From the NCBI GenBank assembly GCA_937871295.1, contig CALMRE010000219.1:174-64173 (forward strand): 64,000 bases of DNA. Direction: 5' to 3'. The notes under the pieces were generated by a model that was given only the letters and a program-made list of their open reading frames with translations, made no database searches and had not been told where the DNA came from. How positions within the stretch are numbered: the first letter of the stretch is position 1; the number at the start of each line of letters is the position of its first letter. This document shows positions 1-64,000 of the stretch, piece after piece. This DNA is from an uncultured bacterium. Lineage in GTDB: Bacteria; UBP6; UBA1177; JAKLFG01. Both the position numbers and the translations under genes were made by a program.

Positions 1-7
1 CGCCAAT

Positions 8-925
8 GTGTGGGAAGAGATAGCGGCGGGAGAGATGTCCGGTCTGCTGGAGGTGAATTCCGGCAAGGACCGTTGGGAATTCCAGTTCCGCGAAGGGGCG
101 ATGACCGGCGCCCGGAAACGGGGCGTCAATACCGCGGAACACATGGTGGAACTGCTGCTCGAAGGCGGCATCCTGCGTCACGAAACGGTCCGCGACGCGC
201 TCAAGAAACAGTCGAAAATGATGAAAAGTTGTCTGGAGATACTGATGGAGGAGGGGCATGTGCCGCTCATCCTCTATTCGCGCATCATCTCGGCCTCGCT
301 GCGCCTGATACTGCTCGACGTCATGGCGCTCAAGAAAGGGCACTACCAGTTCGCGGCCAAGGACGATCTGCGCGAGGAGCCGGGGACCAAGTCGCTCGAT
401 ATCGCCCGTTTCAACGCCTTCCGGGATCGCTTTGAGAGCGACCCGAAGATGCTCGCCCGCCTGCGCGCCGCCTTGTTCCTCCCTATAGCCATGCAGGAGT
501 CGTTCTCTTTCCCGATAGACCGGAAATCGCTGTTCTACAGTTACGGCACACAGGACCGGGACCTGTTCGATTTCCTTATCCGGATGGCCGACCTGACCCG
601 CGACGGTGCGATCGAGGTGGATCGCGGTCTGCTGGGCGCCCGCCCGAAAGATCTGCTGGCGGCGCTGCTGCTGCGCGCGGCGGCGCTGTTGTTGACCGCC
701 GTGGTGCTGGTCGCCGTGCTGGTCGCGCGGCCGAAGGAGGACGATCCGGCCGCCGCTCTGCATCTGCGGGCGCTTCGCTATAAGGCCGCCCTGCTGAACG
801 ATTTGACCTTCTTTGAAACGGGCGAAGAGTCCGATATCGATCGGTTGCAGAGGACCGGTCTTCTGACGCTTCCCGAGGCCGCTCTATTGCGCAGCGGCGC
901 CGATGATCCCGCGAACCTTCAGTAA
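8..925 (+). CDS. DUF4388-like protein, probably N-terminally incomplete at the window edge
   Basis: N-terminal segment GEMSGLLEVNSGKDRWEFQFREGAMTGARKRG matches the DUF4388/PATAN-like G-x-L-x-V...W-x-F-x-x-G pattern. A hydrophobic stretch lies near the C-terminus. The stop TAA at about 923-925 is followed immediately by an SD and the LonC gene, suggesting an operon. Confidence 0.4.
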   Translation: MWEEIAAGEMSGLLEVNSGKDRWEFQFREGAMTGARKRGVNTAEHMVELLLEGGILRHETVRDALKKQSKMMKSCLEILMEEGHVPLILYSRIISASLRLILLDVMALKKGHYQFAAKDDLREEPGTKSLDIARFNAFRDRFESDPKMLARLRAALFLPIAMQESFSFPIDRKSLFYSYGTQDRDLFDFLIRMADLTRDGAIEVDRGLLGARPKDLLAALLLRAAALLLTAVVLVAVLVARPKEDDPAAALHLRALRYKAALLNDLTFFETGEESDIDRLQRTGLLTLPEAALLRSGADDPANLQ

Positions 926-935
926 GGAGAATACG

Positions 936-3314
936 ATGCGCGATCCCCTCAAACTCGCCGTGCCGCCGGAGCGGCTCCGGTATTATCCCCGTCTCGAGAA
1001 GTATGAACGGTTGACGGCCCGGCGGATCGGTCCGGGATCCCAGTCCTTCTGTCAGGAGAAAGGCTTCGAGGCGATCGATTTCGGCGTTTCGATAAAGATG
1101 AAGGGCTTCAACATCTACGTCTCGGGCGATCCGGGCACCGGCAAGACATCGAGCGTCAAGAAGTATCTCGAGAAGATGGCGCAGAAAATGCCGGTTCCCG
1201 ACGATATCTGCTACGTCCACAATTTCGATGTCCCCGACGAGCCGCGGCTGATACTTATGCCCCGCGGCACCGGCGAGGTGCTCGTGAAGGATATGGCCGA
1301 TCTGCTCGACTATTTCCAGTACCAGATACCGCGTCAACTCGAGAGCGAGACCTTTGAGATCAAGAAAGGCGAGGTGGTCCGCTGGTATCAGGAGGAGAGC
1401 GAGCGCAACTACCGCGCCATTGAGGGCGAGGCGTCAAAACTCAGTTTCACCATCAAATCCACGCAGGGCGGCTTCGTCATCAATCCCATCGTCGGCGGCG
1501 AGGCGATCGGCAAGGAGGAGTTCGACAAACTCGGCGAGAAGGAAAAGGAAAGCATCCGCACCAACGAAGAAAAACTGCAGGAGAAACTCATCGCCTTCTT
1601 CCACCGCGAACGGGTGCTCGAAAAGGAATATAAGGAGAAGATGACCACCCTGCGCCAGAGCATGGTGCGTCTCATCATCGGCGAACCGCTGGGCGAACTC
1701 CGCAAGAAGTACAAACGCAACGCGGGCCTGGAAGGACATATCAATTCGCTGGAAAAGCACCTGCTCGACAACTTCGACGACTTCTTTACGTGGCGCGACA
1801 TCAATGAGGGGAAGGCCGAAGCGCAGAATCTCGAGATCCCCGATTTCCGCGAGTATAAGGTCAATCTGCTGGTCAACAACAAAAATCTCAAGGGGGCGCC
1901 GGTCATCTACGAGACCAACCCGACCTTCCAGAACATCATGGGCTACTTCGAGTACGAGGAACTGCACAATTCGATCTTCACCGATTTCACCAAGATGAAG
2001 CCGGGCGCGCTCCACTACGCCAACGGCGGCTTCCTCATCGTGCAGGCCAACGATATACTCAAGAACTACTACGCCTGGACCGCGCTCAAGCGTTCGATGC
2101 GCAACCGCGTGCTGAAAATGGACGACATCGATGTCGACTTCCGCTACCGCGTCAACATCTTCCCTAAACCGGAACCGGTCCCGCTGAACGTGAAACTCAT
2201 CATGATCGGCGACGACTACCTCTACCATATGCTCTACACCTACGACGACGATTTCAACCGCATATTCCGCGTCAAGGCCGATTTCGAGTCGACCACCGAC
2301 ATCACCGCGCGCAACACCGACGGGCTGGTCAGGTTCATCGCCCGCATCGTGCAGGAGGACTGCGCGCTCGATTTCGATGTGACCGCGATGCGCCGCATAC
2401 TGCATTATTCCTCGCGGCAGGCGGAGGATCAGAAGAAATACCGCGTCGGCGCCTCCGATCTGGTCGACATCATCCTCGAGAGCGACTTCTGGGCGCGCAA
2501 AGACAAGCGGAAGATCGTCAACGAAGATTCGGTCCGCAGGGCGATCGCGATAAAGGAGAGCCGCCACGCGAAGTTCAAGAAACATTATTATGAATCGATA
2601 GACCGCGACATCATCCTCATCGATGTGGCGGGCGAGAAGGTCGGCATGATAAACGGGCTGGCGGTCTACAGCGTCGGCGACTTCAGTTTCGGCGTCCCCT
2701 CGCGGATAACGGCCAAGGTCTTCGCCGGCCGCGGCGGTATCATCAATGTCGATCGCGAAGTGCGGCTGTCGGGGCGGATACACGACAAGGGGGCACTCAT
2801 CCTCGCCGGCTTCCTGGGCGACATCTTCGCGCAGGACAAATCGTTGTCGCTTTCGGCCTCCATCACCTTCGAACAGAACTACGGCGGGGTGGACGGCGAC
2901 AGCGCCAGTTCCACCGAACTCTACGCGCTCCTTTCGGCGCTCGCCGAGGTGCCCATCAAGCAGTCGATCGCGGTCACCGGTTCGGTCAACCAGATGGGCG
3001 AGATACAGCCCATCGGCGGAGTGAACGAGAAGATAGAGGGCTTTTTCGAGATCTGCAAGATAAAGAAACTCACCGGTGCGCAGGGGGTCATCATCCCGCG
3101 CCAGAACATCGAACACCTGAACCTTTCCGATGAAGTGGTGGAGGCGGTCCGGAAAAAGAAATTCCGCATCTATGCGATAGCCTCCATCATGGAGGGGATA
3201 GAGATACTCACCGGCCTGCCGACCGGCAACCGTCTCAAGAACGGCAAGTTCACCCCCGGCAGTCTGTTCGACAAGGTCGACCAGCGGATCCGTAAACTCA
3301 ACCGCATCAAGTAG
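936..3314 (+). CDS. LonC-like (COG1067) Lon-family serine protease with an AAA-like module
   Basis: Walker A GDPGTGKT. There is a long coiled-coil/helical insertion rich in E/K. Walker B is degenerate (GGFLIVQANDIL, no DE). The C-terminal Lon S16 protease domain has the catalytic Ser in DGDSASS and Lys in VNEKIEGFF. An SD (AAGGAG) lies 6 nt upstream of the ATG at 936; the ORF-track start at 903 was rejected. Confidence 0.8.
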   Translation: MRDPLKLAVPPERLRYYPRLEKYERLTARRIGPGSQSFCQEKGFEAIDFGVSIKMKGFNIYVSGDPGTGKTSSVKKYLEKMAQKMPVPDDICYVHNFDVPDEPRLILMPRGTGEVLVKDMADLLDYFQYQIPRQLESETFEIKKGEVVRWYQEESERNYRAIEGEASKLSFTIKSTQGGFVINPIVGGEAIGKEEFDKLGEKEKESIRTNEEKLQEKLIAFFHRERVLEKEYKEKMTTLRQSMVRLIIGEPLGELRKKYKRNAGLEGHINSLEKHLLDNFDDFFTWRDINEGKAEAQNLEIPDFREYKVNLLVNNKNLKGAPVIYETNPTFQNIMGYFEYEELHNSIFTDFTKMKPGALHYANGGFLIVQANDILKNYYAWTALKRSMRNRVLKMDDIDVDFRYRVNIFPKPEPVPLNVKLIMIGDDYLYHMLYTYDDDFNRIFRVKADFESTTDITARNTDGLVRFIARIVQEDCALDFDVTAMRRILHYSSRQAEDQKKYRVGASDLVDIILESDFWARKDKRKIVNEDSVRRAIAIKESRHAKFKKHYYESIDRDIILIDVAGEKVGMINGLAVYSVGDFSFGVPSRITAKVFAGRGGIINVDREVRLSGRIHDKGALILAGFLGDIFAQDKSLSLSASITFEQNYGGVDGDSASSTELYALLSALAEVPIKQSIAVTGSVNQMGEIQPIGGVNEKIEGFFEICKIKKLTGAQGVIIPRQNIEHLNLSDEVVEAVRKKKFRIYAIASIMEGIEILTGLPTGNRLKNGKFTPGSLFDKVDQRIRKLNRIK

Positions 3315-3326
3315 GGGGATGTCCGC

Positions 3327-3614
3327 ATGCCGATGCTCAAGCTTGAACACCGCACCGAAAAGAACCGCACCGAGATATGGAAGTGGATAGAGGAACATCT
3401 CGAGCGGGAACTGAAATACAAGGTCCCGCGCGAAGAGTTCCAGATCGTCGAGTCGGTGAACGACTGCACCTTCATCATCAAGGGGAAGAATGTCGGCGCA
3501 CAGGTCCATGTGGCCGATAAACTCGTTTCGATCGAACTGAACATCCCGCTCCTGTTCGTGCCGTTCAAACCGATGATCGATGCCGGCGTCCGCGACGCGC
3601 TCAAGGAATTATGA
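3327..3614 (+). CDS. Small conserved protein, weak resemblance to the PHA-system small protein family (TIGR02610-like)
   Basis: 95 aa, no signal peptide. The pattern G..V.A.V.V.D..V.IEL.IPLL..P.K..I.....DALK is reminiscent of the putative polyhydroxyalkanoic acid system protein family. The stop overlaps the next start (ATGA). Confidence 0.35.
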   Translation: MPMLKLEHRTEKNRTEIWKWIEEHLERELKYKVPREEFQIVESVNDCTFIIKGKNVGAQVHVADKLVSIELNIPLLFVPFKPMIDAGVRDALKEL

Positions 3615-4240
3615 CCGACTCCTACCGGACCCTCGTCGGGGTCTGCGGTCCCTATGAACTGAAGGAAAAGGCGTCGCGATTCCTCGCCCACGCCGCACCC
3701 GTCGCGACGCTCGAGGAGGCGGAGCGCTTCGTCGTTTCGCTGAAGAAACGCTATCACGACGCCGCCCATGTCGGCTGGGCCTGCCGGTTCGGTGACGGAG
3801 CCGAAAGTTCATTCCGTTACAGCGACGACGGCGAACCGTCCGGGTCGGCCGGTCTGCCGATACATCAGGAATTGGTCCGTGCGGAACTGTTCAACGTGGT
3901 CTGTGCGGTGGTCCGCTATTTCGGCGGGGTGAAACTGGGGACCGGCGGTCTTGCCCGCGCCTTCGGCGGCGCGGCGCGCGGCCTGCTCGATACCGCCGGG
4001 GTACGCACGGTGCTGGTCACTGAGTTGGTTTCACTGAAAAGCCCCTTCGAACTGGTCGGCACGGTGATGCATCTGGCCGGTCAGTTCCCCGGCGCGGCGA
4101 TAGTGTCGCAGGAGTATGATGAAGAGGGGGTGTGCGTCGAAGTGGCGGTGCCGCGGTCGATGGCCGAACGGTTCCGCGACGCCGTCGTCGAGAGAAGCAG
4201 CGGCCGGATACGCATGGGGTCAGGCAACTTGTGCGCCTGA
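3611..4240 (+). CDS. yigZ: IMPACT family protein (YigZ/UPF0029)
   Basis: Contains the DDGEPSGSAG motif and YFGG(V)KLG, typical of IMPACT/YigZ. It is translationally coupled to the upstream small ORF. Confidence 0.8.
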   Translation: MTDSYRTLVGVCGPYELKEKASRFLAHAAPVATLEEAERFVVSLKKRYHDAAHVGWACRFGDGAESSFRYSDDGEPSGSAGLPIHQELVRAELFNVVCAVVRYFGGVKLGTGGLARAFGGAARGLLDTAGVRTVLVTELVSLKSPFELVGTVMHLAGQFPGAAIVSQEYDEEGVCVEVAVPRSMAERFRDAVVERSSGRIRMGSGNLCA

Positions 4241-4266
4241 CCCCTTTCTGACCCCTTTCCGGCCGG

Positions 4267-5427
4267 TCAGTCGTGCGCCTGGCCCCTTTCCGGGGCGATG
4301 GCCTGACGGATGTCGTCGAAATAGGCCTTGAAGATGCCGGCGATGTCGCCGTCGCTGGTGACGAACAGCACTTCGCGGTTCCGGTAGCAGCCCGCCTTGG
4401 TCCAGTTCATCGAACCGAACACGAGCGCCGCGCCGTCGTCGACGACGGCGAATTTGTGGTGAAAGTTCATCGGCTGGCCCTCGATGTCGATCAACCGGTC
4501 GAAGAGGACCGTTGCCCCCATACTCTCAAGATAGTTCGCCGCCTTCAGATTGACGGCGGGGCCGCCTTCGGCCGTCCAATCGTCCAGAAGCAGCACGGTT
4601 CTGCGGTCTTTCTTCAGCATCTTTTTAAGTCCGGTCATCAGCGGTGTGCCGATGGTCATCGTATACATGGCCACCGACAGTTCTTTCTTTGCGGTGAGCA
4701 GGTACTCCTTGGCAACGCGGCAGCCCTTTCCGGGGAGGAACAGGAGGGCGCCGTATTCCACCGGGCAACCGGTCTCACAGCGCTTCTCCACGCGCATCTC
4801 CTCGAGCGCGGAGAGCTCCGCGGCGAGCAGGGCGGCCAACTTCGGGGCGTCATGGAAGAGTATCGCGGCATTCTTCGACAGCCCCGCCGTGAGATTGCGC
4901 GAGGAGAGCAGCACGCTGCGGTCGTCGGCCACAAGGAACTTCTCGTGCAGTATCCCTTTTGCGGGATGCAGTTCTATCAGCGGGAAGTCCGGTTTTCGCT
5001 CGAAGCCGTTGCGCCCCGCGATGACCGACACCGCAATGCCGCGTGCGGCCGCTTTTTCCAGCGCCGCGACCGGCGGTGAGATGCCGATGGTGTAGGTGAC
5101 GGCGCGGATATTGCGCGTGGCGCGGTCGATGAACGCGACGGCGGCCGGTTCCACCGCATCGTCGAAAAAGATCTCTCCGCCGGCGAATTCGTACTGGTCG
5201 CGGACGGTGGTGGCGGGGGGGGAGGGCGCAGGTTCCCGGAGGTCGGAGCCCTGTTCCTCCGCGTCGATGGCGTCGGTCGTCGCCGGAGGAAGCAGCACCT
5301 CTTCGAGCGGCGGTGCCTCGGGTATCACGAAGAGATAGAGAAGAAAACCCAGCGCGAGCAGAGCGACCGTTTCAAGCAGGGAAACGATGCGCGCCGGCAG
5401 GTTGCGTATCTTTGGTGTCAGCAGCAC
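4267..5427 (-). CDS. Phospholipase D superfamily protein (cardiolipin synthase-like), membrane anchored
   Basis: Two HKD motifs: ILHEKFLVADDRSVLLSSRNL and NFHHKFAVVDDGAALVFGSMNWTKAG. There is an N-terminal TM helix. Confidence 0.75.
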   Translation of the reverse strand: MLLTPKIRNLPARIVSLLETVALLALGFLLYLFVIPEAPPLEEVLLPPATTDAIDAEEQGSDLREPAPSPPATTVRDQYEFAGGEIFFDDAVEPAAVAFIDRATRNIRAVTYTIGISPPVAALEKAAARGIAVSVIAGRNGFERKPDFPLIELHPAKGILHEKFLVADDRSVLLSSRNLTAGLSKNAAILFHDAPKLAALLAAELSALEEMRVEKRCETGCPVEYGALLFLPGKGCRVAKEYLLTAKKELSVAMYTMTIGTPLMTGLKKMLKKDRRTVLLLDDWTAEGGPAVNLKAANYLESMGATVLFDRLIDIEGQPMNFHHKFAVVDDGAALVFGSMNWTKAGCYRNREVLFVTSDGDIAGIFKAYFDDIRQAIAPERGQAHD

Positions 5428-6428
5428 GTGGAGTTAAGACAGTTCTGTATCTTGCGTATCTTTTCCAGCATGCGGGAGAACTGGGAGAAATTGAGCGACT
5501 GGAAGCCGTCGGAAAGGGCGTTGGAGGGGTCGAAATGGATCTCGACCATGAGCCCGTCAGCACCGAGCAGTACCGCCGCCTCGCTGACCGCCGGGATATA
5601 ACGGGCGACACCCACGCCGTGCGACGGGTCGAGCAGTACCGGCAGGTGGGAAAGATCCTTCAGCATCGGGATGGCGGCCATGTTCACCGCGTTGCGGCTC
5701 GCGTCGTCGAAGGAGATGGAGCCGCGTTCGCACAGGATGACATTCTCATTGCCTTCGAGTAGCACATATTCGACCGAGAGCAGGAAGTCCTCTATGCGGG
5801 CCGAAGGCGCCCGCTTGATAAGAAGAGGTTTGCCGCTTTTGCCGAGTTCCCGCAACAGGGTGAAGTTGTACATGTTCCGCGCGCCGACCTGTATGATGTC
5901 GACATGTTCGAGGAATAGGTCAAGGCTCCGCAGGTCGACGATCTCGCTCACGCTCTTCATGCCGTAGCGGCGGGCCACCGAACTCAGGATGCGCAGGCCC
6001 TCGTCGCCGAGCCCCTGAAAACTGTAGGGCGAGGAGCGCATCTTGTAGGTGCCGCCCCGCAGGAGTTTGATGCCGAGGCTCGAAAGGAACGCGGCGATGC
6101 GGTCGAACGATTCCTCGCTTTCGACACTGCAGGGACCCGCGATGAAGCGGAAATCGTCGCCGATGCGCACGCCGTCGCCGAGATCGACGATGGTTCTCGG
6201 GCGATATTCCTTGGTCACCATGTAGTAGGGACTGGAGATGCGGAGCACCTTGTCGACCCCGTCGATCGAACGGAACCGGCTGATATCGCTTGCGGTAAGA
6301 TCGCCGAGGACCGGGATGACGGTGTATTTGACCCCTTCAAGCACATTATACTGGAAGCCGCCGGCCATCAGACGGCTGCGCACATCCTCCAGCACCTCTT
6401 TTCGGTCGCGTTTAAGAACGATGATCAT
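5418..6428 (-). CDS. 3-deoxy-7-phosphoheptulonate (DAHP) synthase, class I-beta with N-terminal ACT/ferredoxin-like regulatory domain
   Basis: DAHPS/KDO8PS family core motifs are present: LDPSHGVG, KRAPS, GPCSVES. The N-terminal extension resembles Thermotoga-type regulated DAHPS. The gene overlaps the downstream PLD gene by 10 nt. Confidence 0.8.
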   Translation of the reverse strand: MIIVLKRDRKEVLEDVRSRLMAGGFQYNVLEGVKYTVIPVLGDLTASDISRFRSIDGVDKVLRISSPYYMVTKEYRPRTIVDLGDGVRIGDDFRFIAGPCSVESEESFDRIAAFLSSLGIKLLRGGTYKMRSSPYSFQGLGDEGLRILSSVARRYGMKSVSEIVDLRSLDLFLEHVDIIQVGARNMYNFTLLRELGKSGKPLLIKRAPSARIEDFLLSVEYVLLEGNENVILCERGSISFDDASRNAVNMAAIPMLKDLSHLPVLLDPSHGVGVARYIPAVSEAAVLLGADGLMVEIHFDPSNALSDGFQSLNFSQFSRMLEKIRKIQNCLNSTCC

Positions 6429-6532
6429 GAAAACCCCTTTTTTCTTTTCGCGCTTTTCGCGAATATACCGGACCGCTGTCGGGACGCGGTCGGGAACAGT
6501 ATAGTCAGCGGCAAAAAAAATGACAAATTTTA

Positions 6533-6561
6533 TTTACAAAAAAAAAGCGTTTGCGTATAAT
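6533..6561 (+). promoter_or_regulatory. sigma70-like promoter (TTTACA-17-TATAAT) in the AT-rich divergent intergenic region
   Basis: Approximate positions: TTTACA about 6533-6538, 17-nt spacer, TATAAT about 6556-6561, roughly 45 nt upstream of the 6609 ORF. This is a sequence pattern only. Confidence 0.4.
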
Positions 6562-6608
6562 TCCCTGTTTATTTTGGAACCCTTCCTTTTTCTTCGGGGT
6601 GTCTGGTC

Positions 6609-7547
6609 ATGCGCCGTTCGTTCCTGTTCCTTTTTCTCCTTGTCGGCTGGTGTTCTGTCGGGGCCAAAAGCGACTACGCCGTGCTGAAGCTCTGCTTTGA
6701 GAAAGAGGGCGCCCCCTTCCTGATCTCCACCAAGGACAAAAAGACGGGAGAACAGGAGGGTTTCCAGCAGGTCAAGGACACCGAACTCTGGATGCGCAAG
6801 ATGAAGGTGTTCGTCGACTATCAGCCGGTATTCTCTTTCAAATCGGTCAGCGACCACTGTATCGCCGTTTCACGCATACCGGCAGGATCCCATACCGTCA
6901 CGATCGACTTCAAAGGCGCCGCCTATACCACCCTCGTCGCCCCCGCGGGCGTCACCAAGAAGTTCAAGCCCGATCTTCTTTTCGAGGCGGCCATGAAGGT
7001 GGAGGACGGTCCCACCGCGCGCGTCGACATACAACAGGGACAGGACCGGGTGTCGCTTTACCAGACGGTCGACAATCAACCGGTCGCCGGTTGCGAAAAA
7101 GGCTGCACGATACCGGTGGATGTCCCGGTCTATTTCATGATCCGCTCCGATGACGAAAAGGTGGAGTGTCCCGTCCAGTACGAACTGATAGTGCCCAATA
7201 AACGAGACCGGGATCTCGGTTGCTATGATGTCGCGGCCATCACGGCGCAATTGCAGGCTTTCGTCAAAACGAGCAACAGCAAATGCCGCGTGAACATCGA
7301 ATACGCCTTCTTCCGGGTTTACGGCGACGGGTGTATCGTGACGCTCGAACCTGATGCGAACGGTCTGCGGCCGAAGGATCCGGAGATACGACTCCTGCCG
7401 CTCGAAAAGCAGAAACTCCGCTATTTTCTGCAGGTCAATGACGGCGAGAAAAAGAACCACATCTTCTCCTCCGCGGACAAGAAGGGGGAGGTCCTCACCC
7501 CCAAAGAGGGAGAGGTGATCACGCTCATCGAGGTCCACGAGCAATGA
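6609..7547 (+). CDS. Secreted cysteine-containing hypothetical protein
   Basis: Signal peptide MRRSFLFLFLLVGWCSVGA; multiple Cys. The stop overlaps the purN start (ATGA). Confidence 0.5.
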   Translation: MRRSFLFLFLLVGWCSVGAKSDYAVLKLCFEKEGAPFLISTKDKKTGEQEGFQQVKDTELWMRKMKVFVDYQPVFSFKSVSDHCIAVSRIPAGSHTVTIDFKGAAYTTLVAPAGVTKKFKPDLLFEAAMKVEDGPTARVDIQQGQDRVSLYQTVDNQPVAGCEKGCTIPVDVPVYFMIRSDDEKVECPVQYELIVPNKRDRDLGCYDVAAITAQLQAFVKTSNSKCRVNIEYAFFRVYGDGCIVTLEPDANGLRPKDPEIRLLPLEKQKLRYFLQVNDGEKKNHIFSSADKKGEVLTPKEGEVITLIEVHEQ

Positions 7548-8158
7548 AAATAGGCCTTTTCATATCGGGCAGCGGCACGAATATGGATGCGGTGATCCGC
7601 TCGTGGCGCACCGGCCGTTTTTCCCGGGTGGAGGAGGTCAGTTTCGTCCTCTCCGACAAACCCGAGGCCCCGGGGCTGGCCAAGGCGGCCCGCGCCGGTG
7701 TGCCGGCGCTGGTGGTCGTCCGGCTGAAAGGCGAAACGCGCGAAGCGCATGAGACACGCATCCTCGAGGCGATCGCCCCCTACGAGGTGGAACTGATCGT
7801 GCTCGCGGGTTTCATGCGGGTGTTGTCGCCCCATTTTCTGTCCCGTTTCAAGGGAAAGGTCATCAACATACATCCCTCGCTCCTTCCCGCCTTCCCGGGG
7901 ATCGATGCTCAGCATCAGGCGTTCGATCACGGCGTCAAGGTGACCGGCTGCACCGTTCACTTCGTCGACGAGAGCCTCGATGGCGGGCCGATCCTTCTGC
8001 AGAGGGCGGTCGAACGGCGCGATCACGACACCGCCGAGGATCTGCGCCTGCGCATACTCGCCGAGGAGCACGAACTGCTCAGCAAGGCGGTGGAACTGAT
8101 AACGACCGGAAGGTACCGCGTCAATAACAGATATGTCAGTTGTGGAGAGGAGTCATGA
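7544..8158 (+). CDS. purN: Phosphoribosylglycinamide formyltransferase
   Basis: MKIGLFISGSGTNM...HPSLLPAFPG...GCTVHFVDE are PurN hallmarks. Confidence 0.85.
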   Translation: MKIGLFISGSGTNMDAVIRSWRTGRFSRVEEVSFVLSDKPEAPGLAKAARAGVPALVVVRLKGETREAHETRILEAIAPYEVELIVLAGFMRVLSPHFLSRFKGKVINIHPSLLPAFPGIDAQHQAFDHGVKVTGCTVHFVDESLDGGPILLQRAVERRDHDTAEDLRLRILAEEHELLSKAVELITTGRYRVNNRYVSCGEES

Positions 8159-9321
8159 AAGCCAAGATCATCCTGCTTTCGTTGGTTTCGATCGCCCTGG
8201 TGTTCGGGGCGGCTTATCATCTGCTGGTCAACCAGACCAAGCGTCAGATCGTTGAGACCCTCGAGGACAGCGTTTCGCGCGCGACGTCGCTGTACAAATA
8301 CATCAGCGCCGCCGAGACGCTCGACCGCATCCGCAACGCCGAAGAGATCGCGGCGCGCAAGGAGATGCTCGATGTCTTCGATCCGGCGGCCTATGTGGCC
8401 AACCCGGTCGAAGCGGCGCAGAAGATACAGGTAGAACTCAACGTCATCAACAAGTTCTCCGACAACTCCGATGTGCTGTTCATCACCGACACCGCCGGGA
8501 CTGTTCTCGCGAAGAACCTTGACGACACCCTCAAGGGGGTCAGTTTCAAGGAGAATCTCCTCGTCAGCAACGCCATATCGGGTCGCAGTGACGAGGACAT
8601 CTTCGAGATCCTCGGCAAGCGGATGAAGGTCGTGTCGGTCCCCATCCGCAAGGACGGTCGGATCATCGGCACCTTCAACTCGGCCAACATCATCGACTCG
8701 CAGATGGCGAAGGACGATTTCAGCAACCTTACCGAGGAGACCAACGAGGAAAAGGGGAGCAACCCGCTCATGTTCGCCTTTGTCGAGAAGCAGAAGGTGC
8801 TCGGTTCCACCATGCCGCCCGAACTGCACGAGGCGCTCAAACGCTACATGGAAGGGAAGCCCGAGATAGTCGAGAACGCGATAAAGGAATCGGAGCGCAA
8901 GCACGAATTCAGGACGGCACTCAACGGCGAGAAGTTCTATGCCAACATCGCGGTTCATGAACACCTCGGACAGGAAAAACAGGTCTGCTACCTGTTCATC
9001 AGTTCGGTCGACAAGGGACTGCAGTCGCTTTCCGCGAGCCGCAACAACTTCATCTGGATAACCATCATCGTGCTCATCCTCGCCGTCATACTCGGGATCG
9101 TCATCGAGGAACAGTCGCAGGTGCCTATCAGCCGCTTCACCGAAGGGATGATCGAGATCATCCACGGCAACCGCAAGTTCCGTTTCAGCAACGAGGCCGA
9201 AGGGGTGGAGGGGCAGCTCAATCAGAACGCGAATATGATGATCGCGGCGCTCTTGGGCGAACGGGTCCCCGACGAGAAGAACGGGACCGAGAAGATCGGT
9301 ACCATGAAAGCGGAGGAATGA
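8155..9321 (+). CDS. Membrane sensor-like protein: periplasmic Cache-like domain, second TM and HAMP-like helix, no output domain
   Basis: TM1 KIILLSLVSIALVF, a roughly 270-aa periplasmic region, TM2 FIWITIIVLILAVILGIVI, then a short amphipathic segment. Start chosen at MKAKI (SD GGAGAGGAG upstream). Confidence 0.5.
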   Translation: MKAKIILLSLVSIALVFGAAYHLLVNQTKRQIVETLEDSVSRATSLYKYISAAETLDRIRNAEEIAARKEMLDVFDPAAYVANPVEAAQKIQVELNVINKFSDNSDVLFITDTAGTVLAKNLDDTLKGVSFKENLLVSNAISGRSDEDIFEILGKRMKVVSVPIRKDGRIIGTFNSANIIDSQMAKDDFSNLTEETNEEKGSNPLMFAFVEKQKVLGSTMPPELHEALKRYMEGKPEIVENAIKESERKHEFRTALNGEKFYANIAVHEHLGQEKQVCYLFISSVDKGLQSLSASRNNFIWITIIVLILAVILGIVIEEQSQVPISRFTEGMIEIIHGNRKFRFSNEAEGVEGQLNQNANMMIAALLGERVPDEKNGTEKIGTMKAEE

Positions 9322-9325
9322 CCTT

Positions 9326-9826
9326 ATGGCCTTCAACAGCTTCAACAAGATCATGATCCTCGGCCGGCTCGGCCGTGCCCCGGAACTCAAGTATTCGACG
9401 GCGGGGAATCCGATCACCAAGTTCACCGTCGCCACCAACGAACGGCTGAAAGGTACCGGCGGTCAGGCGGAGGAACACACCGAATGGCATAAGGTGGTGG
9501 TGTTCGGCGCGGCGGCCGAGAACTGCTCGAAATTCCTCAAGCAGGGGTCGCTGGTCTTCGTCGAGGGTAAACTGCGGACCCGCAAATACACCGACAAGGA
9601 CAATGTCGAGAAGTACTTCACCGAGGTCATCTCCGACATGGTTCACTTCCTCGACGCCGGCGGCGAGTCGGGCGGCGGAGAAGCGGGCGGCGGCAAAGGA
9701 GCCCCGCGCGGCGAGGAACGCACCTATCAGAAGAACACCCCGAAGGCGAAAGAAGAGGAATTCAATGGCGCCCTCTCCGACGCCATCAAGGGCGCACCCG
9801 ACGGCGACGACGATCTGCCGTTCTAG
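9326..9826 (+). CDS. ssb: Single-stranded DNA-binding protein
   Basis: OB-fold N-terminus, a Gly-rich linker, and the C-terminal acidic tail DDDLPF. Confidence 0.9.
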   Translation: MAFNSFNKIMILGRLGRAPELKYSTAGNPITKFTVATNERLKGTGGQAEEHTEWHKVVVFGAAAENCSKFLKQGSLVFVEGKLRTRKYTDKDNVEKYFTEVISDMVHFLDAGGESGGGEAGGGKGAPRGEERTYQKNTPKAKEEEFNGALSDAIKGAPDGDDDLPF

Positions 9827-10693
9827 TCACGGTATCAGGTAACTTCTACCCTTTTTCACCACCAGTCCTTCGGTGCACAGTTCGCCGAGTATCTTCGTGA
9901 AGCGGGCCTCATCGAGCGCCTCGATCTTAAGGTCGAGCGCCGCGGCGGCCGAAAGCCGTTTTTCAGTGAGCGCTCCTTTTGCCAACGCGCGGAGTATCGC
10001 GCCACGGAGCTGACGGTCGCTTCCCTCGAAGCGCGACTGCCGGGTATGATGCGCCGAACGGCGCGAAGGGTTCGGATGAAGTTTCTTCAGATGAACGCCG
10101 TAGTCCATCAGCGCGTAATACCAGCGGCGCGGATCATCGCGGTCAAGGGTCGAATCGATGAGCGGCATCAATTCGCGGTCGCTCACCTTTTCCCGGCCGG
10201 GGAAGAAATGGTGCAGATAAACGGCGCGGATGTTGGTCTCGATAAATATGTGCGGCTGGTTGTGGGCGAAGGTGAGGACGGCGCGGGCGGTGTAGGGGCC
10301 GATGCCGGGAAGGGCGGTCAGCGCTTCGATGGAGTCGGGGAGGATGCCGCCATGCCGCGTCAAAGTGGCCTCGGCGCATTTTTTGAGGAAAAGCGCCCGC
10401 CGGTTGTAGCCGAGTCCCTGCCAGAGGGCGAGCACCTCGCGCAGGGGGGCGGCGGCAAGCGTCGCGATGTCGGGGAACCGCGCGATGAAGCGGGGGAAGT
10501 AGGCGGCGACGCGGTCGGTACGGGTCTGCTGGAGCATCACCTCCGACACGAGTATCTCGTACGGATCGGTCGTGAGACGCCAGAGGAAACTGCGGCCGTG
10601 TTTCTCGAAGTGGCCGAGCACCGTTTCGCGGAAATGTCGTATCTCGTCGCGTCTCATGGGGAAGGGTATACCGGAAAAAGAAGGGGAGGTCAA
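9827..10693 (-). CDS. HhH-GPD base-excision DNA glycosylase (MutY/Nth-like N-terminus, no Fe-S cysteine cluster)
   Basis: EVMLQQTRTDRV, HhH LPGIGPYTARAV and a catalytic-Asp region are present. The C-x6-C-x2-C-x5-C cluster is absent. The true start may be at M13 (10657). Confidence 0.6.
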   Translation of the reverse strand: MTSPSFSGIPFPMRRDEIRHFRETVLGHFEKHGRSFLWRLTTDPYEILVSEVMLQQTRTDRVAAYFPRFIARFPDIATLAAAPLREVLALWQGLGYNRRALFLKKCAEATLTRHGGILPDSIEALTALPGIGPYTARAVLTFAHNQPHIFIETNIRAVYLHHFFPGREKVSDRELMPLIDSTLDRDDPRRWYYALMDYGVHLKKLHPNPSRRSAHHTRQSRFEGSDRQLRGAILRALAKGALTEKRLSAAAALDLKIEALDEARFTKILGELCTEGLVVKKGRSYLIP

Positions 10694-10752
10694 CAGAGTA
10701 TTGTTGCCTTACACCGCCGCCTGCGCTACTATCGGCCGGTAACGGAGGGGCC

Positions 10753-11889
10753 ATGACGGGAACCGGCATCTACATCCATATTCCCTTTTGCGTGTCGCGC
10801 TGCGGTTACTGCGATTTTTTCTCGACGGTGCCGAAGGCGGGCGAGATCAAGGCGGCCTACGGGGCGCAGGTGGTCGCGGTGCTGAAAAAAGAACTCGCGA
10901 CGGTGTCGGCCGAAGAGATCGTTTCGCTCTACATCGGCGGCGGAACCCCATCGACGATGCCGGGGCGCTTCTTCGCCGCCGTCGGGCGGGCGTTGGCCGC
11001 TGCGAACATCGATACCGATAAGATAGAATTCACCGTCGAGACGAATCCGGCCGATGTCACCGCGCCGTTCCTGCGGACGCTCAAGAAATGCGGCGTCAAC
11101 CGGCTCTCGCTCGGCACCCAGTCAGCCGACGATGCGGTGCTTAAAGCGATGGGACGCCGCGCGTCGCGGGCGATGCTCGCCACGGTGCTGCCGCTTGCGC
11201 GCAAGGAGTTCGGCAATATCTCCTACGATATCATCTATGGTTTCGGGAAACGGCCGCGCGATCTGGCGGCGGAACTCGGCTGGCTTTTTGATCTCGCCGT
11301 GCCCGACCATGTTTCGACCTACTGCTACACCCGGCCTGAGCGGCCCAAGGCGCCGCGTCTTGCCGCCGAGGATACCGTGACGGCGGAGGAAGAGGCGATC
11401 CACCGGTTCCTCGCCGCCCGCCGGTTTTCCCGCTACGAGGTGAGCAACTGGGCGCGCCGCGGGTTCGAGAGCGTCCACAACCGTCTCTACTGGTCGTGGG
11501 ACCGCTACATCGGCATCGGCGCCGGGGCGCACGGCTTCACCCCGGCCGACGGGGTCCGCTACCATTATCCCGAGTCGGTCATGGCGTTCATAAAGGACCC
11601 GCTGCCGGTCGTGGAGCGCTCACCGCGCGATGTAAAGATGCGCGAGTTCGTGATGATGGGACTGCGTACGAAAGAGGGGATACGGCTCGCGCAGTTCAGG
11701 AAACTCTTCGGCGTCGACATCGCCGCAATCATGTCGGTGGTCACGCGGGAACGCTTTATTGACGCCGGATACGCGACACTCACTAAGACGCGGCTTGCGG
11801 CGACTACGCGCGGGTTCGACCTGCTCAACAGTTTTATCTGCGCACTCTTTGACGACATCGAACGCTACGCGAGGGGCCATGAAAGATAA
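10753..11889 (+). CDS. hemW: Radical SAM heme chaperone HemW / HemN-like
   Basis: IYIHIPFCVSRCGYCDF gives the CxxxCxxC radical-SAM motif near the N-terminus, with a HemN C-terminal domain. Confidence 0.8.
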   Translation: MTGTGIYIHIPFCVSRCGYCDFFSTVPKAGEIKAAYGAQVVAVLKKELATVSAEEIVSLYIGGGTPSTMPGRFFAAVGRALAAANIDTDKIEFTVETNPADVTAPFLRTLKKCGVNRLSLGTQSADDAVLKAMGRRASRAMLATVLPLARKEFGNISYDIIYGFGKRPRDLAAELGWLFDLAVPDHVSTYCYTRPERPKAPRLAAEDTVTAEEEAIHRFLAARRFSRYEVSNWARRGFESVHNRLYWSWDRYIGIGAGAHGFTPADGVRYHYPESVMAFIKDPLPVVERSPRDVKMREFVMMGLRTKEGIRLAQFRKLFGVDIAAIMSVVTRERFIDAGYATLTKTRLAATTRGFDLLNSFICALFDDIERYARGHER

Positions 11890-12490
11890 TATCGATACGC
11901 GCTACACCGCCGACGGGCTGAAGGTGATCGGGGTGGACGAGGCGGGGCGCGGCCCGCTGTGCGGCCCGGTCGTCGTCGGCGCGGTCCATCTGCTTGCGCC
12001 GGTTAAGGGACTCGACGATTCGAAGAAACTCTCTGAACATCAGCGCGAGGCGCTCGTGCCGCTCATCCTCGCGAACAGCATCTGGCAGGTCTATTCGGTG
12101 CTCCCGTGCATCATCGACGAGTTGAACATCCTGCACGCGACGCTGTGGGGGATGGGGCGGGCGGCCGGGAAGGTGTTCGACCGGCTCGCGGGGGAGAAGA
12201 TGATCCTCATCGACGGCAACCGTCTTATTAAAAGGTTCGCGCGCGAGGAGGCGGTGGTGAAGGGTGACAGTAAAAGCGCGAGCATTGCGGCGGCCTCGAT
12301 ACTGGCGAAGGTGCATCGCGACCGCATCATGAAGCGGTGGGCGCTCATCTATCCGCAGTATGGGCTGGCCGAGCACAAAGGCTATCCGACCGACAGCCAC
12401 TACGCCGCGCTCGCACTACATGGCCCGACACCGATACACCGCCGCAGTTTCCGCCTGACCGCAAGGCCTGAACAGACCTCGCTGTTCTGA
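11879..12490 (+). CDS. rnhB: Ribonuclease HII
   Basis: VIGVDEAGRGPLCGPVVVGAV and an ...DDSKKL... catalytic-region motif are present. Start chosen at MKDNID; the ORF-track start at 11759 was rejected. The gene overlaps the hemW stop. Confidence 0.85.
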   Translation: MKDNIDTRYTADGLKVIGVDEAGRGPLCGPVVVGAVHLLAPVKGLDDSKKLSEHQREALVPLILANSIWQVYSVLPCIIDELNILHATLWGMGRAAGKVFDRLAGEKMILIDGNRLIKRFAREEAVVKGDSKSASIAAASILAKVHRDRIMKRWALIYPQYGLAEHKGYPTDSHYAALALHGPTPIHRRSFRLTARPEQTSLF

Positions 12491-12554
12491 TTTCTTGATT
12501 TTGTGCGACGGGGCACTAGACTCACGCCGGGTTATGTAGTGAATGGAGGACCTC

Positions 12555-14087
12555 ATGTCTCTGAAACGGCTCCTCATCGACGGCGAAACGCTGACCATCC
12601 GCGATGTGTACGAAGTCGCCTGCTGTGACCGCCCCGTCGGCATCGCCCCCGCGGCGGTGAAAAAGGTCGAGAAATGCCGCCGCTTCGTCGACAAACTCCT
12701 GACGCAGGATAAACCGGTCTACGGCATCAACACTGGCTTTGGCATACTGAGCGAAGTGGCGATCCCCAAAGACCACCTCGACGACCTCCAGATAAACCTC
12801 ATCCGCAGCCACGCCATCGGCATCGGCGACCCGTTCGACCGCGCGACCGTCCGCGCCATCATGCTGCTGCGCGCCAACGTGCTGGCCAAAGGCTTCTCCG
12901 GCGTGCGCCTCTCGACGCTTGAACATCTGGTCGAGTTCATCAACGCCGACATCATCCCCTACATCCCGCAGAAAGGATCGGTCGGCGCGTCGGGCGACCT
13001 CGCCCCGCTGTCGCACCTTGCCCTTGCCCTGTGCGGCGAAGGCTACTGCCTCGGTGACGGTATGTTGCCGGTCGATACGGCCGGAGTGCTGAAAAAGAAA
13101 AAAGTGACGTCGATAACGCTCAAGGCGAAGGAGGGGCTCGCTCTCATCAACGGAACGCAGGTGATGACCGCCGTGGGGGCGCTCACCATCCACCGGCTGA
13201 ACGATCTGGTGAAACTCGCCGACATAGCGCTGGCGCTCACCGTCGACGCGATGCTCGGTACCGACCGCGCCTTCGACGACAAGGTGAACCGCGTTCGCGC
13301 CCATCCCGGCCAGTTCGAGGTATCGCGCAATGTCCGCAAACTCCTTGCTGGTTCATCCATCCGCGAATCGCACCGCTGCTGCACCAAAGTGCAGGATTCC
13401 TACAGCCTCCGCTGCGCCCCGCAGGTCCACGGCGCCATCCGCGACGCGCTGAACCACGCTGCCGAGGTGATCACGACCGAGATAAATTCTTCGACCGACA
13501 ACCCGCTCATCTTCCCCGACGAGCAGGAGACGATATCGGCGGGCAACTTCCACGGTGAGCCGGTGGCGCTGGTGATGGACTACCTCACCGCGGCGGTGAG
13601 CGAACTGGGAAACATCGCCGAGCGGCGTATCGAACAGCTCGTCAACCCGGTCTTTTCACAGGCGCCCGCTTTCCTTATAAAGAACAAAGGGCTCAATTCG
13701 GGCTTCATGATCGTGCAGGTGGCGGCGGCGAGCTTAGTCTCCGAATCGAAGTCGCTCTCATTCCCCGCGTCGGTCGACTCCATCCCCACCTCCGCCGGCA
13801 AAGAGGACCATGTCAGCATGGGGACCATATCGGCGCGGAAGTGCGCGCAGGTGACCGAGAACACCGCCTGCGTCATCGCGCTGGAACTGCTTACCGGCTG
13901 TCAGGCGCTCGAATTCCGCAAGCCGCTCAAGACCGGTATCGCCCTGCGGGCGGTCCATAAGCGGATACGGAGCGAGGTCCCGTTCATGGACCACGACTAC
14001 TTCCTCCATCCCGCCTTCGCGAAGGTCCGGGCGATGGAAACGGAACTCGTCCATATCGCCGAGAAGGCGGTGTGCGGTCTCGAATAA
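12555..14087 (+). CDS. Histidine/aromatic amino acid ammonia-lyase family (HAL/PAL), canonical MIO triad
   Basis: GSVGASGDLAPLSHL contains the Ala-Ser-Gly MIO-forming triad. Full-length at about 510 aa. SD GGAGGA upstream of MSLKR. Confidence 0.8.
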   Translation: MSLKRLLIDGETLTIRDVYEVACCDRPVGIAPAAVKKVEKCRRFVDKLLTQDKPVYGINTGFGILSEVAIPKDHLDDLQINLIRSHAIGIGDPFDRATVRAIMLLRANVLAKGFSGVRLSTLEHLVEFINADIIPYIPQKGSVGASGDLAPLSHLALALCGEGYCLGDGMLPVDTAGVLKKKKVTSITLKAKEGLALINGTQVMTAVGALTIHRLNDLVKLADIALALTVDAMLGTDRAFDDKVNRVRAHPGQFEVSRNVRKLLAGSSIRESHRCCTKVQDSYSLRCAPQVHGAIRDALNHAAEVITTEINSSTDNPLIFPDEQETISAGNFHGEPVALVMDYLTAAVSELGNIAERRIEQLVNPVFSQAPAFLIKNKGLNSGFMIVQVAAASLVSESKSLSFPASVDSIPTSAGKEDHVSMGTISARKCAQVTENTACVIALELLTGCQALEFRKPLKTGIALRAVHKRIRSEVPFMDHDYFLHPAFAKVRAMETELVHIAEKAVCGLE

Positions 14088-14094
14088 TTCCCCG

Positions 14095-16134
14095 TTAATT
14101 CTCCGCGGGATCTTTTTTCTTAATTTTATTCTGCATGCGGCTCAGCATGTCGAGCGCCATCTCTTTCTCGGTGAGCCCGCCGGGGACCCCTTCGGTCAGT
14201 CCCGCCTCGGCGAGGAATACCGACGCGGCGGTCATCTCGCTCTTGCCGCGCACCTTGACCATGCGCGGGATGGTGAGGTGGAGCCGTTCGCGGGCGCGGG
14301 TGAAGGCGACATAGCAGAGCCGCCGTTCCTCTTCGATGTTCCCTTCGTCGAGCGCCATCCGGTTGGGAAGGCCGCCCTGATAGAAACCGGGGATGAAGAC
14401 GGCATCGAACTCGAGCCCCTTGGCGCTGTGGGCGGTGATGATGCTGACGCCCCCCTTCTTTTCGTCCTCGTCGGCCGACTGGATGAGCATCGCGGCGTTG
14501 ATGAAATCTATCCAGAATTCCATCGGGCCGAGGTTCTTCTTCTCGGCGCGGTGATAGCTGACGGCGCTCACGAATTCGCGGATGTTCTCGAGCCGAATGC
14601 CTGCTGCCTCGTCGCTCTCGCCGCTTTTGAGGACCGCCTCTTCGATGCCGGTCGCCCGGATAAGCTCTTCGGCAAAGGGGGCCGGTTCAAGCGCGCGGAG
14701 TTTGGCGATGAGTTCGCGGTGCATCGTCCCGAATGCGCCGATGGCACTCTGTTGCGCCGGGGTGAGTATCGTGTAATCGGCGGCCCGCTGGGTGACGCCG
14801 ATGGCGGGCGATTTTTCGACCGTGGCGATCTCGAAGAGTTTCTCGACCGCCGCCGCGCCGATGCCGCGGGCGGGATAGTTGATGATGCGGCGCAGGCTGA
14901 TCTCGTCGTCGGGGTTGACGAGTATCCGCAGGTAGGCGAGGATATCCTTTATCTCTTTATTCTCGAAGAACTTCTGGCCGCCGATGACGCGGTAGGGGAC
15001 GCGCGAGCGGGCGAAGGCCTTTTCGAACGGGAGCGTCTGGGCATTGGTCCGCACCATGACGGCGCAGGCGGTATACTTCTTTCCGGCGACGACGAGCTTC
15101 GCGATCTCACCTGCCACCTGTTCCGCCTCCTCGATCTCGTCAAGCGCGGTGGCGACCGTTATCGGCGTGTAGCCTTCGGCCTTCTTGCGGGCGAAGACCG
15201 TCTTGGGCGAACGGGTCTTGTTGAAGCCGATGAGCCGCCCGGCGGTCGCGACGATCTCGCTCACCGACCGGAAGTTCTCCTCCATCTTGACGATGCGGGT
15301 GCCGGGGAAATCGTCGGCGAATTCGAGAATGTTCTCGACCCGCGCGCCGCGCCAGCTGTAGATGCTCTGGTCGTCGTCGCCCACCGCGCAGACATTGCCG
15401 TGGACCGACGAGAGCTGGCGGATGAGCCGGTACTGCGCCCGGTTGGTGTCCTGATATTCGTCGACCATGAGGTAGCGCCAGTGGGTTGCGTACTTCTTCC
15501 GGAGTTCTTCGTCGCGGTCGAGCAGTTCGAGCGGCTTCATGATGAGATCGTCGAAATCCATCGCCGCCGCCGCCTTGAGCGTCCGCTGGTACGGTTCATA
15601 GAGCCGTCGCGCGACGGTGCGGCGGATGTCGCCGAGGAAGAAACTTTTGTCGTCCAGCAGCGCCGGATCGTTCTTGAGCGACGATACGATGCCGATGAGG
15701 GTGTGGGCCGAATACTGTTCGCGCGATACCCGTTCCTCCGCCATCACCTTCTTCATCAGTTCGACCTGTTCATAGGGTGAATAGATGACGAAGTGGGCGG
15801 GGTAGCCGATCTTCTTGTGCTCCCGTTTCAGTATCTGGAGACCGAGCGCGTGAAAGGTGCAGATGGTGACCCGTTTGGCGGTCGCCGGATCGTCGATGAG
15901 CGTTCCGGCCCGTTCGCGCATCTCTTTGGCCGCCTTGTTGGTGAAGGTGACGGCGAGTATCTCTTCGGGCGGCACCTTTTTCTGGCCGATGAGGTAGGCG
16001 ATGCGGCAGGTGATGACGCGGGTCTTGCCCGATCCGGCGCCGGCGAAGACAAGGAGCGGTCCGTCGGTGGTGGTGACCGCCTCGCGCTGAGCCGCGGAGA
16101 GGCGAAGTTTCGCTATGTCAAAGGAGGTGGCGAT
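14095..16134 (-). CDS. uvrD: UvrD/PcrA/Rep-family ATP-dependent DNA helicase (start codon uncertain)
   Basis: Motifs Ia-VI are present: TFTNKAA, DEYQDTN, VGDDDQSIY, and C-terminal VTxxTxHSAKGLEFDAVF. The Walker A GAGSGKT is encoded upstream of the GTG (15975) used by the ORF track. The frame is open up to the stop of the upstream gene at 16141 with no ATG/GTG/TTG, so the start may be ATC (16134) or ATA (16116). Confidence 0.75.
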   Translation of the reverse strand: MATSFDIAKLRLSAAQREAVTTTDGPLLVFAGAGSGKTRVITCRIAYLIGQKKVPPEEILAVTFTNKAAKEMRERAGTLIDDPATAKRVTICTFHALGLQILKREHKKIGYPAHFVIYSPYEQVELMKKVMAEERVSREQYSAHTLIGIVSSLKNDPALLDDKSFFLGDIRRTVARRLYEPYQRTLKAAAAMDFDDLIMKPLELLDRDEELRKKYATHWRYLMVDEYQDTNRAQYRLIRQLSSVHGNVCAVGDDDQSIYSWRGARVENILEFADDFPGTRIVKMEENFRSVSEIVATAGRLIGFNKTRSPKTVFARKKAEGYTPITVATALDEIEEAEQVAGEIAKLVVAGKKYTACAVMVRTNAQTLPFEKAFARSRVPYRVIGGQKFFENKEIKDILAYLRILVNPDDEISLRRIINYPARGIGAAAVEKLFEIATVEKSPAIGVTQRAADYTILTPAQQSAIGAFGTMHRELIAKLRALEPAPFAEELIRATGIEEAVLKSGESDEAAGIRLENIREFVSAVSYHRAEKKNLGPMEFWIDFINAAMLIQSADEDEKKGGVSIITAHSAKGLEFDAVFIPGFYQGGLPNRMALDEGNIEEERRLCYVAFTRARERLHLTIPRMVKVRGKSEMTAASVFLAEAGLTEGVPGGLTEKEMALDMLSRMQNKIKKKDPAEN

Positions 16135-16140
16135 GGCTGC

Positions 16141-16590
16141 TTACTTGAGACCCTGCAGAAGAACGATGCCGCCGACCATCGCGAAGATCGCGAACGATTC
16201 GACGATGCCGGGGCTGGCGAACGCGAGACCGGCGATGGAGGGTTTCTTGGCGACCGCGAGTATCGCCGACGAACAGGCTTTACCCTGATAGATCGCCGAG
16301 AACATCAGAGCCACGCCGCAGGCGACGCCGATGGCGAACAGCGGTCCGGTCGATTTGCCCGCCTCGGTCAGCGCATTTATCTTGTCGCTCATGAGGATCA
16401 TCAGAACGAAGCCGTAGATGGTCTGCGACGCAGGCATCGCCGAAAGGGCGACGAACAGGCCGTGACCTTCGTCGGTCTTCGACATGATACCGTGCGAGGT
16501 CATGCCGGCAAGGCCGCAGCCGATGGCCGAGCCGCAGGCGGCCAGACCGAGACACAAAATGGGGCCGAACGAACCGAGATCGGAAAACAT
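16141..16590 (-). CDS. V/A-type ATPase proteolipid (c/K subunit)-like membrane protein, orphan
   Basis: 149 aa with four predicted TM helices in two Gly/Ala-rich hairpins. A conserved Glu in the last helix (GIVESFAIF) is typical of duplicated V-type c subunits. SD AAGGAGG upstream. No other ATPase subunit genes lie nearby. Confidence 0.55.
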   Translation of the reverse strand: MFSDLGSFGPILCLGLAACGSAIGCGLAGMTSHGIMSKTDEGHGLFVALSAMPASQTIYGFVLMILMSDKINALTEAGKSTGPLFAIGVACGVALMFSAIYQGKACSSAILAVAKKPSIAGLAFASPGIVESFAIFAMVGGIVLLQGLK

Positions 16591-16755
16591 AGGGTCCTCC
16601 TTTTATTTAGGAATGATCATCCGCATATCAAAAGAGCCGCGCCCATCATACTCGGAACAAAAAGAAATGCAAAAAACGGGAGGAGCTCGTTTCTTCTTGC
16701 ATTTTCGAGCTCTTCCGCCTATCATCGCCCGATTGATCCGGTAGGAGGTGTAGCG

Positions 16756-17349
16756 ATGCGGAACATGCTGTTGGTGCTCGCGATCGTCGTGACGGCGATG
16801 AGCTTTGCCTGCAAGAAGGAAACGGTGATCGAACGGGCGGCAGACCCGGCGCTGGGACAGGAGCTTATCGCCGTCATCGAGAAAGGCGACGAAGCGGCGG
16901 CCTTCGAACTGATGAAGAAGGGGGCCGATATCAACGCGCGGCAGAAGGGGACCGCCTACACTCCGTATGTGATCGCGGCGAAGAACTGCCTGACCACGAC
17001 GGTCCGCCGGATCGAGGAGCGGGGCGCCGACCTGACGCTTGAGGTCTCGTCGGCCAATACGGTCGTGAAGTCGGCCTACCTCAACGCGGCCATGGCGGGC
17101 TGTCTGGATACCGTGCGTTACTTTGTCGAGGAGAAGCATCTCGACATCAATACGCGTCATCATGTCTGGAACGAGACGATACTCCACAAGGCGGTGCAGA
17201 AACATAACGGATCGCTTGCCCGCTATGCTTTGGAGCGGGGGGTGGACCGGAACATCCGGGACAACAATCAGCGCACGGCGCTCGATCTGGCCAAAGAGAT
17301 CGGGGCGACCGAGGTAGCGGCGCTCATAGAGAAGTATCCGGTGAAGTGA
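16756..17349 (+). CDS. Ankyrin-repeat lipoprotein
   Basis: Lipobox AMSFAC. Three to four ankyrin repeats are present (GADINARQ..., TPYVIAAKN, NETILHKAVQKHN, RTALDLAKE). SD GGAGG upstream of ATG 16756; the ORF-track N-terminal extension was rejected. Confidence 0.65.
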   Translation: MRNMLLVLAIVVTAMSFACKKETVIERAADPALGQELIAVIEKGDEAAAFELMKKGADINARQKGTAYTPYVIAAKNCLTTTVRRIEERGADLTLEVSSANTVVKSAYLNAAMAGCLDTVRYFVEEKHLDINTRHHVWNETILHKAVQKHNGSLARYALERGVDRNIRDNNQRTALDLAKEIGATEVAALIEKYPVK

Positions 17350-17359
17350 TCGGGATCGT

Positions 17360-17767
17360 TCAGGTCGGGATATATTCGTTCTTGTCCGATTTCCAGATCA
17401 GATAATCGCGGTACTCCTTGTCGATGAGGTCGGAGTTGCCGCTGTTGTAGACCATGATATTGCGCAGGAAGATGAAGGAGTCGAGTTCAAGATCGCGCAA
17501 CTGGACCGCGAAACCGTCGGTATCCTTGCGCGCCACCGTCCCCTTGACCGTCACCCCCATCTCGGAGTGTTCGCTCGACAGTTCGAGCCGCACATCGACC
17601 GCGGTCCCCATCGCCAGTTCGGGACCCTTCGCGAAGTAGATGCCCGAAAGACTCAGGTTGCGCACCTCGCACGGGATCTCGGCGCCGTTATGAAGTATCC
17701 GGGCGGCGACCTCGAAGTCGACCCGTGAAAGCATCCGTTTGACCATCACACCACTCGTAGTGAACAA
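17360..17767 (-). CDS. PilZ-domain protein (putative c-di-GMP binding)
   Basis: RMLSR (RxxxR) is followed after about 19 aa by NLSLSG ([D/N]xSxxG). Confidence 0.5.
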   Translation of the reverse strand: MFTTSGVMVKRMLSRVDFEVAARILHNGAEIPCEVRNLSLSGIYFAKGPELAMGTAVDVRLELSSEHSEMGVTVKGTVARKDTDGFAVQLRDLELDSFIFLRNIMVYNSGNSDLIDKEYRDYLIWKSDKNEYIPT

Positions 17768-17811
17768 CTAACGCCCGCATACTATATGCGCCGGAACGGT
17801 TTGTCAACAAA

Positions 17812-17844
17812 CAGAGGGGTCAGTCCTCGACATTAGACATTTCT
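17812..17844. repeat. Left terminal inverted repeat of the RAYT-like element
   Basis: 33 bp; 32/33 reverse-complement match to 18863-18895. Confidence 0.6.
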
Positions 17845-17849
17845 CTGCT

Positions 17850-18806
17850 CTATTTCGACAAGTTGTGATCGATAGTCGCCGCGATATCCCGCAGTCGTTT
17901 GTTCTGTGTCATGGCTTCATCCAAGCGCCCCGTCAGCTTGGAAACTGCCTGTCCCTTCATATCGAAACGCGCGCCGATCTCCGCCAAGGAGCCCGCTCCG
18001 TGCCGCCGCAGCGCCCACAGGTACCACTTGAACGAATCGTCGCCGCGCCGTTTCTCGATGGGCGCGCCCTCTTTGAGCTTCAGCGCCTTGCGCACCGCCG
18101 CCGCTACCGCTTCTTCGCTTCCGGCCAGCAGTCGCCGCGCCTCGGGCATATGCGCCACCGGCGTTTCCCGCAGGCGCACCTTCATCTCGTCCACGAAATC
18201 TTCGCCGCCGAGCAGCGAGTTCGCGCCGTAGATGCTTGCGGCGTCGGGTTTGCGCCTCCATACCTCGTCGATGATGGCGAGGTAGTTCTTCCGGCCGCCG
18301 CAGAGTTTCATGACCTCGTCGGTGGTCACCGTGAGCGTCAGTTCGTTCTTCTTCGCGGGCGGGTTCTTGCCGATGTAGTGCGCCATGCTCGACCACCGCC
18401 ACGCTTCGGGGCTTTTCACCAGCCCGGCGCGCACCGGATTGAGGTGGATGTAGGCCGACACCGTCGCGAGGTAGCGTTCCTCCTCGACGAGCACCGACTT
18501 GAAGCGGCCTTGGAACAGCGATCCGACGAGTTGATGCCGCGCCCGGTACCACGATGCGTAACTTGAATTGAGAGTATGCATCGCCCGCGAGAGGTTGGCG
18601 TCGGGGGTGCCGACGAGCAGGTGGTAATGGTTGTCCATCAGGCAGTAGCCGTGCACGACGAGGTTGAACCGTATCTGTACGACGGCGAGGCGCCCGAGGA
18701 ACTCTTCGCGGTCCTTGTCGTCGGTGAAGATCGCTTCGCGGCGGTGTCCGCGGTTGATGACATGGTAGAGCGCGTTCTCATACGCGAGGCGCAATGGGCG
18801 GGCCAT
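17850..18806 (-). CDS. IS200/RAYT-like HUH (Y1) transposase fused to a DnaA C-terminal-like HTH domain
   Basis: HUH motif HGYCLMDNHYHLL. The IS200-like C-terminal helix YIHLNPVRAGLV is present. The C-terminal roughly 120 aa is helical and DnaA-domain-IV-like. Confidence 0.7.
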   Translation of the reverse strand: MARPLRLAYENALYHVINRGHRREAIFTDDKDREEFLGRLAVVQIRFNLVVHGYCLMDNHYHLLVGTPDANLSRAMHTLNSSYASWYRARHQLVGSLFQGRFKSVLVEEERYLATVSAYIHLNPVRAGLVKSPEAWRWSSMAHYIGKNPPAKKNELTLTVTTDEVMKLCGGRKNYLAIIDEVWRRKPDAASIYGANSLLGGEDFVDEMKVRLRETPVAHMPEARRLLAGSEEAVAAAVRKALKLKEGAPIEKRRGDDSFKWYLWALRRHGAGSLAEIGARFDMKGQAVSKLTGRLDEAMTQNKRLRDIAATIDHNLSK

Positions 18807-18862
18807 GGATTCCTCCGTCGGTCAGTACGGCGGAGAGATATCAGAACGATCAACTCAAGTCA

Positions 18863-18895
18863 AGAAATGTCTTATGTCGAGGACTGACCCCTCTG
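18863..18895. repeat. Right terminal inverted repeat of the RAYT-like element
   Basis: 33 bp. It contains an in-frame ATG (18874) for the downstream znuA-like ORF. Confidence 0.6.
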
Positions 18896-18957
18896 CATTG
18901 ACTATCCTTCTTTCCTCTGCTATTGTGGCGGGCGTATGTGGTAATGGTGAGGACAAC

Positions 18958-19881
18958 TTGCAGAAAATTGTCTGGATAACGATCCCTCTTCTGATCGTCG
19001 GTGTCATCGGTTGGCTCATCTTCGTCAATGCCGACCGGGCGAAACCCGCCCGCGCTGCGGCGACGGTCGCTCCGCTGCAGGTGCACGAGGGGCCAACGCC
19101 CGTTTTCGTCTCCATTCCGCCGCTGAAATATATCGCCGAACGGATCGGCGGCGACCGGGTCACGGTCACCGCGTTGGTCCGCCCGGGAGCAGATCCGCAC
19201 ACTTTCGAGCCGTTGCCCGATCAGATGGCGGGGTTGTCGACGGCGAAATTCTTTTTCCTTGCCGGCGATCCTTCGGAACTGGCGTGGCGCGACAAGGTGC
19301 GCGGTTCGTACCCCGATCTTACTTTCATAGAGACCGGCGCCGCCGTCATCAAGCGGCCGGCCGATGGAGAAGAGGAGCACCACGGCGGCGTCGATCCGCA
19401 CATCTGGCTGGCGCCCGAGCTGTTGCGCATTCAGGCCCGTTCGATGGCGGCGGTCTTCATGACGGCCGACAAGCCGAATGCGGCCTATTACAAGGAACGG
19501 CTCGATGTCTTTACCGTCGCGATGGATGCGCTCGACGGCCGGATAAAGGAGTTGCTCGCGCCGTACAAGGGGCGCAGTTTCATCGTGTTCCATCCCTCGT
19601 GGGGCTATTTCGCCGACGCCTACGGCCTGAAACAGGTGCCGATCGAGATGGCGGGCAAGGGGCCGGGGGCGCGTCATCTGGCGGCGGTGACCGACATCGT
19701 GCGGCGTGAAAAGGTTTCCGCGATCTTCGCCGCCCCGCAGTTCCCGGTAGGCGAGGCGCAGTCGGTCGCCGACGCGACCGGGGCGAAGGTCGTTACGATC
19801 GATCCGCTCGCCGAGGATGTCGAAAAGAATCTTTCGGCGGTCGCCGACGCGCTTCTTGCGTCGTTCGGAGGGAAGAAGTGA
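18958..19881 (+). CDS. znuA: Metal (Zn/Mn) ABC transporter substrate-binding protein, ZnuA/TroA family
   Basis: Signal anchor IVWITIPLLIVGVIGWLIF; TroA-like His/Asp metal ligands (DPHIW, HPSWGYF). A TTG start at 18958 with SD GGTGAGGA is proposed. An alternative ATG at 18874 lies inside the right inverted repeat. Confidence 0.6.
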   Translation: MQKIVWITIPLLIVGVIGWLIFVNADRAKPARAAATVAPLQVHEGPTPVFVSIPPLKYIAERIGGDRVTVTALVRPGADPHTFEPLPDQMAGLSTAKFFFLAGDPSELAWRDKVRGSYPDLTFIETGAAVIKRPADGEEEHHGGVDPHIWLAPELLRIQARSMAAVFMTADKPNAAYYKERLDVFTVAMDALDGRIKELLAPYKGRSFIVFHPSWGYFADAYGLKQVPIEMAGKGPGARHLAAVTDIVRREKVSAIFAAPQFPVGEAQSVADATGAKVVTIDPLAEDVEKNLSAVADALLASFGGKK

Positions 19882-20606
19882 CCATCGTCTCTTTTGACAG
19901 GGTCTCCTTCGCCTATGCGGCGTGGCCGGTACTCGAAGAGGTCTCCTTCGATATCTATGAGCGCGAGTTCTTCGCCATCATCGGGCCGAACGGCGGCGGC
20001 AAGACGACCATCCTGAAACTCATGCTCGGCCTCCTCAAGCCCCGGCAGGGGCGGGTGACGGTCCTCGGGGCGCCCGCCGGGAAGAACGGCGGCCGGATCA
20101 GCTATGTGCCGCAGTCGGCGCGGATGGAGCTCGATTTCCCCATCACGGTCGAGGAGACGGTGATGCTCGGGCGGCTCGGGCCGCGTTCGTTCACCCCGTT
20201 CTTTTCCGAAAAGGACCGGGCCGCGGCGCGCGAGTCGATGGCGGCGGTCGATATCCTGCCGCTCAAGGACCGGCTCTTCGACGAACTGTCGGGCGGCCAG
20301 AAACAGCGGACCCTCATCGCCCGGTCGCTGGTGTCGGCGCCCGAGCTGCTGCTCCTCGACGAGCCGGTGTCGAGCGTCGACAGTACCGTGGAGCAGGATA
20401 TCTATGCGCTTCTCAAGGAACTGAATAAAAAGATGGCCATCGTCATGGTGTCGCACGATCTCGGCTTCGTGTCGTCGTATGTCAGACGGATCGCCTGCGT
20501 CAACCGGCTGGTGTCGGTAAGCGATGCGGCCGAGGTGACGCAGTGCGGGATAGACGAGAAGTATCACAGTCACATGCACCGTGTCGATCATCACTGCGGG
20601 TTGTAA
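19878..20606 (+). CDS. znuC: Metal ABC transporter ATP-binding protein
   Basis: Walker A GPNGGGKTT, signature LSGGQKQR, Walker B LLLLDEP. Confidence 0.85.
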   Translation: MTIVSFDRVSFAYAAWPVLEEVSFDIYEREFFAIIGPNGGGKTTILKLMLGLLKPRQGRVTVLGAPAGKNGGRISYVPQSARMELDFPITVEETVMLGRLGPRSFTPFFSEKDRAAARESMAAVDILPLKDRLFDELSGGQKQRTLIARSLVSAPELLLLDEPVSSVDSTVEQDIYALLKELNKKMAIVMVSHDLGFVSSYVRRIACVNRLVSVSDAAEVTQCGIDEKYHSHMHRVDHHCGL

Positions 20607-20608
20607 CG

Positions 20609-21433
20609 ATGGGCGGATTTGTCACGGCGCTACAACAGTATCCCTTCCTGCAGAACGCCCTTATCGCGGGACTGCTGGCGGCGGTCGCCTGCGGTCTTGC
20701 CGGGACCTTCGTGGTGCTCAAAAAGATATCGTTCGTCACCGGCGGCATATCGCACGCGGTGCTGGGCGGTGTCGGGGTCGCCGTGTTCCTCGGCTATTCC
20801 CCCTTCGCCGGAGCGCTGGTCTGCGCACTGCTGTTCACGGTGGTGCTGGGGCTCGTCAACAAGCGGGCGCGTCAGCATGAGGATACTCTTATCGGCGCGC
20901 TCTGGGCGGTCGGGATGTCGGTCGGCATCCTGTTCCTGTACCTCACCCCGGGGCATCAGGCCGATCTGATGGGGTATCTGTTCGGGAGCATCCTGATGGT
21001 GCCGCGCGAGTCGCTCTACCGGCTGGCGGTGCTCGACGCGGTGGTGCTGGTCACTGTATTCGTCCTTTTCCGGCAGTTCATCGCCATATCGTTCGACGAG
21101 GAACATGCCCGGGTGCGTGGCCTGCCGCGGACGGCGCTCTACATCATGCTGCTCGGGGTGGTGGCGCTGACGGTGGTGGTGCTGATGCAGGCGGTCGGCC
21201 TCATACTCGTCATCGCGCTTCTCACCCTTCCCGCCGCCACCGCGGCGCTTTTTAGCCGCTCTCCGGCCGCCATCGTCGGCTGGGCGACCCTCATCGGCGC
21301 GGTATCGACCTTCGCCGGCATTTTCGGGTCATTCTCCCTCGATATCCCGGCCGGTCCGGCGATGGTGCTCACCGCCGGCGCGTTCTATCTCGCCGGTCTG
21401 GTTCTGCGCGCCGTAAGCGGGAGGAGCGCATGA
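20609..21433 (+). CDS. znuB: Metal ABC transporter permease
   Basis: Eight TM helices; ABC-3 family. Start chosen at MGGFVTALQQ. Confidence 0.85.
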   Translation: MGGFVTALQQYPFLQNALIAGLLAAVACGLAGTFVVLKKISFVTGGISHAVLGGVGVAVFLGYSPFAGALVCALLFTVVLGLVNKRARQHEDTLIGALWAVGMSVGILFLYLTPGHQADLMGYLFGSILMVPRESLYRLAVLDAVVLVTVFVLFRQFIAISFDEEHARVRGLPRTALYIMLLGVVALTVVVLMQAVGLILVIALLTLPAATAALFSRSPAAIVGWATLIGAVSTFAGIFGSFSLDIPAGPAMVLTAGAFYLAGLVLRAVSGRSA

Positions 21434-22221
21434 ACACCTCATCGTGGCTGGAGAAACTCGGCGGCGCGGTGCTCGATAACTGGCACGAACTGCGGCAACT
21501 GCTCGGGTTCGCCTACACCGTGTTCCGCCGCCTGTTCGCCCCCTCCAGCTATCGGCCGCTGACGGTCGATATCCTGACCACGCAGATATACTTCACCGCG
21601 GTCCAGATACTCGGCTTCTTCATCGTGGTATCGGTCCTGTTCGGGTCGCTCTTCATCGGGATGACCCTCTTCGTCATCAAGGAGATCGGCCTGACGAGCT
21701 ATATCGGCCAGTTCATCGCCGGGGTGGTGGTGCTGGAGATGGCGCCGCTGGTGACGGTGCTTCTCATCGCCCTGCGGAGCGGATCGGCCATCAACGCCGA
21801 GATGGCGGTCATGAAGGTGAACCGCGAACTTGACGCCCTCACCGCCTTCAACATCGACATCGCCCGCTACCTGTTCCTGCCGCGCATCATCGCGGTGATG
21901 GTGAGCGTCGTACTGCTCAGTTCGCTCTTCGCCATCATCGTGACGCTCTCCGGACTTATCTTCTCCGCCCTCATCTTCGGCATGGGGTTCAACGCCTACG
22001 CCGATCTCATCGCCAAGGCGATAGAGTACAAGGATTTCCTCATCCTGATGGTGAAAAGCGCCGCCTTCGGGTTCTTCATCACCTTCATCCCGCTCTACTA
22101 CGGGTCGCGCGCCGGCTATCAGCTGACGGCGGTACCGGTGTCGGTCCTGCGCGGGATGGTCAATGTCTTCATAGCGATAGTCGTCATCGAGGTGCTGTCA
22201 TTAGTTGCCCGGTTTCTGTAA
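21430..22221 (+). CDS. mlaE: MlaE/YrbE-family ABC transporter permease
   Basis: Five to six TM helices and the ELDALTAFNID (EIDAL-like) motif typical of MlaE. Confidence 0.8.
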   Translation: MNTSSWLEKLGGAVLDNWHELRQLLGFAYTVFRRLFAPSSYRPLTVDILTTQIYFTAVQILGFFIVVSVLFGSLFIGMTLFVIKEIGLTSYIGQFIAGVVVLEMAPLVTVLLIALRSGSAINAEMAVMKVNRELDALTAFNIDIARYLFLPRIIAVMVSVVLLSSLFAIIVTLSGLIFSALIFGMGFNAYADLIAKAIEYKDFLILMVKSAAFGFFITFIPLYYGSRAGYQLTAVPVSVLRGMVNVFIAIVVIEVLSLVARFL

Positions 22222-22223
22222 GA

Positions 22224-22679
22224 CTCTTCCGCTCGGAAGATGAACTGGCCGCCGCGCTTGCCGCGCTGCGCGTCGAGACGGGGCCGCGCTACGCCCCCGT
22301 TTCGGCCGAAATTCCGCTTCTTTCCAACCTGTCGGTGTTCCAGAACATCGCCCTCATCCGGCAGTACCACGAGCGGCTGACGGCCGAGGATTCGCACCGC
22401 GATACCACGGCGCTCCTCGAACGGTTCGATCTGTGTCATCTGGCGGCGAAACGCAGTTATGAACTGAACGACCGCGAGCTGTTCTTCGTGAAACTGCTGC
22501 GCGCCTCCCAGCATGCGAACGCCGCCATCGTCATCGACCGTCCCTTCGCGCAGGTCGAGAACATGCACACCCTTTCACCGATACGGAAAGCGTTGGAACT
22601 CCTTGACTTCCCCGGCATCGAAGGTATCATTCTCGGGTACGAATGGAACAGGGGGCGCTACGAGGCCGATGGCGAATAG
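22224..22679 (+). pseudogene. Degenerate ABC ATPase remnant (MlaF position) lacking Walker A, with a mutated signature and Walker B
   Basis: The frame is open from the mlaE stop but has no ATG/TTG; only GTG 22335 is in frame. The translation shows the Q-loop region LLSNLSVFQNIAL. The signature is LNDRE instead of LSGGQ. Walker B is IVIDRPF instead of hhhhDEP. H-loop region is GYEWN. About 150 aa, with no P-loop anywhere. Confidence 0.45.
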
Positions 22680-23613
22680 GAGCATACAGTACAAGGTCGG
22701 ACTGTTCATCGTCACGACCATCGTGCTGGTCATACTCGCGGCGCTGTTCATCGCCTATAAAAAGGACCTGTTCGCCGATCTGGCGATGTACCGGCTCCAA
22801 TCGGAATCGGGCGAGGGGCTGACGCAGGGGATGCCGGTCCTCTTCTCCGGTTTCGAGATCGGCAAGGTGAAAGACCTCGAATTGTCGGACAAGGGACAGG
22901 TGGTCATCACCATCACCGTGCCGCGCAAACATGTCCGCTGGATACGCGAGGAGAGTACCTTCACGCTCGAAAAACCGCTGGTCGGTACGCCGCGTATCGT
23001 GGTGCGGACCGAGAACCCCGAGGGAAAGGAACTTTCCTACAGCAAGGTCGTCCCGATGAAGACGATAGACGACATCAACGAGGTCATCAAGAAGGCTCAG
23101 CCGCTGGTCGAACGGATACAGTCGGTTGCCGACAACATCGACCGGATGACCAATGCCGACAGCGAGCTCAACAAGATCATCGCCGACACCCGCAAGATGA
23201 CCAAGATGCTCTCGGAGAAGAAGAGCCTGCTTGAGATGGCGACGGGCGACAAGAAGGGGCAGGAAACGCTCATGAAGACGCTTGAACAGGTCGCCGCCAT
23301 CACCGAAACGGTCGACGGCACCATGAAGCGGATAGACGGGATGGTGGCGAAGGCCGACGAGTCGGTGCTGGGCGATAAAGGTTCGATAGCGATAGTCAAC
23401 AATATCCTTTCCGACATCGAGGGTAAGTTCAAGCGGCTCGACACCCTCATCGACAACGCCATCACGATGAGCGCCGACCTGCAGGGGACCACGCAGGACA
23501 TCAACCTCGTCCGCAAAGAGGTCGAGGAGACGATATCGTCGGTGAACAAGCTTATTCAGGATGTCCGCAACAGCCTGCCCTTCGAGCAGAAGAAGGAGAT
23601 AAAACTGCCGTGA
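22669..23613 (+). CDS. mlaD: MCE-domain (MlaD-like) protein with long C-terminal coiled coil
   Basis: N-terminal TM VGLFIVTTIVLVILAALFIA; an MCE beta-barrel region; about 200 aa of helical repeats. Confidence 0.7.
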   Translation: MANRSIQYKVGLFIVTTIVLVILAALFIAYKKDLFADLAMYRLQSESGEGLTQGMPVLFSGFEIGKVKDLELSDKGQVVITITVPRKHVRWIREESTFTLEKPLVGTPRIVVRTENPEGKELSYSKVVPMKTIDDINEVIKKAQPLVERIQSVADNIDRMTNADSELNKIIADTRKMTKMLSEKKSLLEMATGDKKGQETLMKTLEQVAAITETVDGTMKRIDGMVAKADESVLGDKGSIAIVNNILSDIEGKFKRLDTLIDNAITMSADLQGTTQDINLVRKEVEETISSVNKLIQDVRNSLPFEQKKEIKLP

Positions 23614-24260
23614 GAAAAGCATTCTTCTGCATCGTCATCGCGCTGGCCGCCTGTTCGTCGCAGCCCGCTCCGGCATGGCAGAGCGCCGCCTACACACAGC
23701 TCGCCAACTATACCGAAAGCTATCTCGCGGGCGAAGAGAAGCTGGCCGGCATCCATTTCGATAAAGCACTCGAACATATCTCGAAAACCGGAGATCCGGC
23801 GCTCGTGGGGCGGGCATGGCTCACCCGCTGTGCGCTGGAGACCGCCGCCCTCATCGATGTCCCCTGCGACACGGCGAAGGGATACGGCGGTGATCCGGCC
23901 AACGACAGCTACCGCGCGATGCTCGAAGGGACCGCCGTGAAGACCGATGCGCTTCCGGAACAGTACCGTGATCTCATGGAGGCGCTCGCCAAACGCTCGG
24001 TCAAAGAGGTGAACGGCGCTCTTTCCGATATAGAGGACCCGATCTCGCGCCTCATCGGCGCCGGGGTGGCGGTCAAGCGGGGGACCTTTGACACCGGCAC
24101 GCTCGAACTGGCGGCCGACTGCGCCTCTAAGAACGGCTGGAAGACGCCGCTGACGGCCTATCTGCTCCGCCTCAAGGCGGCCTACGGCGCGGCCGGACAG
24201 GGCGATAAGGCGGCTGCTGTCGACAACCGGCTTGAGATACTTGCCGGCGACAAGAAATAG
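23610..24260 (+). CDS. Lipoprotein, possibly an MCE/ABC-transport auxiliary component
   Basis: Lipobox LAACS. It sits immediately after the MCE gene with an overlapping stop/start, as DUF330-type auxiliary lipoproteins do. Confidence 0.45.
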   Translation: MRKAFFCIVIALAACSSQPAPAWQSAAYTQLANYTESYLAGEEKLAGIHFDKALEHISKTGDPALVGRAWLTRCALETAALIDVPCDTAKGYGGDPANDSYRAMLEGTAVKTDALPEQYRDLMEALAKRSVKEVNGALSDIEDPISRLIGAGVAVKRGTFDTGTLELAADCASKNGWKTPLTAYLLRLKAAYGAAGQGDKAAAVDNRLEILAGDKK

Positions 24261-24348
24261 TCTTTTCCGAAAAAGCGCAAAGGTTCTTGATTGTTCAAGG
24301 AACATGATATATAATGCATCGTTTTTCTGCCTGTTAGGGAGGTGCGCG

Positions 24349-26094
24349 ATGAGAGGGTTCAGTTGGATGGTGCTTCTGTTCTGCGCCGTCGTGTTCACGG
24401 TCGCCTGCGAGGAGACCAAGAAGAATATCGTCGATAAGGATGGGTCCGACAGCGACGAGATGCTCGGCGACAGCGATGAGATATCAGCGGCGGATGTCGA
24501 TTTCGCGGCGACCTGCGGCAACGGGATGGTCGACGGCGGCGAGCTCTGTGACGATAACACCGAGTTCTGCACCACGATAGACCCGGTCCTCTATTCGGGC
24601 GGCAAGGCGAAATGCCTCGACAATTGCGCCGGCTGGGACACCGCCACCTGCGATGAGGTCCCGCATGAATGCGGCAACACCGTCAAGGAAGGGCCCGAGG
24701 CGTGTGACGGCGATACGAAGAACTGCGTCGATATCGATGCGAACAAATACAGCGGCGGCAAGGCGAAATGTCTCGCCGACTGCACCGGTTACGATACCGC
24801 CACCTGCGATGAGAAACAGCCCGAATGCGGCAACAATGTCATCGAACAGGGCGAGCTCTGCGACGGCGGCACCAAGACCTGCGTTTCGATAAACGTCAAC
24901 TTCATCGGCGGTGTCGCCTCCTGCGGGTCCGACTGCGCCGCGTGGGATACCTCCACCTGCATCACTGCCGAGATGTGCGGCAACGATGTGCTCGACAACG
25001 GCGAGACCTGCGACAAAGGGACGAACAGCCTCACCAAGGTCAAGAACTGCGTCGAGATAGACCCGTACGCCTATTCGGGCGGCAAGGCGAAGTGCAACAC
25101 GACCTGCGACGGCTGGGATACCGCCACCTGCGAGGAACTGCCGAGCGACAACGATACCGTCGATAATGACACGGTCGATTACGACTATCCCAACGACATC
25201 GACAACGAACTGCCCGATTACGATACCGACACCGACACCGCCTGCACCAATGATTGCGTTACGCAGGGTGAGGAGCGGTGCTTCAACGAAACGGTCCAGC
25301 GCTGCGTGCAGGGCTGGGACGGCTGCAACGATTGGTCGAACATAGAATACTGCTATCAGAACACCCCCGTGCAAACCTGCGAGGAATGGTTGGGCGACGC
25401 CTACTGCGTCAGCACCTGTGAGAGCGAATGCACCAACGGTACCTATCAGTGCGATCCCCAGAACGCCGAGGATATTCAGAGTTGTGCATATAACAGCGAC
25501 GACGGTTGCTATTACTGGGAATTCTACTACGACTGCGTTACCGGTTACGGCGCGGGGTACGTGTGCGCCGATTCCGGGTCGAATTGCGACTACGAATCGA
25601 CCGCGCAGACCGACACCATCGGTTCGAACGCCGCTTCTTACACCGGTGGCGACCGCCTGAAGGGGAACTATTTTTCCTGCACCTCTTCGCGCACTTTGAC
25701 CGATATCAGCAGTTACATGGCCTTCACCGGCGGCCTCGACATCACCTATGTCGTCTACTATGCGTCGACCCAGACCGGCACCTACAGCCTTCTCTCCCAG
25801 AAAACGGTCAACCAGTACTCGAGCGCCGGGACCGCCGCATGGTACGCTTCCGGGGCCATGTCGGTAAGCCTGACCAGCGGCTACTATTACTTCATCGGCG
25901 TTTTCTTCGGCACGACCGATGATGTTTCCTATCCCGATCCGACCTACTACTATGCGACGACGCTCAACAGCACCCAGCCGGTGTTCGGAACGCACCTCGG
26001 CGGCGGCGAATCGGCGACCTTCGCGAGTCTCCCTTCCAGCGTTACGACCATCGACAATAGTTACGGCTATTACATGCAGATAACCACCGAGTAG
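24349..26094 (+). CDS. Secreted lipoprotein with four Myxococcus-type cysteine-rich repeats, an acidic D/N/T linker and a Cys-rich C-terminal domain
   Basis: Lipobox FTVAC. Four units of about 50 aa of the form CGN...E(L/A)CD(G/D)...C..ID...YSGGKAKC...C.G.DTATC(D)E. SD AGGGAGG upstream of ATG 24349. Confidence 0.65.
   Translation: MRGFSWMVLLFCAVVFTVACEETKKNIVDKDGSDSDEMLGDSDEISAADVDFAATCGNGMVDGGELCDDNTEFCTTIDPVLYSGGKAKCLDNCAGWDTATCDEVPHECGNTVKEGPEACDGDTKNCVDIDANKYSGGKAKCLADCTGYDTATCDEKQPECGNNVIEQGELCDGGTKTCVSINVNFIGGVASCGSDCAAWDTSTCITAEMCGNDVLDNGETCDKGTNSLTKVKNCVEIDPYAYSGGKAKCNTTCDGWDTATCEELPSDNDTVDNDTVDYDYPNDIDNELPDYDTDTDTACTNDCVTQGEERCFNETVQRCVQGWDGCNDWSNIEYCYQNTPVQTCEEWLGDAYCVSTCESECTNGTYQCDPQNAEDIQSCAYNSDDGCYYWEFYYDCVTGYGAGYVCADSGSNCDYESTAQTDTIGSNAASYTGGDRLKGNYFSCTSSRTLTDISSYMAFTGGLDITYVVYYASTQTGTYSLLSQKTVNQYSSAGTAAWYASGAMSVSLTSGYYYFIGVFFGTTDDVSYPDPTYYYATTLNSTQPVFGTHLGGGESATFASLPSSVTTIDNSYGYYMQITTE
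24517..25140 (+). repeat. Four tandem repeats of about 150 bp encoding the Cys-rich modules
   Basis: DNA-level repetition tgcggcaac...ggcggcaaggcgaaatg...gataccgccacctgcgatgag is visible four times. Confidence 0.6.
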
Positions 26095-26097
26095 CCG

Positions 26098-26832
26098 ATG
26101 CCTTATCTTCGTCTTCTGTTCATACTGCTTTGCGCCGGATCGCTTCTCACGCCGCTCGCGGCGGGACCGAAGGGGACGGTAAAGAAAAGCGAACCGCCCC
26201 GCGAACCGGCCGCCTCGATGCACTCGGGGCAGACCATCGCGATGAAGGAAAAGACGCTGCCGCCGACCGGCACCCACCACATTTACATAGACGCGAAGAC
26301 GCCGCGCTATGTCATCGAAGCGCTCGGCAGGAAGAAACTACAGGCGGCGTTCCTGTTCGATCAATCGCAGGCCGACTGGCTGCGCGGCATCATCCCGATG
26401 CTCAAGGAGATGAGTCCGCTCATTTTTCTGCGCGGCGGACTCGACCAGATGGGTGCGTTGCGCCTCAAGGAGACGCTCGAGTTCTTCGACTACAATGTGA
26501 CCCTTATCCACCTGAAAGCAAAGCCGGAAGACACGCTCGGCGCCCTGCCGATCGCCAATATCGCCGTTCTTGAGCGCAGAAAGGAAAAGGACCGGATCCG
26601 GTTCGTCATGACGCGCGGCAAACAGCCGGCCGAGACCGCGACGCTCCTGACGGTGCTCGACGAACGCGACTTGGACGAACCCTTCAGCGTGGCGGGCGGC
26701 ATCCATTTCAAGGCACACGGTATCCGTCTGGTGAACCTTGACGAAGAAGGCGATACGAAACTGCCGCCGGCCGAACGGACGGTCGTCTTCTGGCACAGCG
26801 AGAAAAAGATCCAGAAATTTATTGAGAAATAA
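26098..26832 (+). CDS. Secreted hypothetical protein
   Basis: Signal peptide LLFILLCAGSLLTPLAAG; no recognisable catalytic motif. Confidence 0.4.
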   Translation: MPYLRLLFILLCAGSLLTPLAAGPKGTVKKSEPPREPAASMHSGQTIAMKEKTLPPTGTHHIYIDAKTPRYVIEALGRKKLQAAFLFDQSQADWLRGIIPMLKEMSPLIFLRGGLDQMGALRLKETLEFFDYNVTLIHLKAKPEDTLGALPIANIAVLERRKEKDRIRFVMTRGKQPAETATLLTVLDERDLDEPFSVAGGIHFKAHGIRLVNLDEEGDTKLPPAERTVVFWHSEKKIQKFIEK

Positions 26833-26881
26833 CGGCGACTCGGTACAATGCCCCTCGTGATCGAAGCAATGGAGGAATGAT

Positions 26882-27607
26882 ATGCGTACATTGGCGTTTT
26901 TTGCCGCGTTATGCGCAACGGCCCTGCTCATGGCGGCCGAGAACAGTTGGAAGGTCACCGAAGAGGTGTCGGTCAACGGGAGCCGGGTGATAAAGACCTC
27001 CTATCTCAACGAGCAATACATCAAGGTGGTCAATCAGGCCGATACCGGCAGCACCGAGACCATCATCGATCTTGCCAACGACAAGATAACGATCATCAAC
27101 CATTTCCAGAAAAGTTATCAGGTCTCCAAATTCTCCGAATACATCAAATTCGCCGAAGGCATTGCAAGCGGCCTGAAGAACGGCGGTTATGTCAATCCTC
27201 AGAAACTCGAACCGAAGATGACCTTTGAGAAAAAGGGGACCGAGCAGGTCGGCGCATGGAACGCCATTCACTATGTCGTCAAGGTCGACGGCAAGGACTA
27301 TCAGGAGCTATGGGTCGCCCCCGAACTCAAGACCAGTCCGGTGCTCGAGTTCCGCAAGAAATATTCCGCTTATCTGCCCGAGACGCTGGTCAAGTACCGG
27401 GCGCTCGACGAGAAGATCAAGGATCGGGTGGCGGCCGAGGGGATGATCGTCCGCATGGTGAAGATACCGATCAACAAGAAACTGCCGAAGATAGACCAGA
27501 CGATGACCGAGGTGGTGAAATTCGATATCACCCCGGCGCTCCTGACGATACCGAAGGATTACATCGATAAGACCATCGTCGCGACGCCGGCCCCGGCCAA
27601 GCAGTAG
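26882..27607 (+). CDS. Secreted hypothetical protein (DUF4412-like?)
   Basis: Signal peptide MRTLAFFAALCATALLMAAE; lower local GC. Confidence 0.4.
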   Translation: MRTLAFFAALCATALLMAAENSWKVTEEVSVNGSRVIKTSYLNEQYIKVVNQADTGSTETIIDLANDKITIINHFQKSYQVSKFSEYIKFAEGIASGLKNGGYVNPQKLEPKMTFEKKGTEQVGAWNAIHYVVKVDGKDYQELWVAPELKTSPVLEFRKKYSAYLPETLVKYRALDEKIKDRVAAEGMIVRMVKIPINKKLPKIDQTMTEVVKFDITPALLTIPKDYIDKTIVATPAPAKQ

Positions 27608-27654
27608 CGGATCGGCCGGGCAACACCTTTCCCTTCAAAGCGGAGGTTTTTCAC

Positions 27655-29385
27655 ATGAGAACGCATACCTGCGGTGAGTTGAGACTGGCCCATGCCGGAA
27701 CGGGCGCGACCCTTGCGGGCTGGGTCGTATCGAAGCGCGAATTCGGCCCCTTCGTCTTCTGCATGATCTGGGACCGCTACGGCCAGACGCAGGTGGTCTT
27801 CGAAGAGCCGCTCCTGGTCGAAGAGGCGAAAAAGCTCTCGCTCGAAGATGTTGTGACGGTCGAAGGTTTCGTCCGCGACCGCGGTGACAACCGCACCGAT
27901 AAATACGAGACCGGCGCGATCGAAGTGAAGGCGTCGTCGCTCACGCTGCTCAACCCGAGTAAGCCGCTCCCCTACGATCACCGCAAAGAGGCATCCGATA
28001 CGCTGAAGCTCAAGTACCGTTACCTCGACATCCGCAAATCGGAACTGCTCGGTACGCTGGTGGCCCGTTCGAAGATGGCCAAGGCGGTGCGCGACTACAT
28101 GGACGCTCACGATTTCGTCGAACTGGAGACCCCCATACTCGGCAAGTCGACCCCCGAGGGAGCCAAGGAATATCTCGTTCCCAGCCGCATCCATCACGGC
28201 CTGTTCTATTCCCTGCCGCAGTCGCCGCAGTCGTTCAAGCAGATATCGATGATCGGCGGACTCGACCGCTACTATCAGATGGCGAAATGCTTCCGTGACG
28301 AGGACCTGCGCGCCGACCGCCAGCCCGAATTCACCCAGATAGACATCGAGATGTCGTTCGTCGCCGAAGAGGACATCATGGCGATGTCGGAAGGACTCAT
28401 CGCCCATCTTTTCAAGGCGGTGAAAGGGATCGACATCCCGCGTCCCTTCAAACGGATGCCCTACCGCGAGGCGATGGCCCGTTACGGCTCCGACAAGCCC
28501 GACACCCGCTACGGCCTTGAGTTCATCGATATGCGCGACACCTTCCGTGTCTCCGGCTTCAACGCCTTCAAGGGGGCGGCCGAGGACCCGGCGAAGAGCA
28601 TCTGCGGCATCGTGCTGGAAGGGAAGGGGGCCGAACTTTCCAAGCACCGCATCAAGGCGATGGAGAAGGATGTGCAGGGCGACGGCGCGAAGGGTCTGGC
28701 GTGGGTGAAGAAGGAGGGCGGCGCGCTCGACAGTCCGCTCCTCAAGTTCTTCTCGCCCGCCGAACTGGAAAAACTTTCGTCGCTCATCCCTGACGGCGCG
28801 GTGATGTTCCTCGTCGCCGACGAAACGCGCATAGTGCTCACGGCGCTCGGCAACCTGCGGCGTCGGCTCGCGACCGAGTTCAATCTGTACGATAAGAACG
28901 GCTTCGCCTTCCTCTGGGTCACCGAGTTCCCGGCGTTCGAACACAGCGAGGAGGAGGGGAAATGGGTCGCGACGCACCATCCCTTCACCGATTTCGATCT
29001 TGAGACGGCGCAGAAGGGCGACATGGCCAATGTCTCAAGCCGCGCCTACGATATGGTGATAAACGGCTATGAGGTGGGCGGCGGTTCGATCCGTATCCAT
29101 AACACCGCCAAGCAGGCCGAGGTCTTCAAACTTCTCAGCATCGATCCGCAGGAGGCGCAGGAGAAATTCGGGTTCCTGCTGGAAGCGCTCGATCTCGGCG
29201 CCCCGCCGCACGGCGGCATCGCCTTCGGGTTCGACCGGCTCGTGATGATACTGACCGGCATCGACAACATCCGCTCGGTCATAGCCTTCCCCAAGACCAC
29301 GAGCGCGTCCTGCCTCATGACCGGCAGTCCTTCGGGCGTCTCGCAGAAACAACTGGATGAACTGGCGATAAAGCCGGTCGGCTGA
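27655..29385 (+). CDS. aspS: Aspartate--tRNA ligase
   Basis: Class II aaRS motifs are present (FRDEDLRADRQPEFTQID, GGGSIRIH, FGFDRLVM), with an N-terminal OB anticodon-binding domain. Confidence 0.9.
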   Translation: MRTHTCGELRLAHAGTGATLAGWVVSKREFGPFVFCMIWDRYGQTQVVFEEPLLVEEAKKLSLEDVVTVEGFVRDRGDNRTDKYETGAIEVKASSLTLLNPSKPLPYDHRKEASDTLKLKYRYLDIRKSELLGTLVARSKMAKAVRDYMDAHDFVELETPILGKSTPEGAKEYLVPSRIHHGLFYSLPQSPQSFKQISMIGGLDRYYQMAKCFRDEDLRADRQPEFTQIDIEMSFVAEEDIMAMSEGLIAHLFKAVKGIDIPRPFKRMPYREAMARYGSDKPDTRYGLEFIDMRDTFRVSGFNAFKGAAEDPAKSICGIVLEGKGAELSKHRIKAMEKDVQGDGAKGLAWVKKEGGALDSPLLKFFSPAELEKLSSLIPDGAVMFLVADETRIVLTALGNLRRRLATEFNLYDKNGFAFLWVTEFPAFEHSEEEGKWVATHHPFTDFDLETAQKGDMANVSSRAYDMVINGYEVGGGSIRIHNTAKQAEVFKLLSIDPQEAQEKFGFLLEALDLGAPPHGGIAFGFDRLVMILTGIDNIRSVIAFPKTTSASCLMTGSPSGVSQKQLDELAIKPVG

Positions 29386-29394
29386 CGGTCGCCG

Positions 29395-32166
29395 CTATTT
29401 CTCGTCGATGATGCTCAGAAATATATCGGCGCCGCCCCGGTTCTGATTGCCGTCGAGATTCCCTTCGGTATATCCGCCGACGAAGATGCGCCCGTCGGGA
29501 GCGACGACAAGGGCGGTGCTCTGATCGTTCAGCGGTGAACCCCACTGCTCGGCCCACAACTGCGTACCGGCGTCATTCATCTTCATCAGGAAGACAGCGC
29601 TTGTGCCGAAACTCGATAGGTTGGGGTCCAGCCGTTCCCGCGCATGGCCCGTCACGAAGATATCTCCGTTCGCGTTCATGGCGATCGATCGGGCGTCGGT
29701 CCATTCTTTCGTATCCCGGAGTTCGGTCCAGACCTCTTCCCCGTCTGGCGAGAATTTCTTCACCAGCGCCTGCCGCATCGATCTCGCGGCGCCGTCCACG
29801 GTATAGTCGCCACTGCTCCCCGCTACATACACGAAACCGTCGGCGCCTATCGCGATCGCTCTGCCGATGTCAATTCTCGGCGTGCCCCACTGCACGGTCC
29901 ACTCCTTGATGCCGGCCGGGGTGAATTTGGTAATGAATCCATCGGCGCACAGGAGGGGATAACTTACTATTCCCCCATGCATGCCCTCGCCGGTCATCAC
30001 ACAGTCGGCGCCCTTATTCGTCTGGCCATCCAAGTCGCCGACCGTCTCGCCGGTCACAAAGATGTTCCCCGTCTGATCCACGGTCACGCCGTACGCGACG
30101 GCATAAGGGGTCGAATAGGCCGTGGCCGATTCGCTCTCCCATTCCTCGGTCCATACCTCCGCGCCGGCGGCGGTGATCTTCGTGAGGAACACATGACCGC
30201 TCGGATAGTTCACCGAGCCCGCCATCGATCCGGCGACATAGACATTGCCTTCGCCGTCAACGGCGACCGCACGACCGACATCGTCGTCATATCCGGCGGG
30301 ATCGTCGCCGGTGCCCCACTGGCGGGTCCACACCGTCCCGCCATCGTTCTTTCGCTTGATCAGGAATATATCGGCCTTTCCTGCGTTGCTCTCGCCATCG
30401 AATACCCCCGCGGTGTACCCGGTCAGATAGACATTTCCCGCTGTATCGACCGCCACCGCAGTCGCGACATCGTTCTCCGCCGTTCCCGCTTGCTTCATCC
30501 AATGAAGAAGACCATCGCCATTCGATTTGGCAAGGAAGGTATCGACGCCGCCCGCCGACTGGTTTCCGGCGAGCGCTCCGTTGGTGCTCCCCGCCATGAA
30601 AAGGGCGCCATCGGGAGCAACGGCGATCGCATTCAGTTGATCGGCGGCCTTGTTCCCGCTGAAAAGAGCGCTCCATTCCGTTACGCCGGTAGTTTCCCAG
30701 AGACCGATGCGCAGATCGTGGTTTGCCGAGCCGGTATCCTGATAGCCGGTCACCGCTATCGCCCCCTCCTCCGATACGGCTATGCCGCGCGGAAAGGGGA
30801 TGCCGCTATCGACGCTCCATAACTCCTCTCCGGTAAGATCGTAGCCTTTGAGCGTCGGGCCGACCGCCAAGAACAGATCGGCGCCATCCGAGCCGAGTCC
30901 ACCGCACAGATCATCACCGGGCAGGCCCTCTTGGCGTGTCCAGAGGATATTCCCCGCCGCATCGAGCCGCGTCAGGAACACATCGGCGCAGTAGTTATAC
31001 CCGCAATCTCCCCCCGCATTGGTAGTACCCTCAAAAGCGCCGTCGGTCATCCCCGCAACGAAGAGGTCGCCCTCCTGCGTGATAAAAAGGCCCTTCGCGA
31101 TATCGTCGGAATCATGCAACCCCCACTGCACGGTGCTGATCCGCTCACCGTCGGCGGTGAAGCGGGAAAGAAAAAGGTCGGAGCAGGAGGTGCAGGCCAC
31201 CTGTCCCGATCCGAAGGGGAATTCGGTACAACTGCAGCGTCCCCCGGCATGGGTGTTGCCGTCGAGGTCGCCGGTCGTACTGCCGGCAACGATAATATCG
31301 CCGCCCGGTGCAACCGCAACTGCATAGCCCCGCGCGCTTGTTTCACTCCACACCACGGACCATACCTCATTGCCGTCGGTATCCCACTTAGCGAGCAGTG
31401 GCTTACCGCCGGAATGTCCCGTTATGATAAGATTTCCTTCATTATCGAGCGTGATCGCGAAGGCGAAGTCCATACTGGCGCCGCCCCACAGTTTCGTCCA
31501 CAACTTGGTGCCGTCCTCATGCCACTTGGTAACGAAAATATCTTTGGTGCCGCCCCCATACGGCTCCCCGTCCAGCGGACCGGCGGTGACACCGGCGACG
31601 AAGATATCGCCCTGCATATCGACCGTGATCGCAAGCGGCCAATCGTCTTTTTCCGTCCCCCATTGACGGCTCCAGATCAGCGTGCCGTCGGGCGCCACTT
31701 TCAGGAGGATGCTGTCGGTTTCTCCCGCATGCTGATGGCAATCGAACGATGAATCGGTGCTTCCGGCGATATAGAGGGCACCTGAAGGAGCGAAGGCGAC
31801 CGCATAGCCCGAATCGTAGCCGAGAGAAGATTCTCCGCCCCACTGCCGGGTCAGCCGCACGATATGATCGCTCTCGACCGGCTCCGGTTCCGATTCCGGG
31901 CCACAGCCACCCTGTTCCGGCAGGAGATCTTCGTCAGGAAGGACCACCGCCTCCACATCGACGGGAGATTCCCCGTCAACAAGAATTTCCTCATCCGGCA
32001 CGAACAACGCATCTTCATCCGACGGCGGAAACGCGTCATCGGATATCGGGATGTCGTCGCCGTCCGCCACCGTTAGATCATCCTTGGGGCTGCTTACCGG
32101 TGACTTGTCACAGGCGCAGGCCGCTAGGAGAATGATCAACAGCGATGCCGTAATGCTCCTTTTCAT
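29395..32166 (-). CDS. Large SBBP (beta-propeller repeat) lipoprotein
   Basis: Lipobox LLAACAC. More than 15 repeats of about 45 aa, of the type G...DIF[VL]xK(W)...DG..LWT.QWG..., characteristic of the SBBP beta-propeller repeat (PF06739). Confidence 0.7.
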   Translation of the reverse strand: MKRSITASLLIILLAACACDKSPVSSPKDDLTVADGDDIPISDDAFPPSDEDALFVPDEEILVDGESPVDVEAVVLPDEDLLPEQGGCGPESEPEPVESDHIVRLTRQWGGESSLGYDSGYAVAFAPSGALYIAGSTDSSFDCHQHAGETDSILLKVAPDGTLIWSRQWGTEKDDWPLAITVDMQGDIFVAGVTAGPLDGEPYGGGTKDIFVTKWHEDGTKLWTKLWGGASMDFAFAITLDNEGNLIITGHSGGKPLLAKWDTDGNEVWSVVWSETSARGYAVAVAPGGDIIVAGSTTGDLDGNTHAGGRCSCTEFPFGSGQVACTSCSDLFLSRFTADGERISTVQWGLHDSDDIAKGLFITQEGDLFVAGMTDGAFEGTTNAGGDCGYNYCADVFLTRLDAAGNILWTRQEGLPGDDLCGGLGSDGADLFLAVGPTLKGYDLTGEELWSVDSGIPFPRGIAVSEEGAIAVTGYQDTGSANHDLRIGLWETTGVTEWSALFSGNKAADQLNAIAVAPDGALFMAGSTNGALAGNQSAGGVDTFLAKSNGDGLLHWMKQAGTAENDVATAVAVDTAGNVYLTGYTAGVFDGESNAGKADIFLIKRKNDGGTVWTRQWGTGDDPAGYDDDVGRAVAVDGEGNVYVAGSMAGSVNYPSGHVFLTKITAAGAEVWTEEWESESATAYSTPYAVAYGVTVDQTGNIFVTGETVGDLDGQTNKGADCVMTGEGMHGGIVSYPLLCADGFITKFTPAGIKEWTVQWGTPRIDIGRAIAIGADGFVYVAGSSGDYTVDGAARSMRQALVKKFSPDGEEVWTELRDTKEWTDARSIAMNANGDIFVTGHARERLDPNLSSFGTSAVFLMKMNDAGTQLWAEQWGSPLNDQSTALVVAPDGRIFVGGYTEGNLDGNQNRGGADIFLSIIDEK

Positions 32167-32201
32167 GTTCGCTCCCGGTCAGTGCCTCATCGTTTTTCCT
32201 G

Positions 32202-33899
32202 TTACAGCGACTCGATCGCTTTTCCCGGAACGATGATAAGGACCTCGCGGGTGTCGAGGAACGCGCCGCCGCCGAGCACGTCTATCTGCGCGGTGAAGAC
32301 CTGCGTCTGCGCGCCGGCCGGTTCGCAGAAATCGTTGTGGAAGTCGACCTCGAAAGTGACGGTGGTGCCCGGTTTGACCTTGAGGAAAGTGGTGGGGTCC
32401 ATCCCCTCGGCGCCGTCGGTCGGATCGGCCGCCTTGGGCGTTATCGCCTTGATGAAGTTGGTGGCGCTCTGGCCGTTGCAGAGGGAATGATCGGGCGCCT
32501 CGGTGGCGGTGGTCACATCTATCTTGAGCCCTTTGGTCAGCGCGATCACGGCGTCGACGATCTGCTGTGACAGGCCGGTGCCGTCGGAATTTATCGAATA
32601 GTTGAAGGGGTTGCCGTTCTGGTCGACCGAACCGGTGCCTCCCGAGATGATGTTGAAGTCGTCGGTCGCGTCGCCCGAATCGACCCCGATGAACTTCGCC
32701 TGTATCGTGTTCATCGCGGCGACCGCCTCGGGATGTTTATGCGGCGTGGTGTAGAAGCCGAAGTCGCCCATATCGAACGATTCGTCGGAACACATCAGGA
32801 ATATCGGCATGGCGTGCGGTCGGAAGCAGGCGCCGCCGTACGATTCGCCGCCGCAGTTGGCGGGCGGGATATTGAGCCAGTGGTCTTCGGGGGAGGTGCC
32901 CCACGTGCCGCCGGTCGGCAGACTTATCGCGTTGGGGTTCCCTTCGCCGCTGGCCGCCTGATAGAGCGCCTCGGTATGGAATTCGTAACTGCCGTTGCAG
33001 GAGGAGATGGTGTCGACGGCGGTCCGGACGAGGTTGGCGTCGGTCGTGATGATCTGGGTCATCTGATAGACCTCGTCCTCTATCGTTCCGAATTTCACCA
33101 GACCGAAGCCGGTGTCGGGGATGCTCGCGGTGATGCCGTCGATGATGACATTCTTGATGCCGTCCTTGAGATTCGCGTGTTCTTCGGCCATCGAGCCCGA
33201 GAGGTCGACGAAGATCAGCACATCGGCCTTCTGGATATAGGTGCTGAAATCAAGGTCGCGCAGTTCGTGGGTGTCCCAGTTGTAGCGTAGTATCACATAG
33301 AAGACCTCTTCGGGGATGATGCTGTTCGGGTCCTTCGGGTCGGAGCCGTAGGCATCCTCGGCGGTGTCGATCTGACCGTCGCCGTCGGTGTCCTTTTTCA
33401 TCGGGTTGGTGCCGATCTCGACCTCGTATTTATCGGAGAGACCGTCGTCGTCCGAATCGGCCTTTTTCGGGCTGGAACCGGCCGCGTTCTCGTCGGCGTC
33501 CGACAGGCCGTCGTTGTCGCTGTCGCTGTCCTGTGCATCGGGGGTGCCGTCACCGTCGGTGTCGCCGGTCCCCTCAATGCCGTTGAGGATGCCGTCGCCG
33601 TCGTCGTCGCCGCTCGGCCAGTTCGGGTCATTGTCGGGGTAGATCCCGCCGTTGTCGGTCGGATAGCCGTCGGTGTCGGTGCCGGTGTAGGTATCGCTAT
33701 CGGTCATATCGGTGTCGGCATAACCCGCTTTCTGGACGCATTCGTTATTGACCTTGTCGCAGAACCACGTCGAATCGGGGCAGTCGGCGTCCCGTTCGCA
33801 GTAGATGCCGTCGCCGTCTCCGGGGAGGTTCTCCTCCGGTCCGCAGGCGGCAAAGAACAGGAGAGGAACGATCGGCAACGCCATCCGGAACTTCATCAT
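32202..33899 (-). CDS. Lipoprotein with thrombospondin-type-3-like calcium-binding Asp repeats and a von Willebrand factor A domain
   Basis: Lipobox LFFAAC. Repeats DTDGDGTPDAQDSDSDNDGLSDADE and DSDDDGLSD. vWA MIDAS motif DLSGSM. Start at MMKF (SD AAGGAGG); the ORF-track start at 33959 was rejected. Confidence 0.7.
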   Translation of the reverse strand: MMKFRMALPIVPLLFFAACGPEENLPGDGDGIYCERDADCPDSTWFCDKVNNECVQKAGYADTDMTDSDTYTGTDTDGYPTDNGGIYPDNDPNWPSGDDDGDGILNGIEGTGDTDGDGTPDAQDSDSDNDGLSDADENAAGSSPKKADSDDDGLSDKYEVEIGTNPMKKDTDGDGQIDTAEDAYGSDPKDPNSIIPEEVFYVILRYNWDTHELRDLDFSTYIQKADVLIFVDLSGSMAEEHANLKDGIKNVIIDGITASIPDTGFGLVKFGTIEDEVYQMTQIITTDANLVRTAVDTISSCNGSYEFHTEALYQAASGEGNPNAISLPTGGTWGTSPEDHWLNIPPANCGGESYGGACFRPHAMPIFLMCSDESFDMGDFGFYTTPHKHPEAVAAMNTIQAKFIGVDSGDATDDFNIISGGTGSVDQNGNPFNYSINSDGTGLSQQIVDAVIALTKGLKIDVTTATEAPDHSLCNGQSATNFIKAITPKAADPTDGAEGMDPTTFLKVKPGTTVTFEVDFHNDFCEPAGAQTQVFTAQIDVLGGGAFLDTREVLIIVPGKAIESL

Positions 33900-33988
33900 G
33901 GCAGACCTCCTTTTCGGCGAACAACAGAAGAAGTATAAACGGGCGCGGGAAAAAAGCAAAGGGAAATTTGAGGGATAGGTCCGGAATC

Positions 33989-34017
33989 TTTACATCGCCG
34001 GGGCGCTGTGCTATAGT
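33989..34017 (+). promoter_or_regulatory. sigma70-like promoter TTTACA-17-TATAGT upstream of clpS
   Basis: Approximate positions: TTTACA about 33989-33994 and TATAGT about 34012-34017, 28 nt before clpS. Confidence 0.4.
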
Positions 34018-34044
34018 CGCCGTCCGTAGGAGGACGAGGGATCG

Positions 34045-34368
34045 ATGGCAACGGGAAACGGTGCGGCGACCGGCACGGTGCGTGGTTCGAAGACGCGCGA
34101 TCGTCAGGAAACCAAGCGTCCCGCTCTCTACCGGGTGGTGATGCATAACGATGATTTCACTCCGATGGATTTTGTGATCGATATACTGGTGCAGGTGTTC
34201 CAGAAACCGGCGGCCGAGGCGACGCAGGTGATGCTCGACATTCACAATAAGGGTGCGGGGACCGCCGGCGTATATACCTACGATATCGCGATGTCGAAAA
34301 GTTATCAGGTGCACCGGCTCGCCGAGGATCAGCGGCACCCGCTCAGATGCACCGTAGAACCGGCGTGA
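34045..34368 (+). CDS. clpS: ATP-dependent Clp protease adaptor ClpS
   Basis: YRVVMHNDDFTPMDFV...VMLDIHNKG is a ClpS signature. Confidence 0.85.
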   Translation: MATGNGAATGTVRGSKTRDRQETKRPALYRVVMHNDDFTPMDFVIDILVQVFQKPAAEATQVMLDIHNKGAGTAGVYTYDIAMSKSYQVHRLAEDQRHPLRCTVEPA

Positions 34369-34375
34369 GGCAACG

Positions 34376-36604
<2,229 letters not shown>

Positions 36605-36606
36605 AC

Positions 36607-37299
36607 ATGGTTTTCCAACTTTCACGAGAATTGACGCTTTTTCCCGATCCGCGCCACGCCGAGAGCGACGGACTGCTCGCGGTCGGCGGCGATCTCAAGC
36701 CGGAACGGCTGCTGGCCGCCTACCGGCGCGGTATTTACCCGTGGTACAGCGACGAGTACCCGATACTCTGGTGGTGTCCCGATCCGCGATTCGTGCTCTT
36801 TCCGACGGAGTTGAAGGTCTCCCGCTCGCTGCGGAAACTGGCGGACAAAAACCCGTTTCAGATAACCCTCAACCGCTCCTTCCGGCAGGTCATCAAAGCC
36901 TGCGCCAAGGTGCCGCGCCGCGGGCAGGAGGGGACCTGGATAACGGCCGACATGATGGAAGCCTACAGCGAACTGCATAAGCTCGGTCATGCGCTCAGCG
37001 TCGAGGCATGGCAGGGGAACGAACTGGCGGGCGGCCTGTACGGCGTGGTCATCGGGAAATGTTTCTTCGGCGAGTCGATGTTCGCGTGGGAGCCGAACGC
37101 ATCGAAGGTCGCCTTCGTGAAGTTCGTCGAATTGCTCCGGCGACTCGACTTCCGCATCATCGACTGCCAGATGCGGACCGAACATCTCGAACGATTCGGC
37201 GGCCAGTTCATTCCGCTCAAACGCTTCCTTGAGATCATCGCCAAAGGGTGTGATGAGCCGACCGCGACATGGCCCGAATTGTTGGGAGAAGGCGCATGA
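36607..37299 (+). CDS. aat: Leucyl/phenylalanyl-tRNA--protein transferase
   Basis: RGIYPWYSDEYPILWWCPDPRFVLF...GESMF, an Aat signature. It sits with clpS-clpA as an N-end-rule cluster. Confidence 0.85.
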   Translation: MVFQLSRELTLFPDPRHAESDGLLAVGGDLKPERLLAAYRRGIYPWYSDEYPILWWCPDPRFVLFPTELKVSRSLRKLADKNPFQITLNRSFRQVIKACAKVPRRGQEGTWITADMMEAYSELHKLGHALSVEAWQGNELAGGLYGVVIGKCFFGESMFAWEPNASKVAFVKFVELLRRLDFRIIDCQMRTEHLERFGGQFIPLKRFLEIIAKGCDEPTATWPELLGEGA

Positions 37300-38000
37300 G
37301 ATACTGTTCCTCGCTGCTTCTGATGCTGTCCCTCTTGACCGCCGCCTGCGATGAGCCGTCGCCGCAGTGGCGCGACGATCAGGCGGTGGTTGACGAAACT
37401 CAGACCGATCAGTCGGATCAGACCGATCAGGCCGATCAGTCGGACCAGATCGATCAGTCGGATGCCGACGAGCCGGTCCCCGATGAGCCGGTGGTCGATT
37501 GCACCGCCGCCAGCCCGACGGCGGCCGAAAAGAACGCACTTCAGACGATATTCCCCGCCGGAGAGACCTTCTGCGCCGACAAGACCGCGAGCGGCGTTTC
37601 CTACTTTATCGCAGTACGGGACGGACAAACGGTCGGCTACGCCTTTCCCGGCACCAACTACGGTTTCGACGGGCAGATCGTGGCGCTCACCGGCATGACC
37701 GTCGGGGCGAAAAGCATCGCGGTCGCCATCGTGTCACAGCGGGAGTCGTGGTGGTACCGGATGGGGGACTGGTTCTTCGATCAGTTCAGGGATATCGACA
37801 TCACGCAGATAACGCTCGATCCGAAGTACAACAAGAACTGCTATCCCTGTTCCGAGATGTACGACGCCTTCAAACCCTTCACCGTCGACGCCGTCTCGGG
37901 GGCGACCTACACCTCCAACGCCGTCACCAAAGATGTGTGGGATGCCCTCTATCTGTACGATGAGCTCTTCGATCCGCCTACTGCGGACACTGCGCCGTAG
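37296..38000 (+). CDS. FMN-binding-domain lipoprotein with an acidic (DQ[ST]D)n linker
   Basis: Lipobox LLTAAC. The (DQSDQTDQADQSDQIDQSD) repeat is present. The C-terminal FMN_bind domain carries the flavinylation motif DAVSGATYTSNAV. The start overlaps the aat stop (ATGA). Confidence 0.6.
   Translation: MRYCSSLLLMLSLLTAACDEPSPQWRDDQAVVDETQTDQSDQTDQADQSDQIDQSDADEPVPDEPVVDCTAASPTAAEKNALQTIFPAGETFCADKTASGVSYFIAVRDGQTVGYAFPGTNYGFDGQIVALTGMTVGAKSIAVAIVSQRESWWYRMGDWFFDQFRDIDITQITLDPKYNKNCYPCSEMYDAFKPFTVDAVSGATYTSNAVTKDVWDALYLYDELFDPPTADTAP
37396..37455 (+). repeat. Hexanucleotide microsatellite (GATCAGNCG-type, about 10 units) rich in GATC sites
   Basis: gatcagtcggatcagaccgatcaggccgatcagtcggaccagatcgatcagtcggat; it encodes the DQ[ST]D repeats. 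Confidence 0.6.
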
Positions 38001-39618
38001 CGTCGTTCCCTTGAATGGTCGCGCTGCCGGTCCAACCGTACCCGTCTGTCAGCGTGTCGCGCAGTTCTTCGGCCGCACACTGCGGCAGAAGCGGATTCTC
38101 CTCAACATAAAGATCCCCGCCGATCCAGACCAGCGCGGGGAAAGAGAATTCGTTCAGGGAGTCGTTATAGGAAACGGCCATGTCCCCTCCGACCTGCTCC
38201 AGTAGCAAGAGCGCCGCGGTATCGGAGAGGAGCGGATTGTTGAGAAGCACGAAACGATCCGATACCGAACGGAGGTGATCGAGCCCGCTCAGATCGGTCA
38301 GGAGCGGGTTGTTCTGTATCTCGGCCGGTCCGTAGATCCATGAAAGGAAGGCGAGTCCCGCGAGGTTGTCGAGCAAAGCGTTGTTGATGAGCGAAAGCCC
38401 GCCGACGCTCCGGAGGGAGGGGAAGCCCGAAAGATCCTCCAGTTTCGCGTTCCGGTGCAGGACCAGAAAGCCTTCGATCGTCTGAAGTTGCGGCGGTCCG
38501 TCGGGGTGAACGAGTTCGTCGCATTGCCGGATGATCAGATCGCCGCCGATACGGATCAACCGCTCCAGTCCGGCGAACGACTTGATCCCGCACTGTTCGA
38601 CCGATACGGTGCCGTTCGCCTGCTCAAGCGCGCCGAGACCCTTGAAGGAGACGAGGGCGGGATCGTCATACACCGACAGCTCGCCGACCGCCATCAGACC
38701 CTCCAGTCCGCTGAAAGAACGCAGGGAGCGGTTCCCGCGCACCGTCAATCGGGACAGGTAGATGAACGGGAGGGGCGCGGCACTGATCTGAATGAGGCCG
38801 TCATTGTCCTGCAGATACAGTTCGCCGAGCGCCTGAAGCGCGGACAGGCCGCCCAGTGTCGAAAGCAGGTCGTTGTCGAAGAGGAAAAAAGCGCCGGATA
38901 CGCTCTGCAGAACAGGAAGCCCGAGTCCCCCCAGCAGGCGGTTGCGTTCCAGCCAGACCGAGCCGGCGATCTGCAACGAGACCAGATCGAGTTTGGAGAG
39001 ACGGGCATTGTCCTTTACCAGCAATGTTCCGTCGATGGTGTGCAGGGAAAGAAGATCGCCCAGCGTGTACAGTTTCGCATTACTCTCGACCGAAAGTCCT
39101 CCGCCGATGGTCTGCAGCGAGCGCAGACCGGAAAGATCGTTCAGCAGAACATTCCGCTTTATGATGAGAGAACCCTCTATCCGTTCGATGTTGTGCAACT
39201 GCTCGACCGCGGGCAGAAGGGTCCTTTCGATGACCAGATCGCCCGCTATCGTATCGCAGGCGGCGAAATGGGGAAGCGACTGTTCGTCGACGACCGCCGT
39301 TCCATCACAAAGCCCGATCCAGTCGGCATCGGTCCGTTCTTCCGCTTCATCCGCGGCTCCCGATGGGTCGGTCGTGTCGGTCGGTTCGTCCTGATCGGGC
39401 AGGGGCGGCTTATCGATATCGGCCGTTCCCGTATCGGTATCGGTGGTCGCAATGCAGAAGCCGTCGCGGCAGACAAGTCCGTCCTCGCAGAAAACAAGGC
39501 CGCCGCAGGCTTCGCCGGGGCCAACGCGGTCAAAAGGGTCGTCGTAGATCGCGCGCTCCTTTTCACAGGCAAAGACGATAGACGCGGTCATAAGGATCGT
39601 CAGCAGACGGTACATCAA
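37978..39618 (-). CDS. Secreted leucine-rich repeat / receptor-L-domain-like beta-helix protein
   Basis: Signal peptide; Cys-rich N-terminus; a D/T-rich linker; about 14 repeats of about 24 aa of the form L..L..I.G.L.I..N..L..L.GL..L. Confidence 0.6.
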   Translation of the reverse strand: MMYRLLTILMTASIVFACEKERAIYDDPFDRVGPGEACGGLVFCEDGLVCRDGFCIATTDTDTGTADIDKPPLPDQDEPTDTTDPSGAADEAEERTDADWIGLCDGTAVVDEQSLPHFAACDTIAGDLVIERTLLPAVEQLHNIERIEGSLIIKRNVLLNDLSGLRSLQTIGGGLSVESNAKLYTLGDLLSLHTIDGTLLVKDNARLSKLDLVSLQIAGSVWLERNRLLGGLGLPVLQSVSGAFFLFDNDLLSTLGGLSALQALGELYLQDNDGLIQISAAPLPFIYLSRLTVRGNRSLRSFSGLEGLMAVGELSVYDDPALVSFKGLGALEQANGTVSVEQCGIKSFAGLERLIRIGGDLIIRQCDELVHPDGPPQLQTIEGFLVLHRNAKLEDLSGFPSLRSVGGLSLINNALLDNLAGLAFLSWIYGPAEIQNNPLLTDLSGLDHLRSVSDRFVLLNNPLLSDTAALLLLEQVGGDMAVSYNDSLNEFSFPALVWIGGDLYVEENPLLPQCAAEELRDTLTDGYGWTGSATIQGNDATAQCPQ

Positions 39619-39689
39619 AGATCCCCGAGGTTCGGAAAGATTGTACGATAATGGCGCGGAGAGTCAACTATGGCGGGGGAGGAAGAGGA

Positions 39690-40367
39690 TCACTCGCCGC
39701 CGGGACACTGTTTGGCGAGTTCCTGTATCCGGCCGCGCATCTCCTCCGAGGTGATGGTGTAATGGTCGGTGATGTACTTCAGGCGCATCTTGACGGCGGG
39801 ACAGCGATCTTTTTTGGCGTAGAACTCGGCGACCTTCAGTTCGCGCGAAAGAAGCATCGTTTCGGCCTCGGCCAGTTTTCCCTCCGTCTCGGCAACGAAC
39901 TTTCCCTGCGGGTAGAGACGCAGATATTCGCGGTACTGCGCGGCCGCTTTTTCGACGCTGTCGGATAGGTCCTTCTCTTCGGGCGGCGGCAGGAGCCAGA
40001 AATCGCTCGGCCGCTGTTCGAAGGTGCAGTTGCCGGTCTGGAACTGCGCCCAGTCGGACAGTTCGTGGTTCGGCCGCATCTGCAGAAAGAGTTTGTATAT
40101 CTCGAAGGCGGCGGCGAACTCTTCGCGCTTGAAGTGGGAATCGGCCAGCCCGATGCGGGCGAACGGTTCCCATTTGCTGTAACTGTAGTCGGCGATGACC
40201 TTCAGGAAATTCTCCTGCGCATCCTCGAAGTCGCCTTGTTCCAGATAGGCGGCGCCGGTGCGATAGAGCTTCTCGGCGTCCGATTCGGCGCCGGTGATGA
40301 CCGGTGTCGACGAGCAGGCTGCCGCGAAGAGGGCCGCGCCGATAAGGCTGAAAAATGCGTTCTTCAC
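39690..40367 (-). CDS. bamD: Outer membrane protein assembly factor BamD-like TPR lipoprotein
   Basis: Lipobox FAAACSS. TPR repeats with the BamD-type YLEQGDFEDAQENF, and a C-terminal MRLKYITDHY helix. Confidence 0.65.
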   Translation of the reverse strand: MKNAFFSLIGAALFAAACSSTPVITGAESDAEKLYRTGAAYLEQGDFEDAQENFLKVIADYSYSKWEPFARIGLADSHFKREEFAAAFEIYKLFLQMRPNHELSDWAQFQTGNCTFEQRPSDFWLLPPPEEKDLSDSVEKAAAQYREYLRLYPQGKFVAETEGKLAEAETMLLSRELKVAEFYAKKDRCPAVKMRLKYITDHYTITSEEMRGRIQELAKQCPGGE

Positions 40368-41068
40368 TCTATCCTCCGGGTTAAATGTCGTATCTGCGGG
40401 GCGTGTATCCAGCCCTCGATGTTGTCCTGAAAACTCTTCGCCTTAAGCCAGCCGACCGAGGCGCCGCTGATCTCGAGCACCTCGCCTTCGCGCACTTTGC
40501 CGACCGCCGTGAGCGCCGTGTCGGGACCACTCTTCAGTTCCGCGGCGGTGACGGCGACCGCATAAAGCTGGGCGCCGGTGTCGCGGTAGCGGGTAAAGAA
40601 AAGGACCGCGAACAGCACCGTCAGCATGAACAGCGGCACCAGCAGCAACCGCAGTTTCCATCCCGGCCGGAGCATATACAGCAGTAGAGCGCCGATGAGA
40701 AGATACAGGAAAACGAAGAAGAGTATCATGACCGGCGCGATGTCGCCGCTCTTTTCGGTAAGCCGTTTGGGGACCGTGACATGCAGTTCGGCCGCGAGGA
40801 GGTCGATATTGTTGCGCGCCTCCTTCAGATCGGGGGCCGCCTGCAGCGCCTGCAGATAATGGTGCAGTGCATCTCCTTTCTGTCCCTGTTTCTCCGCGAT
40901 GACGCCGAGATTGTAGTGCAGGAGCGGGTCGAACGGCCTCTGTGCCAGCTCTTTTTCCACCAGCGCCTGTGCGGCGCGGTGATCCTTTTTCGCGTACAGT
41001 TCAAAAAGATCGTCGGCGCAAAGCGGGAGCGCCGCGAGCAGTAGCAATATGCCGAGAAGCCGTTTCAT
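40364..41068 (-). CDS. batE: BatE-like protein (TPR + TM + SH3b)
   Basis: Signal peptide, TPR repeats, two TM helices and a C-terminal SH3-like domain. It is the last gene of the bat operon. Confidence 0.6.
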   Translation of the reverse strand: MKRLLGILLLLAALPLCADDLFELYAKKDHRAAQALVEKELAQRPFDPLLHYNLGVIAEKQGQKGDALHHYLQALQAAPDLKEARNNIDLLAAELHVTVPKRLTEKSGDIAPVMILFFVFLYLLIGALLLYMLRPGWKLRLLLVPLFMLTVLFAVLFFTRYRDTGAQLYAVAVTAAELKSGPDTALTAVGKVREGEVLEISGASVGWLKAKSFQDNIEGWIHAPQIRHLTRRIE

Positions 41069-42803
41069 GCGAGCCTCCGCGCACCGCGCAGGAGTTCGAG
41101 GGCCTGCTGTTTGAGCGTTGCCAGATCGCTGCCCGCGCCGCCCGAATAAACGCTGTTCTGCAGTTTACGCGCCAGTTCTATGAACGGCGCGGTCCGCCCG
41201 GCGAACCGTTTTTCCACCTCGCGGGTCCGTTCCCCCTTGAGGGCGATCCCGGAAACCGCCTTGACCGCGTCGTAGTAGGTGTTGAGGAGTGTCGACGGAT
41301 CGGCCGCCGCCTCGATGCGCCGTTCCCATTCGCGCAGCAGGAAGGCCTCTTTTTCGCGCCGGTAGCGAAGGATGCCGCGGACAAAGAAGATAAGCGCGCC
41401 TAGACAGAGCAGCACGAGAGGCAGGGCGAGCGCAGCGCGGAACAGCGGCCGTTCGGTCAGGGGGGTCAGATCGTACACCGCCAATCCCGCCGGCAGTTCG
41501 CGGAGCAGTTCGTAACTGACCGTCCGTTTGGCCTCTTCGGCCGCCGCCGGATCGGAGGCCAGTTCGCCCACGGTGATATTGACCGGGCGGGTGGCGAGTG
41601 TCGACCACCCTCTCTGGCGATCGTAGGTGTCGATCACCGCCGCCGGCAGTTCAAAAGAGCCGGCGCGGAGACCCTTGACCATGAACTTGAAGGTTTTGGT
41701 GCCGCAGAGTCGCGCGCCGTCCCAGCGGGTGTCGACCTTGACATCGGGCGGAAATATCTTGACGCCGTCCTCCGACTTGAAGTTCAGGTCGAGTTGGCGC
41801 AGAGCGCCGCAGCCGGTGATGGTGTAGGTGACGGTATCGAGCGGTTTGCGCTTGTCGAGGTTGAGCAGGGTGTGGCTTTGGGTCACCGCAAGATCGGCGA
41901 CGATGCCGCCGGGGTGCCGGTCGGCGTCGGGAAGGGGGGAGAGATCGAACGACAGGTGGGGCGAAGAGAGCGCTTTTCTGCGCATGTCGAAGAAACTGCC
42001 GGTCACCACATCGAGTATCATCTGGGTCGCCCCTAGGCGGGTCGTTTTGGCGTCGGGGACGAGCAGGTAGCGTTTCAGCAGCGCGTAGTCGTAGACCGCC
42101 CCTTCAAGATTGACGCGGCTGAAGTTGAGTTTGCGCGGGGCGTCTATCTCCTCGCTCCAGCCGTTCTCGAACGATGGTATCTGGGAGAACGAAAGGTCCG
42201 ATATCTGGTTCTTCAGCGTGAACAGGTAGTAACTCACGACCAGCGGTTCGCCGCGGTAGCGCGGTTCATCGGGCCAGACCACGGCGCGGATGAAGTAGCG
42301 CCCCGTCTGTTTCTCCCACGCCGAAAGCGGCGCGAACAGCGAGTTGCCGGCGTCGGTCGGAGCGGGAATGCCGCCGGGCTGCTGCTGCATGCCGGGGGCG
42401 GCGGGCTGTTGCGGCGCGGAGCCGCCGGTGACGGTGACGCGTACCTGATTCGACCGGACCTCGCGCCCCTTTTCGAGTACGAGCGTCGCCGGGCCGAGGG
42501 TGAACTGTCCCGCCTTCTGTGCGCGGAGGATATAGGTGATGGTCCGCTCCTTGCGCGAGGTCATCTTGCCGTTGATGATGCTGACCGAACTCGAGGTCGA
42601 TTCGCCCCGGTTCTCGATGGTGAACCCGGGAAGATCGGGTTCTTTCACCTCCACCACATCATCCTTTTCATCGTCGACGATGGTAAGGGTGAGGGTCAGT
42701 TCGTCACCGGTCGCCAGACTTTGCCGGTCGATCTCCAACTGGACGGAGGTGGCGGAGGCAGTACCCCATAAGAATAGTAAGGATATGAAAAATAAGCCGG
42801 TTC

Positions 42804-42807
<4 letters not shown>
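41065..42807 (-). CDS. batD: BatD-like oxygen tolerance protein
   Basis: About 580 aa; signal peptide; a beta-rich ectodomain; a single TM near the C-terminus plus a cytoplasmic helical tail, the classic BatD topology. Confidence 0.7.
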
Positions 42808-43549
<742 letters not shown>

Positions 43550-43553
<4 letters not shown>

Positions 43554-44527
43554 ATCTTTTCCTCCTTCCGGCCGACCGGGACGACGAGAAAGAGCGCGAA
43601 GAAAAGTATCCCGAGCCCGAGCGGCAGGGCGAACTGTTCGCGGTAGAGTTGTACCCGTTTTTCCTCCAGTTTCGTCCGGTTGCGGAACGATTTGACGAAG
43701 GAGGAGAGCGTTTCTCCTTTCTGTATCTCCAGCGCACCGAGGCTGTCGCGGCACTTGTCGAAGAAGGGCTGATTGAGTTTCGAGACGACCGTTTCGCCGC
43801 GCGCATCCTTGAGGTAGCTGTCGCCCAGCGATATCGGCGCCCCTTCGGCGGTGCCGAGCGGGAGGATGGCGAGACTCACCTTTGCGTCGGCTATCTTCTG
43901 CCGCGTCGCTTCGAGATCGAGCGACGGGTCCTCGCCGTCGGATACGACCACCAGCAGTTTATCGGCGTTCTCCGCGCCGCTTTTCAGCGTTTCGAGCGCC
44001 AGTTCCACCGCAGCGCCGAGCGCCGTTCCCTGTTTTTCTATCATCCCGGGCCGCAGATCGGCCGCCACCGCGAGCGCCGTGTTGTAGTCGGCGGTGAGCG
44101 GGAGTTGCAGGAACGCCGATCCGGCGAAGGGAACCACCGCGACGCGGTCGCCGCCCAGTTCGGTGATGGCGTCTATGAGGAGCCGTTTTCCCTTTTCAAA
44201 GCGCGGTCCCTCCTCATCCTCGGCGAGCATCGACAGCGACACGTCGAACACGACGGCGACATCGATCCCCTCGTTCGAAAGGTTCACCTCCGCTTCGCCC
44301 ATCTGCGGACGGACGGCGGCGAGGTTGAGAAAGATGAGCGCCATCACGAGAAATATCCGGCGCAGCCACAGCGCCCGCTCCGACAAGTTGGTCGCCTCGT
44401 CGCGGCGGGTCGGGCTGAAAAGCGCCGCGAACCGGAGACGCCGCCGTTTGGCGACGGTGAAGTAGACGAGAAGCGCCGGGAACCAGACGAAGAAGAGGAG
44501 GAAATAGAGCGGCGCGCCGAACTTCAT
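43550..44527 (-). CDS. batB: BatB-like vWA-domain protein
   Basis: Two N-terminal TM helices; vWA MIDAS motif DVSLSM; C-terminal TM. Confidence 0.8.
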
Positions 44528-45513
44528 CGTTCCACCTCCGGGTAGAGCGGGAAGATGAGGGCGAAAAGTCGCGCAAGCAGTATCAGCAACAGTGCGGCCG
44601 CGATGAAGTAGGGGGCGAATTCGTCGTACAGTTTATACTTTTGCGCCGGTACGGGACTTTTTTCCAGTTTGTCTATCTCGGCGAAGACGCGGTGCAGTTC
44701 GTCGGTCGATATCGAGGTGTAGTCCCTGCCGCCGGTCGTATCGGCGATCCGTTTGAGCAGATCGGGATTGACCTTCATCGTCACCGTCTGATAGGCGTCG
44801 CGGCCGAAGAGGTCCTTTCCGGCCGGGAAGGGGACCGGTTTGTTGGTGCCGATGAGGATGGTGTATATCTTGATGCCCAGTTTCTTCGCTATTTCGGCGG
44901 TCGCTTCGGGACTCACATTGCCGCTGTTGTTGTCGCCGTCGGTCAGCAGTATCACCAGCCGCGATTTGGCTTTCGAATCCTCCAGCCGCGACAGGGCGAG
45001 TCCGAGCCCGTTGCCGATGGCGGTGCCGTCGTCGATGACGCCGGTGGTGAGGCGGTTGAGCAGGTTCGTGAACATCGTGTAATCGGTCGTGAGCGGCACC
45101 TGCAGGAAACTCTCCTTGGCAAAGAAGACGAGCCCCAGCCGGTCGCTGCGCCGTTCGCGGACGAACTGCTCGATCACCCCTTTGGCCGCCGCGATACGAT
45201 TCTTTGGCTGGAAGTCGAGCGCCTCCATCGAACCCGACACATCGAGCGCGATGACGATATCCTTCCCTTCGACCGGCGGGGTGATGACCCGGTCGAGGCT
45301 GACCGGCCGCGCGAAAGCGACCACCAGCAGGATAAAAGCGAGCACATCAAAAAAGCGGCAGATGCGCCAACGGCCGTCGGCGGCGCGCCGCATTCCGGCG
45401 AAATCGGTGAAGTGGAGTATCCCGCCGCCGCCCTGCCGCCGCGAACGGAAGAGAAGCCACAAGAGCGGCAGCAACAGAAGCGTCAGCAAATATGTCGGGC
45501 GTACCAGTTCCAT
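44524..45513 (-). CDS. batA: BatA-like vWA-domain protein
   Basis: N-terminal TM helices; vWA MIDAS motif DVSGSM; C-terminal TM. It overlaps batB. Confidence 0.8.
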   Translation of the reverse strand: MELVRPTYLLTLLLLPLLWLLFRSRRQGGGGILHFTDFAGMRRAADGRWRICRFFDVLAFILLVVAFARPVSLDRVITPPVEGKDIVIALDVSGSMEALDFQPKNRIAAAKGVIEQFVRERRSDRLGLVFFAKESFLQVPLTTDYTMFTNLLNRLTTGVIDDGTAIGNGLGLALSRLEDSKAKSRLVILLTDGDNNSGNVSPEATAEIAKKLGIKIYTILIGTNKPVPFPAGKDLFGRDAYQTVTMKVNPDLLKRIADTTGGRDYTSISTDELHRVFAEIDKLEKSPVPAQKYKLYDEFAPYFIAAALLLILLARLFALIFPLYPEVER

Positions 45514-45576
45514 ACCGTTATCAGAGATCCTTCACAGCGTGGGTAATAACATGAGGGCGGTGTCCTTTATTCCGGC

Positions 45577-47100
45577 TCAGCCGAGGCTCCCGACCGCCGC
45601 TTCGACCGCGTCGAGTATCGCGCCGGTGCGGACCAGTTCCTGCATCGCGGTGTGGTCGGGGTAGAGCGGCCGGTCGATCTCGAGGAATTCGACCTTCTCG
45701 CGGATCGCCTTGTGGGCCGCCGCGACACCCTTTCCGGTGGTGAAACCGCGGATGTCGAGCGCCTGCGCCGCCGCCATGAATTCGATGCCGATGACGCCGT
45801 TGGCATTGTCGAGTATCTGGAGATTCTTGAGGGCGGTGTTCATTCCCATCGAAACGAAATCCTCCTGATCGGCCGCCGCCGGGATCGACTGGGTCGATGC
45901 GGGGGAGCAGAGGATACGCTGTTCGACGATGAGGGTATCGGCGGTGTACTGCGACAGCATCAGCCCCGAGAACATGCCGGGGTTCTTCGTGAGGAACGGC
46001 GGCAGACCGACCGACAGCGCCGGGTTATTGAGCCGGTTCATTCGGCGCTCCGAAAGGACGCTCACCATCGTGATCGCCTGACCGACCATCTCCATCGGCA
46101 GAGACACCGGCGTCCCCTGGAAGTTGGCGCCCGAGAGCGTCAGTTTCTCCTCGGGGATGAAGATCGGATTGTCGCCCACGCCGTTCAGTTCGGTCTCGAC
46201 CTGCGAGCGGGCCCAGCGGATGGCGTCGTGCGCCGCGCCGATGACCTGCGGGGTGGAGCGCATCGAATAGGCGTCCTGCACCTTCGTCTTCACCTTGCCG
46301 GTGAGGAGGTCGGAGCCGGCGACACATTTCCGTATCGCGGCGGCCGAGCGGACGGCGCCCGCAAAGCCGCGCAGTTCGTGGAGTTTGGTGTGGTACGGCT
46401 TCATGTTGGCGAGCAGTGCCTCGAGCGACATCGACGCGGCGATCTCGGCCTGCTTGAGCCAGCGGTCGGCGTCGTAGAGCGTCAGCGCGCTGATGGAGGT
46501 GAGGAGGTTCGAGCCGTTTATCGCGGCGAGTCCGTCACGCGCCTTGAGGCCGGGGACCGGGATCCCCGCCTTTTCGAAGGCGGTCTTGGCGGGAAGCAGT
46601 TCACCTTTATAATAGGCCTGTCCTTCGCCGAGGAGGGTGAGCGCTATCTGCGACATCGGGGCGAGGTCGCCGCAGGCGCCGACCGACCCTTTCTTGCAGA
46701 CGAACGGGGTGACGCCTTTGTTGAGCATCGCGATGAAGGTCTGCGGTATCTCGGGGCGGCAACCGGAGTTGCCGTGGGCGTGGACGTTGATGCGGGCGGA
46801 CATCGCGGCGCGGACATGCTCGATGGGGGCGGGGTCGCCGATGCCGGCCGAGTGGTTGTAGACGAGCCACCGCTGGAACTGTTCTATCTGGTCGTCGGCG
46901 AGCACCACTTCGGAGAATTCGCCGATGCCGGTGTTGACGCCGTACATGATCTCGCGCTTCGCGATCTTCTCTTCGACCATCGCGCGGCAGAGTTTGATCC
47001 GTTCGAGCGCTTTGGGGCACAGTTCGACCGGTTCGCCGTTACGGGCGATGGCGACCAGTTGTTCGATGGTCAGATGGCTTCCGTCAAGCATGATGGCCAT
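45577..47100 (-). CDS. HAL/PAL-family aromatic amino acid lyase/aminomutase paralog with an Ala-Cys-Gly triad
   Basis: GSVGACGDLAPMSQ carries ACG where ASG normally forms the MIO cofactor. The rest is full-length HAL-like (YGVNTG, NGSN, SMG regions). It ends 63 nt upstream of batA on the same strand. Confidence 0.7.
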   Translation of the reverse strand: MAIMLDGSHLTIEQLVAIARNGEPVELCPKALERIKLCRAMVEEKIAKREIMYGVNTGIGEFSEVVLADDQIEQFQRWLVYNHSAGIGDPAPIEHVRAAMSARINVHAHGNSGCRPEIPQTFIAMLNKGVTPFVCKKGSVGACGDLAPMSQIALTLLGEGQAYYKGELLPAKTAFEKAGIPVPGLKARDGLAAINGSNLLTSISALTLYDADRWLKQAEIAASMSLEALLANMKPYHTKLHELRGFAGAVRSAAAIRKCVAGSDLLTGKVKTKVQDAYSMRSTPQVIGAAHDAIRWARSQVETELNGVGDNPIFIPEEKLTLSGANFQGTPVSLPMEMVGQAITMVSVLSERRMNRLNNPALSVGLPPFLTKNPGMFSGLMLSQYTADTLIVEQRILCSPASTQSIPAAADQEDFVSMGMNTALKNLQILDNANGVIGIEFMAAAQALDIRGFTTGKGVAAAHKAIREKVEFLEIDRPLYPDHTAMQELVRTGAILDAVEAAVGSLG

Positions 47101-47209
47101 GGAGAACTCCTTAAAAAGCGGTTATTCACTACCGACCGGGGGCGATTATATTAGTAAGGAAAGGAGAGGCAAGGAAAATGGATGAAAACCGATGATGCCG
47201 CCGAAAAAG

Positions 47210-47776
47210 TTACTGACACTTCTCTGGGGTCTGCGCCGCTAATGAGTCGCCGCTGATACCGGCATTGGGCAGTTGCGCTTTAATATCGGAAAATTGTTGT
47301 TCGTCGGTGATACAGTTCCCGTTTACCGAAAGTGCCGTTATTTTCTTGCAGGAATATAGCGGACTAAGATCCGTTAAGTAGTTGTCCATAAGGTATAGCG
47401 CGTTCAACTCTGTCAGTCCCGACAACGGTTCGAGGTCTTTTATCTTATTGTTGTTAAGTTTAAGGTTGGTGAGTTTCGTCAGCGTGCGGAGTGGTTCGAG
47501 CGATTCGATCTGGTTGTCGCTCATGCCGACCCAATCAACATTAGGCATGTTTCCTATCCCTCTGATATCTCTGATCGTTCCCGCGCCACAACCTATCATC
47601 TTGACCTTGCTGTACTTGTCCGGATCGTTAGGGTCTATAAGATCGTTATTGTAATAGTCTTGAAGTGTTTCTTCGACGCAGGCTTTGAACGCCGGATCGG
47701 GGAACATCTCGCCGTTGCCGCCGTCATCGCACCCAACCGCGCCGATGAACACAACCGCCAGCAGAAAGTTCCTCAT
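47210..47776 (-). CDS. Internalin-like leucine-rich-repeat lipoprotein (low-GC gene)
   Basis: Lipobox AVGCDDGG; LRR_4-type repeats LxxLxxLxLxxNxIxDLxPL. Local GC is about 47% against a background of about 65%. Confidence 0.65.
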   Translation of the reverse strand: MRNFLLAVVFIGAVGCDDGGNGEMFPDPAFKACVEETLQDYYNNDLIDPNDPDKYSKVKMIGCGAGTIRDIRGIGNMPNVDWVGMSDNQIESLEPLRTLTKLTNLKLNNNKIKDLEPLSGLTELNALYLMDNYLTDLSPLYSCKKITALSVNGNCITDEQQFSDIKAQLPNAGISGDSLAAQTPEKCQ

Positions 47777-47789
47777 GGTAGCCGTGGCC

Positions 47790-48032
47790 TTACGCCGCGA
47801 CATAGGACCGACCGACAGCCTTGAGCCCGACCGGCTTTTTCTGGAACAGCATCTTGCGGAACGCCTCGAACCGCTTCACCTGCGCCGGCGTGTAGAGCCG
47901 TTCACCGCATTTCTCGCAGACCTCGGCGACCACCTTGAGGACGGCGGTGTCGTTGCCGCCCTTCACGATCTTTTCAACCTCTTTCTTCACCACGGCGCCG
48001 CCGCAGGTCGGACATTTTTTGAATGGAAGCAT
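47790..48032 (-). CDS. YgiT-type zinc-finger protein (MqsA-N-like), putative antitoxin
   Basis: MLPFKKCPTCGG...VCEKCGE gives the CxxC...CxxC zinc ribbon of the zf-YgiT family, about 80 aa. It starts 2 nt after the DUF4258 gene. The long track ORF at 47790..48398 was rejected as a fusion artefact. Confidence 0.6.
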   Translation of the reverse strand: MLPFKKCPTCGGAVVKKEVEKIVKGGNDTAVLKVVAEVCEKCGERLYTPAQVKRFEAFRKMLFQKKPVGLKAVGRSYVAA

Positions 48033-48034
48033 GA

Positions 48035-48346
48035 CTATTTCCTCCGCTTCTTGTTCTCTATCCACCGCTTGGGATCGGGGCGGTACACTGTTATGAGTAC
48101 CGCGTACCCGTTCTCTGCATTGTATCCCCACACCGAATGTATCGGCTCCTCGCGGTAGTTCCTGCCCGCGATAAGGATACTCGGATAGGGCTTGTCCTTC
48201 GGGTACTCTTCGATGATCTCGCCGTGCAGGACCGACTCGAAGATATCCTCGTACAAAAGCCGGTCGTTCTGAGCCTCGTCGTCGGCGTGTTCGGTGACCC
48301 GGTAATGTTCCTTGGCGATGGCGTCCAAAATGTCGGCGAGTTTCAT
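48035..48346 (-). CDS. DUF4258-family protein, putative toxin partner of the YgiT zinc-finger protein
   Basis: 103 aa, pattern ...HA.DEA..D.L...DI...L..GEIIEEYP.D.PYPS.LI.G...... typical of DUF4258. DUF4258 is commonly paired with zf-YgiT. Confidence 0.55.
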   Translation of the reverse strand: MKLADILDAIAKEHYRVTEHADDEAQNDRLLYEDIFESVLHGEIIEEYPKDKPYPSILIAGRNYREEPIHSVWGYNAENGYAVLITVYRPDPKRWIENKKRRK

Positions 48347-48423
48347 CGGTTCCTCTCCCGGTTCCGGCCCATTGTACCAACGGACAAGATGATGTCAAGA
48401 CGAGGCGTTAGTGCTTCGTGCGG

Positions 48424-49734
48424 TCAGCGCACCACTTCGGCGGTGAAGTCGATGCCGTCGCGGCCGGTGAGGCGGACCGTCAGGAGGTCGCCGGGCCGCT
48501 CTTTTTCAAGGTTCGTGAGTATCGTGATGCCGTCTATCTCGGGCGCCTGATGAACGCCGCGCCCTGTCGCAAGGGCACAACCGGCGTCAAATTCCTCATA
48601 CAGCACCGTCGTGGTCGTGCCGACGAGCCGTGACAGCCGTTCCTCCATCGTCGCCTGCGCCGTCTCCTGAAGCAGGGCGACCCGCCGGGCGATGGTGTCG
48701 CGCCGGTGCGACCGGAGTTTGCCCGCCGGGGTGTTCTCCTCCTTCGAGTAGCCGAAAACACCGATATAGTCGAGCGGAGCGCCAGCGATGAATGAACGCA
48801 TCTCCTCGAACTGGGCCGTCGTCTCACCGGGGAACCCCGCGATAAAGGTGGTGCGGATGATGGCGCGGTCGCCGAAGCGGCGGATGATGCTCTCCAGCGC
48901 GCGGTCGATATCTTTGCGGCGGTAGCGACGGTGCATCGCTTTGAGCACCGGATCGCTCGCATGCTGGAGCGGTATCTCGAAGTAGGGGAGCACTTTTTTG
49001 TGATCGAAGGCGTCAAGGAGCGTCGCGTCGATGCCGGAGGGGTAGAGGTACATCACGCGGATGCGGAACTCGCCCGGCAGTTTCGCCAGTTTTACCAGCA
49101 ACTTGGCCAGCGTCGTGTCGTTGTCGCGGCCGTAGGCGGTGGTGTCCTGCGCGATGAGGGTGAGTTCGCGGACGCCGGTGTCGATGAGCCGCGCCGCCTC
49201 GTCACGGATGTCGCGCGGCGGCCGTTCGCGGTAACTGCCCCGGATGAGCGGAATGGCGCAGTAGGAACAGCGGTTGTCACAGCCGTCGGCTATCTTTATA
49301 TAAGAGGTATAAGGCGACAGGGTGAGCGCCCGGTCGTGCTGGGCGGTCGCGATGAACTGCGGGCCGGTGGTTATCTGCGGCGCGGTGTCGCCGTCACCGA
49401 CGAGCGCGGCGATATGCGGGATATCCTCGATGCCGATGACCAGATCGGCCTCCGGGATCTTCGCGGCGATGTCGGGATACAACTGCGGCAGACAACCGGC
49501 GAGCACGAGTCGCGCCCCCTTCCGGCGGTGTGCATGGAGGTCGAAGAGCCGGTCGACCGTCTCCTGCCGCGCCTCCTCGATGAAGGCGCAGGAGTTGAGA
49601 ACGATGAGTTCGGCCGCCGTGGGATCGTCCACTACCCGCCAGCCGTCGCCCATGAGCGCCGCGAGCATCACCTCGGTGTCGACGCGGTTCTTGGGACAGC
49701 CGAGCGATTCAAAGTAGAGGGTGCGTTTCTTCAC
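48424..49734 (-). CDS. rimO: Ribosomal protein S12 methylthiotransferase RimO (MiaB-family radical SAM MTTase)
   Basis: MTTase N-domain LGCPKNRVD; radical-SAM CDNRCSYC; C-terminal TRAM domain. The length and N-terminus favour RimO over MiaB. Confidence 0.75.
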   Translation of the reverse strand: MKKRTLYFESLGCPKNRVDTEVMLAALMGDGWRVVDDPTAAELIVLNSCAFIEEARQETVDRLFDLHAHRRKGARLVLAGCLPQLYPDIAAKIPEADLVIGIEDIPHIAALVGDGDTAPQITTGPQFIATAQHDRALTLSPYTSYIKIADGCDNRCSYCAIPLIRGSYRERPPRDIRDEAARLIDTGVRELTLIAQDTTAYGRDNDTTLAKLLVKLAKLPGEFRIRVMYLYPSGIDATLLDAFDHKKVLPYFEIPLQHASDPVLKAMHRRYRRKDIDRALESIIRRFGDRAIIRTTFIAGFPGETTAQFEEMRSFIAGAPLDYIGVFGYSKEENTPAGKLRSHRRDTIARRVALLQETAQATMEERLSRLVGTTTTVLYEEFDAGCALATGRGVHQAPEIDGITILTNLEKERPGDLLTVRLTGRDGIDFTAEVVR

Positions 49735-49737
49735 GGT

Positions 49738-50436
49738 CTAGTATTTCTTGAGGTGCGCCTCGGTGACGAGGTAGGCGCCGTCCTCTTCCTTCTTCTCTAT
49801 CTTTATCAGAACCAGCGACTTCGGACGGACCACCAGCAGGTCGGACTTGCGCTGGTTATCCTCGTCGTCGATGTCGGCCGCGTTCTTTTTCATCTTAAAG
49901 AAGGCGACCGCCTTGACCGGTCCCTTGAGTTTCGAGAATTCACCGGTTTTCGGCCCGAAGCGGACCACGGCGTCGATTTTCATGAGGCCGTCGAGCCCCG
50001 AAAAGGAGACCGCGCTGATCTCCGCTTCGGCCATCTCATCGGCGCCGGCCGTTTGCCGCAGTTCTATCGGAACGGTCAGCGGTTCGGCCGTCTCTTTCTT
50101 TTCGCGCAGAAGCGCCAGCGGATCGTTTTTTAGCGAAACGCCGGTGTCGACCCCCGCCACCGCGCCGAGGAGCGTTTCCTGTTCCACCGAAGCGAAGTAG
50201 ATGCCGCCCAAGCGGAGTTCGACCGTCTGGTCGGGCAGTTTCTCGGCCAGTTTCTCCTTTATTGCCGCCGTGTTGAGTCCTTTCTTGAGTTTTATCAGTA
50301 CCCCGCCCCCCTTGAGGTTCCAACTCTCGGCCAGAACGGGGAGATAGGTACCGTCGGCACCCTTCACCAGAAGCGGGTCGGCCCGCAGGGTGACCGCCGC
50401 CGCGATGATACAGAGGAGAAAAAATATCGTTCTCAT
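49738..50436 (-). CDS. Secreted hypothetical protein
   Basis: Signal peptide MRTIFFLLCIIAAAVTLRA. The ORF-track N-terminal extension (to 51066) was rejected; it overlaps the HD-domain gene. Confidence 0.45.
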   Translation of the reverse strand: MRTIFFLLCIIAAAVTLRADPLLVKGADGTYLPVLAESWNLKGGGVLIKLKKGLNTAAIKEKLAEKLPDQTVELRLGGIYFASVEQETLLGAVAGVDTGVSLKNDPLALLREKKETAEPLTVPIELRQTAGADEMAEAEISAVSFSGLDGLMKIDAVVRFGPKTGEFSKLKGPVKAVAFFKMKKNAADIDDEDNQRKSDLLVVRPKSLVLIKIEKKEEDGAYLVTEAHLKKY

Positions 50437-50450
50437 GGGTCGCTCCGTTC

Positions 50451-51011
50451 CTAAAGTCCTATCTCGGCGCTTCGCTGCGCCATCCCGTCGCGGGTAAGGG
50501 TCAACAGTTCCTCGACCCCGATACCGAACCATCCCTCGGCCGCCTTCATCTGGTCGCGGTTGGCCCCCTGCGCAAAGCGTTTTTCGGTGAAACGCTTCAG
50601 CATGAATTCGACGGGGACCGCGGCAACCTTTTTCGAGGGGTGCATCAGGGCGCAGGCGACGATGAAACCGGTCGCCGGATCGACGGCATAGAGCGCGCGA
50701 CCCATCGTGCTTTCGACCGGCACATTGCCCGAATGTTCGAGTATGGCACGCAGGATATCTTCGTCGGTAAAACCCAGAGCCCGCAGTATCTCGCCCGACA
50801 CCTTTCCATGGCGCGGGAAATCGTCTTTGGTCCGGTCGTAGTCGAGATCGTGGAGCAGGCCCGCCAGCGCCCAGCGGTCGGCGTCGCCGCCCAGTCGTCC
50901 GGCCATCGCGCGCATCGCCGCCTCGACCGCCCAGCAGTGTTTGATGAGGTTCGGGTTGGCAAGGTGTTCGGCGAGCAGTCCCGCCGCCCGCGTCAGGGTC
51001 CAGTCGTTCAT
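50451..51011 (-). CDS. HD/HDIG-domain phosphohydrolase
   Basis: H...HD motif (GLLHDLDY), with downstream His/Asp residues. Confidence 0.6.
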   Translation of the reverse strand: MNDWTLTRAAGLLAEHLANPNLIKHCWAVEAAMRAMAGRLGGDADRWALAGLLHDLDYDRTKDDFPRHGKVSGEILRALGFTDEDILRAILEHSGNVPVESTMGRALYAVDPATGFIVACALMHPSKKVAAVPVEFMLKRFTEKRFAQGANRDQMKAAEGWFGIGVEELLTLTRDGMAQRSAEIGL

Positions 51012-51189
51012 GGGGCTCTCCCCGTTCAGTCCGGCGGAATAGTACCGCCGGAAGGGATAAAATCAAGTTTCCAAAGGGGAAACGGAGCGCGCGAAAAAAT
51101 TTGACTTCGACGGGCCATTCTGCTACCTTCGGTGCGACTCATTTCTTTCCATTCGGAGTTAACGGGAAACCTTGAGAGGAGGATGCTCC

Positions 51190-51423
51190 ATGAAGAAACT
51201 TTTTCTGCTGGTCGTGCTTGTGGCGGCGGTTGCCGCTTCCTGCACCCAGCCCCGGTTCATCACCCACATGACGCACCGTGACAAGGACAACACCATCAAG
51301 TTCGTCACTTATCAGGAGCGTTTTATGAAGACCCCCGACTATCAGGTCTTCAAGTGCAACATGGAAGCCGACGGCCGCCTGTTCCAGTGCCGTGCGATGA
51401 CCCTAACTTGGAACTTGGACTAA
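51190..51423 (+). CDS. Small lipoprotein, paralog 1 of 4 (C-N-x-x-D-x3-FQC family)
   Basis: Lipobox AASC; FKCNMEADGRLFQC. SD GGAGGA 7 nt upstream. Confidence 0.55.
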   Translation: MKKLFLLVVLVAAVAASCTQPRFITHMTHRDKDNTIKFVTYQERFMKTPDYQVFKCNMEADGRLFQCRAMTLTWNLD

Positions 51424-51436
51424 GGAGGGAAGTACT

Positions 51437-51736
51437 ATGAAAAAACTTATTCTGGTGCTTTCGCTCGTCGTGATGCTGATCGGGACATCCTGCATGACCC
51501 GCAACATCCGCAAGATCACCGATCACAACACCCGTCCGCTGACCGCTATCGAGTCGGCCGACTGGTACATGTCCCGCGAGATCGTCCGCTTCTTCCTCTC
51601 GTTCGCCGGTGCTGAAGCGGCCGCCAAGTATCCGACCACCCTGTATCGTTTCTGGACCTGCGCCGATACCGGCGAAGGACTTGACTGCAAGGTCGAGTGT
51701 GATGGCGAGACCGATCTTGACTGTATCGGCTGGTAA
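51437..51736 (+). CDS. Small lipoprotein, paralog 2 of 4
   Basis: Lipobox GTSC; WTCADTGEGLDCKVEC plus extra Cys. SD AAGGAGG. Confidence 0.55.
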   Translation: MKKLILVLSLVVMLIGTSCMTRNIRKITDHNTRPLTAIESADWYMSREIVRFFLSFAGAEAAAKYPTTLYRFWTCADTGEGLDCKVECDGETDLDCIGW

Positions 51737-51748
51737 GGAGGTAACACT

Positions 51749-52048
51749 ATGAAAAAAATAATTATTCTCGCTATCGTGGCGATGTCGCTGATCTTCACCG
51801 GGTGCGCCTCGCCCCAGTGGCTCACTTCCAACAAGTTCCTCGGCGAAGACAAGATCATGAAGGAGTTCTACGCGCTCCGCATCCAGGCGGCGCAGGCTGT
51901 GGTCGATGACCAGAATACCGAATACTTCGACTACACCGTCCGCGTCTGCAATGTCGACGACAGCGGTACTCTGAGCCAGTGCATGGATACCGTCATCCTC
52001 GAGAACGTGATGCAGAACACCTTGTACAACAACTTTGCCGAGAACTAA
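51749..52048 (+). CDS. Small lipoprotein, paralog 3 of 4
   Basis: Lipobox FTGC; RVCNVDDSGTLSQC. SD AAGGAGG. Confidence 0.55.
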   Translation: MKKIIILAIVAMSLIFTGCASPQWLTSNKFLGEDKIMKEFYALRIQAAQAVVDDQNTEYFDYTVRVCNVDDSGTLSQCMDTVILENVMQNTLYNNFAEN

Positions 52049-52063
52049 ACGAGGGAGTAACAC

Positions 52064-52483
52064 ATGAAAAAGATACTGCTTATCTGCGCGGTCGTCGCGG
52101 CCCTCGTTATGGTGTCGTGTACGGTCGAGAAGAGAACGGTCACCGCGAAGCACAAAAAGAACGAGACCACCTTCTACTGGGCCTACTACGAGTGGGAAGA
52201 AAGTTCCTTCTTCTTCACTTGGGTCCATGATGACTGGTCGAAGGTCAAGCGCTGCAACCTGCGCGACGACAACACCTTCCAGTGTGTCGAAGAGCAGGAG
52301 GCGATCGCCGTCATCAACCCGCAGTGGACCGGTGAAGTGAACCAGTCCAGCGGTGAGCCGGCCTCGGCCGAAGCGGCCCCGGCCGAAGAAGCGGCCCCCG
52401 CCGAAGCGGCTCCGGCCGAAGCGGCCCCCGCGGAAGAGGCTCCCGCCGAAGCTCCGGCTGAGGAAGCGCCCGCCGCCGAGTGA
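52064..52483 (+). CDS. Small lipoprotein, paralog 4 of 4, with C-terminal (AAPAE)n acidic repeat tail
   Basis: Lipobox MVSC; KRCNLRDDNTFQC. The tail is EAAPAEEAAPAEAAPAEAAPAEEAPAEAPAEEAPAAE. SD GAGGGAG. Confidence 0.55.
   Translation: MKKILLICAVVAALVMVSCTVEKRTVTAKHKKNETTFYWAYYEWEESSFFFTWVHDDWSKVKRCNLRDDNTFQCVEEQEAIAVINPQWTGEVNQSSGEPASAEAAPAEEAAPAEAAPAEAAPAEEAPAEAPAEEAPAAE
52360..52482 (+). repeat. 15-bp tandem repeat (gccgaagcggccccc-type) encoding (AAPAE)n
   Basis: Seven to eight imperfect units are visible in the DNA. Confidence 0.55.
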
Positions 52484-52508
52484 TCGCGCGGTAAGATTCT
52501 GCTTTTAG

Positions 52509-52537
52509 GACCCCGCTTTCGAGCGGGGTCTTTTTTT
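52509..52537 (+). terminator. Rho-independent terminator after the lipoprotein array
   Basis: gaccccgc-tttcga-gcggggtc hairpin (8-bp GC stem) followed by TTTTTTT. Confidence 0.6.
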
Positions 52538-53567
52538 ATTGAATCATTCCAACCGCGTCGAGGTCGAAGCCGGCGCTCTCATGGGTCGGGCAGGGGTCGT
52601 AGATCGGGCGGCCGCCGTTGTCGGTCATAGAGCCGTCGCCCCGGACATCGACGACACGGACATGGGTGACGGCCGACAGGTTGACCGTCGCATCCTTCCC
52701 GGCAAGCGTCGCGAGATCGAACGGGACGCCCCATCCGGCGCGATACTTCCCGGCAAGGCCGTCGATGAGCGCCGGATCGAGCGTGCCGTATTCGGAGACC
52801 GGCTCGGTGCCCAGATAGGTCGCGCCAAACCGGACGAAGGTAACGCCGTCGCTCGACACCTCCACAAAGGCAAGCTCCAGAAAATCGTCTGAAAAAGAGT
52901 TCTCGAACACGACGATATCGGGTCCGTCGCCGTCGGTCAGCGGTTCGTCGAAGGTCAGCGTGATACTGCCGCCGTCGCCCAGAGAGACGACCGCGGTCGC
53001 GTTCCCTTCGGCCGGACCGAGCGCCTTGTCGGTATCCTTCCACTCCTCGGTCAGATTGTCGCCCCGGACCACTTCGGCGATGCCGGAGGCCCATGCGGTA
53101 ATGCGCGGGTCATCCTTCGCGACGGCGGGAGAGCCGGTGGTGCCGGCTGCTCCCGCGAAGGTCGTGGGGGTCAGTTTGGTCCACCCGAAGCCGTTGCACC
53201 CGGTGTCGAGTTTCTCGGCGTCGGCCGGGACGGCCGCCTCGGCCTCGGCCGCCGAATCCTTGTCGTAGACCGTCTGGCAGAAGTAGAGGTCGTCGCCGCT
53301 CCACGCCCAGTCCATCCGGCTCCACTTGCCGGGGTTGAAACTTTTCACGGCGTCGTTCTGCGCCACGACAAAGTCCTTTTTGTTGTCGTACTTCGTGATG
53401 TGAAATATCCCCATATCGCCCTGATCCCACAGCGTCGCGGTGATGACATGGGTATACTCGTAATCGTCGCTGTAGGTGCCGATGATCTCGATAGGTCCCT
53501 GTTGTTTCTCCTCGTCGCAGGCGAACAGGAACAGGAACATGAAAAGAGCGGTGAACAGGTTCTTCAT
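52536..53567 (-). CDS. Surface lipoprotein, hypothetical (second lipoprotein downstream of btuB)
   Basis: Lipobox LFLFACDEE; a beta-rich, Asp/Gly-rich C-terminal half. Confidence 0.45.
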   Translation of the reverse strand: MKNLFTALFMFLFLFACDEEKQQGPIEIIGTYSDDYEYTHVITATLWDQGDMGIFHITKYDNKKDFVVAQNDAVKSFNPGKWSRMDWAWSGDDLYFCQTVYDKDSAAEAEAAVPADAEKLDTGCNGFGWTKLTPTTFAGAAGTTGSPAVAKDDPRITAWASGIAEVVRGDNLTEEWKDTDKALGPAEGNATAVVSLGDGGSITLTFDEPLTDGDGPDIVVFENSFSDDFLELAFVEVSSDGVTFVRFGATYLGTEPVSEYGTLDPALIDGLAGKYRAGWGVPFDLATLAGKDATVNLSAVTHVRVVDVRGDGSMTDNGGRPIYDPCPTHESAGFDLDAVGMIQ

Positions 53568-53588
53568 CCGTTTCCTCCTATAAAGCGC

Positions 53589-54818
53589 TTATGGTTCGTG
53601 TATCCAGAGACGGAGCGCCGCGGGGGCGCCGTCGAAGGGTATCGTTGTTATCGTGCCGGTCGCGGTGTCGAGTGCGTTGAGGCGGCTGCGCGGAGAGCCA
53701 TCCACGAATATCTGATCGAAGAAATAGACTCGTCCGGTGAAGGGGCTCTGGTCTATCGGTATCGCGGCGAAGGCGTTAATGTCGCTCACGATACGCCGCA
53801 CCGTGCCGTCGCGTTCGAGTACCTGCAGGTGCCCCTGCCAGTCGCCGTCCATCGCGGTGAAGTAGATGCGGCCGTCGGCAAGCACCGCCAGATCGCCCAT
53901 CTTCACATCGAGCGGCGAATGCTCGTCGGTCGTTTCGTGCAGGATGACGGAGACAGTGCCGCTGAAAAGATCGACCCGGACAATGCCGCCGTCGCGTGCC
54001 TGATAGGACCCGGAGCACGAGACGAAAAGCTGGTCGGGCGAAAGGAGCGGGTTGACCGCCAGCTTCGAGGTGGGATCGGCAAGCGGCAGGTCGATGGGGG
54101 AAAGCGGTGTCCCCTCGGCGGTATGACGGGCAAGCCGTCCGCCGCGCGAAAGCCAGTCGGGACCGAGCAGTTGGAGCGCCGTCACCGTCCGTCCGCCCGT
54201 TCGCAAAAGCCCCGCGGGGGCCGGATCGGTGCCGTCGGGGGCGAAGGCGGCGAGCGGTATCTCGCCCGCCGATTTCCCGGAGCCGTCGAACAGAAGCAGG
54301 CGGTCGTACTGGTTCGCCGAAACGATGTAGCGCGTCCCGTCCCAGAGGGCATCGTAGAAATTGGCGTAGCGGTCGACCGGCGAGGCGATGGTGGTGTAAC
54401 GCGGATCGCCGTCGCGCGGTTCGTAGACCCAGACGGTGTCGGCGCCGTCGCGGCCGACGACCATGAGCCGGTCGGCGGCGGTCGCGAGCGTCAGGTCGGT
54501 CCCCTCGGGGCCTCCCAGCGGCGTCGGGAAGGTCAGTTCACGCAGGTCGTCCAGCCGTTCCCCCGGCGCGAGGAGGATATGGCCGGAGCGCGGGGCGTCG
54601 TAGCCGCCGGTCGTCGCGATGACCAGATCGGCGGCGACACAGGAACCGAGATAGGGATGGGTTCCGGCGGGGCAGACGGTATCGTCGTCGGGAACCGTGC
54701 TGTCGGTCAAGGCGGTATAGTCGGTCGTCGCGGCCATATCGATGTCGGCGGGCAGTTCGGTAAGGTCCGGAGCGCAAGCGATCGGCAGAAAGGCCATGAG
54801 GAACAGTAGCCGTTTCAT
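53589..54818 (-). CDS. Beta-propeller-like surface lipoprotein immediately downstream of btuB (BtuG-like by position)
   Basis: Lipobox LPIACAPD; repeated beta-strand/DG motifs. SD GGAGGGGG upstream of the ATG. Its start overlaps the TBDR stop. The track ORF extension to 55280 was rejected. Confidence 0.5.
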   Translation of the reverse strand: MKRLLFLMAFLPIACAPDLTELPADIDMAATTDYTALTDSTVPDDDTVCPAGTHPYLGSCVAADLVIATTGGYDAPRSGHILLAPGERLDDLRELTFPTPLGGPEGTDLTLATAADRLMVVGRDGADTVWVYEPRDGDPRYTTIASPVDRYANFYDALWDGTRYIVSANQYDRLLLFDGSGKSAGEIPLAAFAPDGTDPAPAGLLRTGGRTVTALQLLGPDWLSRGGRLARHTAEGTPLSPIDLPLADPTSKLAVNPLLSPDQLFVSCSGSYQARDGGIVRVDLFSGTVSVILHETTDEHSPLDVKMGDLAVLADGRIYFTAMDGDWQGHLQVLERDGTVRRIVSDINAFAAIPIDQSPFTGRVYFFDQIFVDGSPRSRLNALDTATGTITTIPFDGAPAALRLWIHEP

Positions 54819-56860
54819 ACGCCCCCTCCGATGTCGAGGGCAAGGCCGAGATAGAGCGATACCCCGGCGGTGCCGTAGCCTTTCACCAGTTCGTACCGGT
54901 CGTCGAAGAGATTCTCGATGCGGCCGAAGATACGGCAGAGCGGCGCGGCGCGCACCGATACGGCGAGCGACCCGATGACGGCGGTCGGGAGCGTCACGGT
55001 GACCGGTTCGTACGGATAGCGGTACTCGATATCGCGGCGCGGGCCGATGACCGTCACCCCCAAGTTCGCGTTGAAGATCGGGTCGGGATTCCAGTCTGTC
55101 CAGAGGTTGGCGAGGTGGGCGGGACGCCGCAGGACCGGCCGGGTGTCGCGCCAGTCGCGGCCGTCGTAGGTGACCACGGCGAAGGCGTCGGTGGCGGTGT
55201 AGGTGTAGTTGGCGGTGATCGTGAGGGTCCGGTGGGGCCGCGCCGAAAGGGCCGTCTCGATGCCCCACGCCGTCAGCCACCCGATGTTCTGATAGCGTCC
55301 GCAGAGCATCCCGTCACAGCCGTAGGAGAACTCTATCGCGCTGCGTGTCTCCTGATAAAAGCCGTTCACTTCGATGAGAAGCTGGCGCTCCCACAGCCGT
55401 TGTTCGATACCGCCGTCGAGGGCATTGGTCTCTTCGGGACGGAGGAATTCCGAGCCGTACTTGCTGTAGAGCTGGAAGAGACTCGGCGGCTTGAAGGCGC
55501 TCCCGACGCTCGCCCGCAGAGTCGTGTCGCTCGGGGCGATGAGGTAGGCCGCCTCCACACTGTAGGTGCCGCGCGGCAGCTTCTTCAGATATTCGCTTGC
55601 GAGCAGTACCGGCGAGCCGGTCGTGTCGAGGGTCGTGTGATGGAGACGGTACAGGAACAGGTCGAACCGGCCGCCCGCCGTGATGGAGAGGCCGTCGAGC
55701 GGCGTCACGGTGTCCTGCAGATAAAGCCCGAGGTCAAAGGAACTTTTCCGGTCAATAGCAAGGCCGGTGACGGGCCGCGTGCGGTCGTTTTTCTGATCGG
55801 CGGCCCCCTGTCCGGCGGTGAATACCGCGCCGGTCCGGAGACGATTGTAGGGGATCGCGGTGATGTCGTTACGCCATGCCGCCTCGATGGTGTCGCCGAT
55901 AAAGAAGATGCGCGAGAACCCCCATTCGTCCTGCGGGCCGTTGGGTTGATTGCGGTCGTCGCAGGAACGGCGGGCGACGGAGAGTTCGAAGGTCTGGCCC
56001 CATGCACCGTCAAAAAGAGAACCATCTGCCGCGAAATGTCCCAGCAGGCGGTCCGAGGAGAAGATGCGGTCGGGGTCGTCGCGCCAGCGCCCCGGTCCGT
56101 TGTCGATATCGGCGTCGGCGCCGATGTAACGGAGCGCTGCCGAAAACCGCCACCGGTCGCCCGCCGCGACGCCGAACCGTCCGGCGACGGTCAGAGTCCG
56201 TGCACGGTCCTCCTCGCTGTTGCCGTCGTGTTCGGCCGCCGCCGAATAGCCGCCGGTGTCGAGATAAGAAGCGTTCATCGCGTAGTCGCCGCGTGCCGTG
56301 CCGCCGCGGAGTCCCGCCGACAGCCGCAAATGGTTAACCGCGATGTCGCCGGGGGCGAGATCGACCATGCCGCTTTCGGCGGAAAGTGAAAGACGGGCCG
56401 GACCGCCGCCCCCCCGCGAGGTGATGAGGACCGCGCCGCTCATCGCGTCGGGACCGAAGATGACCGCCTGCGGGCCGCGCAGTATCTCAATGCGCTCGAT
56501 GCCGTCGGCCATGATGTCGGACAGATCGGCGGCGTTCTCGACCGAAAAGGGGTCGTTGAGCCGCACCCCGTCGAGGAGTACCAGCGCGTGACCGCCTTTC
56601 CCTCCGCGTATGAAAAGGCTCGTCAGCCCGCCCGCACCGCCGGAGGTCGAGATGTGGATGCCGGGCGTTTCGCGCAGGAGTTCGGCGACGGTATCTTTTT
56701 GTTTCTTCTCTATCTGTTTTTCGGTGATGACGGTGGTGGCGCGGGCGGTATCATCGCCCTCCCGCTTTTCGCTCACGACGGTGCGATAGGGCTCTTCGGC
56801 GGCATGAAGGGCACAAAAGGAGATAAGGGAGAATAACAGGATCGCCGTACGCACAGGCAT
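54815..56860 (-). CDS. btuB: TonB-dependent outer-membrane receptor, BtuB-like (cobalamin riboswitch-controlled)
   Basis: Signal peptide; plug domain (TVITEKQIEKKQ, IRGG); a 22-strand barrel; a cobalamin riboswitch in the 5' leader. Start at MPVRTAILL. Confidence 0.8.
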   Translation of the reverse strand: MPVRTAILLFSLISFCALHAAEEPYRTVVSEKREGDDTARATTVITEKQIEKKQKDTVAELLRETPGIHISTSGGAGGLTSLFIRGGKGGHALVLLDGVRLNDPFSVENAADLSDIMADGIERIEILRGPQAVIFGPDAMSGAVLITSRGGGGPARLSLSAESGMVDLAPGDIAVNHLRLSAGLRGGTARGDYAMNASYLDTGGYSAAAEHDGNSEEDRARTLTVAGRFGVAAGDRWRFSAALRYIGADADIDNGPGRWRDDPDRIFSSDRLLGHFAADGSLFDGAWGQTFELSVARRSCDDRNQPNGPQDEWGFSRIFFIGDTIEAAWRNDITAIPYNRLRTGAVFTAGQGAADQKNDRTRPVTGLAIDRKSSFDLGLYLQDTVTPLDGLSITAGGRFDLFLYRLHHTTLDTTGSPVLLASEYLKKLPRGTYSVEAAYLIAPSDTTLRASVGSAFKPPSLFQLYSKYGSEFLRPEETNALDGGIEQRLWERQLLIEVNGFYQETRSAIEFSYGCDGMLCGRYQNIGWLTAWGIETALSARPHRTLTITANYTYTATDAFAVVTYDGRDWRDTRPVLRRPAHLANLWTDWNPDPIFNANLGVTVIGPRRDIEYRYPYEPVTVTLPTAVIGSLAVSVRAAPLCRIFGRIENLFDDRYELVKGYGTAGVSLYLGLALDIGGGV

Positions 56861-56894
56861 TGTCCCTCCGCGGGGTCGCACTGTTCACGATTCC

Positions 56895-57035
56895 GCTTTC
56901 GGATATTCTGGCTTGCGGTCAACCGGAGCGCCGCCCCTTCCCGCCGTACGGCAGTGGGCTATTGCGGCGTCCGTCGCGCTTACAGCTGCGGGACAGCACC
57001 GGATTCACACCGGATTTCCCCGTCTGCGGACACAG
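56895..57035 (-). promoter_or_regulatory. Cobalamin (AdoCbl) riboswitch in the btuB 5' leader, with upstream TTGACA-17-TACTAA promoter (about 57040-57072)
   Basis: The minus-strand RNA reads GGGGAAAUCCGGUGUGAAUCCGGUGCUGUCCCGCAGCUGUAAGCG...AGCCCACUGCCGUACGGCGGGAAGG. This closely parallels the E. coli btuB leader (GGGAAUCCAGUGCGAAUCUGGAGCUGACGCGCAGCGGUAAGG...CACUGCC...GGGAAG) and the B12-box consensus GCCACUG. Confidence 0.7.
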
Positions 57036-57082
57036 GTCGTTAGTATCACGATGATGCAGAGATGTCAAGGAAGGGTGGGCGG

Positions 57083-58552
57083 TCAGACGCCCCGTTTCAG
57101 CGCGATGGCCCGTTCGTAGAGGGCGACATAGGCCTTGGCGCTCTCTTCCCAGCTGAAATCCTTGGCCATCGCCGCCTGCCGCATCGCGGTGATGTGGGCG
57201 GGACGGTCGTACCAGGTCGAAACGGCCCAGCCGACGGTGTCGTAGACGGCGGTCTGCGAGAGGACATTGAATTTGAAGCCGGTGCCGGTCCCCGCCTTCT
57301 CGTCGTACTGTTCGACCGTATCTTCCAGCCCCCCGGTCGCCCGGACAATGGGAAGGGTGCCGTACTTGAGCGAGTATATCTGGTTGAGGCCGCACGGTTC
57401 GTACTGCGAGGGCATCAGGAAAAAATCGCTTCCTGCTTCGATGAGATGCGACAGTTCGTCGCTGTAGCCGATGTAGGAACCGACCCGGCCGGGATAGCGC
57501 GCCGGGAGTCCGCCGTAATACTGTTCAAGCACCTTGTCGCCCGATCCGAGCACGGCGAACTGCGCCACCATGTCCTTGAGGATATGATCGAGCACCTGCC
57601 CGACCACATCGAGCCCCTTCTGCGCGACAAAGCGGCTGATGACGCCGATGATCGGCAGTTTCGGATCGACCGTGAGGCCCAGCGTTTCCTGTAGTAGTTT
57701 CTTTGCCGCCGCCTTGCCTTTCATATCGCGGGCCGAATAGCGGGCCGGGAGATGTTTGTCGTTCTCGGGCGACCAGAGGGCATAATCAACACCGTTCAAG
57801 ATGCCGGTGTAGCGGTCTCCCTTGTTATTGAGGAACGGCGCCATGCCGCACGACAGCGGGCCGGAACGGGTCTCTTTGGCGTAGGTCGGGCTCACGGTGT
57901 TGACCATCTCGGCGAAGTAGATACCGCCTTTGAGATAGTTCAGTCGACCGTGGTCCTCGAATATGTCGGGCTTGAAGTTCTCCAGTTTGAGTCCGGTATA
58001 GTCGAGATGCTCCGAGCCGTAGATCCCCTGATAGGCGATGTTGTGTATCGTCAGTACTCCGGCCGCCTTGGCGAGCAGCGGATCGTTCCAGTGCCAGACC
58101 TTGAGATAGGCCATCGTTGAAGCCGCCTGCCAGTCGTGAGCGTGGATGATGTCGGGCATCCAGTACATGTCGCGGAGCAATTGCAACGCGGCGCGGCTGA
58201 AGAAGGCGAAACGTTTTGGGTTGTCGGGATAGTCGTTGAACCACGCGTCGTGATAGAGTCCGTCGCGTTGGAAATACTTGTTATACTCGATGAAATAGAC
58301 GGTGATGCCGCCGTCACTGTGCGCCTTGTGGACCGCGCACCACTCAAGGGTATTGCCCATCCAGACGCCGAGTTGCGCCATGAAGGGCTTGATGCCGCGC
58401 TTTTCGATATCGACCGATCCATAGAGCGGCAGGATGATCACGACCTCATGGCCGAGTTTTGAGAGCGCCTTGGGAAGCGCGCCCACCACATCGGCCAGTC
58501 CGCCCGTCTTGGCGAACGGGACACACTCGGAAGAGATCATCGCGATCTTCAT
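57083..58552 (-). CDS. glgA: Glycogen synthase (ADP-glucose type)
   Basis: MKIAMISSECVPFAKTGGLADVVGALPKAL is a classic GlgA N-terminus; it is a GT5/GT1 fold. Confidence 0.85.
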   Translation of the reverse strand: MKIAMISSECVPFAKTGGLADVVGALPKALSKLGHEVVIILPLYGSVDIEKRGIKPFMAQLGVWMGNTLEWCAVHKAHSDGGITVYFIEYNKYFQRDGLYHDAWFNDYPDNPKRFAFFSRAALQLLRDMYWMPDIIHAHDWQAASTMAYLKVWHWNDPLLAKAAGVLTIHNIAYQGIYGSEHLDYTGLKLENFKPDIFEDHGRLNYLKGGIYFAEMVNTVSPTYAKETRSGPLSCGMAPFLNNKGDRYTGILNGVDYALWSPENDKHLPARYSARDMKGKAAAKKLLQETLGLTVDPKLPIIGVISRFVAQKGLDVVGQVLDHILKDMVAQFAVLGSGDKVLEQYYGGLPARYPGRVGSYIGYSDELSHLIEAGSDFFLMPSQYEPCGLNQIYSLKYGTLPIVRATGGLEDTVEQYDEKAGTGTGFKFNVLSQTAVYDTVGWAVSTWYDRPAHITAMRQAAMAKDFSWEESAKAYVALYERAIALKRGV

Positions 58553-58561
58553 GAGAACACC

Positions 58562-59647
58562 CTATATGTTGGCAAGCAGTTCGGCGGAGAGCTGTCCGAC
58601 CAGTTTTTTCACCGGGACGATCTCGGTGCACCGGTAGGCGTTGGAGCCGGCGAAAACGAAGGCATCCTCGAACTCGCCGCGCGAGGCGTCGTCCAGTACC
58701 TTGGCGATGCAGTAGGGAACGGTGTTCGGATCGCAGGTCCGCAGGCAGTGATGACGGCAGAGGAACGGGACCGTATCGCCCTCCTGTACCCGCGAGACGA
58801 AGGTGCTCTTGATGACGCGGCCGGGAAGGCCCACCGGACTCGCGATGATGACCGTGTCCTCCTTCTTCGCATCGATATAGGCCTGTTTGAACCGCTGATC
58901 GACATCGCATTCGTCGGTGCAGACGAACCGCGTCGCCATCTGAACGCCGGCCGCTCCGAGTTTCAGGAATCTCGCGATATCGGCGCCGTCGAAGATGCCG
59001 CCCGCCGCAATGACCGGCAGCGGCCGGTCGAGCGTTGCGGTGAAGGCGACCAGTTCGGTCACCAGCTGCTCCAGCGTGGGCGCTTCGTTGCGGGTCAGGT
59101 CGTCGAAGGAATAGCCGAGATGGCCGCCCGCCTCCGGACCCTCCACGATGACCGCGTCGGGAAGCCGGTCGTAGTTCTGTTTCCATTTGCGGCAGATGAG
59201 GGAAAGTGCGCGGGCCGAAGAAACTATCGGGACCAGTTTGATGTTCTTTCCGTTAAGGTATTTCGGCAGATCGAGCGGCAGTCCCGAGCCGCAGACGATC
59301 ATATCCACATTCTCTTCGACGCAGACGGTGACCAGTTCGGCGAAGTTGGAAAGGACCACCATTACATTGACGCCGATGACACCGGTCGGCGCAAGGGTCC
59401 GCGCTTTCCGTATCTCGGCCCGCAGGGCATCGTTGTTGACCGCGACGAAGGTGTCGGTCGAGGAATGTTCGTAGTCGCCTAAGCCTACGCTCGCGATCAT
59501 CCCGGCGCACCCTTCGTTGGCGACGGCCGCCGCCAATCCGCCGCGCGAGACGCGAACCCCCATCGCTCCCTGTATGATGGGAGGGGAGATCTTTAAGTTG
59601 CCGATGTGCAGAGCAGGCATGGTAGTAGATGTCATGAGAGAAGCCAC
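58562..59647 (-). CDS. Nitronate monooxygenase / FabK-like FMN-dependent oxidoreductase (NPD family)
   Basis: TIM-barrel NPD motifs IIQGAMGV, GAAGVQMATRF, PVIAAGGI. Confidence 0.65.
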   Translation of the reverse strand: MASLMTSTTMPALHIGNLKISPPIIQGAMGVRVSRGGLAAAVANEGCAGMIASVGLGDYEHSSTDTFVAVNNDALRAEIRKARTLAPTGVIGVNVMVVLSNFAELVTVCVEENVDMIVCGSGLPLDLPKYLNGKNIKLVPIVSSARALSLICRKWKQNYDRLPDAVIVEGPEAGGHLGYSFDDLTRNEAPTLEQLVTELVAFTATLDRPLPVIAAGGIFDGADIARFLKLGAAGVQMATRFVCTDECDVDQRFKQAYIDAKKEDTVIIASPVGLPGRVIKSTFVSRVQEGDTVPFLCRHHCLRTCDPNTVPYCIAKVLDDASRGEFEDAFVFAGSNAYRCTEIVPVKKLVGQLSAELLANI

Positions 59648-59672
59648 CGTATGTTTGAATAAATATATGTAC

Positions 59673-60710
59673 TCACAGGAACCTCTTGAAAAGGGCGAGA
59701 ATGCCCTGTGCCCACGCGACGCGGTGGCCGGTGCCGGTCCCCTGCGCGATGGTCGCCTTGTTGTCGAGATACCACTGGTACGAACGGATGAGCGCCTCCG
59801 ATTCGCTGTAGCGCGGCTGCCAGGCGAGCACCTTTTGCGCCTTCTCGATGGAGACGAAACTGTCCTTGTGCGCCGTGCCGTAGACCCACTTGTAAAGCGG
59901 CGACAGATGGAGCGCCTCGAACAGTTGGAGCGCCGGTATCACCATCCAGACGGGGGTATGCATGACCCGCGATCCGCTTTTCGCGTACTCACAGAGCGCC
60001 CCGACATCCTCGTTGATGGTGCGGAACTCGGCACAGCCGACATTGAACACATCGTTCGCTTCGGGTCCGGGATGACGGTACGCTTTGAAGACCGCGTCGC
60101 ACAGATCGTCGACCTCAAGTAGCTGATAGCGGTTCTTCCCGTTGCCGATGAGCGGTATCTTGTGGCCTTCCTCGATCCAGTTGTAGAGTATCTGGAAGAC
60201 GCCGAGCCGGTGGGTGCCGATGAAGGTCTTGGGGCGGACGACCGAGACATAGAGTCCTTTCGCCCGCACCTCTTCGCAGTGCACCTCGGCCGCTATCTTC
60301 GATTCGCCGTAGGGACCGACGCCGATGCGCTCATCGGTTTCAAAGAGCGGATGGTGGTCGGGAACGCCGTAGACGGCGGTCGAACTGATGAAGACGAACC
60401 GCTTGGTCTTATGCTTCAGCGCGAGGTCGAGAACATTGCGCGTCCCGTCGACATTGGTCGAGAATATCTCTTTTTTCGATTCGAGCGGGAGCGCCGCCGC
60501 CGCGTGGATGACCACGTCGGTCTGTGCTATGAGTTCGCTCATCTTCGCGGTGTCGCGCACATCGCCGCGCACGAGCGTCACCTGCGGATCGTACTCGTCG
60601 GCGTGGTATTCGGCGATGTCCAGCAGCGTCACCGCGTCGCCTTCGGCCACGCATTTCCGCGTCATGTGGAGTCCGAAGAAACCGGCGCCGCCGGTGATGA
60701 GCACCTTCAT
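59673..60710 (-). CDS. NAD-dependent epimerase/dehydratase (extended SDR)
   Basis: Rossmann motif TGGAGFFG; the YxxxK catalytic region. Confidence 0.8.
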   Translation of the reverse strand: MKVLITGGAGFFGLHMTRKCVAEGDAVTLLDIAEYHADEYDPQVTLVRGDVRDTAKMSELIAQTDVVIHAAAALPLESKKEIFSTNVDGTRNVLDLALKHKTKRFVFISSTAVYGVPDHHPLFETDERIGVGPYGESKIAAEVHCEEVRAKGLYVSVVRPKTFIGTHRLGVFQILYNWIEEGHKIPLIGNGKNRYQLLEVDDLCDAVFKAYRHPGPEANDVFNVGCAEFRTINEDVGALCEYAKSGSRVMHTPVWMVIPALQLFEALHLSPLYKWVYGTAHKDSFVSIEKAQKVLAWQPRYSESEALIRSYQWYLDNKATIAQGTGTGHRVAWAQGILALFKRFL

Positions 60711-60714
60711 ATTG

Positions 60715-61587
60715 TCACCTCAGATAGACCAGTATCACGAACAGCGCGATCCAGCAGAGTATCGTGAGTTGGAGGAACCGGTCGCGCAGGAGCAGGTCGG
60801 TCGGCTGACTGCTTTTTTTGTAGACGAGCGTCAGTTGCAGGTAGCGGAACAGCCCCAGTATGACGAATATCACCGTCAGGTAGATCTTGTCGGAACCGAA
60901 ATGTTCGGCGACCGCCGGGTCCATTGCGTAGAGGATGTAGGCGAGTATGATGATCGCCGTCATGACCGCGAGCGCGCTGTTGATGAATTCGATATTGTAG
61001 CCGTGGATGGCGGTGCGTGTCTTTTTCCCTTCACCGGCCAGCAGCACATCGTCGCGCCGTTTGGCGAAGGCGAGGAACAGGGCGAGCAGGAAGGTCATCA
61101 GTATGATCCACTGCGACGGCAGGACGCCGGTGATCCCGGCATGGTCGGTGCCGGCAAGGAGCCGGAGCAGGAAGCCGGTCGCGATGACGAAGATATCGAG
61201 GAGCGGTATCCGCTTGAATACCATCGAGTAGAGAACATTCATCACGCAGTAGATGACCAGTATCAGGAAGAGCTGTTTATTGTAGAATGACACGCCGCCG
61301 AGCCCCACGATGAAGAGTCCCGCCGCAATGAAGATGGCGGATACGTGCGAAATCGCACCACTTGCGATGGGACGATGCCGTTTATCGGGGTGGAGGCGAT
61401 CCTCGGCGACATCGCGCAGGTCGTTGACGATGTAGATGGCACTGGCGGTCAACGAGAAAAACAAAAAAGCGGCAATTGCCTGAAAAAGAAGGGAGGTTTC
61501 GGTGAATTTGAGGGCAAAGAAAAGGGGAAAAAAGACAAGCAGATTTTTTACCCACTGATGAATGCGCATCAGTCGTAGTATCGTCAT
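60715..61587 (-). CDS. UbiA-family prenyltransferase (decaprenyl-phosphate phosphoribosyltransferase-like)
   Basis: Eight to nine TM helices; NDLRDVAEDRLHPDKRHRP gives the Asp-rich motif NDxxDxxxD plus KRPI. Start at MTILRL. Confidence 0.7.
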   Translation of the reverse strand: MTILRLMRIHQWVKNLLVFFPLFFALKFTETSLLFQAIAAFLFFSLTASAIYIVNDLRDVAEDRLHPDKRHRPIASGAISHVSAIFIAAGLFIVGLGGVSFYNKQLFLILVIYCVMNVLYSMVFKRIPLLDIFVIATGFLLRLLAGTDHAGITGVLPSQWIILMTFLLALFLAFAKRRDDVLLAGEGKKTRTAIHGYNIEFINSALAVMTAIIILAYILYAMDPAVAEHFGSDKIYLTVIFVILGLFRYLQLTLVYKKSSQPTDLLLRDRFLQLTILCWIALFVILVYLR

Positions 61588-61706
61588 CACAGTGCTGTTT
61601 CTCCTCAAAACACGCGCGCACAGCATACCTATAGAAGGATGCTAGTCAATAAAAGGCGTTAGAAATAGACTCGAGTGTCATTAAAAATCGGCCCGGCCGG
61701 GACCTC

Positions 61707-62477
61707 TCAAAAGTGTTCGCGTATCTCGTCGCGGATGAAGGGGTAAAGAGCGCGGTTCGCGGCGATGATGGTGCCTCCCGTGATGTAGTCGTTACCGCCG
61801 TCGAAATCGGTAACGATGCCGCCCGCTTCGGTGACGATGAGACTCGCCGCCGCCACATCCCACGGCGAGAGGCCGTATTCCCAGAAGATATCGAAACCGC
61901 CGCGCGCCACATAGAGCATGTCGGCGACCGCCGAGCCGAGGCGGCGCAGGGCGCGGGTCTTGCGGATGACCGAACCGAAGACCGCGAAGGTATCTTTCGG
62001 CATATTCTTCGTGATATCGGCGAATCCGACCGCCCCGACGGCGTGGAGCGGGTCGGTTGTGTCGCTCACCCGTATCGGCAGGCCGTTGAGAAAAGCGCCG
62101 TGGCCGAGTTCGGCGTGGAACAGTTCGTCCAGCGGCGGGATATAGCAGACCGCCCGGTCGACCGCACGGCCGTTCCAGTGGGCGATCGCGACGGAGTAGA
62201 AGGGGATGCCGGCGAGAAAATTGGTGGTGCCGTCGAGCGGATCGACGATCCAGAGCGGACCCGATGAGAGCGCCGTACGCGGGTGATACTCCTCGCTCAG
62301 GAACGGGATGTCGTCGACCTTCGCCAGTTCGGCCATGAGGAACCGTTCGGCGTGGCGGTCGGCCTCGCTCACCATATCGCGGGGCGATTTGAATTCCTGT
62401 ATGAGCGCGGTGTTGCGGAAGTAGCCGGCGAGGATATCTCCCGTCCGGCGGGCGATATCATCAACCGTGGGCGGCAT
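61707..62477 (-). CDS. suhB: Inositol monophosphatase family protein
   Basis: FLSEE...WIVDPLDGTTNF...GGFD are IMPase metal-binding motifs. Confidence 0.8.
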   Translation of the reverse strand: MPPTVDDIARRTGDILAGYFRNTALIQEFKSPRDMVSEADRHAERFLMAELAKVDDIPFLSEEYHPRTALSSGPLWIVDPLDGTTNFLAGIPFYSVAIAHWNGRAVDRAVCYIPPLDELFHAELGHGAFLNGLPIRVSDTTDPLHAVGAVGFADITKNMPKDTFAVFGSVIRKTRALRRLGSAVADMLYVARGGFDIFWEYGLSPWDVAAASLIVTEAGGIVTDFDGGNDYITGGTIIAANRALYPFIRDEIREHF

Positions 62478-62799
62478 CTGCGGGACCGGCGGCGTGCTTG
62501 TCGATGAAAAGCTGGGCGTTGGCTATCGCGTCGTCGAGGAAACGCAACTCCTCGGCGGCGAGATTGCCGGCGCTTTTATCCTTAAGCATTTCCAGCAGGC
62601 CGAGATTGAACCGGGCCAGATCGAGATTGACCGTTACTTCGGCGGCGCCGCGGATCTTTATCTCGCCGAGGTTGTAGAGTATGGCCGAGTATACCGAAGA
62701 TACGAGGCTCGTAAAGGTCGGGGTGAGCACCTCCGCAACGGTGGCGGAGCGCGGTGCGGTCATGGGGTCAACTCGCCGGGTCGTCCTTGACGCGGGCAT
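62461..62799 (-). CDS. Hypothetical small protein
   Basis: ORF only; the start is uncertain (internal M at MTAPRS). Confidence 0.3.
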   Translation of the reverse strand: MPASRTTRRVDPMTAPRSATVAEVLTPTFTSLVSSVYSAILYNLGEIKIRGAAEVTVNLDLARFNLGLLEMLKDKSAGNLAAEELRFLDDAIANAQLFIDKHAAGPADAAHG

Positions 62800-62962
62800 G
62801 GGTGACGAGTTTCGTCTCGTCTATTTCGGAGTAATCGCCCGATTCGGGAAGAGACGCCAGCATCTCTTCGAACTGTTCGCGGGTCACTTCGCCTTTGCGG
62901 AGTTTCCGTTCAAGTATCCGGATGTCCATTTCAGCGAACGGATGCGGTTTCTTTGTGGCCAT
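62768..62962 (-). CDS. Hypothetical small protein (64 aa)
   Basis: ORF only; charged, no motif. Confidence 0.25.
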   Translation of the reverse strand: MATKKPHPFAEMDIRILERKLRKGEVTREQFEEMLASLPESGDYSEIDETKLVTHARVKDDPAS

Positions 62963-62983
62963 GTATCTTTCTCCTTGAGGTTC

Positions 62984-64000
62984 TTAGTTGCCGAACTGGA
63001 TGGTCATGGTCGCGGTTTTAGGCTTCGAGGGTTCCGACAGCAGTATGCCCGCCGCCGCGCCGCCGCCCGCCGCGCCCGCCACCAGCACGCCGATGATGGT
63101 CCAGAACCACCATTTATTGACGACCGAATCGTCATCGCCCCCGCTGCCGCCGGTCGAGAGGGAACCCGACACGATGGAAGAGACGGGGTTAAAACCGTAT
63201 TCGTCGGCGAAGAGGTTGTCCAACGCGGTGCGCAGATCTTCGGAACGGGTCAGATCGCCGTTGCCCGGCAGAGAGAAGGAGACCGATTCCTCCTTGAAAC
63301 TGGCCTTGTCCGGGTTAAGGAGTTTTATCTGCAACTTGAGCAGGGTCCCTTCCTCGGCCTCTTCGACCGCGGCGTGGATCGCCATGAGCCGCGCCACCTT
63401 TGCCGCCTTACCGACCTCGACCGCTTTTTTCATCATCTCGGCGCCGCCGAAATCCTTCTGGGCCAGTTTCTCAAGAGGCTCTATCGCGGCGGCCCCGGTG
63501 CCTGCCGAAAGGGTTTCGTCAAGTTTCGCCTCGGCGCCGTCGTAGATCGACGCGATGCCGCCCGCATCGCGGTAGCCGGTCTTATGAATGCGCCAGTAGT
63601 GCTTGCCGGCGGTGAGCCCCTCTATCTTGGCGGGGGTCATGCCGACGATCCTGCCGTCGATATAGACGGTGGCGCCGGCCGGTTCGGTGGTGATCTTGAG
63701 ATCGCCGAGCGGCTGCATCATCAGGTTGCTCTTTATCTTATCGAAAAAGTCGATCGTGTCGTCGTCGGTCCCCTCGTCGGCCTCGTAGTCGGGGTTAAGG
63801 GCGAGCGCTTTGGAGAAAGCCTCTTTCGCCTTGGTCTCCTCCTCAAGCAGGGTCCAAGTGGCGCCGACCTGGAACAGGGTCTTGGTCAGAAGGGAGTGAT
63901 CGTGCATCACGTCGATCCGCTTTTCGAGCAGGTCGAGCGCCGCGGTGAGTTTGCCGATGGCCGAATCGGGATCGGCATCGTCGTTGAAGGTCTTTCCCTC
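62984..64000 (-). CDS. PEGA-domain membrane protein, N-terminus beyond the window
   Basis: PEGA motif TTEPAGATVYIDGRIVGMTP; a C-terminal TM WWFWTIIGVLVAGAAGGGAAAGILL. The frame stays open upstream to the window end. Confidence 0.55.
   Translation of the reverse strand, partial: EGKTFNDDADPDSAIGKLTAALDLLEKRIDVMHDHSLLTKTLFQVGATWTLLEEETKAKEAFSKALALNPDYEADEGTDDDTIDFFDKIKSNLMMQPLGDLKITTEPAGATVYIDGRIVGMTPAKIEGLTAGKHYWRIHKTGYRDAGGIASIYDGAEAKLDETLSAGTGAAAIEPLEKLAQKDFGGAEMMKKAVEVGKAAKVARLMAIHAAVEEAEEGTLLKLQIKLLNPDKASFKEESVSFSLPGNGDLTRSEDLRTALDNLFADEYGFNPVSSIVSGSLSTGGSGGDDDSVVNKWWFWTIIGVLVAGAAGGGAAAGILLSEPSKPKTATMTIQFGN

Follow-up and report, generated by a model that had tools for sequence, protein, structure and literature searches.

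How is a helicase gene translated when no canonical start codon precedes its Walker A motif, and what does a lone V-type ATPase proteolipid gene do immediately in front of it? Both questions arise at one locus of an uncultured bacterium, within the 64,000-nucleotide stretch of DNA that was analysed as a whole (hereafter the window). Two genes lie there on the minus strand, a V-type ATPase proteolipid gene (subunit K) and a UvrD-family helicase gene whose reading frame is open directly after the K stop codon (Table 1). The codons following that stop read GCA GCC ATC GCC ACC TCC TTT GAC ATA GCG AAA CTT CGC CTC. Translation of the frame revealed no ATG, GTG or TTG between the K stop and the Walker A motif, the first canonical start being the GTG at 15975..15973 (hereafter GTG 15975). 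This agrees with the preliminary description of the locus, according to which only ATC and ATA are left upstream of the motif. The zero spacer that it reported between the two genes holds for the open frame but not for the candidate starts, which lie 6 nt (ATC) and 24 nt (ATA) away.

Table 1. Features of the K–helicase locus, in window coordinates.
Feature	Position	Strand	Details
Sigma-70-like promoter candidate of the K–helicase transcript	16645..16673	-	TTTGCA-17-TATGAT; consensus scan
Shine-Dalgarno sequence of the K gene, AAGGAGGA	16596..16603	-	5 nt before ATG; read from sequence
V-type ATPase proteolipid subunit K	16141..16590	-	149 aa, four TM helices; stop TAA 16143..16141
Intercistronic spacer GCAGCC	16135..16140	-	6 nt; invariant in window, L001, L097 and L098
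UvrD/PcrA/Rep-family SF1 helicase gene	14095..16134	-	679 codons from ATC; stop 14097..14095
ATC, preferred candidate start	16132..16134	-	679 aa; 6 nt after K stop; 4/4 strains
ATA, alternative candidate start	16114..16116	-	673 aa; 24 nt after K stop; 4/4 strains
Walker A motif GAGSGKT	16021..16041	-	from translation; inside Pfam UvrD-helicase match, upstream of any canonical start
GTG, first canonical start	15973..15975	-	626-aa product without Walker A; chosen by most gene callers

Domain and alignment evidence marks the upstream gene as an ordinary, strongly constrained V-ATPase K subunit. The Pfam model PF00137 (ATP-synt_C) matched the protein in two stretches (E 2.3e-21, 76 bits against a cutoff of 24) and the NCBIfam equivalog NF007200 scored 162 bits (cutoff 108). 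With E131 as the conserved Glu of the last helix, the protein is the c/K-type proteolipid that had been described. Like Enterococcus hirae NtpK (2BL2), which is a four-helix double hairpin with an ion-binding Glu, it carries the full set of Na+ ligands listed for that structure (PMC2359735): L61, T64, Q65, Q110 and E139 of NtpK align with M52, S55, Q56, Q102 and E131, ion specificity being a prediction from sequence. K is accordingly predicted to form the c-ring of a Na+-type bacterial V-ATPase. Among four strains its dN/dS was 0-0.095, and across the GC-rich clade of the window it was nearly invariant, with all ion-site residues present. Identity to K subunits that end complete V-ATPase operons was 64-76%. 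The Shine-Dalgarno sequence of K is strong, and GGAGG occurs at like spacing before many other genes of the window. The promoter candidate upstream can also be parsed as TTGCAT-16-TATGAT; this promoter-like block was kept in all four strains, while the sequence on either side varies.

The downstream frame matched PF00580 (E 3.2e-86) and PF13361 (E 1.1e-65), an architecture that it shares, together with an encoded Walker A motif, with the superfamily-1A helicases PcrA, UvrD and Rep. A DEYQD box in the translation is presumably motif II. The best NCBIfam model was PcrA with 641 bits (equivalog cutoff 911), followed by Rep (572 of 951 bits) and UvrD (499 of 1144 bits). Since all three scores are below the cutoffs and the protein is somewhat short (673-679 aa), it counts as a member of the family that cannot be equated with any single one of these helicases. 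The Pfam UvrD-helicase match begins at residue 15 of the open frame after the K stop; both the Pfam and the NCBIfam models begin within the region before GTG 15975, and Walker A is part of the product only if translation begins at ATC or ATA.

Is the stretch before GTG 15975 part of a working gene? We compared four strains of the lineage that carries the ATC (hereafter the ATC lineage): the window itself (NCBI/ENA), L001 (Logan SRR24236060), L097 (Ga0116153) and L098 (Ga0074195). The TAA GCA GCC ATC ... ATA junction was identical in all of them, at a dS of 0.22-0.5 between strains, and the complete helicase copies were of equal length without a single stop, indel or frameshift. In the 53 codons before GTG 15975 dN/dS was 0.03-0.17 (10-15.5 synonymous versus 1-6 non-synonymous changes per pair), compared to 0.04-0.11 in the rest of the helicase. 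These 53 codons are under purifying selection, just like the codons that follow them. That the 6-nt spacer is invariant carries no significance by itself: with ~35% of four-fold sites variable in this set of four strains, six invariant sites have a chance of ~0.075.

Orthologues pointed the same way. The preliminary description had considered that the helicase might normally start at the downstream GTG, but in the sister lineages, the ATG lineage included, the start lies upstream of Walker A, 17-28 nt after the K stop. Outgroup orthologues, which stand alone without K, have 21-28 residues before the motif. In a neighbour-joining tree of the helicases the ATC lineage was sister to the ATG lineage, within a GTG/ATG clade, and a spacer as short as 6 nt was seen only in the lineage that had lost the canonical start. 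K and the helicase were adjacent in every sub-lineage of the GC-rich clade, while the gene upstream of K varied (Ank, TetR or PilZ). Taken together, the lack of a canonical codon before Walker A, the selection on this region and the presence of ATC and ATA in four of four strains support translation from a non-canonical codon, ATC or ATA, in a bicistron of closely abutting genes.

We then asked how such a start could be reached by ribosomes. No Shine-Dalgarno-like motif precedes the helicase in any lineage, and in the window none was found at ATC, ATA or GTG 15975. A terminator scan revealed no terminator between K and the helicase, and there is no room for a promoter either. RNA structure at the junction was no better than in shuffled sequences (z = +0.7) and does not suggest a structure-based coupling, and Rfam gave no match within 13500..17500 (E up to 1). 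Efficient reinitiation requires a very short distance, and at 24 nt the process is already weak (PMC10666635). Initiation at AUC or AUA reaches ~0.02-3% of that at AUG and yields an N-terminal Met in E. coli (bioRxiv 10.1101/063800), the host here being another, uncultured lineage.

The account that we favour, and hold to be fairly likely as a whole, is a K–helicase bicistron in which the helicase starts at AUC by reinitiation and K is supplied in trans to a split V-ATPase operon. Both genes would form one transcription unit, with the promoter-like site ~55-80 nt upstream of K. The ATC 6 nt after the K stop would have taken the place of an ancestral GTG or ATG that followed this stop at 17-28 nt, and initiator tRNA would place an N-terminal Met at the ATC, upstream of Walker A. 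We infer that AUC is the codon actually used, that ribosomes terminating at the K stop probably reinitiate there, a mechanism proposed because no Shine-Dalgarno sequence precedes the helicase, and that helicase output is low and tied to the translation of K. The AUA might act as an alternative or additional start. A stricter version, in which the helicase is made only by ribosomes fresh from K that restart at the AUC 6 nt downstream, and in which loss of the start was compensated by a deletion in the spacer (from 17-28 to 6 nt), is tentative and in our view rather doubtful.

Could the AUA be the start itself? In that case the 673-aa protein would arise by weak de novo or leaky initiation, and the codons from ATC to ATA would be an untranslated leader. 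PGAP chose this codon in a sister strain (NCBI HOW52806.1, P0358), the 25 residues between it and Walker A match the distance in outgroup orthologues, and in E. coli AUA initiates as well as AUC does (bioRxiv 10.1101/063800). However, at its distance from the K stop reinitiation would already be weak, and it has no Shine-Dalgarno sequence. Moreover, the five codons from ATC to ATA encode the S-F-D motif of the GTG lineages and differ among the four strains by one change only, which is synonymous. Finally, the GTG codons at which sister lineages start (L002, L100 and L133; start-x-x-S-F-[DS]-I-x-x-L) share their register with ATC and not with ATA. We consider initiation at AUA unlikely, though it is the alternative to be taken most seriously. 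Far less probable is a helicase gene that is decaying or that yields only the 626-aa product from GTG 15975. This GTG is the first canonical start, and five of the six public protein records of the lineage (P0105 and P0359-P0362) begin at it and lack Walker A. But the 53 codons before it are under equally strong purifying selection at a dS of up to 0.5, neither a frameshift nor a stop was found in four strains, and no Shine-Dalgarno sequence supports the internal start. Furthermore, a UvrD-family protein without motif I would have no ATPase activity. The 626-aa truncated helicase is a recurrent annotation error.

Two further possibilities had been raised for the junction. In the window's lineage the K and helicase frames are continuous apart from a single TAA, and readthrough of this stop would yield a K–helicase fusion protein. 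Sister lineages with spacers of 17 nt and 28 nt, however, have the two genes in different frames, and a fusion is therefore not ancestral. To our knowledge, TAA followed by G is not a leaky context in bacteria. The conserved AKKP loop that joins TM3 to TM4 in K is presumably the cytoplasmic loop of c subunits; TM4 would thus leave the cytoplasm, and a fused helicase would end up on the wrong side of the membrane. We regard readthrough as very unlikely, to the point of being negligible. As to a true start codon erased by faulty sequencing or assembly, nothing beyond the oddity of the junction speaks for it, and the same junction recurs in four assemblies that differ in sample and pipeline (NCBI/ENA, Logan and two JGI metagenomes) and, elsewhere in the sequence, by a dS of 0.22-0.5. 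An error at the junction is excluded for all practical purposes.

If reinitiation at AUC is the preferred reading for the helicase, what remains is the lone K gene. A tblastn search with the E, C-like, A, B, D and I subunits of L014 found only K in the 64-kb window, and the genes for these six subunits were also absent from the flanks of seven related loci. Placement of K beside subunit I is usual in V-ATPase operons, although it is not required, and it is absent here. K does stand alone at this locus, as the preliminary description had it. AT-rich relatives have K at the end of an E-C-A-B-D-I-K operon. There K lies beside I, whereas the window K has a promoter-like site and a Shine-Dalgarno sequence of its own and is followed by the helicase. 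An alignment scan for subunit I in the genome collection yielded 80 loci. K lay downstream of I in 68 of them, and most others reached a contig edge soon after I; L017 and L018 carried other sequence after I, and the distant L090 and L092 had no K match. In the AT-rich L013 and L015, 7 kb are inserted between I and K, a possible intermediate. Uncultured relatives with E-C-A-B-D-I-K operons are labelled Spirochaetota, Chlamydiota and Verrucomicrobia, and the phylum labels of the relatives are inconsistent (Spirochaetota, Sumerlaeota or UBP6).

None of the 80 loci came from the GC-rich clade. For this clade the scan is uninformative, because neither search pattern fits its subunit I (PSYQDWDP and MIFGDAGY). 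A filter for amino-acid composition on B homologues first picked P0307, which proved false (its contig, L137, has a GC content of 0.44 and K beside I), and P0285 and P0286 lie on GC-rich contigs that end before I and are uninformative about K. The accession numbers of cluster members led to P0275 and through it to a K-less operon. On three GC-rich contigs (L141, L142 and L144) the genes E-C-A-B-D-I are followed by unrelated genes. On L141 (21 kb), neither the 7.5 kb that follow the operon nor the 6.7 kb before it contained a K gene. The I subunit of this operon carries the essential Arg motif LSYLRLFALGLSG.

To which genomes does this operon belong? The GC content was 0.58-0.61, versus 0.30-0.53 in all other relatives. 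Tetranucleotide correlation of these contigs with the window, L006, L102 and L133 was 0.94-0.97, compared to 0.69-0.78 for controls, which were sequences of higher GC than the other relatives. NCBI accessions of K (HSA32098.1), helicase (HSA32099.1) and B (HSA34605.1) share one prefix and lie ~2,500 apart, and the B proteins of the GC-rich contigs form one group with 89-99.8% mutual identity. Composition, accession block and a shared metagenome series tie the K-less operon to the sister ATG lineage, and we infer its presence in the genome of the window. The K gene would then have been separated from the E, C-like (DUF2764), A, B, D and I operon, which would lie elsewhere in the genome without K. 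With the remaining operon elsewhere, K would be supplied in trans and would not be a free-standing orphan. The term orphan, used in the preliminary description, is apt for the neighbourhood but not beyond it. A true orphan, with a V-ATPase-independent role functionally tied to the helicase, would fit the adjacency of both genes, which was kept clade-wide while the upstream gene varied, and the lack of any further V-ATPase gene in 64 kb. But the otherwise complete operon on the clade-assigned contigs, with its intact I subunit, needs a c-ring, every ion-site residue of the nearly invariant K is kept, and the helicase of the outgroup does without K. We consider such a role highly improbable.

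Known systems resemble parts of the favoured account. The E. coli genes infC and pcnB have conserved non-canonical AUU starts. As in these genes, the window helicase has no possible start before an essential domain other than a near-cognate AUH codon, which is kept among strains. The window helicase differs in that the candidate codon is AUC or AUA, without a Shine-Dalgarno sequence and 6 (or 24) nt after an upstream stop, and nothing suggests an autoregulation of the IF3 type. Split rotary-ATPase operons are known from alphaproteobacteria and cyanobacteria, where the F-type atp genes lie in two loci. There a rotor gene is away from the catalytic genes and assembly occurs in trans, as we propose for K, whereas here the enzyme is V-type and a single K gene is detached. 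For the coupling itself, gene pairs with termination-reinitiation (TeRe; Huber et al. 2023, PMC10666635) likewise lie on the same strand, with a very short stop-start distance and a distal gene without its own ribosome binding site. Typical TeRe pairs, however, have an overlap of 4 or 1 nt and canonical start codons, and their products are often parts of the same complex, while the window pair, whose coupling is proposed from the gene arrangement, has a distance of +6 nt, a near-cognate start and unrelated functions. We know of no common function of K and a DNA helicase, unlike for most pairs coupled by reinitiation.

The locus is best read as an ordinary split operon together with a rare non-canonical start that is conserved, and the annotation error is a recurrent one; none of this overturns current understanding. 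Gene callers restricted to ATG, GTG and TTG mis-annotate this helicase, whose intactness is evident from selection, and a lone V-ATPase K gene should be read first as part of a split operon rather than as an orphan function. The helicase is a clean natural case of a gene that lost its canonical start and was long retained (dS up to 0.5), and thus a useful test of the extent to which an important gene can live on reinitiation and near-cognate initiation. If it were made only by ribosomes fresh from K, its level would be a small fixed fraction of that of K, and the locus would be an example from nature, stable in evolution, of two genes with unrelated functions that are linked by obligate reinitiation at a near-cognate codon.

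The proteolipid gene K and the UvrD/PcrA-like helicase gene follow each other directly. In the K frame, the TAA is followed by GCA GCC ATC GCC ACC TCC TTT GAC ATA GCG AAA CTT CGC CTC TCC GCG GCT CAG CGC GAG, and a Pfam UvrD-helicase match starts at residue 15 of this post-stop frame (E 3.2e-86), followed by UvrD_C. By frame, Pfam and codon reading, the preliminary description of a proteolipid followed by a helicase frame without a canonical start before Walker A was correct; the only starts available there are the near-cognates ATC and ATA. The sigma-70-like site upstream of K is kept in four related strains with differing flanks.

Features of the K-helicase locus and its surroundings (window positions)
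Feature	Position	Strand	Remark
Proteolipid K gene	16590..16141	minus	149 aa
AAGGAGGA preceding K gene	5 nt before K ATG	minus	
Sigma-70-like site, TTTGCA-17-TATGAT	16673..16645		upstream of K; candidate by sequence
K stop TAA	16143..16141	minus	
ATC candidate start	16134..16132	minus	679 aa
ATA candidate start	16116..16114	minus	673 aa
Walker A GAGSGKT	16041..16021	minus	helicase frame
Earliest ATG/GTG/TTG of helicase frame	GTG 15975		downstream of Walker A
Helicase frame stop	14097..14095	minus	frame open up to here
Aromatic-amino-acid-lyase gene	12543..14087		PF00221
Y1 transposase gene	17850..18806	minus	318 aa
Antisense ORF	16115..16288	plus	

A gap of 7 nt, free of any terminator-like hairpin, separates the helicase gene from the convergent lyase gene (14087..14095). 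The gene between PilZ and ZnuA encodes an IS200-like Y1 transposase domain (PF01797, E 1.4e-14). It appears to have been inserted in the window strain alone, because in the sister strain L001 PilZ and ZnuA are just 144 nt apart. On the other strand of the junction, AAAGGAGGTGGCG precedes an ATG at 16133 in a short ORF ending at 16288, antisense to K. This perfect Shine-Dalgarno sequence is the reverse complement of the helicase codons ACC TCC TTT; since it is weaker in L001 and L098 (ACT), it is probably due to chance.

K matches PF00137 in two stretches, and its NCBIfam NF007200 score exceeds the cutoff. The Na+ ligands of E. hirae NtpK (2BL2; L61/T64/Q65/Q110/E139, PMC2359735) align to K M52/S55/Q56/Q102/E131, and K is nearly invariant across the GC-rich clade sharing the K-helicase pair (dN/dS at most 0.095). 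Judged by its sequence, K is a genuine subunit K of a V-type ATPase. No other V-ATPase genes were found in the 64-kb window or the flanks of seven related loci. In a sister lineage, L133, the K-helicase pair has an Rnf-type cluster about 2 kb away (14162..19204; RnfB-, RnfC-, RnfD-, FMN_bind- and two Rnf-Nqr-family genes), as would suit an anaerobe whose energetics depend on an ion gradient, possibly of Na+.

AT-rich relatives (K 64-76% identical; GC 0.30-0.50) have the operon E-DUF2764(C-like)-A-B-D-I-K, with K last. A genome scan placed K downstream of I in 68 of 80 loci. In most of the others the contig breaks off shortly beyond I (in L021 it still includes the K start), two distant loci gave no K match, and L017 (after 7405) and L018 (after 9875) have other sequence after I, with no K in the following 2-5.6 kb. 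In L013 and L015 (both 2995..9960), which represent one AT-rich relative, an insertion of 7 kb with two genes, of 505 aa and 1812 aa, lies between I and K; by gene order, K has here been partly separated from the operon in an independent event. L017 and L018 are consistent with the same insertion. A single contig (L137 6751..21308, GCA_030604195.1) holds two tandem V-type ATPase gene sets, the first complete with K, the second starting about 2.7 kb beyond it. Because L136, from an AT-rich relative, has its helicase orthologue without a neighbouring K, the K-helicase adjacency is, on this comparison, a derived feature of the GC-rich clade.

Searching with the B subunit and then tracing accessions pointed to P0275 (HSA34605.1), whose contigs L141 (285 kb), L142 and L144 carry E-DUF2764-A-B-D-I and then unrelated genes; in the 21-kb locus of L141, K is absent from the 7.5 kb that follow the operon and the 6.7 kb that precede it. 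The I protein retains the essential arginine motif. This subunit (L141 11947..13797) has a weak Pfam V_ATPase_I match among precomputed hits and 43% identity to the L014 I subunit; the next gene encodes a 23S_rRNA_IVP-like four-helix protein (27 bits, under the cutoff of 33.8). We assign these contigs to the GC-rich clade because of their GC (0.58-0.61), their tetranucleotide correlations with the window, L006, L102 and L133 (0.94-0.97, equal to within-clade values; 0.69-0.78 for controls with higher GC than other relatives), an accession prefix shared between the B subunit and the ATG-lineage K HSA32098.1 and helicase HSA32099.1, about 2,500 numbers apart, and the same metagenome series. Among themselves, the GC-rich B proteins are closely grouped, at 89-99.8% identity. 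On the simplest reading the operon has been split, K being supplied in trans; the contigs show this for the clade, and it is presumed for the window's own genome. The proteolipid had been called an orphan, and it is the only V-ATPase gene in the window; by the clade contigs, it is most simply an ordinary relocated subunit gene. The proposed check for a complete V/A-ATPase operon elsewhere led to one on clade-assigned contigs that lacks K; the window's own genome may have its counterpart. The gene for the catalytic A subunit has an in-frame TAG at codon 285 in two JGI assemblies made independently from a GC-rich relative (L138 8239..10008, L139 1769..3538), against GAG (Glu) in L140 and L141; the TAG is a true nonsense mutation or else a stop that is suppressed.

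Throughout the GC-rich clade (GC 0.54-0.62), the order K-helicase-(convergent histidine ammonia-lyase-like gene) is kept.

Helicase starts across the GC-rich clade
Lineage	Members	K stop and spacer	Start and N-terminus
GTG-a	L002-L005, L099	TAG + 18 nt	GTG, MPFSFSIEQL
GTG-b	L100	TAG + 17 nt	GTG, MSSSFDISRL
GTG-c	L133	TAG + 24 nt	GTG, MNSSFDIARL
ATG	L006, L007, L101, L102	TAG + 28 nt	ATG, MTSGRSFLSGL
Window	window, L001, L097, L098	TAA + 6 nt	ATC, (I/M)ATSFDIAKL

Comparison of the orthologous N-termini, as had been proposed, placed the ATC in register with the GTG starts. A neighbour-joining tree of the helicases groups the ATC and ATG lineages as sisters; since the ATC lineage nests within the GTG/ATG clade, loss of the canonical start is, by this tree, derived in the window lineage. 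No Shine-Dalgarno motif precedes the helicase in any lineage of the table; GGAGG stands at the usual distance from the start of K and of many other genes in the window.

The preliminary description had offered sequencing error, readthrough, a non-canonical start or translational coupling as explanations. The TAA-GCAGCC-ATC...ATA junction is identical in three further assemblies from other samples (L001, Logan SRR24236060; L097, Ga0116153; L098, Ga0074195). The four strains are well diverged (pairwise dS 0.22-0.5; 32-42% of four-fold sites variable), and the complete helicase copies each measure 2037 nt from the ATC, free of stops and indels (the L098 copy runs off its contig); sequencing or assembly error is therefore excluded. 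Readthrough of the K stop is disfavoured, because the frame relation between K and helicase is not conserved: the 17 nt and 28 nt spacers put the helicase out of frame. The helicase most likely has a conserved non-canonical start (AUC or AUA), which is rare but not unprecedented. In E. coli, AUC and AUA both initiate at roughly 0.02-3% of AUG, with N-terminal Met (10.1101/063800).

Between the two codons we prefer AUC, reached by ribosomes that terminate on K, because it lies 6 nt from the stop versus 24 nt for AUA, there is no Shine-Dalgarno motif, and the spacer is shortened precisely in the lineage without a canonical start. Termination-reinitiation is steeply distance-dependent: a gap of 14 nt costs it 40-80%, and at about 20-38 nt hardly any is left (PMC10666635). 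Ribosomes terminating on K would restart at the AUC and translate the helicase. An ATC start retains the conserved S-F-D-I peptide and leaves 31 residues before Walker A, as do the GTG and ATG starts elsewhere in the clade. The five codons between ATC and ATA show one change among the four strains, a synonymous one. The main rival, initiation at AUA, is the start in the NCBI annotation of a sister strain (HOW52806.1, P0358) and puts 25 residues in front of Walker A, which resembles the 21-28 of outgroup orthologues. Both starts may be used. With AUC as the favoured start, the 6-nt spacer and the lack of a Shine-Dalgarno motif make translational coupling to K probable; no RNA structure supporting structure-based coupling was found at the junction, and an Rfam search gave no match.

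Across the 53 codons from ATC to GTG 15975, pairs of the four strains differ by 10-15.5 synonymous and 1-6 non-synonymous changes. Their dN/dS (0.03-0.17) is in the same range as that of the remaining gene (0.04-0.11), therefore selection acts on this stretch as protein, in the helicase frame. By this signature the region between ATC and GTG 15975 is translated. Five of the six public records (P0105, P0359-P0362) give the helicase as a 626-aa product; because the codons before the GTG are selected as protein, this product is, on the same substitution pattern, not the functional protein, and the helicase would be widely mis-annotated in public records.

Follow-up and report, generated by a model that had tools for sequence, protein, structure and literature searches.

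Between pilZ and the zinc-uptake operon of an uncultured bacterium lies what is probably a TIRtron of about 1.08 kb, that is, the gene for a tyrosine transposase associated with terminal inverted repeats (TIRs), or TIRYT, flanked by its cognate site in inverted orientation at either end, acting by a mechanism that we infer. TIRtrons are a kind of small bacterial mobile element that has already been described, and the element class here is that of the TIRtron/TIRYT (Di Nocera, De Gregorio & Rocco 2013, BMC Genomics 14:522), equated by Quentin et al. (PMC6006769) with TnpA_Y1 subclass 2.1 (Quentin, Siguier, Chandler & Fichant 2018, BMC Genomics 19:475), and not that of the strict REPtron. Within subclass 2.1 it appears to represent the long form with a DnaA-domain-IV-like helix-turn-helix (HTH), its architecture and TIR motif pointing to subgroup 2.1.2. 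The element sits exactly between the back-to-back promoters of pilZ and of the zinc-uptake operon, both of which are intact. Coordinates below refer to the window, by which we mean the whole stretch of 64,000 nucleotides that was analysed, and the features are as follows, with relatives designated by their locus labels:

17779 to 17807, minus strand: host sigma70-like promoter toward pilZ, found by a scan and conserved in L117 and L120
17808 to 18896, no strand: greatest possible extent of inserted DNA (1089 nt) by comparison with the empty site of L117/L118
17812 to 17844, no strand: TIR on the 3' side of the gene, from a pair search and the anatomy of 54 arms
17850 to 18806, minus strand: TIRYT gene, 318 aa, from Pfam Y1_Tnp, family alignment, profile and fold model
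18835 to 18863, minus strand: candidate TIRYT promoter, read from the sequence
18863 to 18895, no strand: TIR on the 5' side of the gene, from a pair search, the sequence and arm anatomy
18898 to 18926, plus strand: host sigma70-like promoter toward znuA, found by a scan and conserved in L117, L120 and L119
18958 to 19881, plus strand: znuA (307 aa), counted from a probable start at TTG, with corresponding starts in L120 and L119

The initial annotation had read this locus as an HUH/Y1 gene bracketed by 33-nt inverted repeats with one mismatch and flanked by pilZ and znuABC, and this reading was confirmed: Pfam Y1_Tnp matches the window protein at E 1.4e-14, the two arms are complementary at 32 of 33 positions and lie 1018 nt apart, and the neighbours encode PilZ (17360-17767, minus strand) and, on the plus strand, ZnuA, an ABC ATPase and an ABC-3 permease. 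A family alignment of 40 sequences shows no variation in the HUH motif (H60, H62) or in Y119 of YIHLNP. The protein comprises an HUH/Y1 nuclease at about residues 1-145, a helical middle and a DnaA-domain-IV-like HTH at about residues 230-318, and its AlphaFold model (pLDDT 88) has its closest fold in E. coli TnpA_REP 4er8 (E 2e-6, TM 0.75 on the target), with IS608 and ISDra2 TnpA next. The additional claim of a DnaA C-terminal domain stood in part: Pfam Bac_DnaA_C makes no call on the window protein, the sole HTH match being a weak MarR_2 (E 0.0065), but PF08299 occurs together with PF01797 in many homologs at 35-47% identity, and about 90 C-terminal residues of the family profile (positions 223-315) align with DnaA domain IV structures in the PDB at E about 1e-6. 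This likeness to the DnaA-box binding HTH does not extend to the DNA sites, the TIRs being unlike the DnaA box TTWTNCACA, as is likewise the case according to Quentin et al. (PMC6006769). An exact-protein look-up with the window protein and with P0001 returned no match, and the relatives among the matches listed in a reference-genome scan had at most 40% identity.

Placement among the TIRYTs draws on both the protein and its sites. Ten of the 12 named TIRYTs in Additional file 5 of PMC3733652 match the window protein at E 5e-33 to 6e-22 (blastp), the Koribacter TIRYTs aba_3477 and aba_1552 being weaker at 3e-16 and 2e-7, and the named RAYTs of the same file reach E 3e-10 to 4e-4. Both arms carry the motif GGGGTCAG, which fits GGGGWSAS, the class motif of TIRs in the accessible text of PMC3733652 and PMC6006769. 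As far as the accessible portions of Di Nocera et al. describe them, TIRtrons likewise combine an HUH/Y1 RAYT-like gene with long non-REP TIRs at fixed short distances and are usually single-copy, some TIRs forming moderately abundant families of solo copies, dimers and clusters; the named TIRYTs aligned there measure 216-238 aa, whereas the window protein adds an HTH of about 90 aa, and a locus in three states, such as the one reported below, is not among the features described in those portions. Subgroup 2.1.2 has in common with our element the long Y1 protein and the lack of REPs nearby; the Bac_DnaA_C-, HTH_23- or HTH_28-like C-terminus of its members may have a counterpart here in the HTH to which homologs and the family profile point, Pfam Bac_DnaA_C itself not being significant on the window protein.

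The architecture had originally been called that of a REPtron and not of an IS200, of which the second half holds, as inverted repeats stand in place of IS200-type hairpins, and the first does not, the repeats being no REPs and the arrangement having its own name, TIRtron. It is quite unlikely that we are dealing with a genuine REPtron, whose protein would be a RAYT and whose flanks would be REPs dispersed at high copy number. In the available account of that system (E. coli TnpA_REP/RAYT with REP-BIME, Nunvar 2010, the concept via PMC6006769; 4er8), the catalytic fold, with TnpA_REP as the closest structure, the inverted pair of cognate sites around a RAYT-like gene, and the combination of a single-copy gene with dispersed short derivatives are all shared with the window, where a REPIN-like miniature doublet and solo copies in a related population have their counterparts, and NCBIfam NF047646 REP_Tyr_transpos reaches 73.5 bits, which is nevertheless under its cutoff of 80. 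In that same account, however, REPs are palindromic hairpins of 20-40 nt with a GTAG tag and hundreds of copies, whereas single arms of the present TIRs are not palindromic and show no hairpin folding beyond that of shuffles (z about 0; range -0.5 to +1.0), contain neither a GTAG nor a CGTC tag, their tag being GGGGTCAG, and are sparsely dispersed; the protein has two extra domains, and the named RAYTs are far worse matches to it than the named TIRYTs. A search of the 64-kb window allowing up to 3 mismatches recovered only the two arms, with 0 in 100 shuffles, and the roughly 400 kb surrounding 29 family loci contained no extra TIR copies apart from local duplications.

An ordinary insertion sequence of the IS200/IS605 type, moving by a peel-and-paste single-strand pathway through subterminal hairpins, is very improbable. 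The Y1_Tnp domain, the HUH/Y1 catalytic fold related to IS608 and ISDra2 TnpA and, presumably, the single-strand DNA chemistry are common to both, but the anatomy already contradicts this reading, as the window has long terminal inverted repeats without subterminal hairpins and IS200/IS605 elements have the reverse. Their TnpA proteins are of 130-150 aa, so that the window protein is twice as long and bears extra domains, and they occur in many copies and often with tnpB, whereas there are no multiple identical copies here (no second copy or paralog of the TIRYT gene was found in the 64-kb window) and no TnpB partner gene.

The TIRs themselves have a bipartite structure, with a conserved 12-nt outer box (GGGGTCAGnnCT) followed by two variable, locus-specific 7-nt direct repeats, as seen in 54 family arms. 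On the 3' side of the gene the order is CAGA, the outer box GGGGTCAGTCCT (17816-17827), CGACATT (17828-17834) and AGACATT (17835-17841), and on the 5' side, read on the minus strand, CAGA, GGGGTCAGTCCT (18891-18880), CGACATA (18879-18873) and AGACATT (18872-18866). Over the 54 arms, positions 2, 4 and 5-7 are invariant (G2, G4, T5, C6, A7), and the repeat period is evident from self-matching at an offset of 7 in 62% of positions vs 25-38% at other offsets (236 matches observed vs 117 +/- 8 in shuffles). Agreement over the inner 14 nt is 11.2/14 within a locus vs 5.6/14 between loci. Copies of a GGGTC stutter are 5-fold enriched directly outside the tips, an enrichment driven largely by the two loci L006 and L022, and this suggests activity at the TIR tips. 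Rfam gave no relevant match. A resemblance of the inner repeat (GAAATGT) to a Zur box was dismissed because at L006, a site unrelated to this one, the element has the identical repeat at its flanks. That the inverted repeats amount to a transcription terminator common to the neighbouring genes, or to a chance palindrome, deserves hardly any credence: this reading has the complementarity of the arms in its favour and nothing more, and it is already refuted by the 1018 nt between them, by the lack of a terminator-like site in 17650-19050, by flanking genes that diverge from the element and do not converge on it, as a shared terminator would have it, by the absence of matches in 100 shuffles and by the conservation of the pair with the gene across phyla.

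This conservation is broad, and gene and TIRs travel together as a single unit across many phyla. A flanking inverted pair starting with GGGGTCA was found at 24 of 25 testable full-length homolog loci, which come from many phyla and encode proteins at 32-40% identity, with pair scores of 15-28 vs a shuffle maximum of 8-14. The tip-to-tip length in family loci is 917-1083 nt, and over 30 loci the distance from TIR tip to start codon ranges from 35 to 103 nt (85 here) and that from stop codon to TIR tip from -3 to 41 nt (34 here). The architecture of about 320 aa is common to nearly all of the 150 best profile matches. Family loci include those of the cultured Paraglaciecola sp. MB-3u-78 (L047) and of Rheinheimera lutimaris (L081).

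The insertion between pilZ and znuABC, as originally proposed, is borne out by relatives with empty sites, and comparison of the junction among relatives revealed three states: empty, occupied by the full element, and occupied by a 120-nt miniature of two TIRs. The empty site occurs in L117/L118, which over 10.5 kb share 92.8% nucleotide identity with the window. In L117, positions 5108-5555 correspond to window 17360-17807, and the alignment resumes at 5582 onward with window 18897 onward. In place of the element L117/L118 have 26 unrelated nt without a target-site duplication, and the empty site is therefore not the product of a clean excision or insertion; these 26 nt may represent ancestral sequence or else a footprint or degenerate repeat. 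The miniature of L120 consists of a TIR, 57 nt and a second TIR at identical junctions, and folds at -45.9 kcal/mol (z = -12.3).

These alleles also bear on the supposition that the insertion had remodelled the promoter or 5' end of znuABC, which did not survive: the promoters and the TTG region are host DNA, conserved in L117, L120 and the outgroup L119. The pilZ-facing promoter (TTGACA, 17 nt, TAGTAT) lies 4 nt outside the left TIR, and the znuA-facing one (TTGACT, 17 nt, TG-TATTGT) 2 nt outside the right TIR. That outward-facing promoters form part of the element was considered and rejected, since the empty site, too, contains the hexamers, and other loci have unrelated outer flanks. An in-frame ATG (18874-18876) within the right TIR and a TTG at 18958, 62 nt past it, are both as first noted. 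The znuA ortholog of L120 is called at the equivalent TTG with 307 aa, L119 reads GTG-CAA-AAA-TTC-GTC-TGG at this position, and the DNA upstream of znuA is conserved promoter sequence back to 18897, beyond which it is missing from the empty site. The ATG in the TIR, being on this comparison of sequences element DNA, is thus not the ancestral znuA start, and nothing has been remodelled. The longer frame that begins at 18805 is an artefact, arising where element DNA happens to read without interruption. This holds a lesson for annotation: the long frame running from the element into znuA is spurious, and the znuA expression signals are unaltered by the element.

Mobility is also indicated beyond this junction. 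Close homologs at 69-92% identity occur in four different gene neighbourhoods, so that close relatives carry the unit at different sites, and a Fer4-MMPL position is conserved in several relatives. The possibility raised at the outset that the repeat is unique to the locus, without any sign of mobility, does not describe what was found, since a related population carries scattered solo copies; additional copies were absent from the window and present elsewhere. The related metagenome assembly ERZ1645192 has 12 solo copies of the TIR, exact over its full length, spread over 11 contigs whose similar coverage is the basis for placing them provisionally in one genome. No TIRYT gene adjoins these solo copies, nor does a partner lie within several kb of them; of the 13 sites analysed, 11 are cleanly intergenic. 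Carriage by plasmids is negligible (at least 80% coverage in only 1 of 72,556 plasmids), as is that by phages or viruses, with one phage record giving a weak partial match and two viral contigs matching the catalytic core only.

Against this background it is decidedly improbable that the protein is a fixed, non-mobile DNA-binding regulator or nuclease whose TIRs serve only as operators, without transposition or dispersal. Such a role would accord with the HTH domain, with the usually single-copy gene, with the Fer4-MMPL position kept in several relatives, and with the promoter anatomy of the gene, for which a candidate -35 (TTGACT, 18863-18858) and, 17 nt further on, a weak -10 (TATCTC, 18840-18835), on account of which the consensus scanner did not call the promoter, precede an RBS (GGAGG, 18816-18812); this -35 overlaps the inner edge of the 5' TIR, and most family loci likewise have a TTGAC at that edge of the 5' arm. 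Yet the 3' TIR has no promoter to regulate and is nearly identical to the 5' TIR, the junction of pilZ and znuA has three alleles (empty, full and miniature), close homologs stand in four contexts with solo repeats dispersed, and the HUH and tyrosine catalytic residues are invariant.

Returning to the TIRtron as a mobile unit, we propose that the HUH/Y1 domain would nick and rejoin single-stranded DNA at or beside the conserved outer box at the tips, and that the HTH domain would tether the enzyme to the variable inner repeats as duplex, which may be either ordinary DNA or a 33-bp stem formed by pairing of the two arms on one strand. Nicking and rejoining would occasionally move the whole unit and yield miniature or solo repeat derivatives, in a manner that may be comparable to the action of a RAYT with its REPs and REPINs, and binding at the 5' TIR, over the gene's own -35, would probably repress the TIRYT gene, in keeping with the TTGAC that recurs there in most loci. 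Within a close clade, the C-terminal domains are 63-70% identical where inner repeats are shared vs 28-44% where they differ, the N-terminal domain being 85-97% identical throughout. Family-wide, with the close clade removed, similarity of the inner repeats follows that of the N-terminal domain (partial r 0.31, p 0.0008), and the corresponding value for the C-terminal domain is a partial r of 0.11 (p 0.11, permutation test); the C-terminal domain thus shows no specific family-wide tracking, which leaves the pairing of HTH and 7-mers tentative.

A broader interpretation, which we regard as unlikely but worth stating, is that a TIRYT with its bipartite TIRs is not a simple selfish transposon and would instead constitute a site-specific DNA capture and rearrangement system, cutting at GGGGTCAG and rejoining any two cognate TIRs, with the 7-nt repeats as the private sites of each paralog. 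In two genomes, differing RHS/YD-shell toxin cassettes are bracketed by direct-orientation TIRs beside a 'home-site' element. As separate observations, one gene copy has its 3' end replaced by a direct TIR, tandem end arrays are seen, and two diverged TIRYT/TIR pairs co-occur, at the level of the sample, in the same metagenomes, where the co-occurring TIRYT copies are only 77% identical. The capture and rearrangement reading would explain the cassettes, the direct TIR at a 3' end, the tandem ends and the co-occurring pairs. The RHS cassettes, the bipartite TIR and the overlap of the gene's -35 with the 5' TIR go unmentioned in the accessible text of PMC3733652 and PMC6006769.

For the TIRtron reading that we prefer, the wider setting is that of a very large family distributed over many phyla: a profile search of 1.84 billion representatives returned 9,870 clusters (50% identity) at E <= 1e-30. 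We found no experimental work on TIRYTs in the literature, and the series of empty, full and miniature alleles, together with the solo repeats and the two-part description of the TIR, provides concrete starting points for the biochemistry of these enzymes.

The element between pilZ and znuA in the window is a single-gene unit bracketed by two terminal inverted repeats (TIRs), and its parts and neighbours are as follows.

17812–17844: left TIR, 33 nt, one arm of the inverted pair
17850–18806, minus strand: transposase ORF of HUH/Y1 type, 318 aa (Pfam Y1_Tnp, E 1.4e-14)
18863–18895: right TIR, 33 nt, the other arm of the inverted pair
Minus strand: PilZ-domain gene, neighbour of the element
Plus strand: genes for ZnuA, an ABC ATPase and an ABC-3 permease, neighbours of the element

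The near-perfect 33-bp repeats with one mismatch described in the initial annotation were found, the arms being complementary at 32 of 33 positions and separated by 1018 nt; they are the only copies in the 64 kb with up to 3 mismatches allowed, and the same search in 100 shuffles returned zero. Of the Y1 transposase–DnaA-C fusion also proposed there, the Y1 part was recovered directly, whereas the DnaA-C part was not detected by Pfam in the window protein alone, where the sole match was a weak MarR_2 helix-turn-helix (HTH), and came to light in the family: a profile of 40 members matches DnaA domain IV structures (E about 1e-6, profile positions 223–315), and PF08299 and PF01797 occur together in many homologs, by which sequence measures the DnaA-C-like domain is real at family level. 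The AlphaFold model of the protein is confident (mean pLDDT 88, pTM 0.76), and its best PDB fold match is 4er8 (E 2e-6, TM 0.75 on the target), the E. coli TnpA_REP with bound REP hairpin, followed by the TnpA proteins of ISDra2 and IS608.

RAYT-like genes lying between long inverted repeats were named TIRtrons, and their proteins TIRYTs, in Di Nocera et al. 2013 (PMC3733652), where the shared TIR motif GGGGWSAS is noted and some TIRs are described as forming families of moderate abundance, whether solo, dimer, or cluster. Most TIRYTs belong to TnpA_Y1 subclass 2.1 according to Quentin et al. 2018 (PMC6006769), in which members of subgroup 2.1.2 lack neighbouring REPs and end in an HTH that is either Bac_DnaA_C-like or shorter; in the literature searched, the term TIRYT appeared in these two works alone, and our search found no functional study of TIRYTs. 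When the window protein was compared with sequences that PMC3733652 names in its Additional file 5, 10 of the 12 TIRYTs tested matched at E 5e-33 to 6e-22 (most of these ten with 35–43% identity across the catalytic core), the Koribacter TIRYTs aba_3477 and aba_1552 matched more weakly (E 3e-16 and 2e-7), and the named RAYTs gave E 3e-10 to 4e-4; the NCBIfam RAYT model scored 73.5, under its cutoff of 80. Because the named TIRYTs are only 216–238 aa long, against 318 aa here, the window protein is a longer TIRYT form with an additional HTH domain. As single strands, individual arms show no folding (z −0.5 to +1.0), so the TIRs are not REPs, nor are they hairpins of the IS200 type; this upholds the initial view that this is no classic IS200 with hairpin ends and, together with the RAYT score and the better match to named TIRYTs, speaks against the label REPtron. 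The window element is a further member of an already described, experimentally untouched TIRtron class.

This organization recurs in homologs fetched with their flanks, both close (63–92% identity) and distant (32–40% identity), the latter coming, among the matches listed, from Aminicenantes, Nitrospirota, Desulfobacterota, Omnitrophota, WOR-3, Armatimonadota, and several Gammaproteobacteria. An inverted pair of 15–34 nt starting with GGGGTCA brackets the gene in all close loci and, among the matches listed, in 24 of the 25 distant full-length loci that could be tested, with pair scores of 15–28 against at most 14 in shuffled controls; the sole locus of the 25 in which no flanking inverted repeat was detected lies in an Omnitrophota MAG (L021, 2945–3871; L-numbers denote homolog or relative loci in their own coordinates). 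Across 30 family loci the unit is compact, measuring 917–1083 nt from tip to tip, with 35–103 nt between the 5′ tip and the start codon and the stop codon usually within, or directly ahead of, the 3′ TIR. Since the stop codon lies 4–22 nt from the 3′ tip in most members, the 3′ TIR itself encodes their last codons; in the window a gap of 5 nt separates stop codon and TIR. A profile search at E ≤ 1e-30 returned 9,870 representative clusters, the architecture is uniform (about 320 aa) in nearly all of the best 150 of the 9,870, and the family is almost absent from the plasmids, phages, and viral contigs searched.

Computed over 54 non-redundant arms, the repeat is bipartite: positions 2, 4, and 5–7 (G.GTCA) are invariant and positions 11–12 (CT) are 96% conserved, while positions 13–26 form two tandem 7-nt direct repeats (CGACATT-AGACATT in the window), as reflected in an offset-7 self-match of 62% of positions versus 25–38% at other offsets (236 matches observed versus 117 ± 8 in shuffles). 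The inner part is locus-specific, since 11.2 of its 14 nt are identical between the arms of one locus versus 5.6 of 14 between loci. In most loci the 5′ arm, but not the 3′ arm, has TTGAC at its inner edge, and for this reason the 5′ TIR is likely the operator of the gene's own promoter, for which the window offers the following candidate.

18863–18858, minus strand: TTGACT, separated by 17 nt from TATCTC, with GGAGG further on as ribosome-binding site; candidate TIRYT promoter from sequence reading

Mobility of the element is supported by varied genomic contexts, by alleles of the insertion site, by dispersed solo repeats, and by rearranged ends. Among the close homologs, TIRtrons occupy the following contexts.

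L123–L126 (92% identity), L006 (84%), L008 (84%), L001 (77%): flanked by a ferredoxin/POR operon and an MMPL gene (Fer4-MMPL site)
L002–L004 (another 77% homolog): between LRR genes and purH
L005 (69% homolog): adjoining relA/spoT
Window TIRtron: between pilZ and znuA

Two diverged TIRtrons occur in the same JGI samples, 3300025706 and 3300010429 (L002/L003 and L124/L126), their proteins being P0006 and P0121, the latter 92% identical to the window protein; as the NCBI accessions HOW51443 and HOW52692 are close, these are probably paralogous TIRYT/TIR pairs of one genome, with differing inner repeats.

Comparison of the pilZ–znuA junction in relatives confirmed the insertion at this place and yielded three alleles: empty, full (the window), and miniature. 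The empty allele is found in L117 and L118, where ZnuA is 91% identical, nucleotide identity reaches 92.8% across 10.5 kb, and synteny matches from ATP-synt_C to MlaE. Window 17360–17807 aligns with L117 5108–5555, and window 18897 onward with L117 5582 onward; where the window has a 1089-nt insert, L117 5556–5581 (GCA_964412895.1) holds 26 unrelated nt (TGAAAGGGGCCGGTCGGCCGTCGTTT), which may represent a footprint, a solo TIR that has degenerated, or ancestral sequence. This stretch includes AGGGG..GTC, faintly TIR-tip-like. The miniature allele is that of L120 (JGI 3300037810, Ga0376277_0244487; ZnuA 76% identical, about 83% nucleotide identity), in which 539–658 contains two inverted TIRs 57 nt apart with no gene and with junctions exactly as in the window; its 120 nt fold as a near-perfect hairpin (31-bp stem, −45.9 kcal/mol, z = −12.3), resembling a REPIN. 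Because the window resembles the empty L117 more closely than it does L120, the simplest reading of these alignments would place the element in the common ancestor, from which the L117 lineage lost it while in the L120 lineage it was internally deleted, the alternative being independent insertions into one site; under either history, to judge from the alleles, the site is dynamic.

The initial annotation further suggested that the insertion may have remodelled the promoter or 5′ end of znuABC. Only two sigma70-like sites occur in 17650–19050, both outward-facing and abutting the TIRs.

17807–17779: pilZ-facing promoter, sigma70-like, TTGACA-17-TAGTAT
18898–18926: znuA-facing promoter, sigma70-like, TTGACT-17-TATTGT with TG extension

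The empty site holds both −35 hexamers, 27 nt apart, and the znuA promoter is also kept in L120 and the outgroup L119; as predicted promoters, the two are host signals, and the element lies exactly between them, back-to-back. The start region of znuA is likewise conserved (TTG/GTG-CAR-AAA, then a signal-anchor sequence), the start being TTG in L120, where it is called at 307 aa, GTG in L119, and TTG 18958 in the window (307 aa). ORF calling in the window runs znuA upstream through the element (18805–19881, 358 aa), and the in-frame ATG 18874 within the right TIR is present as described, as is TTG 18958; since the DNA upstream of 18897 is absent from the empty allele, ATG 18874 and the 358-aa ORF are artefacts. 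In L117, ORF calling takes znuA to a GTG at 5610 that overlaps the −10 box (318 aa). With core promoter and start region conserved in relatives and the −35 hexamers retained in the empty site, neither this promoter nor the 5′ end was remodelled, and what the insertion displaced lies entirely upstream of the −35 boxes. The initial annotation is thus partly right, correct on the layout and the insertion but not on the REPtron label or the remodelled znuA.

Repeats also occur away from the gene. Scanning metagenomes with the 18-mer GGGGTCAGTCCTCGACAT gave 28 stretches, and the assembly ERZ1645192 contained 12 TIR copies matching over the full 26–34 nt, on 11 contigs whose coverage (6.2–7.9x) suggests one genome. 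Both flanks of these copies are unrelated; no TIRYT gene was found on the contigs by tblastn, and no partner TIR within several kb. The two ends of the Fer4-MMPL home site are among these copies, and 11 of the 13 solo-TIR sites analysed are cleanly intergenic.

L089, L090, L092, L096, L099, L102, L104, L105, L106, L108, L114: solo window-type TIR loci of ERZ1645192
L111: further locus with a solo window-type TIR

Most solo TIRs are the 'A' variant (CGACATAAGACAT), as in the window 5′ arm. Dispersal is nevertheless sparse, unlike that of classical REPs, since nearly every locus has just two flanking copies (about 463 kb around 30 loci).

The ends of the element are also rearranged. Tandem partial copies of the tip (GGGGTCA...) lie outside the element end in L006 (2145–2230) and L007, about six GGGGTCAT units lie beyond the tip in the downstream flank of L022, and similar copies occur in the flanks of L009, L013, L035, L061, and L081; GGGTC is 5-fold enriched within 60 nt outside tips (4.4 versus 0.83 per kb background). 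In the cultured gammaproteobacterium Paraglaciecola sp. MB-3u-78 (L047, 9903–11474, NZ_PJCF01000003.1), a possible experimental system, five direct TIR copies lie upstream and four downstream of the TIRYT ORF (10286–11266), in arrays that include 144-nt and 105-nt tandem duplications. A TIRYT copy with 78% identity (L098, 138–1125, Ga0172363_10230947) ends prematurely at residue 287, where it is interrupted by a second TIR, direct rather than inverted in orientation, and unrelated sequence follows. Just upstream of the home-site (Fer4-MMPL) TIRtron, two direct-orientation TIRs enclose a 3.1–3.5-kb cassette (L001 6765–9940, L123 6344–9941). Its genes are for RHS/YD-shell proteins together with either DUF6794 or ankyrin proteins, giving it the look of a polymorphic toxin paired with an immunity gene; in L008 this site lacks the cassette.

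The window gene is mosaic: compared with L001, L002, and L008 (17963–18829), its N-terminal half is 87–89% identical in nucleotides, whereas the C-terminal third and the TIR inner repeats are unalignable, which suggests modular exchange or fast co-divergence of the HTH domain with the repeats. Within the close clade, C-terminal domains are 63–70% identical when inner repeats are shared versus 28–44% when they differ, while N-terminal domains stay 85–97% identical regardless. Family-wide, with the close clade removed, partial correlations with inner repeats are 0.11 for the C-domain (p = 0.11) and 0.31 for the N-domain (p = 0.0008), a signal not specific to the C-terminal domain. Beyond the anatomy and population genetics, which are observed, we infer a model in which the invariant HUH/Y1 domain would cut and rejoin single-stranded DNA at or beside the invariant outer box of the tips, the HTH domain would read the variable 7-nt repeats, whether as duplex DNA or within the stem that the paired arms form, and binding to the 5′ arm would repress the TIRYT gene. 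The TIRYT class is very large yet experimentally untouched, and the site with three alleles, the two-part repeat, and the toxin cassettes bounded by TIRs provide handles on its function.

Follow-up and report, generated by a model that had tools for sequence, protein, structure and literature searches.

In canonical Mla operons the genes for a permease, a nucleotide-binding domain (NBD)-type protein and an MCE protein follow one another in this order and overlap. The ATPase MlaF, a protein of about 265 aa, carries Walker A, Q-loop, LSGGQ signature, Walker B glutamate, H-loop histidine and a C-terminal extension. LetAB (YebST) and PqiABC are MCE-based envelope lipid conduits that work with no ABC ATPase dedicated to them. 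In CFTR NBD1, TAP1 and TM287/288, ABC domains are kept as structural or regulatory parts despite the loss of catalytic residues; in these degenerate sites the P-loop is kept and ATP is still bound, the partner site being catalytic. The mycobacterial YrbE/Mce operons without an ATPase of their own share MceG, and the membrane protein Mce1N, for which an NBD origin is not reported, takes up the docking site of the ATPase on the permease: it binds YrbE1B where recruitment of MceG clashes (PMC13492129).

The locus described here lies in a 64-kb stretch of DNA from an uncultured bacterium (the window) and comprises a four-gene cassette, mlaE-X-MCE-lipoprotein, the features of which are collected in Table 1. 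As in MlaFEDB (E. coli, A. baumannii, P. aeruginosa) and the three-gene Veillonella MlaEFD, an MlaE is encoded with a downstream MCE protein, and the order and overlap of the genes are those of the canonical Mla operons. The cassette differs from MlaFEDB in having no gene for a STAS/MlaB partner, a long-type MCE protein and a novel lipoprotein encoded after it, and X has none of the motifs of MlaF and no C-terminal extension. With mycobacterial Mce1-4 it shares permease and MCE genes in an operon that lacks a working ATPase gene; however, the mce operons are without any NBD-like gene, whereas here an NBD-derived relic lies within the operon, and X is not a canonical ATPase shared by operons, as MceG is. 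The docking-site occupant of mycobacterial Mce, Mce1N, is an inhibitor; X, in comparison, is NBD-derived. The MCE protein and lipoprotein of the window resemble PqiB, with its long C-terminal region, and the PqiC lipoprotein that comes next, but the inner-membrane partners LetA and PqiA are not ABC-type permeases, whereas the cassette permease is a true MlaE accompanied by a relic of the motor. X differs from the degenerate sites of heterodimeric ABC proteins in that its P-loop segment is missing entirely and that signature, catalytic base and switch histidine are gone too.

Table 1. Features of the cassette and its surroundings, in positions of the window.
Feature	Position	Strand	Description
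znuA, znuC, znuB	18805..21433	+	Pfam ZnuA, ABC_tran, ABC-3; translationally linked upstream of mlaE
mlaE-like permease gene	21430..22221	+	263 aa; Pfam MlaE 9.3e-47
Shine-Dalgarno GAGGTG for X	22189..22194	+	within mlaE codons GAG GTG
Probable ATT initiation codon of X	22200..22202	+	5 nt past the Shine-Dalgarno; 28 nt inside mlaE
Gene X	22200..22679	+	159 codons plus stop; P-loop-less ABC nucleotide-binding domain derivative; slot of mlaF in canonical operons
PLLSNLSVFQNIAL motif of X	22314..22355	+	most conserved X motif; aligned to the segment just past the Q-loop
LNDRE	22464..22478	+	replaces the LSGGQ signature; under LptB LSGGE in the HMM alignment
IVIDRPF	22527..22547	+	replaces Walker B (hhhhDE); under LptB ILLDEPF; catalytic Glu to Arg
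Tyr codon	22638..22640	+	replaces the H-loop His; ITDHN versus ilDYe in the alignment
MCE-domain protein gene	22669..23613	+	314 aa; Pfam MlaD 1.6e-8; NCBIfam Mce family 1.4e-10
Conserved lipoprotein gene	23610..24260	+	216 aa, lipobox LAAC; fourth cassette gene

The MlaE of the window aligns over its full length to the E. coli and P. aeruginosa MlaE structures, and the ATG of its gene overlaps the znuB stop codon (ATGA). The MCE protein, whose gene begins 11 nt before the end of X, gives PDB matches to LetB/YebT and Mce1 and has a hydrophobic, anchor-like N-terminal stretch, one MCE domain and a long, helical-looking C-terminal region; faint Helical_needle matches were seen in homologues. The start of the lipoprotein gene overlaps the MCE stop (GTGA), and its product has no sequence match in Pfam, NCBIfam or the PDB. 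The znu genes upstream, among them znuC, whose product has Walker A and LSGGQ and is a true ABC ATPase, adjoin the cassette only in the window and in the loci of its two nearest relatives (L001 and L002), and hence are not part of the conserved unit.

In profile searches, the likeness of X, which lies between mlaE and the MCE gene, to ABC ATPases is confined to the part between the Q-loop region and the H-loop; the earlier note had described an ATPase fragment beginning at the Q-loop region at this place. The NCBIfam LptB profile matches it with E=7.3e-10 over positions 71-186 of 239, the score of 38.5 bits being below the curated family cutoff of 240, and a profile of the X family aligns its positions 9-129 to residues 77-196 of LptB in the PDB (E=2.3e-9). 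A Pfam search of X returned no match at E<=1, ABC_tran (PF00005) included. The AlphaFold model is a confident, compact partial ABC fold (pLDDT 89.7, pTM 0.86), and all 50 PDB matches listed for it by Foldseek are ABC ATPase domains (LptB, LolD, MlaF, FtsE). The TM-scores of these matches, over about 126-130 aligned columns, are 0.59-0.70 when normalised by the query and far lower, about 0.45, when normalised by the target, and X therefore holds about half of an ABC domain. The predicted fold corresponds to the portion of an ABC nucleotide-binding domain made up of the Q-loop, the helical subdomain, the Walker B strand and the H-loop strand. X thus shares ancestry and a partial fold with the MlaF/LptB-type domain; its residue-level mapping is by profile alignments at 20-25% identity.

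No Walker A (GxxGxGK[ST]) is present in X or in any of the six frames of positions 21000-24300, and none is found in any of the short family members displayed in the alignments. The homology to LptB begins at about LptB residue 70-77, and the X frame upstream of the ATT gives an Arg/His-rich, off-frame translation with no likeness to an ABC N-terminus. The alignment to LptB also agrees with the earlier reading of LNDRE for the signature and of IVIDRPF, with Arg for the catalytic Glu, for Walker B. In 84 distant representatives the signature segment (columns 89-93) is variable, and the helix past it keeps R101 (81/84) and A102 (80/84). The X of the window still has the Walker B Asp, which only 40 of the 84 keep. 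The column of the catalytic Glu is occupied by R in 41, Q in 8, T and S in 7 each, M in 5 and K in 3, and that of the H-loop by Y in 31, L in 20, F and T in 8 each, I in 5 and Q in 3; neither Glu nor His is among the six commonest residues of its column. At the Q-loop Gln position, which varies in the family, the X of the window has Ala. Judged from these alignments, X is without every residue required for ATP binding or hydrolysis.

The first ATG, GTG or TTG in the frame closed by stop codon 22677-22679 is GTG 22335, the internal codon already pointed out when no canonical start was seen after the mlaE stop. That observation holds, but the start appears to lie within mlaE rather than past its stop. 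The Shine-Dalgarno GAGGTG was found in all 80 sequences compared, in 77 of them where the window has it; the other three have it 15 nt further upstream and in frame. The third positions of the mlaE codons GAG, GTG, CTG and TCA carry 1.45-2.0 bits, against 0.07-0.54 bits further upstream. The probable start codon of X is ATT in 67 sequences and ATC in 13, and GAGGTG-N5-AT(T/C) thus constitutes, across the 80 sequences, a conserved AUU/AUC start at proper Shine-Dalgarno spacing. In 31 of the 80 the X frame opens just three codons upstream, leaving no alternative start there, and a general start of X at the codon that overlaps the mlaE stop is excluded, as this codon is TTA, GTA, ATA or CTA in 50/80 classifiable sequences. 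X is very probably translated from this conserved AUU/AUC with the GAGGUG Shine-Dalgarno, both in the final codons of mlaE. Relative to mlaE, X is read in the -1 frame in every case, with an overlap of the form NTAA/NTGA at the mlaE stop; remote subfamilies have an ATG start, which overlaps the mlaE stop as ATGA in L082-L084. The earlier estimate of about 150 aa was right about a short ATPase-derived frame but, with the start at the ATT inside mlaE, becomes 159 codons.

E. coli infC has an AUU start with a normal Shine-Dalgarno. X resembles infC and pcnB, both AUU-initiated in E. coli, in its conserved non-NUG start and Shine-Dalgarno, and differs from them in that these are embedded in the coding part of the gene upstream, that ATC alternates with ATT, and that we know of no autoregulatory logic for it. 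The choice of ATT/ATC may be forced by the overlapping MlaE codons, because NTG there would place Cys or Trp in MlaE. AUU and AUC are usually weak starts, and a regulator made in sub-stoichiometric amounts would agree with this no less than a structural subunit in a 1:1 ratio.

Related loci were matched in species-representative genomes (110, of which 80 were kept for inspection), so that X is present in at least 110 bacterial species; the inspected loci come from Syntrophales and from MAGs labelled Spirochaetales. The order mlaE-X-MCE-lipoprotein is common to these 80 loci, an MCE homologue being detected in 78 and a lipoprotein homologue in 76; the contig of at least one (L069) of the two loci with no MCE homologue after X stops just past X. 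In all 79 relatives with the full gene on the contig, X is intact, 157-167 aa long and free of internal stops. The dN/dS of X is 0.12 versus L001 and 0.11 versus L002; its median across 227 pairs is 0.20. The 26 short homologues have 37-94% identity, and 18 residues are invariant among sequences of 32-93% identity. The wider family comprises 186 clusters at E<=1e-10, nearly all of 80-177 aa, with a mean column identity of 24% in its alignment (A2). X keeps its place between the MlaE and MCE genes, with gene overlaps, even in members just 21-30% identical, and the same position, with MlaE and MlaD genes on either side, is seen for the four remote members whose contigs displayed neighbours (P0155, P0156, P0076 and P0131). 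Sequence comparison thus identifies X as a conserved protein-coding gene under purifying selection. For this reason "remnant", the term of the earlier note, is the wrong word, and the decaying operon that it had entertained is refuted by the 80 inspected loci that hold the cassette, the constant length of X, its dN/dS and its confident fold. What occupies the slot in orthologous loci is X itself, intact and short, and not a full ATPase.

The most conserved motif of X, with the pattern PL(L/I)SNL....NIAL, is PLLSNLSVFQNIAL in the window. Its P, L, N, N, I and L are invariant in an alignment of X homologues (A1), and P39, L40, L44 and N49 each reach a conservation of 90% or more in the 84 distant representatives. 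It aligns to the S88-L99 region of LptB, F90 included, a segment which, in real ABC ATPases, shapes the groove that takes up the permease coupling helix. On the side of the permease, conservation among the 80 compared MlaE sequences is highest in RSGSAINAEMAVMKVNRELDAL (mean 3.85 bits), presumably the coupling-helix region. The conserved residues of X are those that face the permease in real ABC ATPases, together with fold-core positions, rather than a new surface. Among the options raised earlier, a pseudo-ATPase subunit kept for assembly is the one that this pairing of conserved segments favours.

A functional MlaF, as expected of an Mla/MCE operon, was found neither in the operon nor in the 64-kb window, where a stand-alone mlaF was also looked for and znuC is the sole Walker-A ABC ATPase gene. 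In the relatives, the search covered 10 kb on either side of each locus: this range is free of Walker-A ABC ATPases in 70 of the 80 loci, and an MlaF-type ATPase occurs in only three, those of Smithella L024, L033 and L042, where it is part of a paralogous operon of canonical type, complete and situated 4-5 kb from the cassette. The paralogous operon of L024 has the order STAS-MlaE, ABC ATPase, MlaD, lipoprotein; the ABC ATPase is between MlaE and MlaD, which places X in the homologous slot.

A canonical MlaF-type ATPase encoded elsewhere might nevertheless power the transporter in trans, with X as an accessory that modulates the ATPase, either as a placeholder or competitive inhibitor at the docking site until the motor is recruited or as one half of an MlaF-X heterodimer. 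The sharing of MceG among mycobacterial operons and the occupancy of the docking site by Mce1N are precedents (PMC13492129), the three Smithella loci have a complete canonical operon nearby, and the weak ATT/ATC start would fit a low-abundance regulator. However, the ATPase of the paralogous operon already has its own permease, and Walker-A ABC ATPases are missing around most loci and limited to znuC in the window. X keeps the docking motif and hence, in our reading, would compete with a real ATPase for the docking site. An MlaF-X heterodimer would have no complete ATP site, as X is without a P-loop and its signature is degenerate, and the remote subfamilies start with ATG, in three of them in an ATGA overlap, which is the usual arrangement of equimolar subunits. 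We consider energisation in trans unlikely, though it deserves serious attention. It is more doubtful still that X has left MlaE and serves as a small cytoplasmic protein in a new role, such as adaptor or sensor, merely still in the operon: the loss of all catalytic motifs and the far divergence of the family would agree with this, but not the strict placement between overlapping MlaE and MCE genes, nor the conservation of permease-facing and fold-core positions.

Restoration of a full ATPase, by a programmed frameshift that fuses permease and X near the end of mlaE or by a separate Walker-A half that complements X, is highly improbable. The constant -1 frame over the mlaE stop speaks for it, and an internal Shine-Dalgarno is able to stimulate frameshifting, as in dnaX and prfB. 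Yet the overlap holds no shared slippery heptamer and varies in sequence between lineages, the distance from the Shine-Dalgarno to the ATT matches initiation, ordinary ATG starts are used in remote subfamilies, the AlphaFold model of X is compact on its own, and a fusion would still be P-loop-less, with Walker A in no frame. Complementation could not restore catalysis, since the signature, the catalytic Glu and the H-loop His are lost too. Hardly any credence is left for a decaying mlaF pseudogene in an effectively non-coding region, for which the missing canonical start, the missing Pfam ABC_tran match and the degeneracy of every motif might speak; the intact, constant-length frames of 79 inspected relatives, the conservation of the cassette, a dN/dS of 0.1-0.2, the 18 invariant residues, the conserved Shine-Dalgarno and start, and the confident fold refute it.

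With moderate confidence, we therefore read X as a protein that is translated and functional, derives from the MlaF-type ATPase of an MCE lipid transporter and is free of nucleotide. Each protomer of the MlaE dimer would bind one X at its cytoplasmic coupling helix, through the same groove as real MlaF, and X would serve as a structural cap by which an MlaE2-MCE6-lipoprotein assembly is completed and stabilised. More speculatively, lipid movement in this assembly would not be powered by ATP hydrolysis at the X site, because X fills the motor site yet cannot use ATP, and the assembly may be a conduit that is passive or draws on another source of energy, as has been proposed for LetAB and PqiABC, MCE systems that have no ATPase. 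Phospholipid is reported to pass spontaneously between MlaC and E. coli MlaFEDB without ATP (bioRxiv 10.1101/2021.05.25.445566), which speaks for the feasibility of ATP-free transport. If so, and we put this forward tentatively, the cassette would be a motor-less ABC transporter, in which an MlaE permease and an MCE conduit have permanently swapped the ATPase for a capping relic and may move lipids without ATP hydrolysis, passively or by other energy, and it would be widespread in Syntrophales and in other lineages known mostly from metagenomes.

X, the 159-codon gene at 22200-22679 (+) between mlaE and the MCE gene, had been read in the earlier note as a fragment of an ABC ATPase, and it does resemble these proteins, in their middle part only. 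The NCBIfam LptB model matches X (E = 7.3e-10, profile positions 71-186 of 239), and a profile built from X plus its homologues finds PDB chains of LptB (2.3e-9), aligning query positions 9-129 to LptB 77-196. Pfam ABC_tran gave no match to X even at E ≤ 1, and X scores below the curated ABC family thresholds. The LptB profile alignment places Ala in the Q-loop Gln column, LNDRE (22464-22478) under the LptB LSGGE, IVIDRPF (22527-22547) under ILLDEPF, with the catalytic Glu replaced by Arg, and Tyr (22638-22640) in the H-loop His column. The degenerate signature and Walker B had thus been correctly recognized, as had the missing Walker A, of which there is none in the six frames of 21000-24300. 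That note had also considered that a hidden or frameshifted Walker A segment might complete the enzyme; as none occurs in those frames or in the X frame upstream of 22200, which 5' of this position is Arg/His-rich off-frame sequence, there is no such P-loop segment. The cassette (mlaE, X, the MCE gene and a lipoprotein gene) is alike in architecture to an Mla/MCE transporter, but X falls outside the ABC ATPases by Walker A, signature, catalytic Glu, Q-loop, H-loop and curated score thresholds.

The AlphaFold2 model of X, based on a 27-sequence alignment, is compact (mean pLDDT 89.7, pTM 0.86). All 50 matches listed by Foldseek against the PDB are ABC ATPase domains (LptB, LolD, MlaF, FtsE), superposed over about 126-130 columns with TM-scores of 0.65-0.70 when normalised to X and about 0.45 when normalised to the full domains, so that X is predicted to be roughly half an ABC domain. 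A comparison of the X-family profile with the canonical MlaF of Smithella falls in the expected register (Q-loop, signature, Walker B), at a probability of only 12% for a single sequence, and adds no support.

Coordinates of the features discussed (window positions unless a locus is named)
Feature	Position	Strand	Remarks
Y1_Tnp gene	17850-18806	-	317 aa; Pfam 1.4e-14, residues 9-120
znuA	18805-19881	+	upstream of mlaE
znuC	19878-20606	+	upstream of mlaE
znuB	end at 21433	+	stop overlaps mlaE start, ATGA at 21430-21433
mlaE-type permease gene	21430-22221	+	Pfam MlaE 9.3e-47
Open frame holding X	end at 22679	+	open from 21834
Shine-Dalgarno sequence of X	22189-22194	+	GAGGTG
X initiation codon	22200-22202	+	ATT
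MCE-domain gene	22669-23613	+	Pfam MlaD 1.6e-8
Lipoprotein gene	23610-24260	+	fourth cassette gene
Gene for Cys-rich protein	24349-26094	+	~580 aa
Cobalamin riboswitch	56901-57021	-	Rfam RF00174, 83 bits vs gathering score 31.5
Smithella canonical paralog	L024 2668-6226	-	STAS-MlaE fusion (381 aa), ABC ATPase, MlaD, ABC_trans_aux lipoprotein
P0168	L081 285-1091		nearest full-length X-family relative, E=2.4e-13; ABC ATPase adjoining MCE gene, contig 2.4 kb

Seven + strand genes of the window are strung together by overlapping stop and start codons from 18805 to 24260. The lipoprotein has no Pfam, NCBIfam or PDB sequence match, and no identity is assigned to it. Divergent from znuA and immediately upstream of it lies a gene whose product carries an IS200-like Y1 transposase domain. 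The protein encoded directly 3' of the cassette has an N-terminal hydrophobic, signal-like segment, several Cys-rich repeats (CGN..E.GE.CD....C..ID...YSGGKAKC...C.GWDTATC) and then a Cys/Tyr-rich C-terminal half; Pfam at 1e-4 gave no match to it. The cobalamin riboswitch belongs to the sole Rfam family detected in the window.

The earlier note had found only an internal GTG as a canonical start for X, and the GTG at 22335 is indeed the first ATG, GTG or TTG in the frame ending at 22679. At the mlaE stop, the X frame forms an NTAA or NTGA overlap in each locus. The codon overlapping this stop was rejected as a general start because 50 of the 80 classifiable sequences have TTA, GTA, ATA or CTA there, and because no Shine-Dalgarno sequence serves it. 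Eight codons 5' of it lies an invariant AT(T/C), ATT in 67 sequences and ATC in 13, with GAGGTG ahead of it at a spacing of 5 nt. These bases fall in the mlaE codons GAG GTG CTG TCA, whose synonymous third positions hold 1.45-2.0 bits as against 0.07-0.54 bits for third positions further upstream, a difference that, on sequence comparison, shows selection acting on the nucleotides themselves. The X frame opens merely three codons 5' of the ATT in 31 sequences, with no initiation-capable codon among the three, and in three loci GAGGTG-N5-ATT is shifted 15 nt further upstream, in frame. Remote subfamilies start at ATG, which forms an ATGA overlap with the mlaE stop in L082-L084. With an NTG in place of the ATT, MlaE would have to carry Cys or Trp, and this is possibly the reason for the unusual codon. 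Database entries for X homologues (P0001-P0026 and P0027-P0173) have inconsistent N-termini, of at least six different kinds, many beginning at profile positions 28 or 41, and lengths that include 133, 144, 126 and 153 aa. Since the conserved ATT/ATC start lies inside the upstream gene, the likely cause is that gene callers are unable to use it.

A search of 5.8 billion proteins returned 26 homologues of X (37-94% identity, each 108-156 aa), which share 18 invariant residues in the groups PLLSN..NIALI.QYH, KR...L.....F...L.RA and D.PF. Scanning GTDB representatives, one genome per species, matched 110 loci, of which 80 were retrieved; seven of these, closely related, come from MAGs whose label is Spirochaetales or simply "bacterium," and nearly all the others are labelled Syntrophales, Smithellaceae or Deltaproteobacteria. 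The order and orientation mlaE-X-MCE-lipoprotein are identical in all 80, as far as the contigs extend, and X measures 157-167 aa from the conserved start, without an internal stop, in each of the 79 loci containing the whole gene. Outside the mlaE overlap, dN/dS of X is 0.12 between the window and L001 and 0.11 between the window and L002, the two closest loci, with a median of 0.20 over 227 pairs. The suggestion of a decaying operon is refuted by the intact cassette in relatives, the constant length of X, these dN/dS values (0.11-0.20) and the confident fold; X is a real and conserved feature.

When 1.84 billion cluster representatives were searched with a profile, 186 clusters matched at E ≤ 1e-10, a number that rose to 1939 at E ≤ 1e-3; nearly all of the best 150 clusters are 80-177 aa long. 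P0155, P0156, P0076 and P0131, database proteins 21-30% identical to X, are each encoded with an MlaE gene on one side and an MlaD/MCE gene on the other. Conserved in at least 90% of 84 distant representatives are P39, L40, L44 and N49, which are part of a PL..L....N motif just past the Q-loop position, R101 and A102 in the helix that follows the signature, and P115 after Walker B. The Walker B Asp is retained in only 40 of the 84, Glu is not one of the six most frequent residues at the catalytic-Glu position, and the H-loop column holds mostly Tyr, Leu or Phe. With the former residues retained and the catalytic columns eroded, selection has kept the fold core and the post-Q-loop surface rather than a nucleotide site. 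P0168, the full-length protein most closely related to the family, combines an intact Walker A and Walker B with LNVNA as a degenerate signature and Asp as its Q-loop residue, and may be an evolutionary intermediate. Another database protein, P0045 (232 aa), resembles X joined to the C-terminal part of an MCE protein, a fusion that could be real or an assembly or frameshift artefact.

The MlaE of the cassette aligns full-length to solved MlaE structures, and its most conserved stretch, RSGSAINAEMAVMKVNRELDAL (mean 3.85 bits), is what we take to be the coupling-helix region. The best-conserved part of X aligns to the LptB segment containing F90, which in LptB and other ABC structures lines the groove that receives the permease coupling helix, and the presumed MlaE-X contact motifs are almost invariant across the 80 pairs. 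From these two conserved segments and the position of X in the ATPase slot, we infer that X would dock on the MlaE dimer as MlaF would, as a nucleotide-free cap, and that ATP hydrolysis at this site would not power lipid transport via the MlaE-MCE-lipoprotein assembly, because X would fill it and cannot bind ATP. The MCE systems LetAB and PqiABC are not known to have an ATPase, although their membrane partners are not ABC permeases, unlike the MlaE-type permease here. Together with the reported spontaneous, ATP-free partitioning of phospholipid between MlaC and E. coli MlaFEDB (bioRxiv 10.1101/2021.05.25.445566), this makes ATP-free transport through the cassette assembly plausible by analogy.

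The main rival to such ATP-free transport is that the transporter is energised or regulated in trans. In mycobacteria, the mce operons have MceG as a common ATPase, whose docking site on YrbE1B is blocked by Mce1N (PMC13492129). An initiation codon as weak as ATT would also fit a regulator. In three Smithella loci (L024, L033 and L042) the cassette has a canonical paralogous operon 4-5 kb away, which displays the ancestral gene order with a real ATPase in the position of X; this ATPase is the only nearby candidate for acting in trans. However, a Walker-A ABC ATPase occurs within ±10 kb in only 10 of the 80 loci and never inside the cassette. The one downstream in L006 and L007 was set aside as part of an unrelated ABC-2 membrane/ABC_transp_aux-type operon after panB. 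A search of the 64-kb window for another ABC ATPase, MlaE or MCE gene found znuC alone, which was rejected as the motor because znuA-znuC-znuB adjoin the cassette only in the window, L001 and L002, the link being missing in other relatives. On our reading, moreover, a real ATPase and X would compete for the docking site, and an MlaF-X heterodimer would be without a complete ATP site. X is unlikely to belong to a frameshift fusion or to be one part of a split domain, because no conserved slippery site was found, remote members have ordinary ATG starts and every catalytic motif is lost; this explanation and pseudogene decay both fare worse than action in trans.

Among known systems, mce operons have no NBD-like gene, whereas the cassette encodes the NBD-derived X, and in heterodimeric ABC transporters the degenerate sites retain both the P-loop and ATP binding, whereas X has no P-loop. 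Full-text literature searches returned no description of a protein like X; their coverage is incomplete, and we therefore claim no priority. A phylogenomic survey of Mla systems describes MlaDEF and MlaDE cluster arrangements and flags MlaF annotations as uncertain (PMC10665443). X systems are likely to be overlooked or misassigned in surveys that identify MlaF from synteny or ABC profiles, as X lies below the curated thresholds, and its start, inside the upstream gene, is misplaced by gene callers.

ABC permeases are almost by definition powered by ATP-hydrolysing cassettes, and for MCE/Mla lipid transport both direction and energy requirement are under debate. The X family seems to have lost all ATP-contacting parts but to have held on to the permease, the MCE protein and the half of the motor that docks. 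If true, this would be a natural experiment separating the structural from the energetic contribution of the ATPase, and the cassette offers a compact, testable system for asking whether lipids move passively through an MlaE-MCE conduit.

Follow-up and report, generated by a model that had tools for sequence, protein, structure and literature searches.

A natural Ala-Cys-Gly triad in a widespread branch of the histidine ammonia-lyase family, encoded next to bat genes in one bacterial lineage

Can an enzyme of the histidine ammonia-lyase (HAL) family carry a cysteine in the middle of its cofactor triad, what would such an enzyme catalyze, and does its location ahead of a set of bat genes say anything about its role? 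These questions are raised by an open reading frame at 45577..47100, on the minus strand of the 64-kb stretch of DNA analyzed here in full (hereafter, the window). The frame starts with ATG and encodes a 507-aa HAL-family protein in which KKGSVGACGDLAPMSQ is present. By textbook account, the MIO cofactor of this family forms from X-Ser-Gly. Here, the codons GCC-TGC-GGC (46669..46677, minus strand) specify Ala142-Cys143-Gly144, a presumed MIO precursor triad that aligns column for column with Ala142-Ser143-Gly144 of Pseudomonas putida HAL and sits in GSVGACGDLAP, i.e., an otherwise intact GSVGAxGDLAP motif. This Ala-Cys-Gly fails the definition of the family’s cofactor tripeptide found in the literature (PMC9002059). 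A preliminary description of this DNA had reported two HAL-family paralogs with different triads, ASG and ACG, and we confirmed both. The ASG paralog (12543..14087, plus strand) is a canonical HutH with an NFHGEP motif and 658 bits against the hutH equivalog model TIGR01225, above its cut-off. Its neighbors encode RNase HII and UvrD and are not hut genes; likewise, tblastn searches for hutU, hutI, and ftcD across the 64-kb window found none, in agreement with the earlier statement that neither paralog lies beside hutU/hutI.

We first considered whether the gene might be an ordinary HutH in which Cys143 reflects an error of sequencing or a polymorphism between strains, a reading for which a single substitution would suffice, from TCC or AGC to TGC. 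This was ruled out. Proteins 98, 96, 95, 92, and 89% identical to the query all carry Cys at the triad, ACG was found in 114 of the 120 best homologs, which come from independent assemblies, and identity to the canonical HutH of the same window is only 39%. The polymorphism that does exist is one at the level of an entire clade, in which Cys and Ser are freely swapped.

To which branch of the family this protein belongs was evaluated from the ranking of HMM scores and from PDB rankings, relative to PAL, TAL, and aminomutases. The protein matched PF00221 over profile positions 1–466 of 466 (E = 3e-162, 540.9 bits), and its score against the HAL subfamily model NF006871 was narrowly above the cut-off (534.7 bits vs 524; 511 to 541 bits across the tested members of its clade). 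Against TIGR01225, it obtained 512.5 bits, under the cut-off of 539.15, and every clade member tested was also under this cut-off (499–515 bits). Given this score and the low identity to the HutH of the window, the protein does not show the tight clustering with ordinary HutH that the preliminary description had named as a refutation. NCBIfam scores ranked HAL > TAM > PAM > TAL > PAL, the same order as for canonical HutH, with each of the non-HAL models under its cut-off (TAM, 372 < 501; PAM, 340 < 800; FlxA TAL, 307 < 700; PAL, 210 < 519). The solved structures nearest to the protein were HALs both by sequence and by fold, and the top Foldseek matches of an AF2 monomer model (pTM 0.83) were to P. 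putida HAL (TM 0.87–0.88, E = 1e-29). Since the pLDDT of this model drops below 50 exactly at the active-site segments, we used it for fold assignment and not for geometric arguments.

Because the family includes MIO aminomutases of the same fold and cofactor, the protein could in principle be an aminomutase rather than a lyase, e.g., a histidine 2,3-aminomutase producing beta-histidine. The 372 bits obtained against the TAM model and the close structural match to SgTAM (TM 0.88) are compatible with this reading, and the very strong sequence constraint described below might be the mark of an active site that closes tightly. We regard it as scarcely probable, however, given the distance to both the TAM and PAM cut-offs, the hut-operon contexts of several clade members, which require free urocanate, and the lack of NRPS/PKS neighbors among 54 clade loci.

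Overall, as judged from its sequence, the ACG gene is a member of a widespread, very conserved, and hitherto uncharacterized HAL branch, marked by Asn-His, A-C-G, and NFQG[ST]P motifs. This clade was found in >15 bacterial phyla and in several archaeal groups (Thermoplasmatota, Heimdallarchaeota, and others), always in metagenome-assembled genomes. Identity within the clade was 68–78% across phyla, and for the same pairs of genomes the clade enzyme showed 76% identity vs 48% for canonical HutH. With several hundred sequences or more, it forms a coherent subfamily, to which automatic annotation currently gives the vague label “aromatic amino acid ammonia-lyase” since its scores are slightly below the hutH cut-off. 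The GC3 of the ACG gene was 0.86, compared to 0.79–0.83 in neighboring genes; recent horizontal import was considered as well and rejected, GC3 giving no compositional sign of it.

Within this clade, Cys and Ser alternate freely at the center of the triad: among 54 species-level loci, about 31 were ACG, 21 ASG, and 1 SSG. A neighbor-joining tree required 15 Fitch changes at residue 143, at least 10 of them inside the clade, and the Ser143 codons of clade members were drawn from both the TCN and AGY families. The basal branches of the clade all have Cys at this position, and Cys is probably the ancestral state of the clade. A scan of all positions for a partner of residue 143 found none covarying with it; specifically, neither of the clade cysteines Cys135 and Cys114 was coupled to Cys143, as S135 variants retain C143 and S143 variants retain C135. 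Outside the clade, ACG has also arisen independently in a canonical HutH (L076), and the other triads seen in 150 representatives included SSG (nine sequences) and TSG (one sequence). The preliminary description had not recognized a natural ACG variant, which holds for the literature we searched, where X-Ser-Gly triads were described and no mention of a natural Ala-Cys-Gly triad in ammonia-lyases was found. It does not hold for the sequences themselves, in which Ala-Cys-Gly is routine: most loci of a large clade spanning many phyla carry it, its Cys is freely exchanged with Ser, and it occurs in canonical HutH too.

The closest parallel to this triad is an engineered one. The S143C mutant of P. 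putida HAL, with Ala-Cys-Gly at the same position, is said to mature to a fully active enzyme (Langer, Lieber and Rétey 1994), an activity which reportedly implies MIO (dehydroalanine) formation via loss of H2S. That enzyme was a single mutant of a canonical HutH, whereas Cys in the clade is natural and probably ancestral. Natural variation of the tripeptide is otherwise represented by Thr-Ser-Gly in Pantoea PAM/AdmH, Ser-Ser-Gly, and Cys-Ser-Gly, but these variants alter the first residue, which contributes only its carbonyl, while the clade alters the residue that loses its side chain, so that the leaving group differs.

An alternative is that Cys143 is retained, i.e., that the protein forms no MIO or uses another thiol cofactor, and is inactive, regulatory, or of a different chemistry. 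Such a reading would be in line with a literature restricted to X-Ser-Gly triads and could give a role to C114 and C135, for which we have no explanation. It is nonetheless highly unlikely in our view: at least 10 Ser/Cys swaps have occurred in proteins 70–95% identical without any compensating change, and two different cofactors would be hard to reconcile with this exchange. The other residues surrounding the MIO (G144, D145, N195, F329, and Y280) are invariant in the clade, the L076 protein carries ACG as the canonical hutH product of a full hut cluster, and the S143C mutant mentioned above offers a precedent. A mature MIO is thus supported indirectly, by the free exchange of Cys and Ser, and the clade may serve as a natural system in which to study how the cofactor matures when the leaving group is a thiol.

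What the enzyme would act upon was examined through its active site. The inspection of selectivity residues that had been proposed earlier showed Y53, H83, N195, Q277, Y280, R283, N313, F329, M382, and E414 to be 100% conserved across 40 clade sequences and present in the query, including all residues that contact histidine in canonical HAL; published work assigns these residues to binding of the carboxylate and the imidazole and to abstraction of the beta-proton (bioRxiv 10.1101/2025.08.13.670108, PMC11432326). A departure from canonical HAL lies in the “Ser/His” substrate-switch motif (named in PMC11432326), whose Asn82-His83 codons are at 46852..46857 (minus strand). Asn82 was found in 40 of 40 clade sequences vs Ser in 96% of 121 canonical representatives, with His83 invariant in both sets, and the resulting Asn-His pair is not the His-Leu or Phe-Leu of TAL, PAL, and aminomutases. 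More broadly, when compared to canonical HALs (P. putida 1B8F/1GKM, Thermoplasma acidophilum 7TQR, and Geobacillus kaustophilus), the protein shares their fold (TM 0.87–0.88), length, catalytic and substrate-binding residues, and cofactor triad position, with identical numbering as far as about position 270. It differs from them in an identity of only 36–39% and in the Cys, instead of Ser, at the middle of the triad, and the clade has Asn-His for Ser-His, NFQG[ST]P for NFHG[EQ]P, and a 2-aa insertion at 183–184. The fixed signature of the clade comprises S82N, H330Q, G327A, C284S, and P135C; three of these (H330Q, G327A, and C284S) are changes at near-invariant canonical positions flanking catalytic residues, and C114 and C135 are extra cysteines specific to the clade.

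Taken together, the ACG gene product is probably a cytoplasmic, homotetrameric, MIO-dependent histidine ammonia-lyase isozyme of a distinct subfamily. We infer MIO formation from Cys, histidine as the substrate, and the quaternary structure, and consider the first two most likely. Under this scenario, the backbone N of Gly144 would attack the Ala142 carbonyl after folding, and the ring would dehydrate with elimination of the residue 143 side chain, as H2S from Cys where canonical enzymes lose H2O from Ser, yielding the same 4-methylideneimidazol-5-one electrophile as the canonical MIO. L-histidine would then be bound by its carboxylate via Arg283, Asn195, and Gln277 and by its imidazole via His83 and Glu414, Tyr53 would take the beta-proton, and ammonia and trans-urocanate would be released. 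If the enzyme proves to be simply a robust HAL, it could be of practical interest, as MIO lyases are in biocatalysis and enzyme therapy.

The genomic context of other clade members bears on this assignment in both directions. On the one hand, several members reside with genes of histidine degradation: locus L052 has a full ftcD-hutU-HAL operon (ftcD-N, ftcD-C, hutU, then the ACG HAL), hutU adjoins the ACG HAL in L028, and ASG members of the clade were found near hutU (L023), near hutU, hutI, and ftcD (L022), or with an adjacent hutI (L041 and L046; TIGR01224, 422 bits). The canonical ACG-bearing hutH of L076 (687 bits) is itself accompanied by hutU, hutI, and ftcD. Hence, with the histidine-specific residues kept and clade members in hut operons, conversion of histidine to urocanate is indicated, and the substrate and reaction, left open by the preliminary description, are now less so. 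On the other hand, hut linkage was observed for only 7 of 54 clade loci vs 12 of 26 canonical loci (Fisher p = 0.002). Beyond hut genes, all-vs-all clustering of the ORFs within 6 kb found no conserved neighborhood across the 54 clade loci, no cluster being present in more than seven of them. The commonest neighbor cluster consisted of generic sensor kinases.

Evidence against a HAL isozyme would thus include this low hut linkage, the TIGR01225 miss, Asn82, and the lack of hutU/hutI in the window. In addition, canonical HutH coexists with the clade gene in the window and immediately adjoins it in six loci, which is odd for pure redundancy. Most of these observations could be accounted for by an MIO lyase acting on another imidazole amino acid, e.g., a histidine that is N-methylated or thiolated but keeps its alpha-amino group free; the enzyme would then be a functionally diverged HutH paralog. 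The invariant Asn at the Ser position of the switch and the second-shell changes beside F329 and R283 (H330Q, G327A, and C284S) make a shifted substrate preference possible, the gene is mostly an orphan, and the HAL family has already given rise to enzymes for histidine derivatives. We consider this reading fairly unlikely, since all the histidine-contacting residues of canonical HAL are retained and the hutU/hutI/ftcD operons in which several members are found need urocanate itself. The known derivative-specific relatives also lack the MIO triad, which the clade retains. Specifically, ergothionase (6S7J) and the Shewanella histidine-betaine trimethylammonia-lyases have in common with the clade the HAL fold, the imidazole-binding His and Glu, and the catalytic Tyr, but are MIO-less, with trimethylammonium substrates and no cofactor triad; the clade shows ~29% identity to them and an intact G-A-[CS]-G-D-L, and the ACG protein, with G-A-C-G-D-L, is not of the MIO-less type.

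A further reading would treat the clade as a functionally distinct MIO enzyme, with another imidazole substrate, another reaction outcome, or an obligatory partnership with canonical HutH, its frequent neighbor. In that case, a specific role in uncultured anaerobes would underlie its extraordinary conservation across domains, with Cys143 as the ancestral cofactor precursor, possibly favored under anoxic conditions. We see this as unlikely on balance and retain the HAL isozyme as the probable identity of the ACG protein.

The remaining question is the meaning of the bat genes. As stated in the preliminary description, the ACG gene is co-directional with them and lies 63 nt upstream, the intergenic gap (45514..45576, minus strand) being exactly this length. 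The genes that follow, all on the minus strand, are a batA-like VWA gene (44524..45513; NF047508 BatA, 8e-60, and Pfam VWA), a batB-like VWA gene overlapping batA by 4 nt (43550..44527; NF047506 BatB, 5e-30, and Pfam VWA_2), a batC-like TPR gene (42804..43553; NF047507 BatC, 3e-15, and TPR matches), batD (41065..42807; PF13584 BatD, 2e-26), a batE-like gene with TPR and SH3_3 matches (40364..41068; same order in the relatives L004 and L088), and, as the last conserved member of the unit, a gene for a YfiO/BamD-like TPR lipoprotein (39690..40367; PF13525 YfiO, 6e-24; kept in L004 and L088). For the batC-like gene, the true start was deduced to be the ATG at 43553, which overlaps the batB stop as ATGA, on the basis of the sequence together with the 254-aa L004 ortholog. 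The set therefore resembles the Bacteroides aerotolerance operon, with batA, batB, batC-like, batD, and batE-like genes in canonical order and 4-nt overlaps. Bat clusters are also associated with a DUF58 protein. Bat clusters that have been described also occur in association with MoxR (PMC3557215). The present cluster differs from them by the HAL gene at its 5′ position and by the lack of MoxR and DUF58 partners, for which the 64-kb window was searched.

Upstream of the HAL start, a consensus scan identified a sigma-70-like promoter, TTGCCT-16-TATAAT (47145..47172, minus strand; 10 of 12 matches), with a conserved leader and a Shine-Dalgarno sequence (GGAG) downstream of it. This promoter and leader were nearly invariant in L004 (96% identity) and L088 (89%), despite different upstream genes. 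The HAL-batA gap was poorly conserved among relatives; no terminator-like or promoter-like site was predicted in it, and no regulatory RNA was found there, with an RNA fold no better than that of shuffled sequences (z = +1.0). Three relatives (96 and 89% identity), with three different upstream genes, share the order HAL-batA-E-YfiO and a gap of 59–67 nt. The co-transcription suggested earlier is therefore plausible: the HAL gene would probably be read through into batA, as the 5′ member of a HAL-batABCDE-YfiO unit, in this lineage only.

Such a unit could be explained if HAL acted together with the Bat proteins, e.g., if urocanate or ammonia took part in aerotolerance or in an envelope-stress response. 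The conserved order and spacing, the promoter before HAL with no terminator ahead of batA, and the absence of the usual MoxR and DUF58 partners from the 64 kb would all fit, as would a BatA_N-VWA gene two genes away from the HAL pair of L048. Yet bat linkage was confined to relatives with at least 89% identity (L004–L006 and L088) and absent from 54 clade loci of other taxa. Moreover, the products of the bat genes are VWA and TPR proteins of the membrane or periplasm for which neither a biochemical function nor a link to a small molecule is known, and bat genes can have their own promoters (PMC3557215). We thus consider a partnership very unlikely. Because it is lineage-specific, the bat association says little about the function of the enzyme: HAL does not belong to Bat clusters as a rule, no functional tie between it and the Bat proteins is implied, and the position of the gene is a quirk of one lineage with no apparent general meaning. 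An Rfam search returned a single match, an unrelated cobalamin riboswitch.

The gene at 45577-47100 (- strand) encodes a 507-aa protein, containing KKGSVGACGDLAPMSQ, that is covered end to end by the aromatic amino acid lyase family PF00221 (Pfam, E = 3e-162). Since its numbering coincides in alignment with that of Pseudomonas putida histidine ammonia-lyase (HAL), its Ala142-Cys143-Gly144 (GCC-TGC-GGC, 46669-46677, - strand) occupies the exact place of the Ala142-Ser143-Gly144 triad there. Another gene of the family, at 12543-14087 (+), carries the ordinary Ala-Ser-Gly (ASG) triad and passes the NCBI hutH equivalog model (658 bits). The preliminary description had recognized both paralogs and had placed neither beside hutU or hutI, in agreement with a tblastn search of the 64-kb window in which hutU, hutI, and ftcD seeds found no match.

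Cys at position 143 is a natural and common state. Among the best 120 matches in a search of 5.8 billion clustered proteins, 114 carried Ala-Cys-Gly (ACG) and 6 carried ASG, within the nearly invariant context [CS]xKGSVGA[CS]GDLAPM. In one-genome-per-species data, residue 143 was Cys in about 31 and Ser in about 21 loci of the clade that includes the query, named here for the motifs Asn-His, A-C-G, and NFQG[ST]P (one triad was SSG). The preliminary description, which did recognize the variant in this protein, knew of no natural counterpart and allowed for a sequencing or strain polymorphism; ACG is instead the majority state in the clade, and an artefact is ruled out by the 114 matches. Outside the clade, ACG occurs in two canonical-type representatives (P0159 and P0178), and a Thermoleophilia hutH at locus L076 (687 bits), located with hutU, hutI, and ftcD, has it as well. 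In a neighbor-joining tree, the basal branches of the clade are all Cys, and parsimony counts 15 Cys/Ser changes in total, at least 10 of them inside the clade. Ser codons come from both families (TCC 8, AGC 8, TCA 2, TCT 2, AGT 1), as expected if TGC or TGT had changed repeatedly by single steps, and no other alignment column tracks the state of residue 143. Two further clade-specific cysteines, Cys135 (96% of the clade; Pro in 89% of canonical HALs) and Cys114 (87%; Val or Ile in canonical HALs), show no co-variation with Cys143.

Clade members are 56–78% identical to the query and come from >15 bacterial phyla, including Zixibacteria, Aminicenantes/Acidobacteriota, Eisenbacteria, Delongbacteria, Chloroflexota, Bacteroidota, Ignavibacteria, TA06, Myxococcota, Gemmatimonadota, Clostridia, and Actinomycetes, and from archaea (Thermoplasmatales, Thermoplasmata, Thalassarchaeaceae, and Heimdallarchaeota); all records are MAGs, none from a cultured organism. 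The closest neighbors of the query in a set of 1.84 billion 50%-identity representatives were 57, 54, and 49% identical, with the bulk of HALs at ≤44%. The query scored 534.7 bits on the HAL subfamily model, above its cut-off of 524, but 512.5 bits on the hutH equivalog model, below its cut-off of 539.15, which argues against the tight clustering with ordinary HutH that the preliminary description had allowed for. Five further members also fell under the latter cut-off (499–515 bits), hence vague public names like “aromatic amino acid ammonia-lyase” or “HAL/PAL/TAL family”. Two rankings, one of model scores (HAL > tyrosine aminomutase > phenylalanine aminomutase > TAL > PAL) and one of solved structures by sequence (HALs, E about 1e-89; TAM, 1e-83; AdmH, 1e-66; ergothionase, 1e-62; TAL, 1e-57; PAL, 1e-48), place the query on the HAL side; an aminomutase is extremely improbable.

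An AF2 model of the query (pTM 0.83) superposed best on P. putida HAL (TM 0.87–0.88), and no clade sequence departs from it at any residue assigned to catalysis or histidine binding (Tyr53, His83, Asn195, Gln277, Tyr280, Arg283, Asn313, Phe329, Met382, and Glu414; for their roles, see bioRxiv 10.1101/2025.08.13.670108 and PMC11432326). Other positions, 85–97% invariant in 121 canonical representatives, are fixed differently in the clade and form its signature. Specifically, S82N turns the “Ser/His” substrate-switch motif (PMC11432326) into Asn-His; G327A and H330Q flank Phe329 (NFQG[ST]P vs NFHG[EQ]P); C284S adjoins Arg283; and P135C, L149M, H151Q, K188R, E189D, Q249A, A389D, and a two-residue insertion at 183-184 complete the set.

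From these conserved sequence features, from the exchange between Cys and Ser, and from the hut contexts described below, we consider it probable that the protein forms 4-methylideneimidazol-5-one (MIO) via Ala-Cys-Gly and makes urocanate and ammonia from L-histidine. The protein would fold into a HAL tetramer, Gly144 N would attack the carbonyl of Ala142, and the ring would then lose water; the Cys143 side chain would leave as H2S, in place of the H2O that Ser gives up in canonical enzymes, to yield the same electrophile. H2S elimination draws its chemical plausibility from the natural ACG hutH of L076 and from the P. putida S143C mutant, which reportedly kept full activity (Langer, Lieber and Retey, 1994); retention of an uneliminated Cys143, or a different cofactor, appears highly improbable. 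The main rival is a shifted substrate, to which Asn82 in the switch motif, the remodelled second shell, the presence of a canonical HutH alongside, and gene contexts that are mostly orphan would point; against the invariant histidine-binding residues, we regard it as rather unlikely.

Clustering of all ORFs within 6 kb of 54 clade loci revealed no widely conserved neighbor, and hut linkage was rarer for clade (7/54) than for canonical loci (12/26; Fisher p = 0.002). Where present, it can be close: L052 has ftcD-N, ftcD-C, hutU, and the ACG HAL in one operon, hutU directly adjoins the clade HAL in L023 and L028, hutU, hutI, and ftcD lie within 5 kb in L022, and hutI (TIGR01224, 422 bits) is directly downstream in L041 and L046. 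In Delongbacteria, Bacteroidia, Melioribacteraceae, and Heimdallarchaeota, six loci place a canonical HutH with ASG or SSG, Ser-His, and NFHG[EQ]P directly next to the clade HAL (L014, 8405-11518; L016, 8426-11518; L027, 8004-11512, in the order hisS, canonical HAL, clade HAL; L048, 8133-11206; L041 and L046, 8297-11518), which suggests subfunctionalised isozymes or a heteromer.

Across the seven genomes with both genes (the window and these six loci), mean pairwise identity was 76% for clade proteins and 48% for canonical HutH (70 vs 40% between the window and Heimdallarchaeota). The clade tree departs from taxonomy, with archaeal sequences nested in Bacteroidales and Actinomycetes in Acidobacteriota, so that horizontal transfer contributes besides purifying selection. 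In the close pair L041/L046, by contrast with every distant comparison, the clade HAL is less conserved (89%) than the adjacent canonical HAL (97%), which hints at replacement or transfer of the clade gene. In the window, GC3 of the ACG gene (0.86) is close to that of its neighbors (0.79–0.83), arguing against a recent import.

A 2026 preprint describes Ala-Ser-Gly as required “in all so far characterized” lyases, and targeted literature searches turned up no natural Ala-Cys-Gly triad. The sequences thus suggest a natural Cys-precursor MIO triad and a distinct HAL subfamily. The surprise is limited by a conventional expected end product (MIO cofactor and HAL activity), while extreme conservation, the Asn-His motif, and pairing with canonical HutH keep a moderately interesting alternative alive.

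As first described, the ACG gene lies 63 nt upstream of, and co-directional with, the bat aerotolerance genes (39690-45513, -): batA (44524-45513), batB, a batC-like TPR gene (true start 43553), batD, and batE-like and YfiO-like genes, with 4-nt overlaps between successive bat genes. Translational coupling ties the YfiO/BamD-like TPR lipoprotein gene to the 3' end of the cluster, and the C-terminal half of the batC-like protein is long, low-complexity, and Q/K/E-rich. The HAL-batA-B-C-D-E-YfiO order is kept in relatives of 96% (L004-L006) and 89% (L088) identity, while the gene upstream of HAL differs (LRR protein in the window, PAS hybrid kinase in L004, glycogen phosphorylase in L088). A predicted sigma-70-like promoter (TTGCCT-16-TATAAT, 47172 to 47145, -), leader, and GGAG Shine-Dalgarno are almost invariant among the window, L004, and L088; the leader (47101-47144, -; roughly 40 nt from -10 box to start, CGCCCCCGGTCGGTAGTGAATAACC...) has no Rfam match. 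In the HAL-batA gap, conservation is poor, RNA folding does not exceed that of shuffled sequence, and no terminator or promoter is predicted, making the co-transcription proposed earlier plausible as read-through from HAL. Described Bat clusters, of unknown biochemical role, are linked to MoxR and not to a lyase (PMC3557215), and no MoxR ATPase or DUF58 gene was found in the window. In Zixibacteria and other phyla, clade members are surrounded by wholly different genes; we read the linkage as an operon arrangement specific to one lineage and consider a functional tie between HAL and Bat proteins, despite the conserved order, very unlikely. Outside this lineage, the one Bat-related gene seen close to a clade HAL is in the Melioribacteraceae MAG L048 (4743-11206), where a BatA_N + VWA protein, HflX, a canonical HAL, and the clade HAL follow one another; this is probably a coincidence.

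Elsewhere in the window, a cobalamin riboswitch (RF00174, 83 bits; 56901-57021, -) directly upstream of a TonB-dependent receptor gene (54815-56881, -) probably marks a B12-regulated uptake system, and an IS200-like Y1 transposase gene (17850-18806, -) lies beside an operon for zinc uptake (znuA/ABC, 18805-21433). Several eukaryote-like repeat proteins (ankyrin repeats, a Receptor L domain/LRR protein, and an LRR protein) are scattered at 15793-17349 (+), 37978-39618 (-), and 47210-47803 (-), and L004 encodes a Kelch-repeat protein of >2600 aa downstream of its bat unit.
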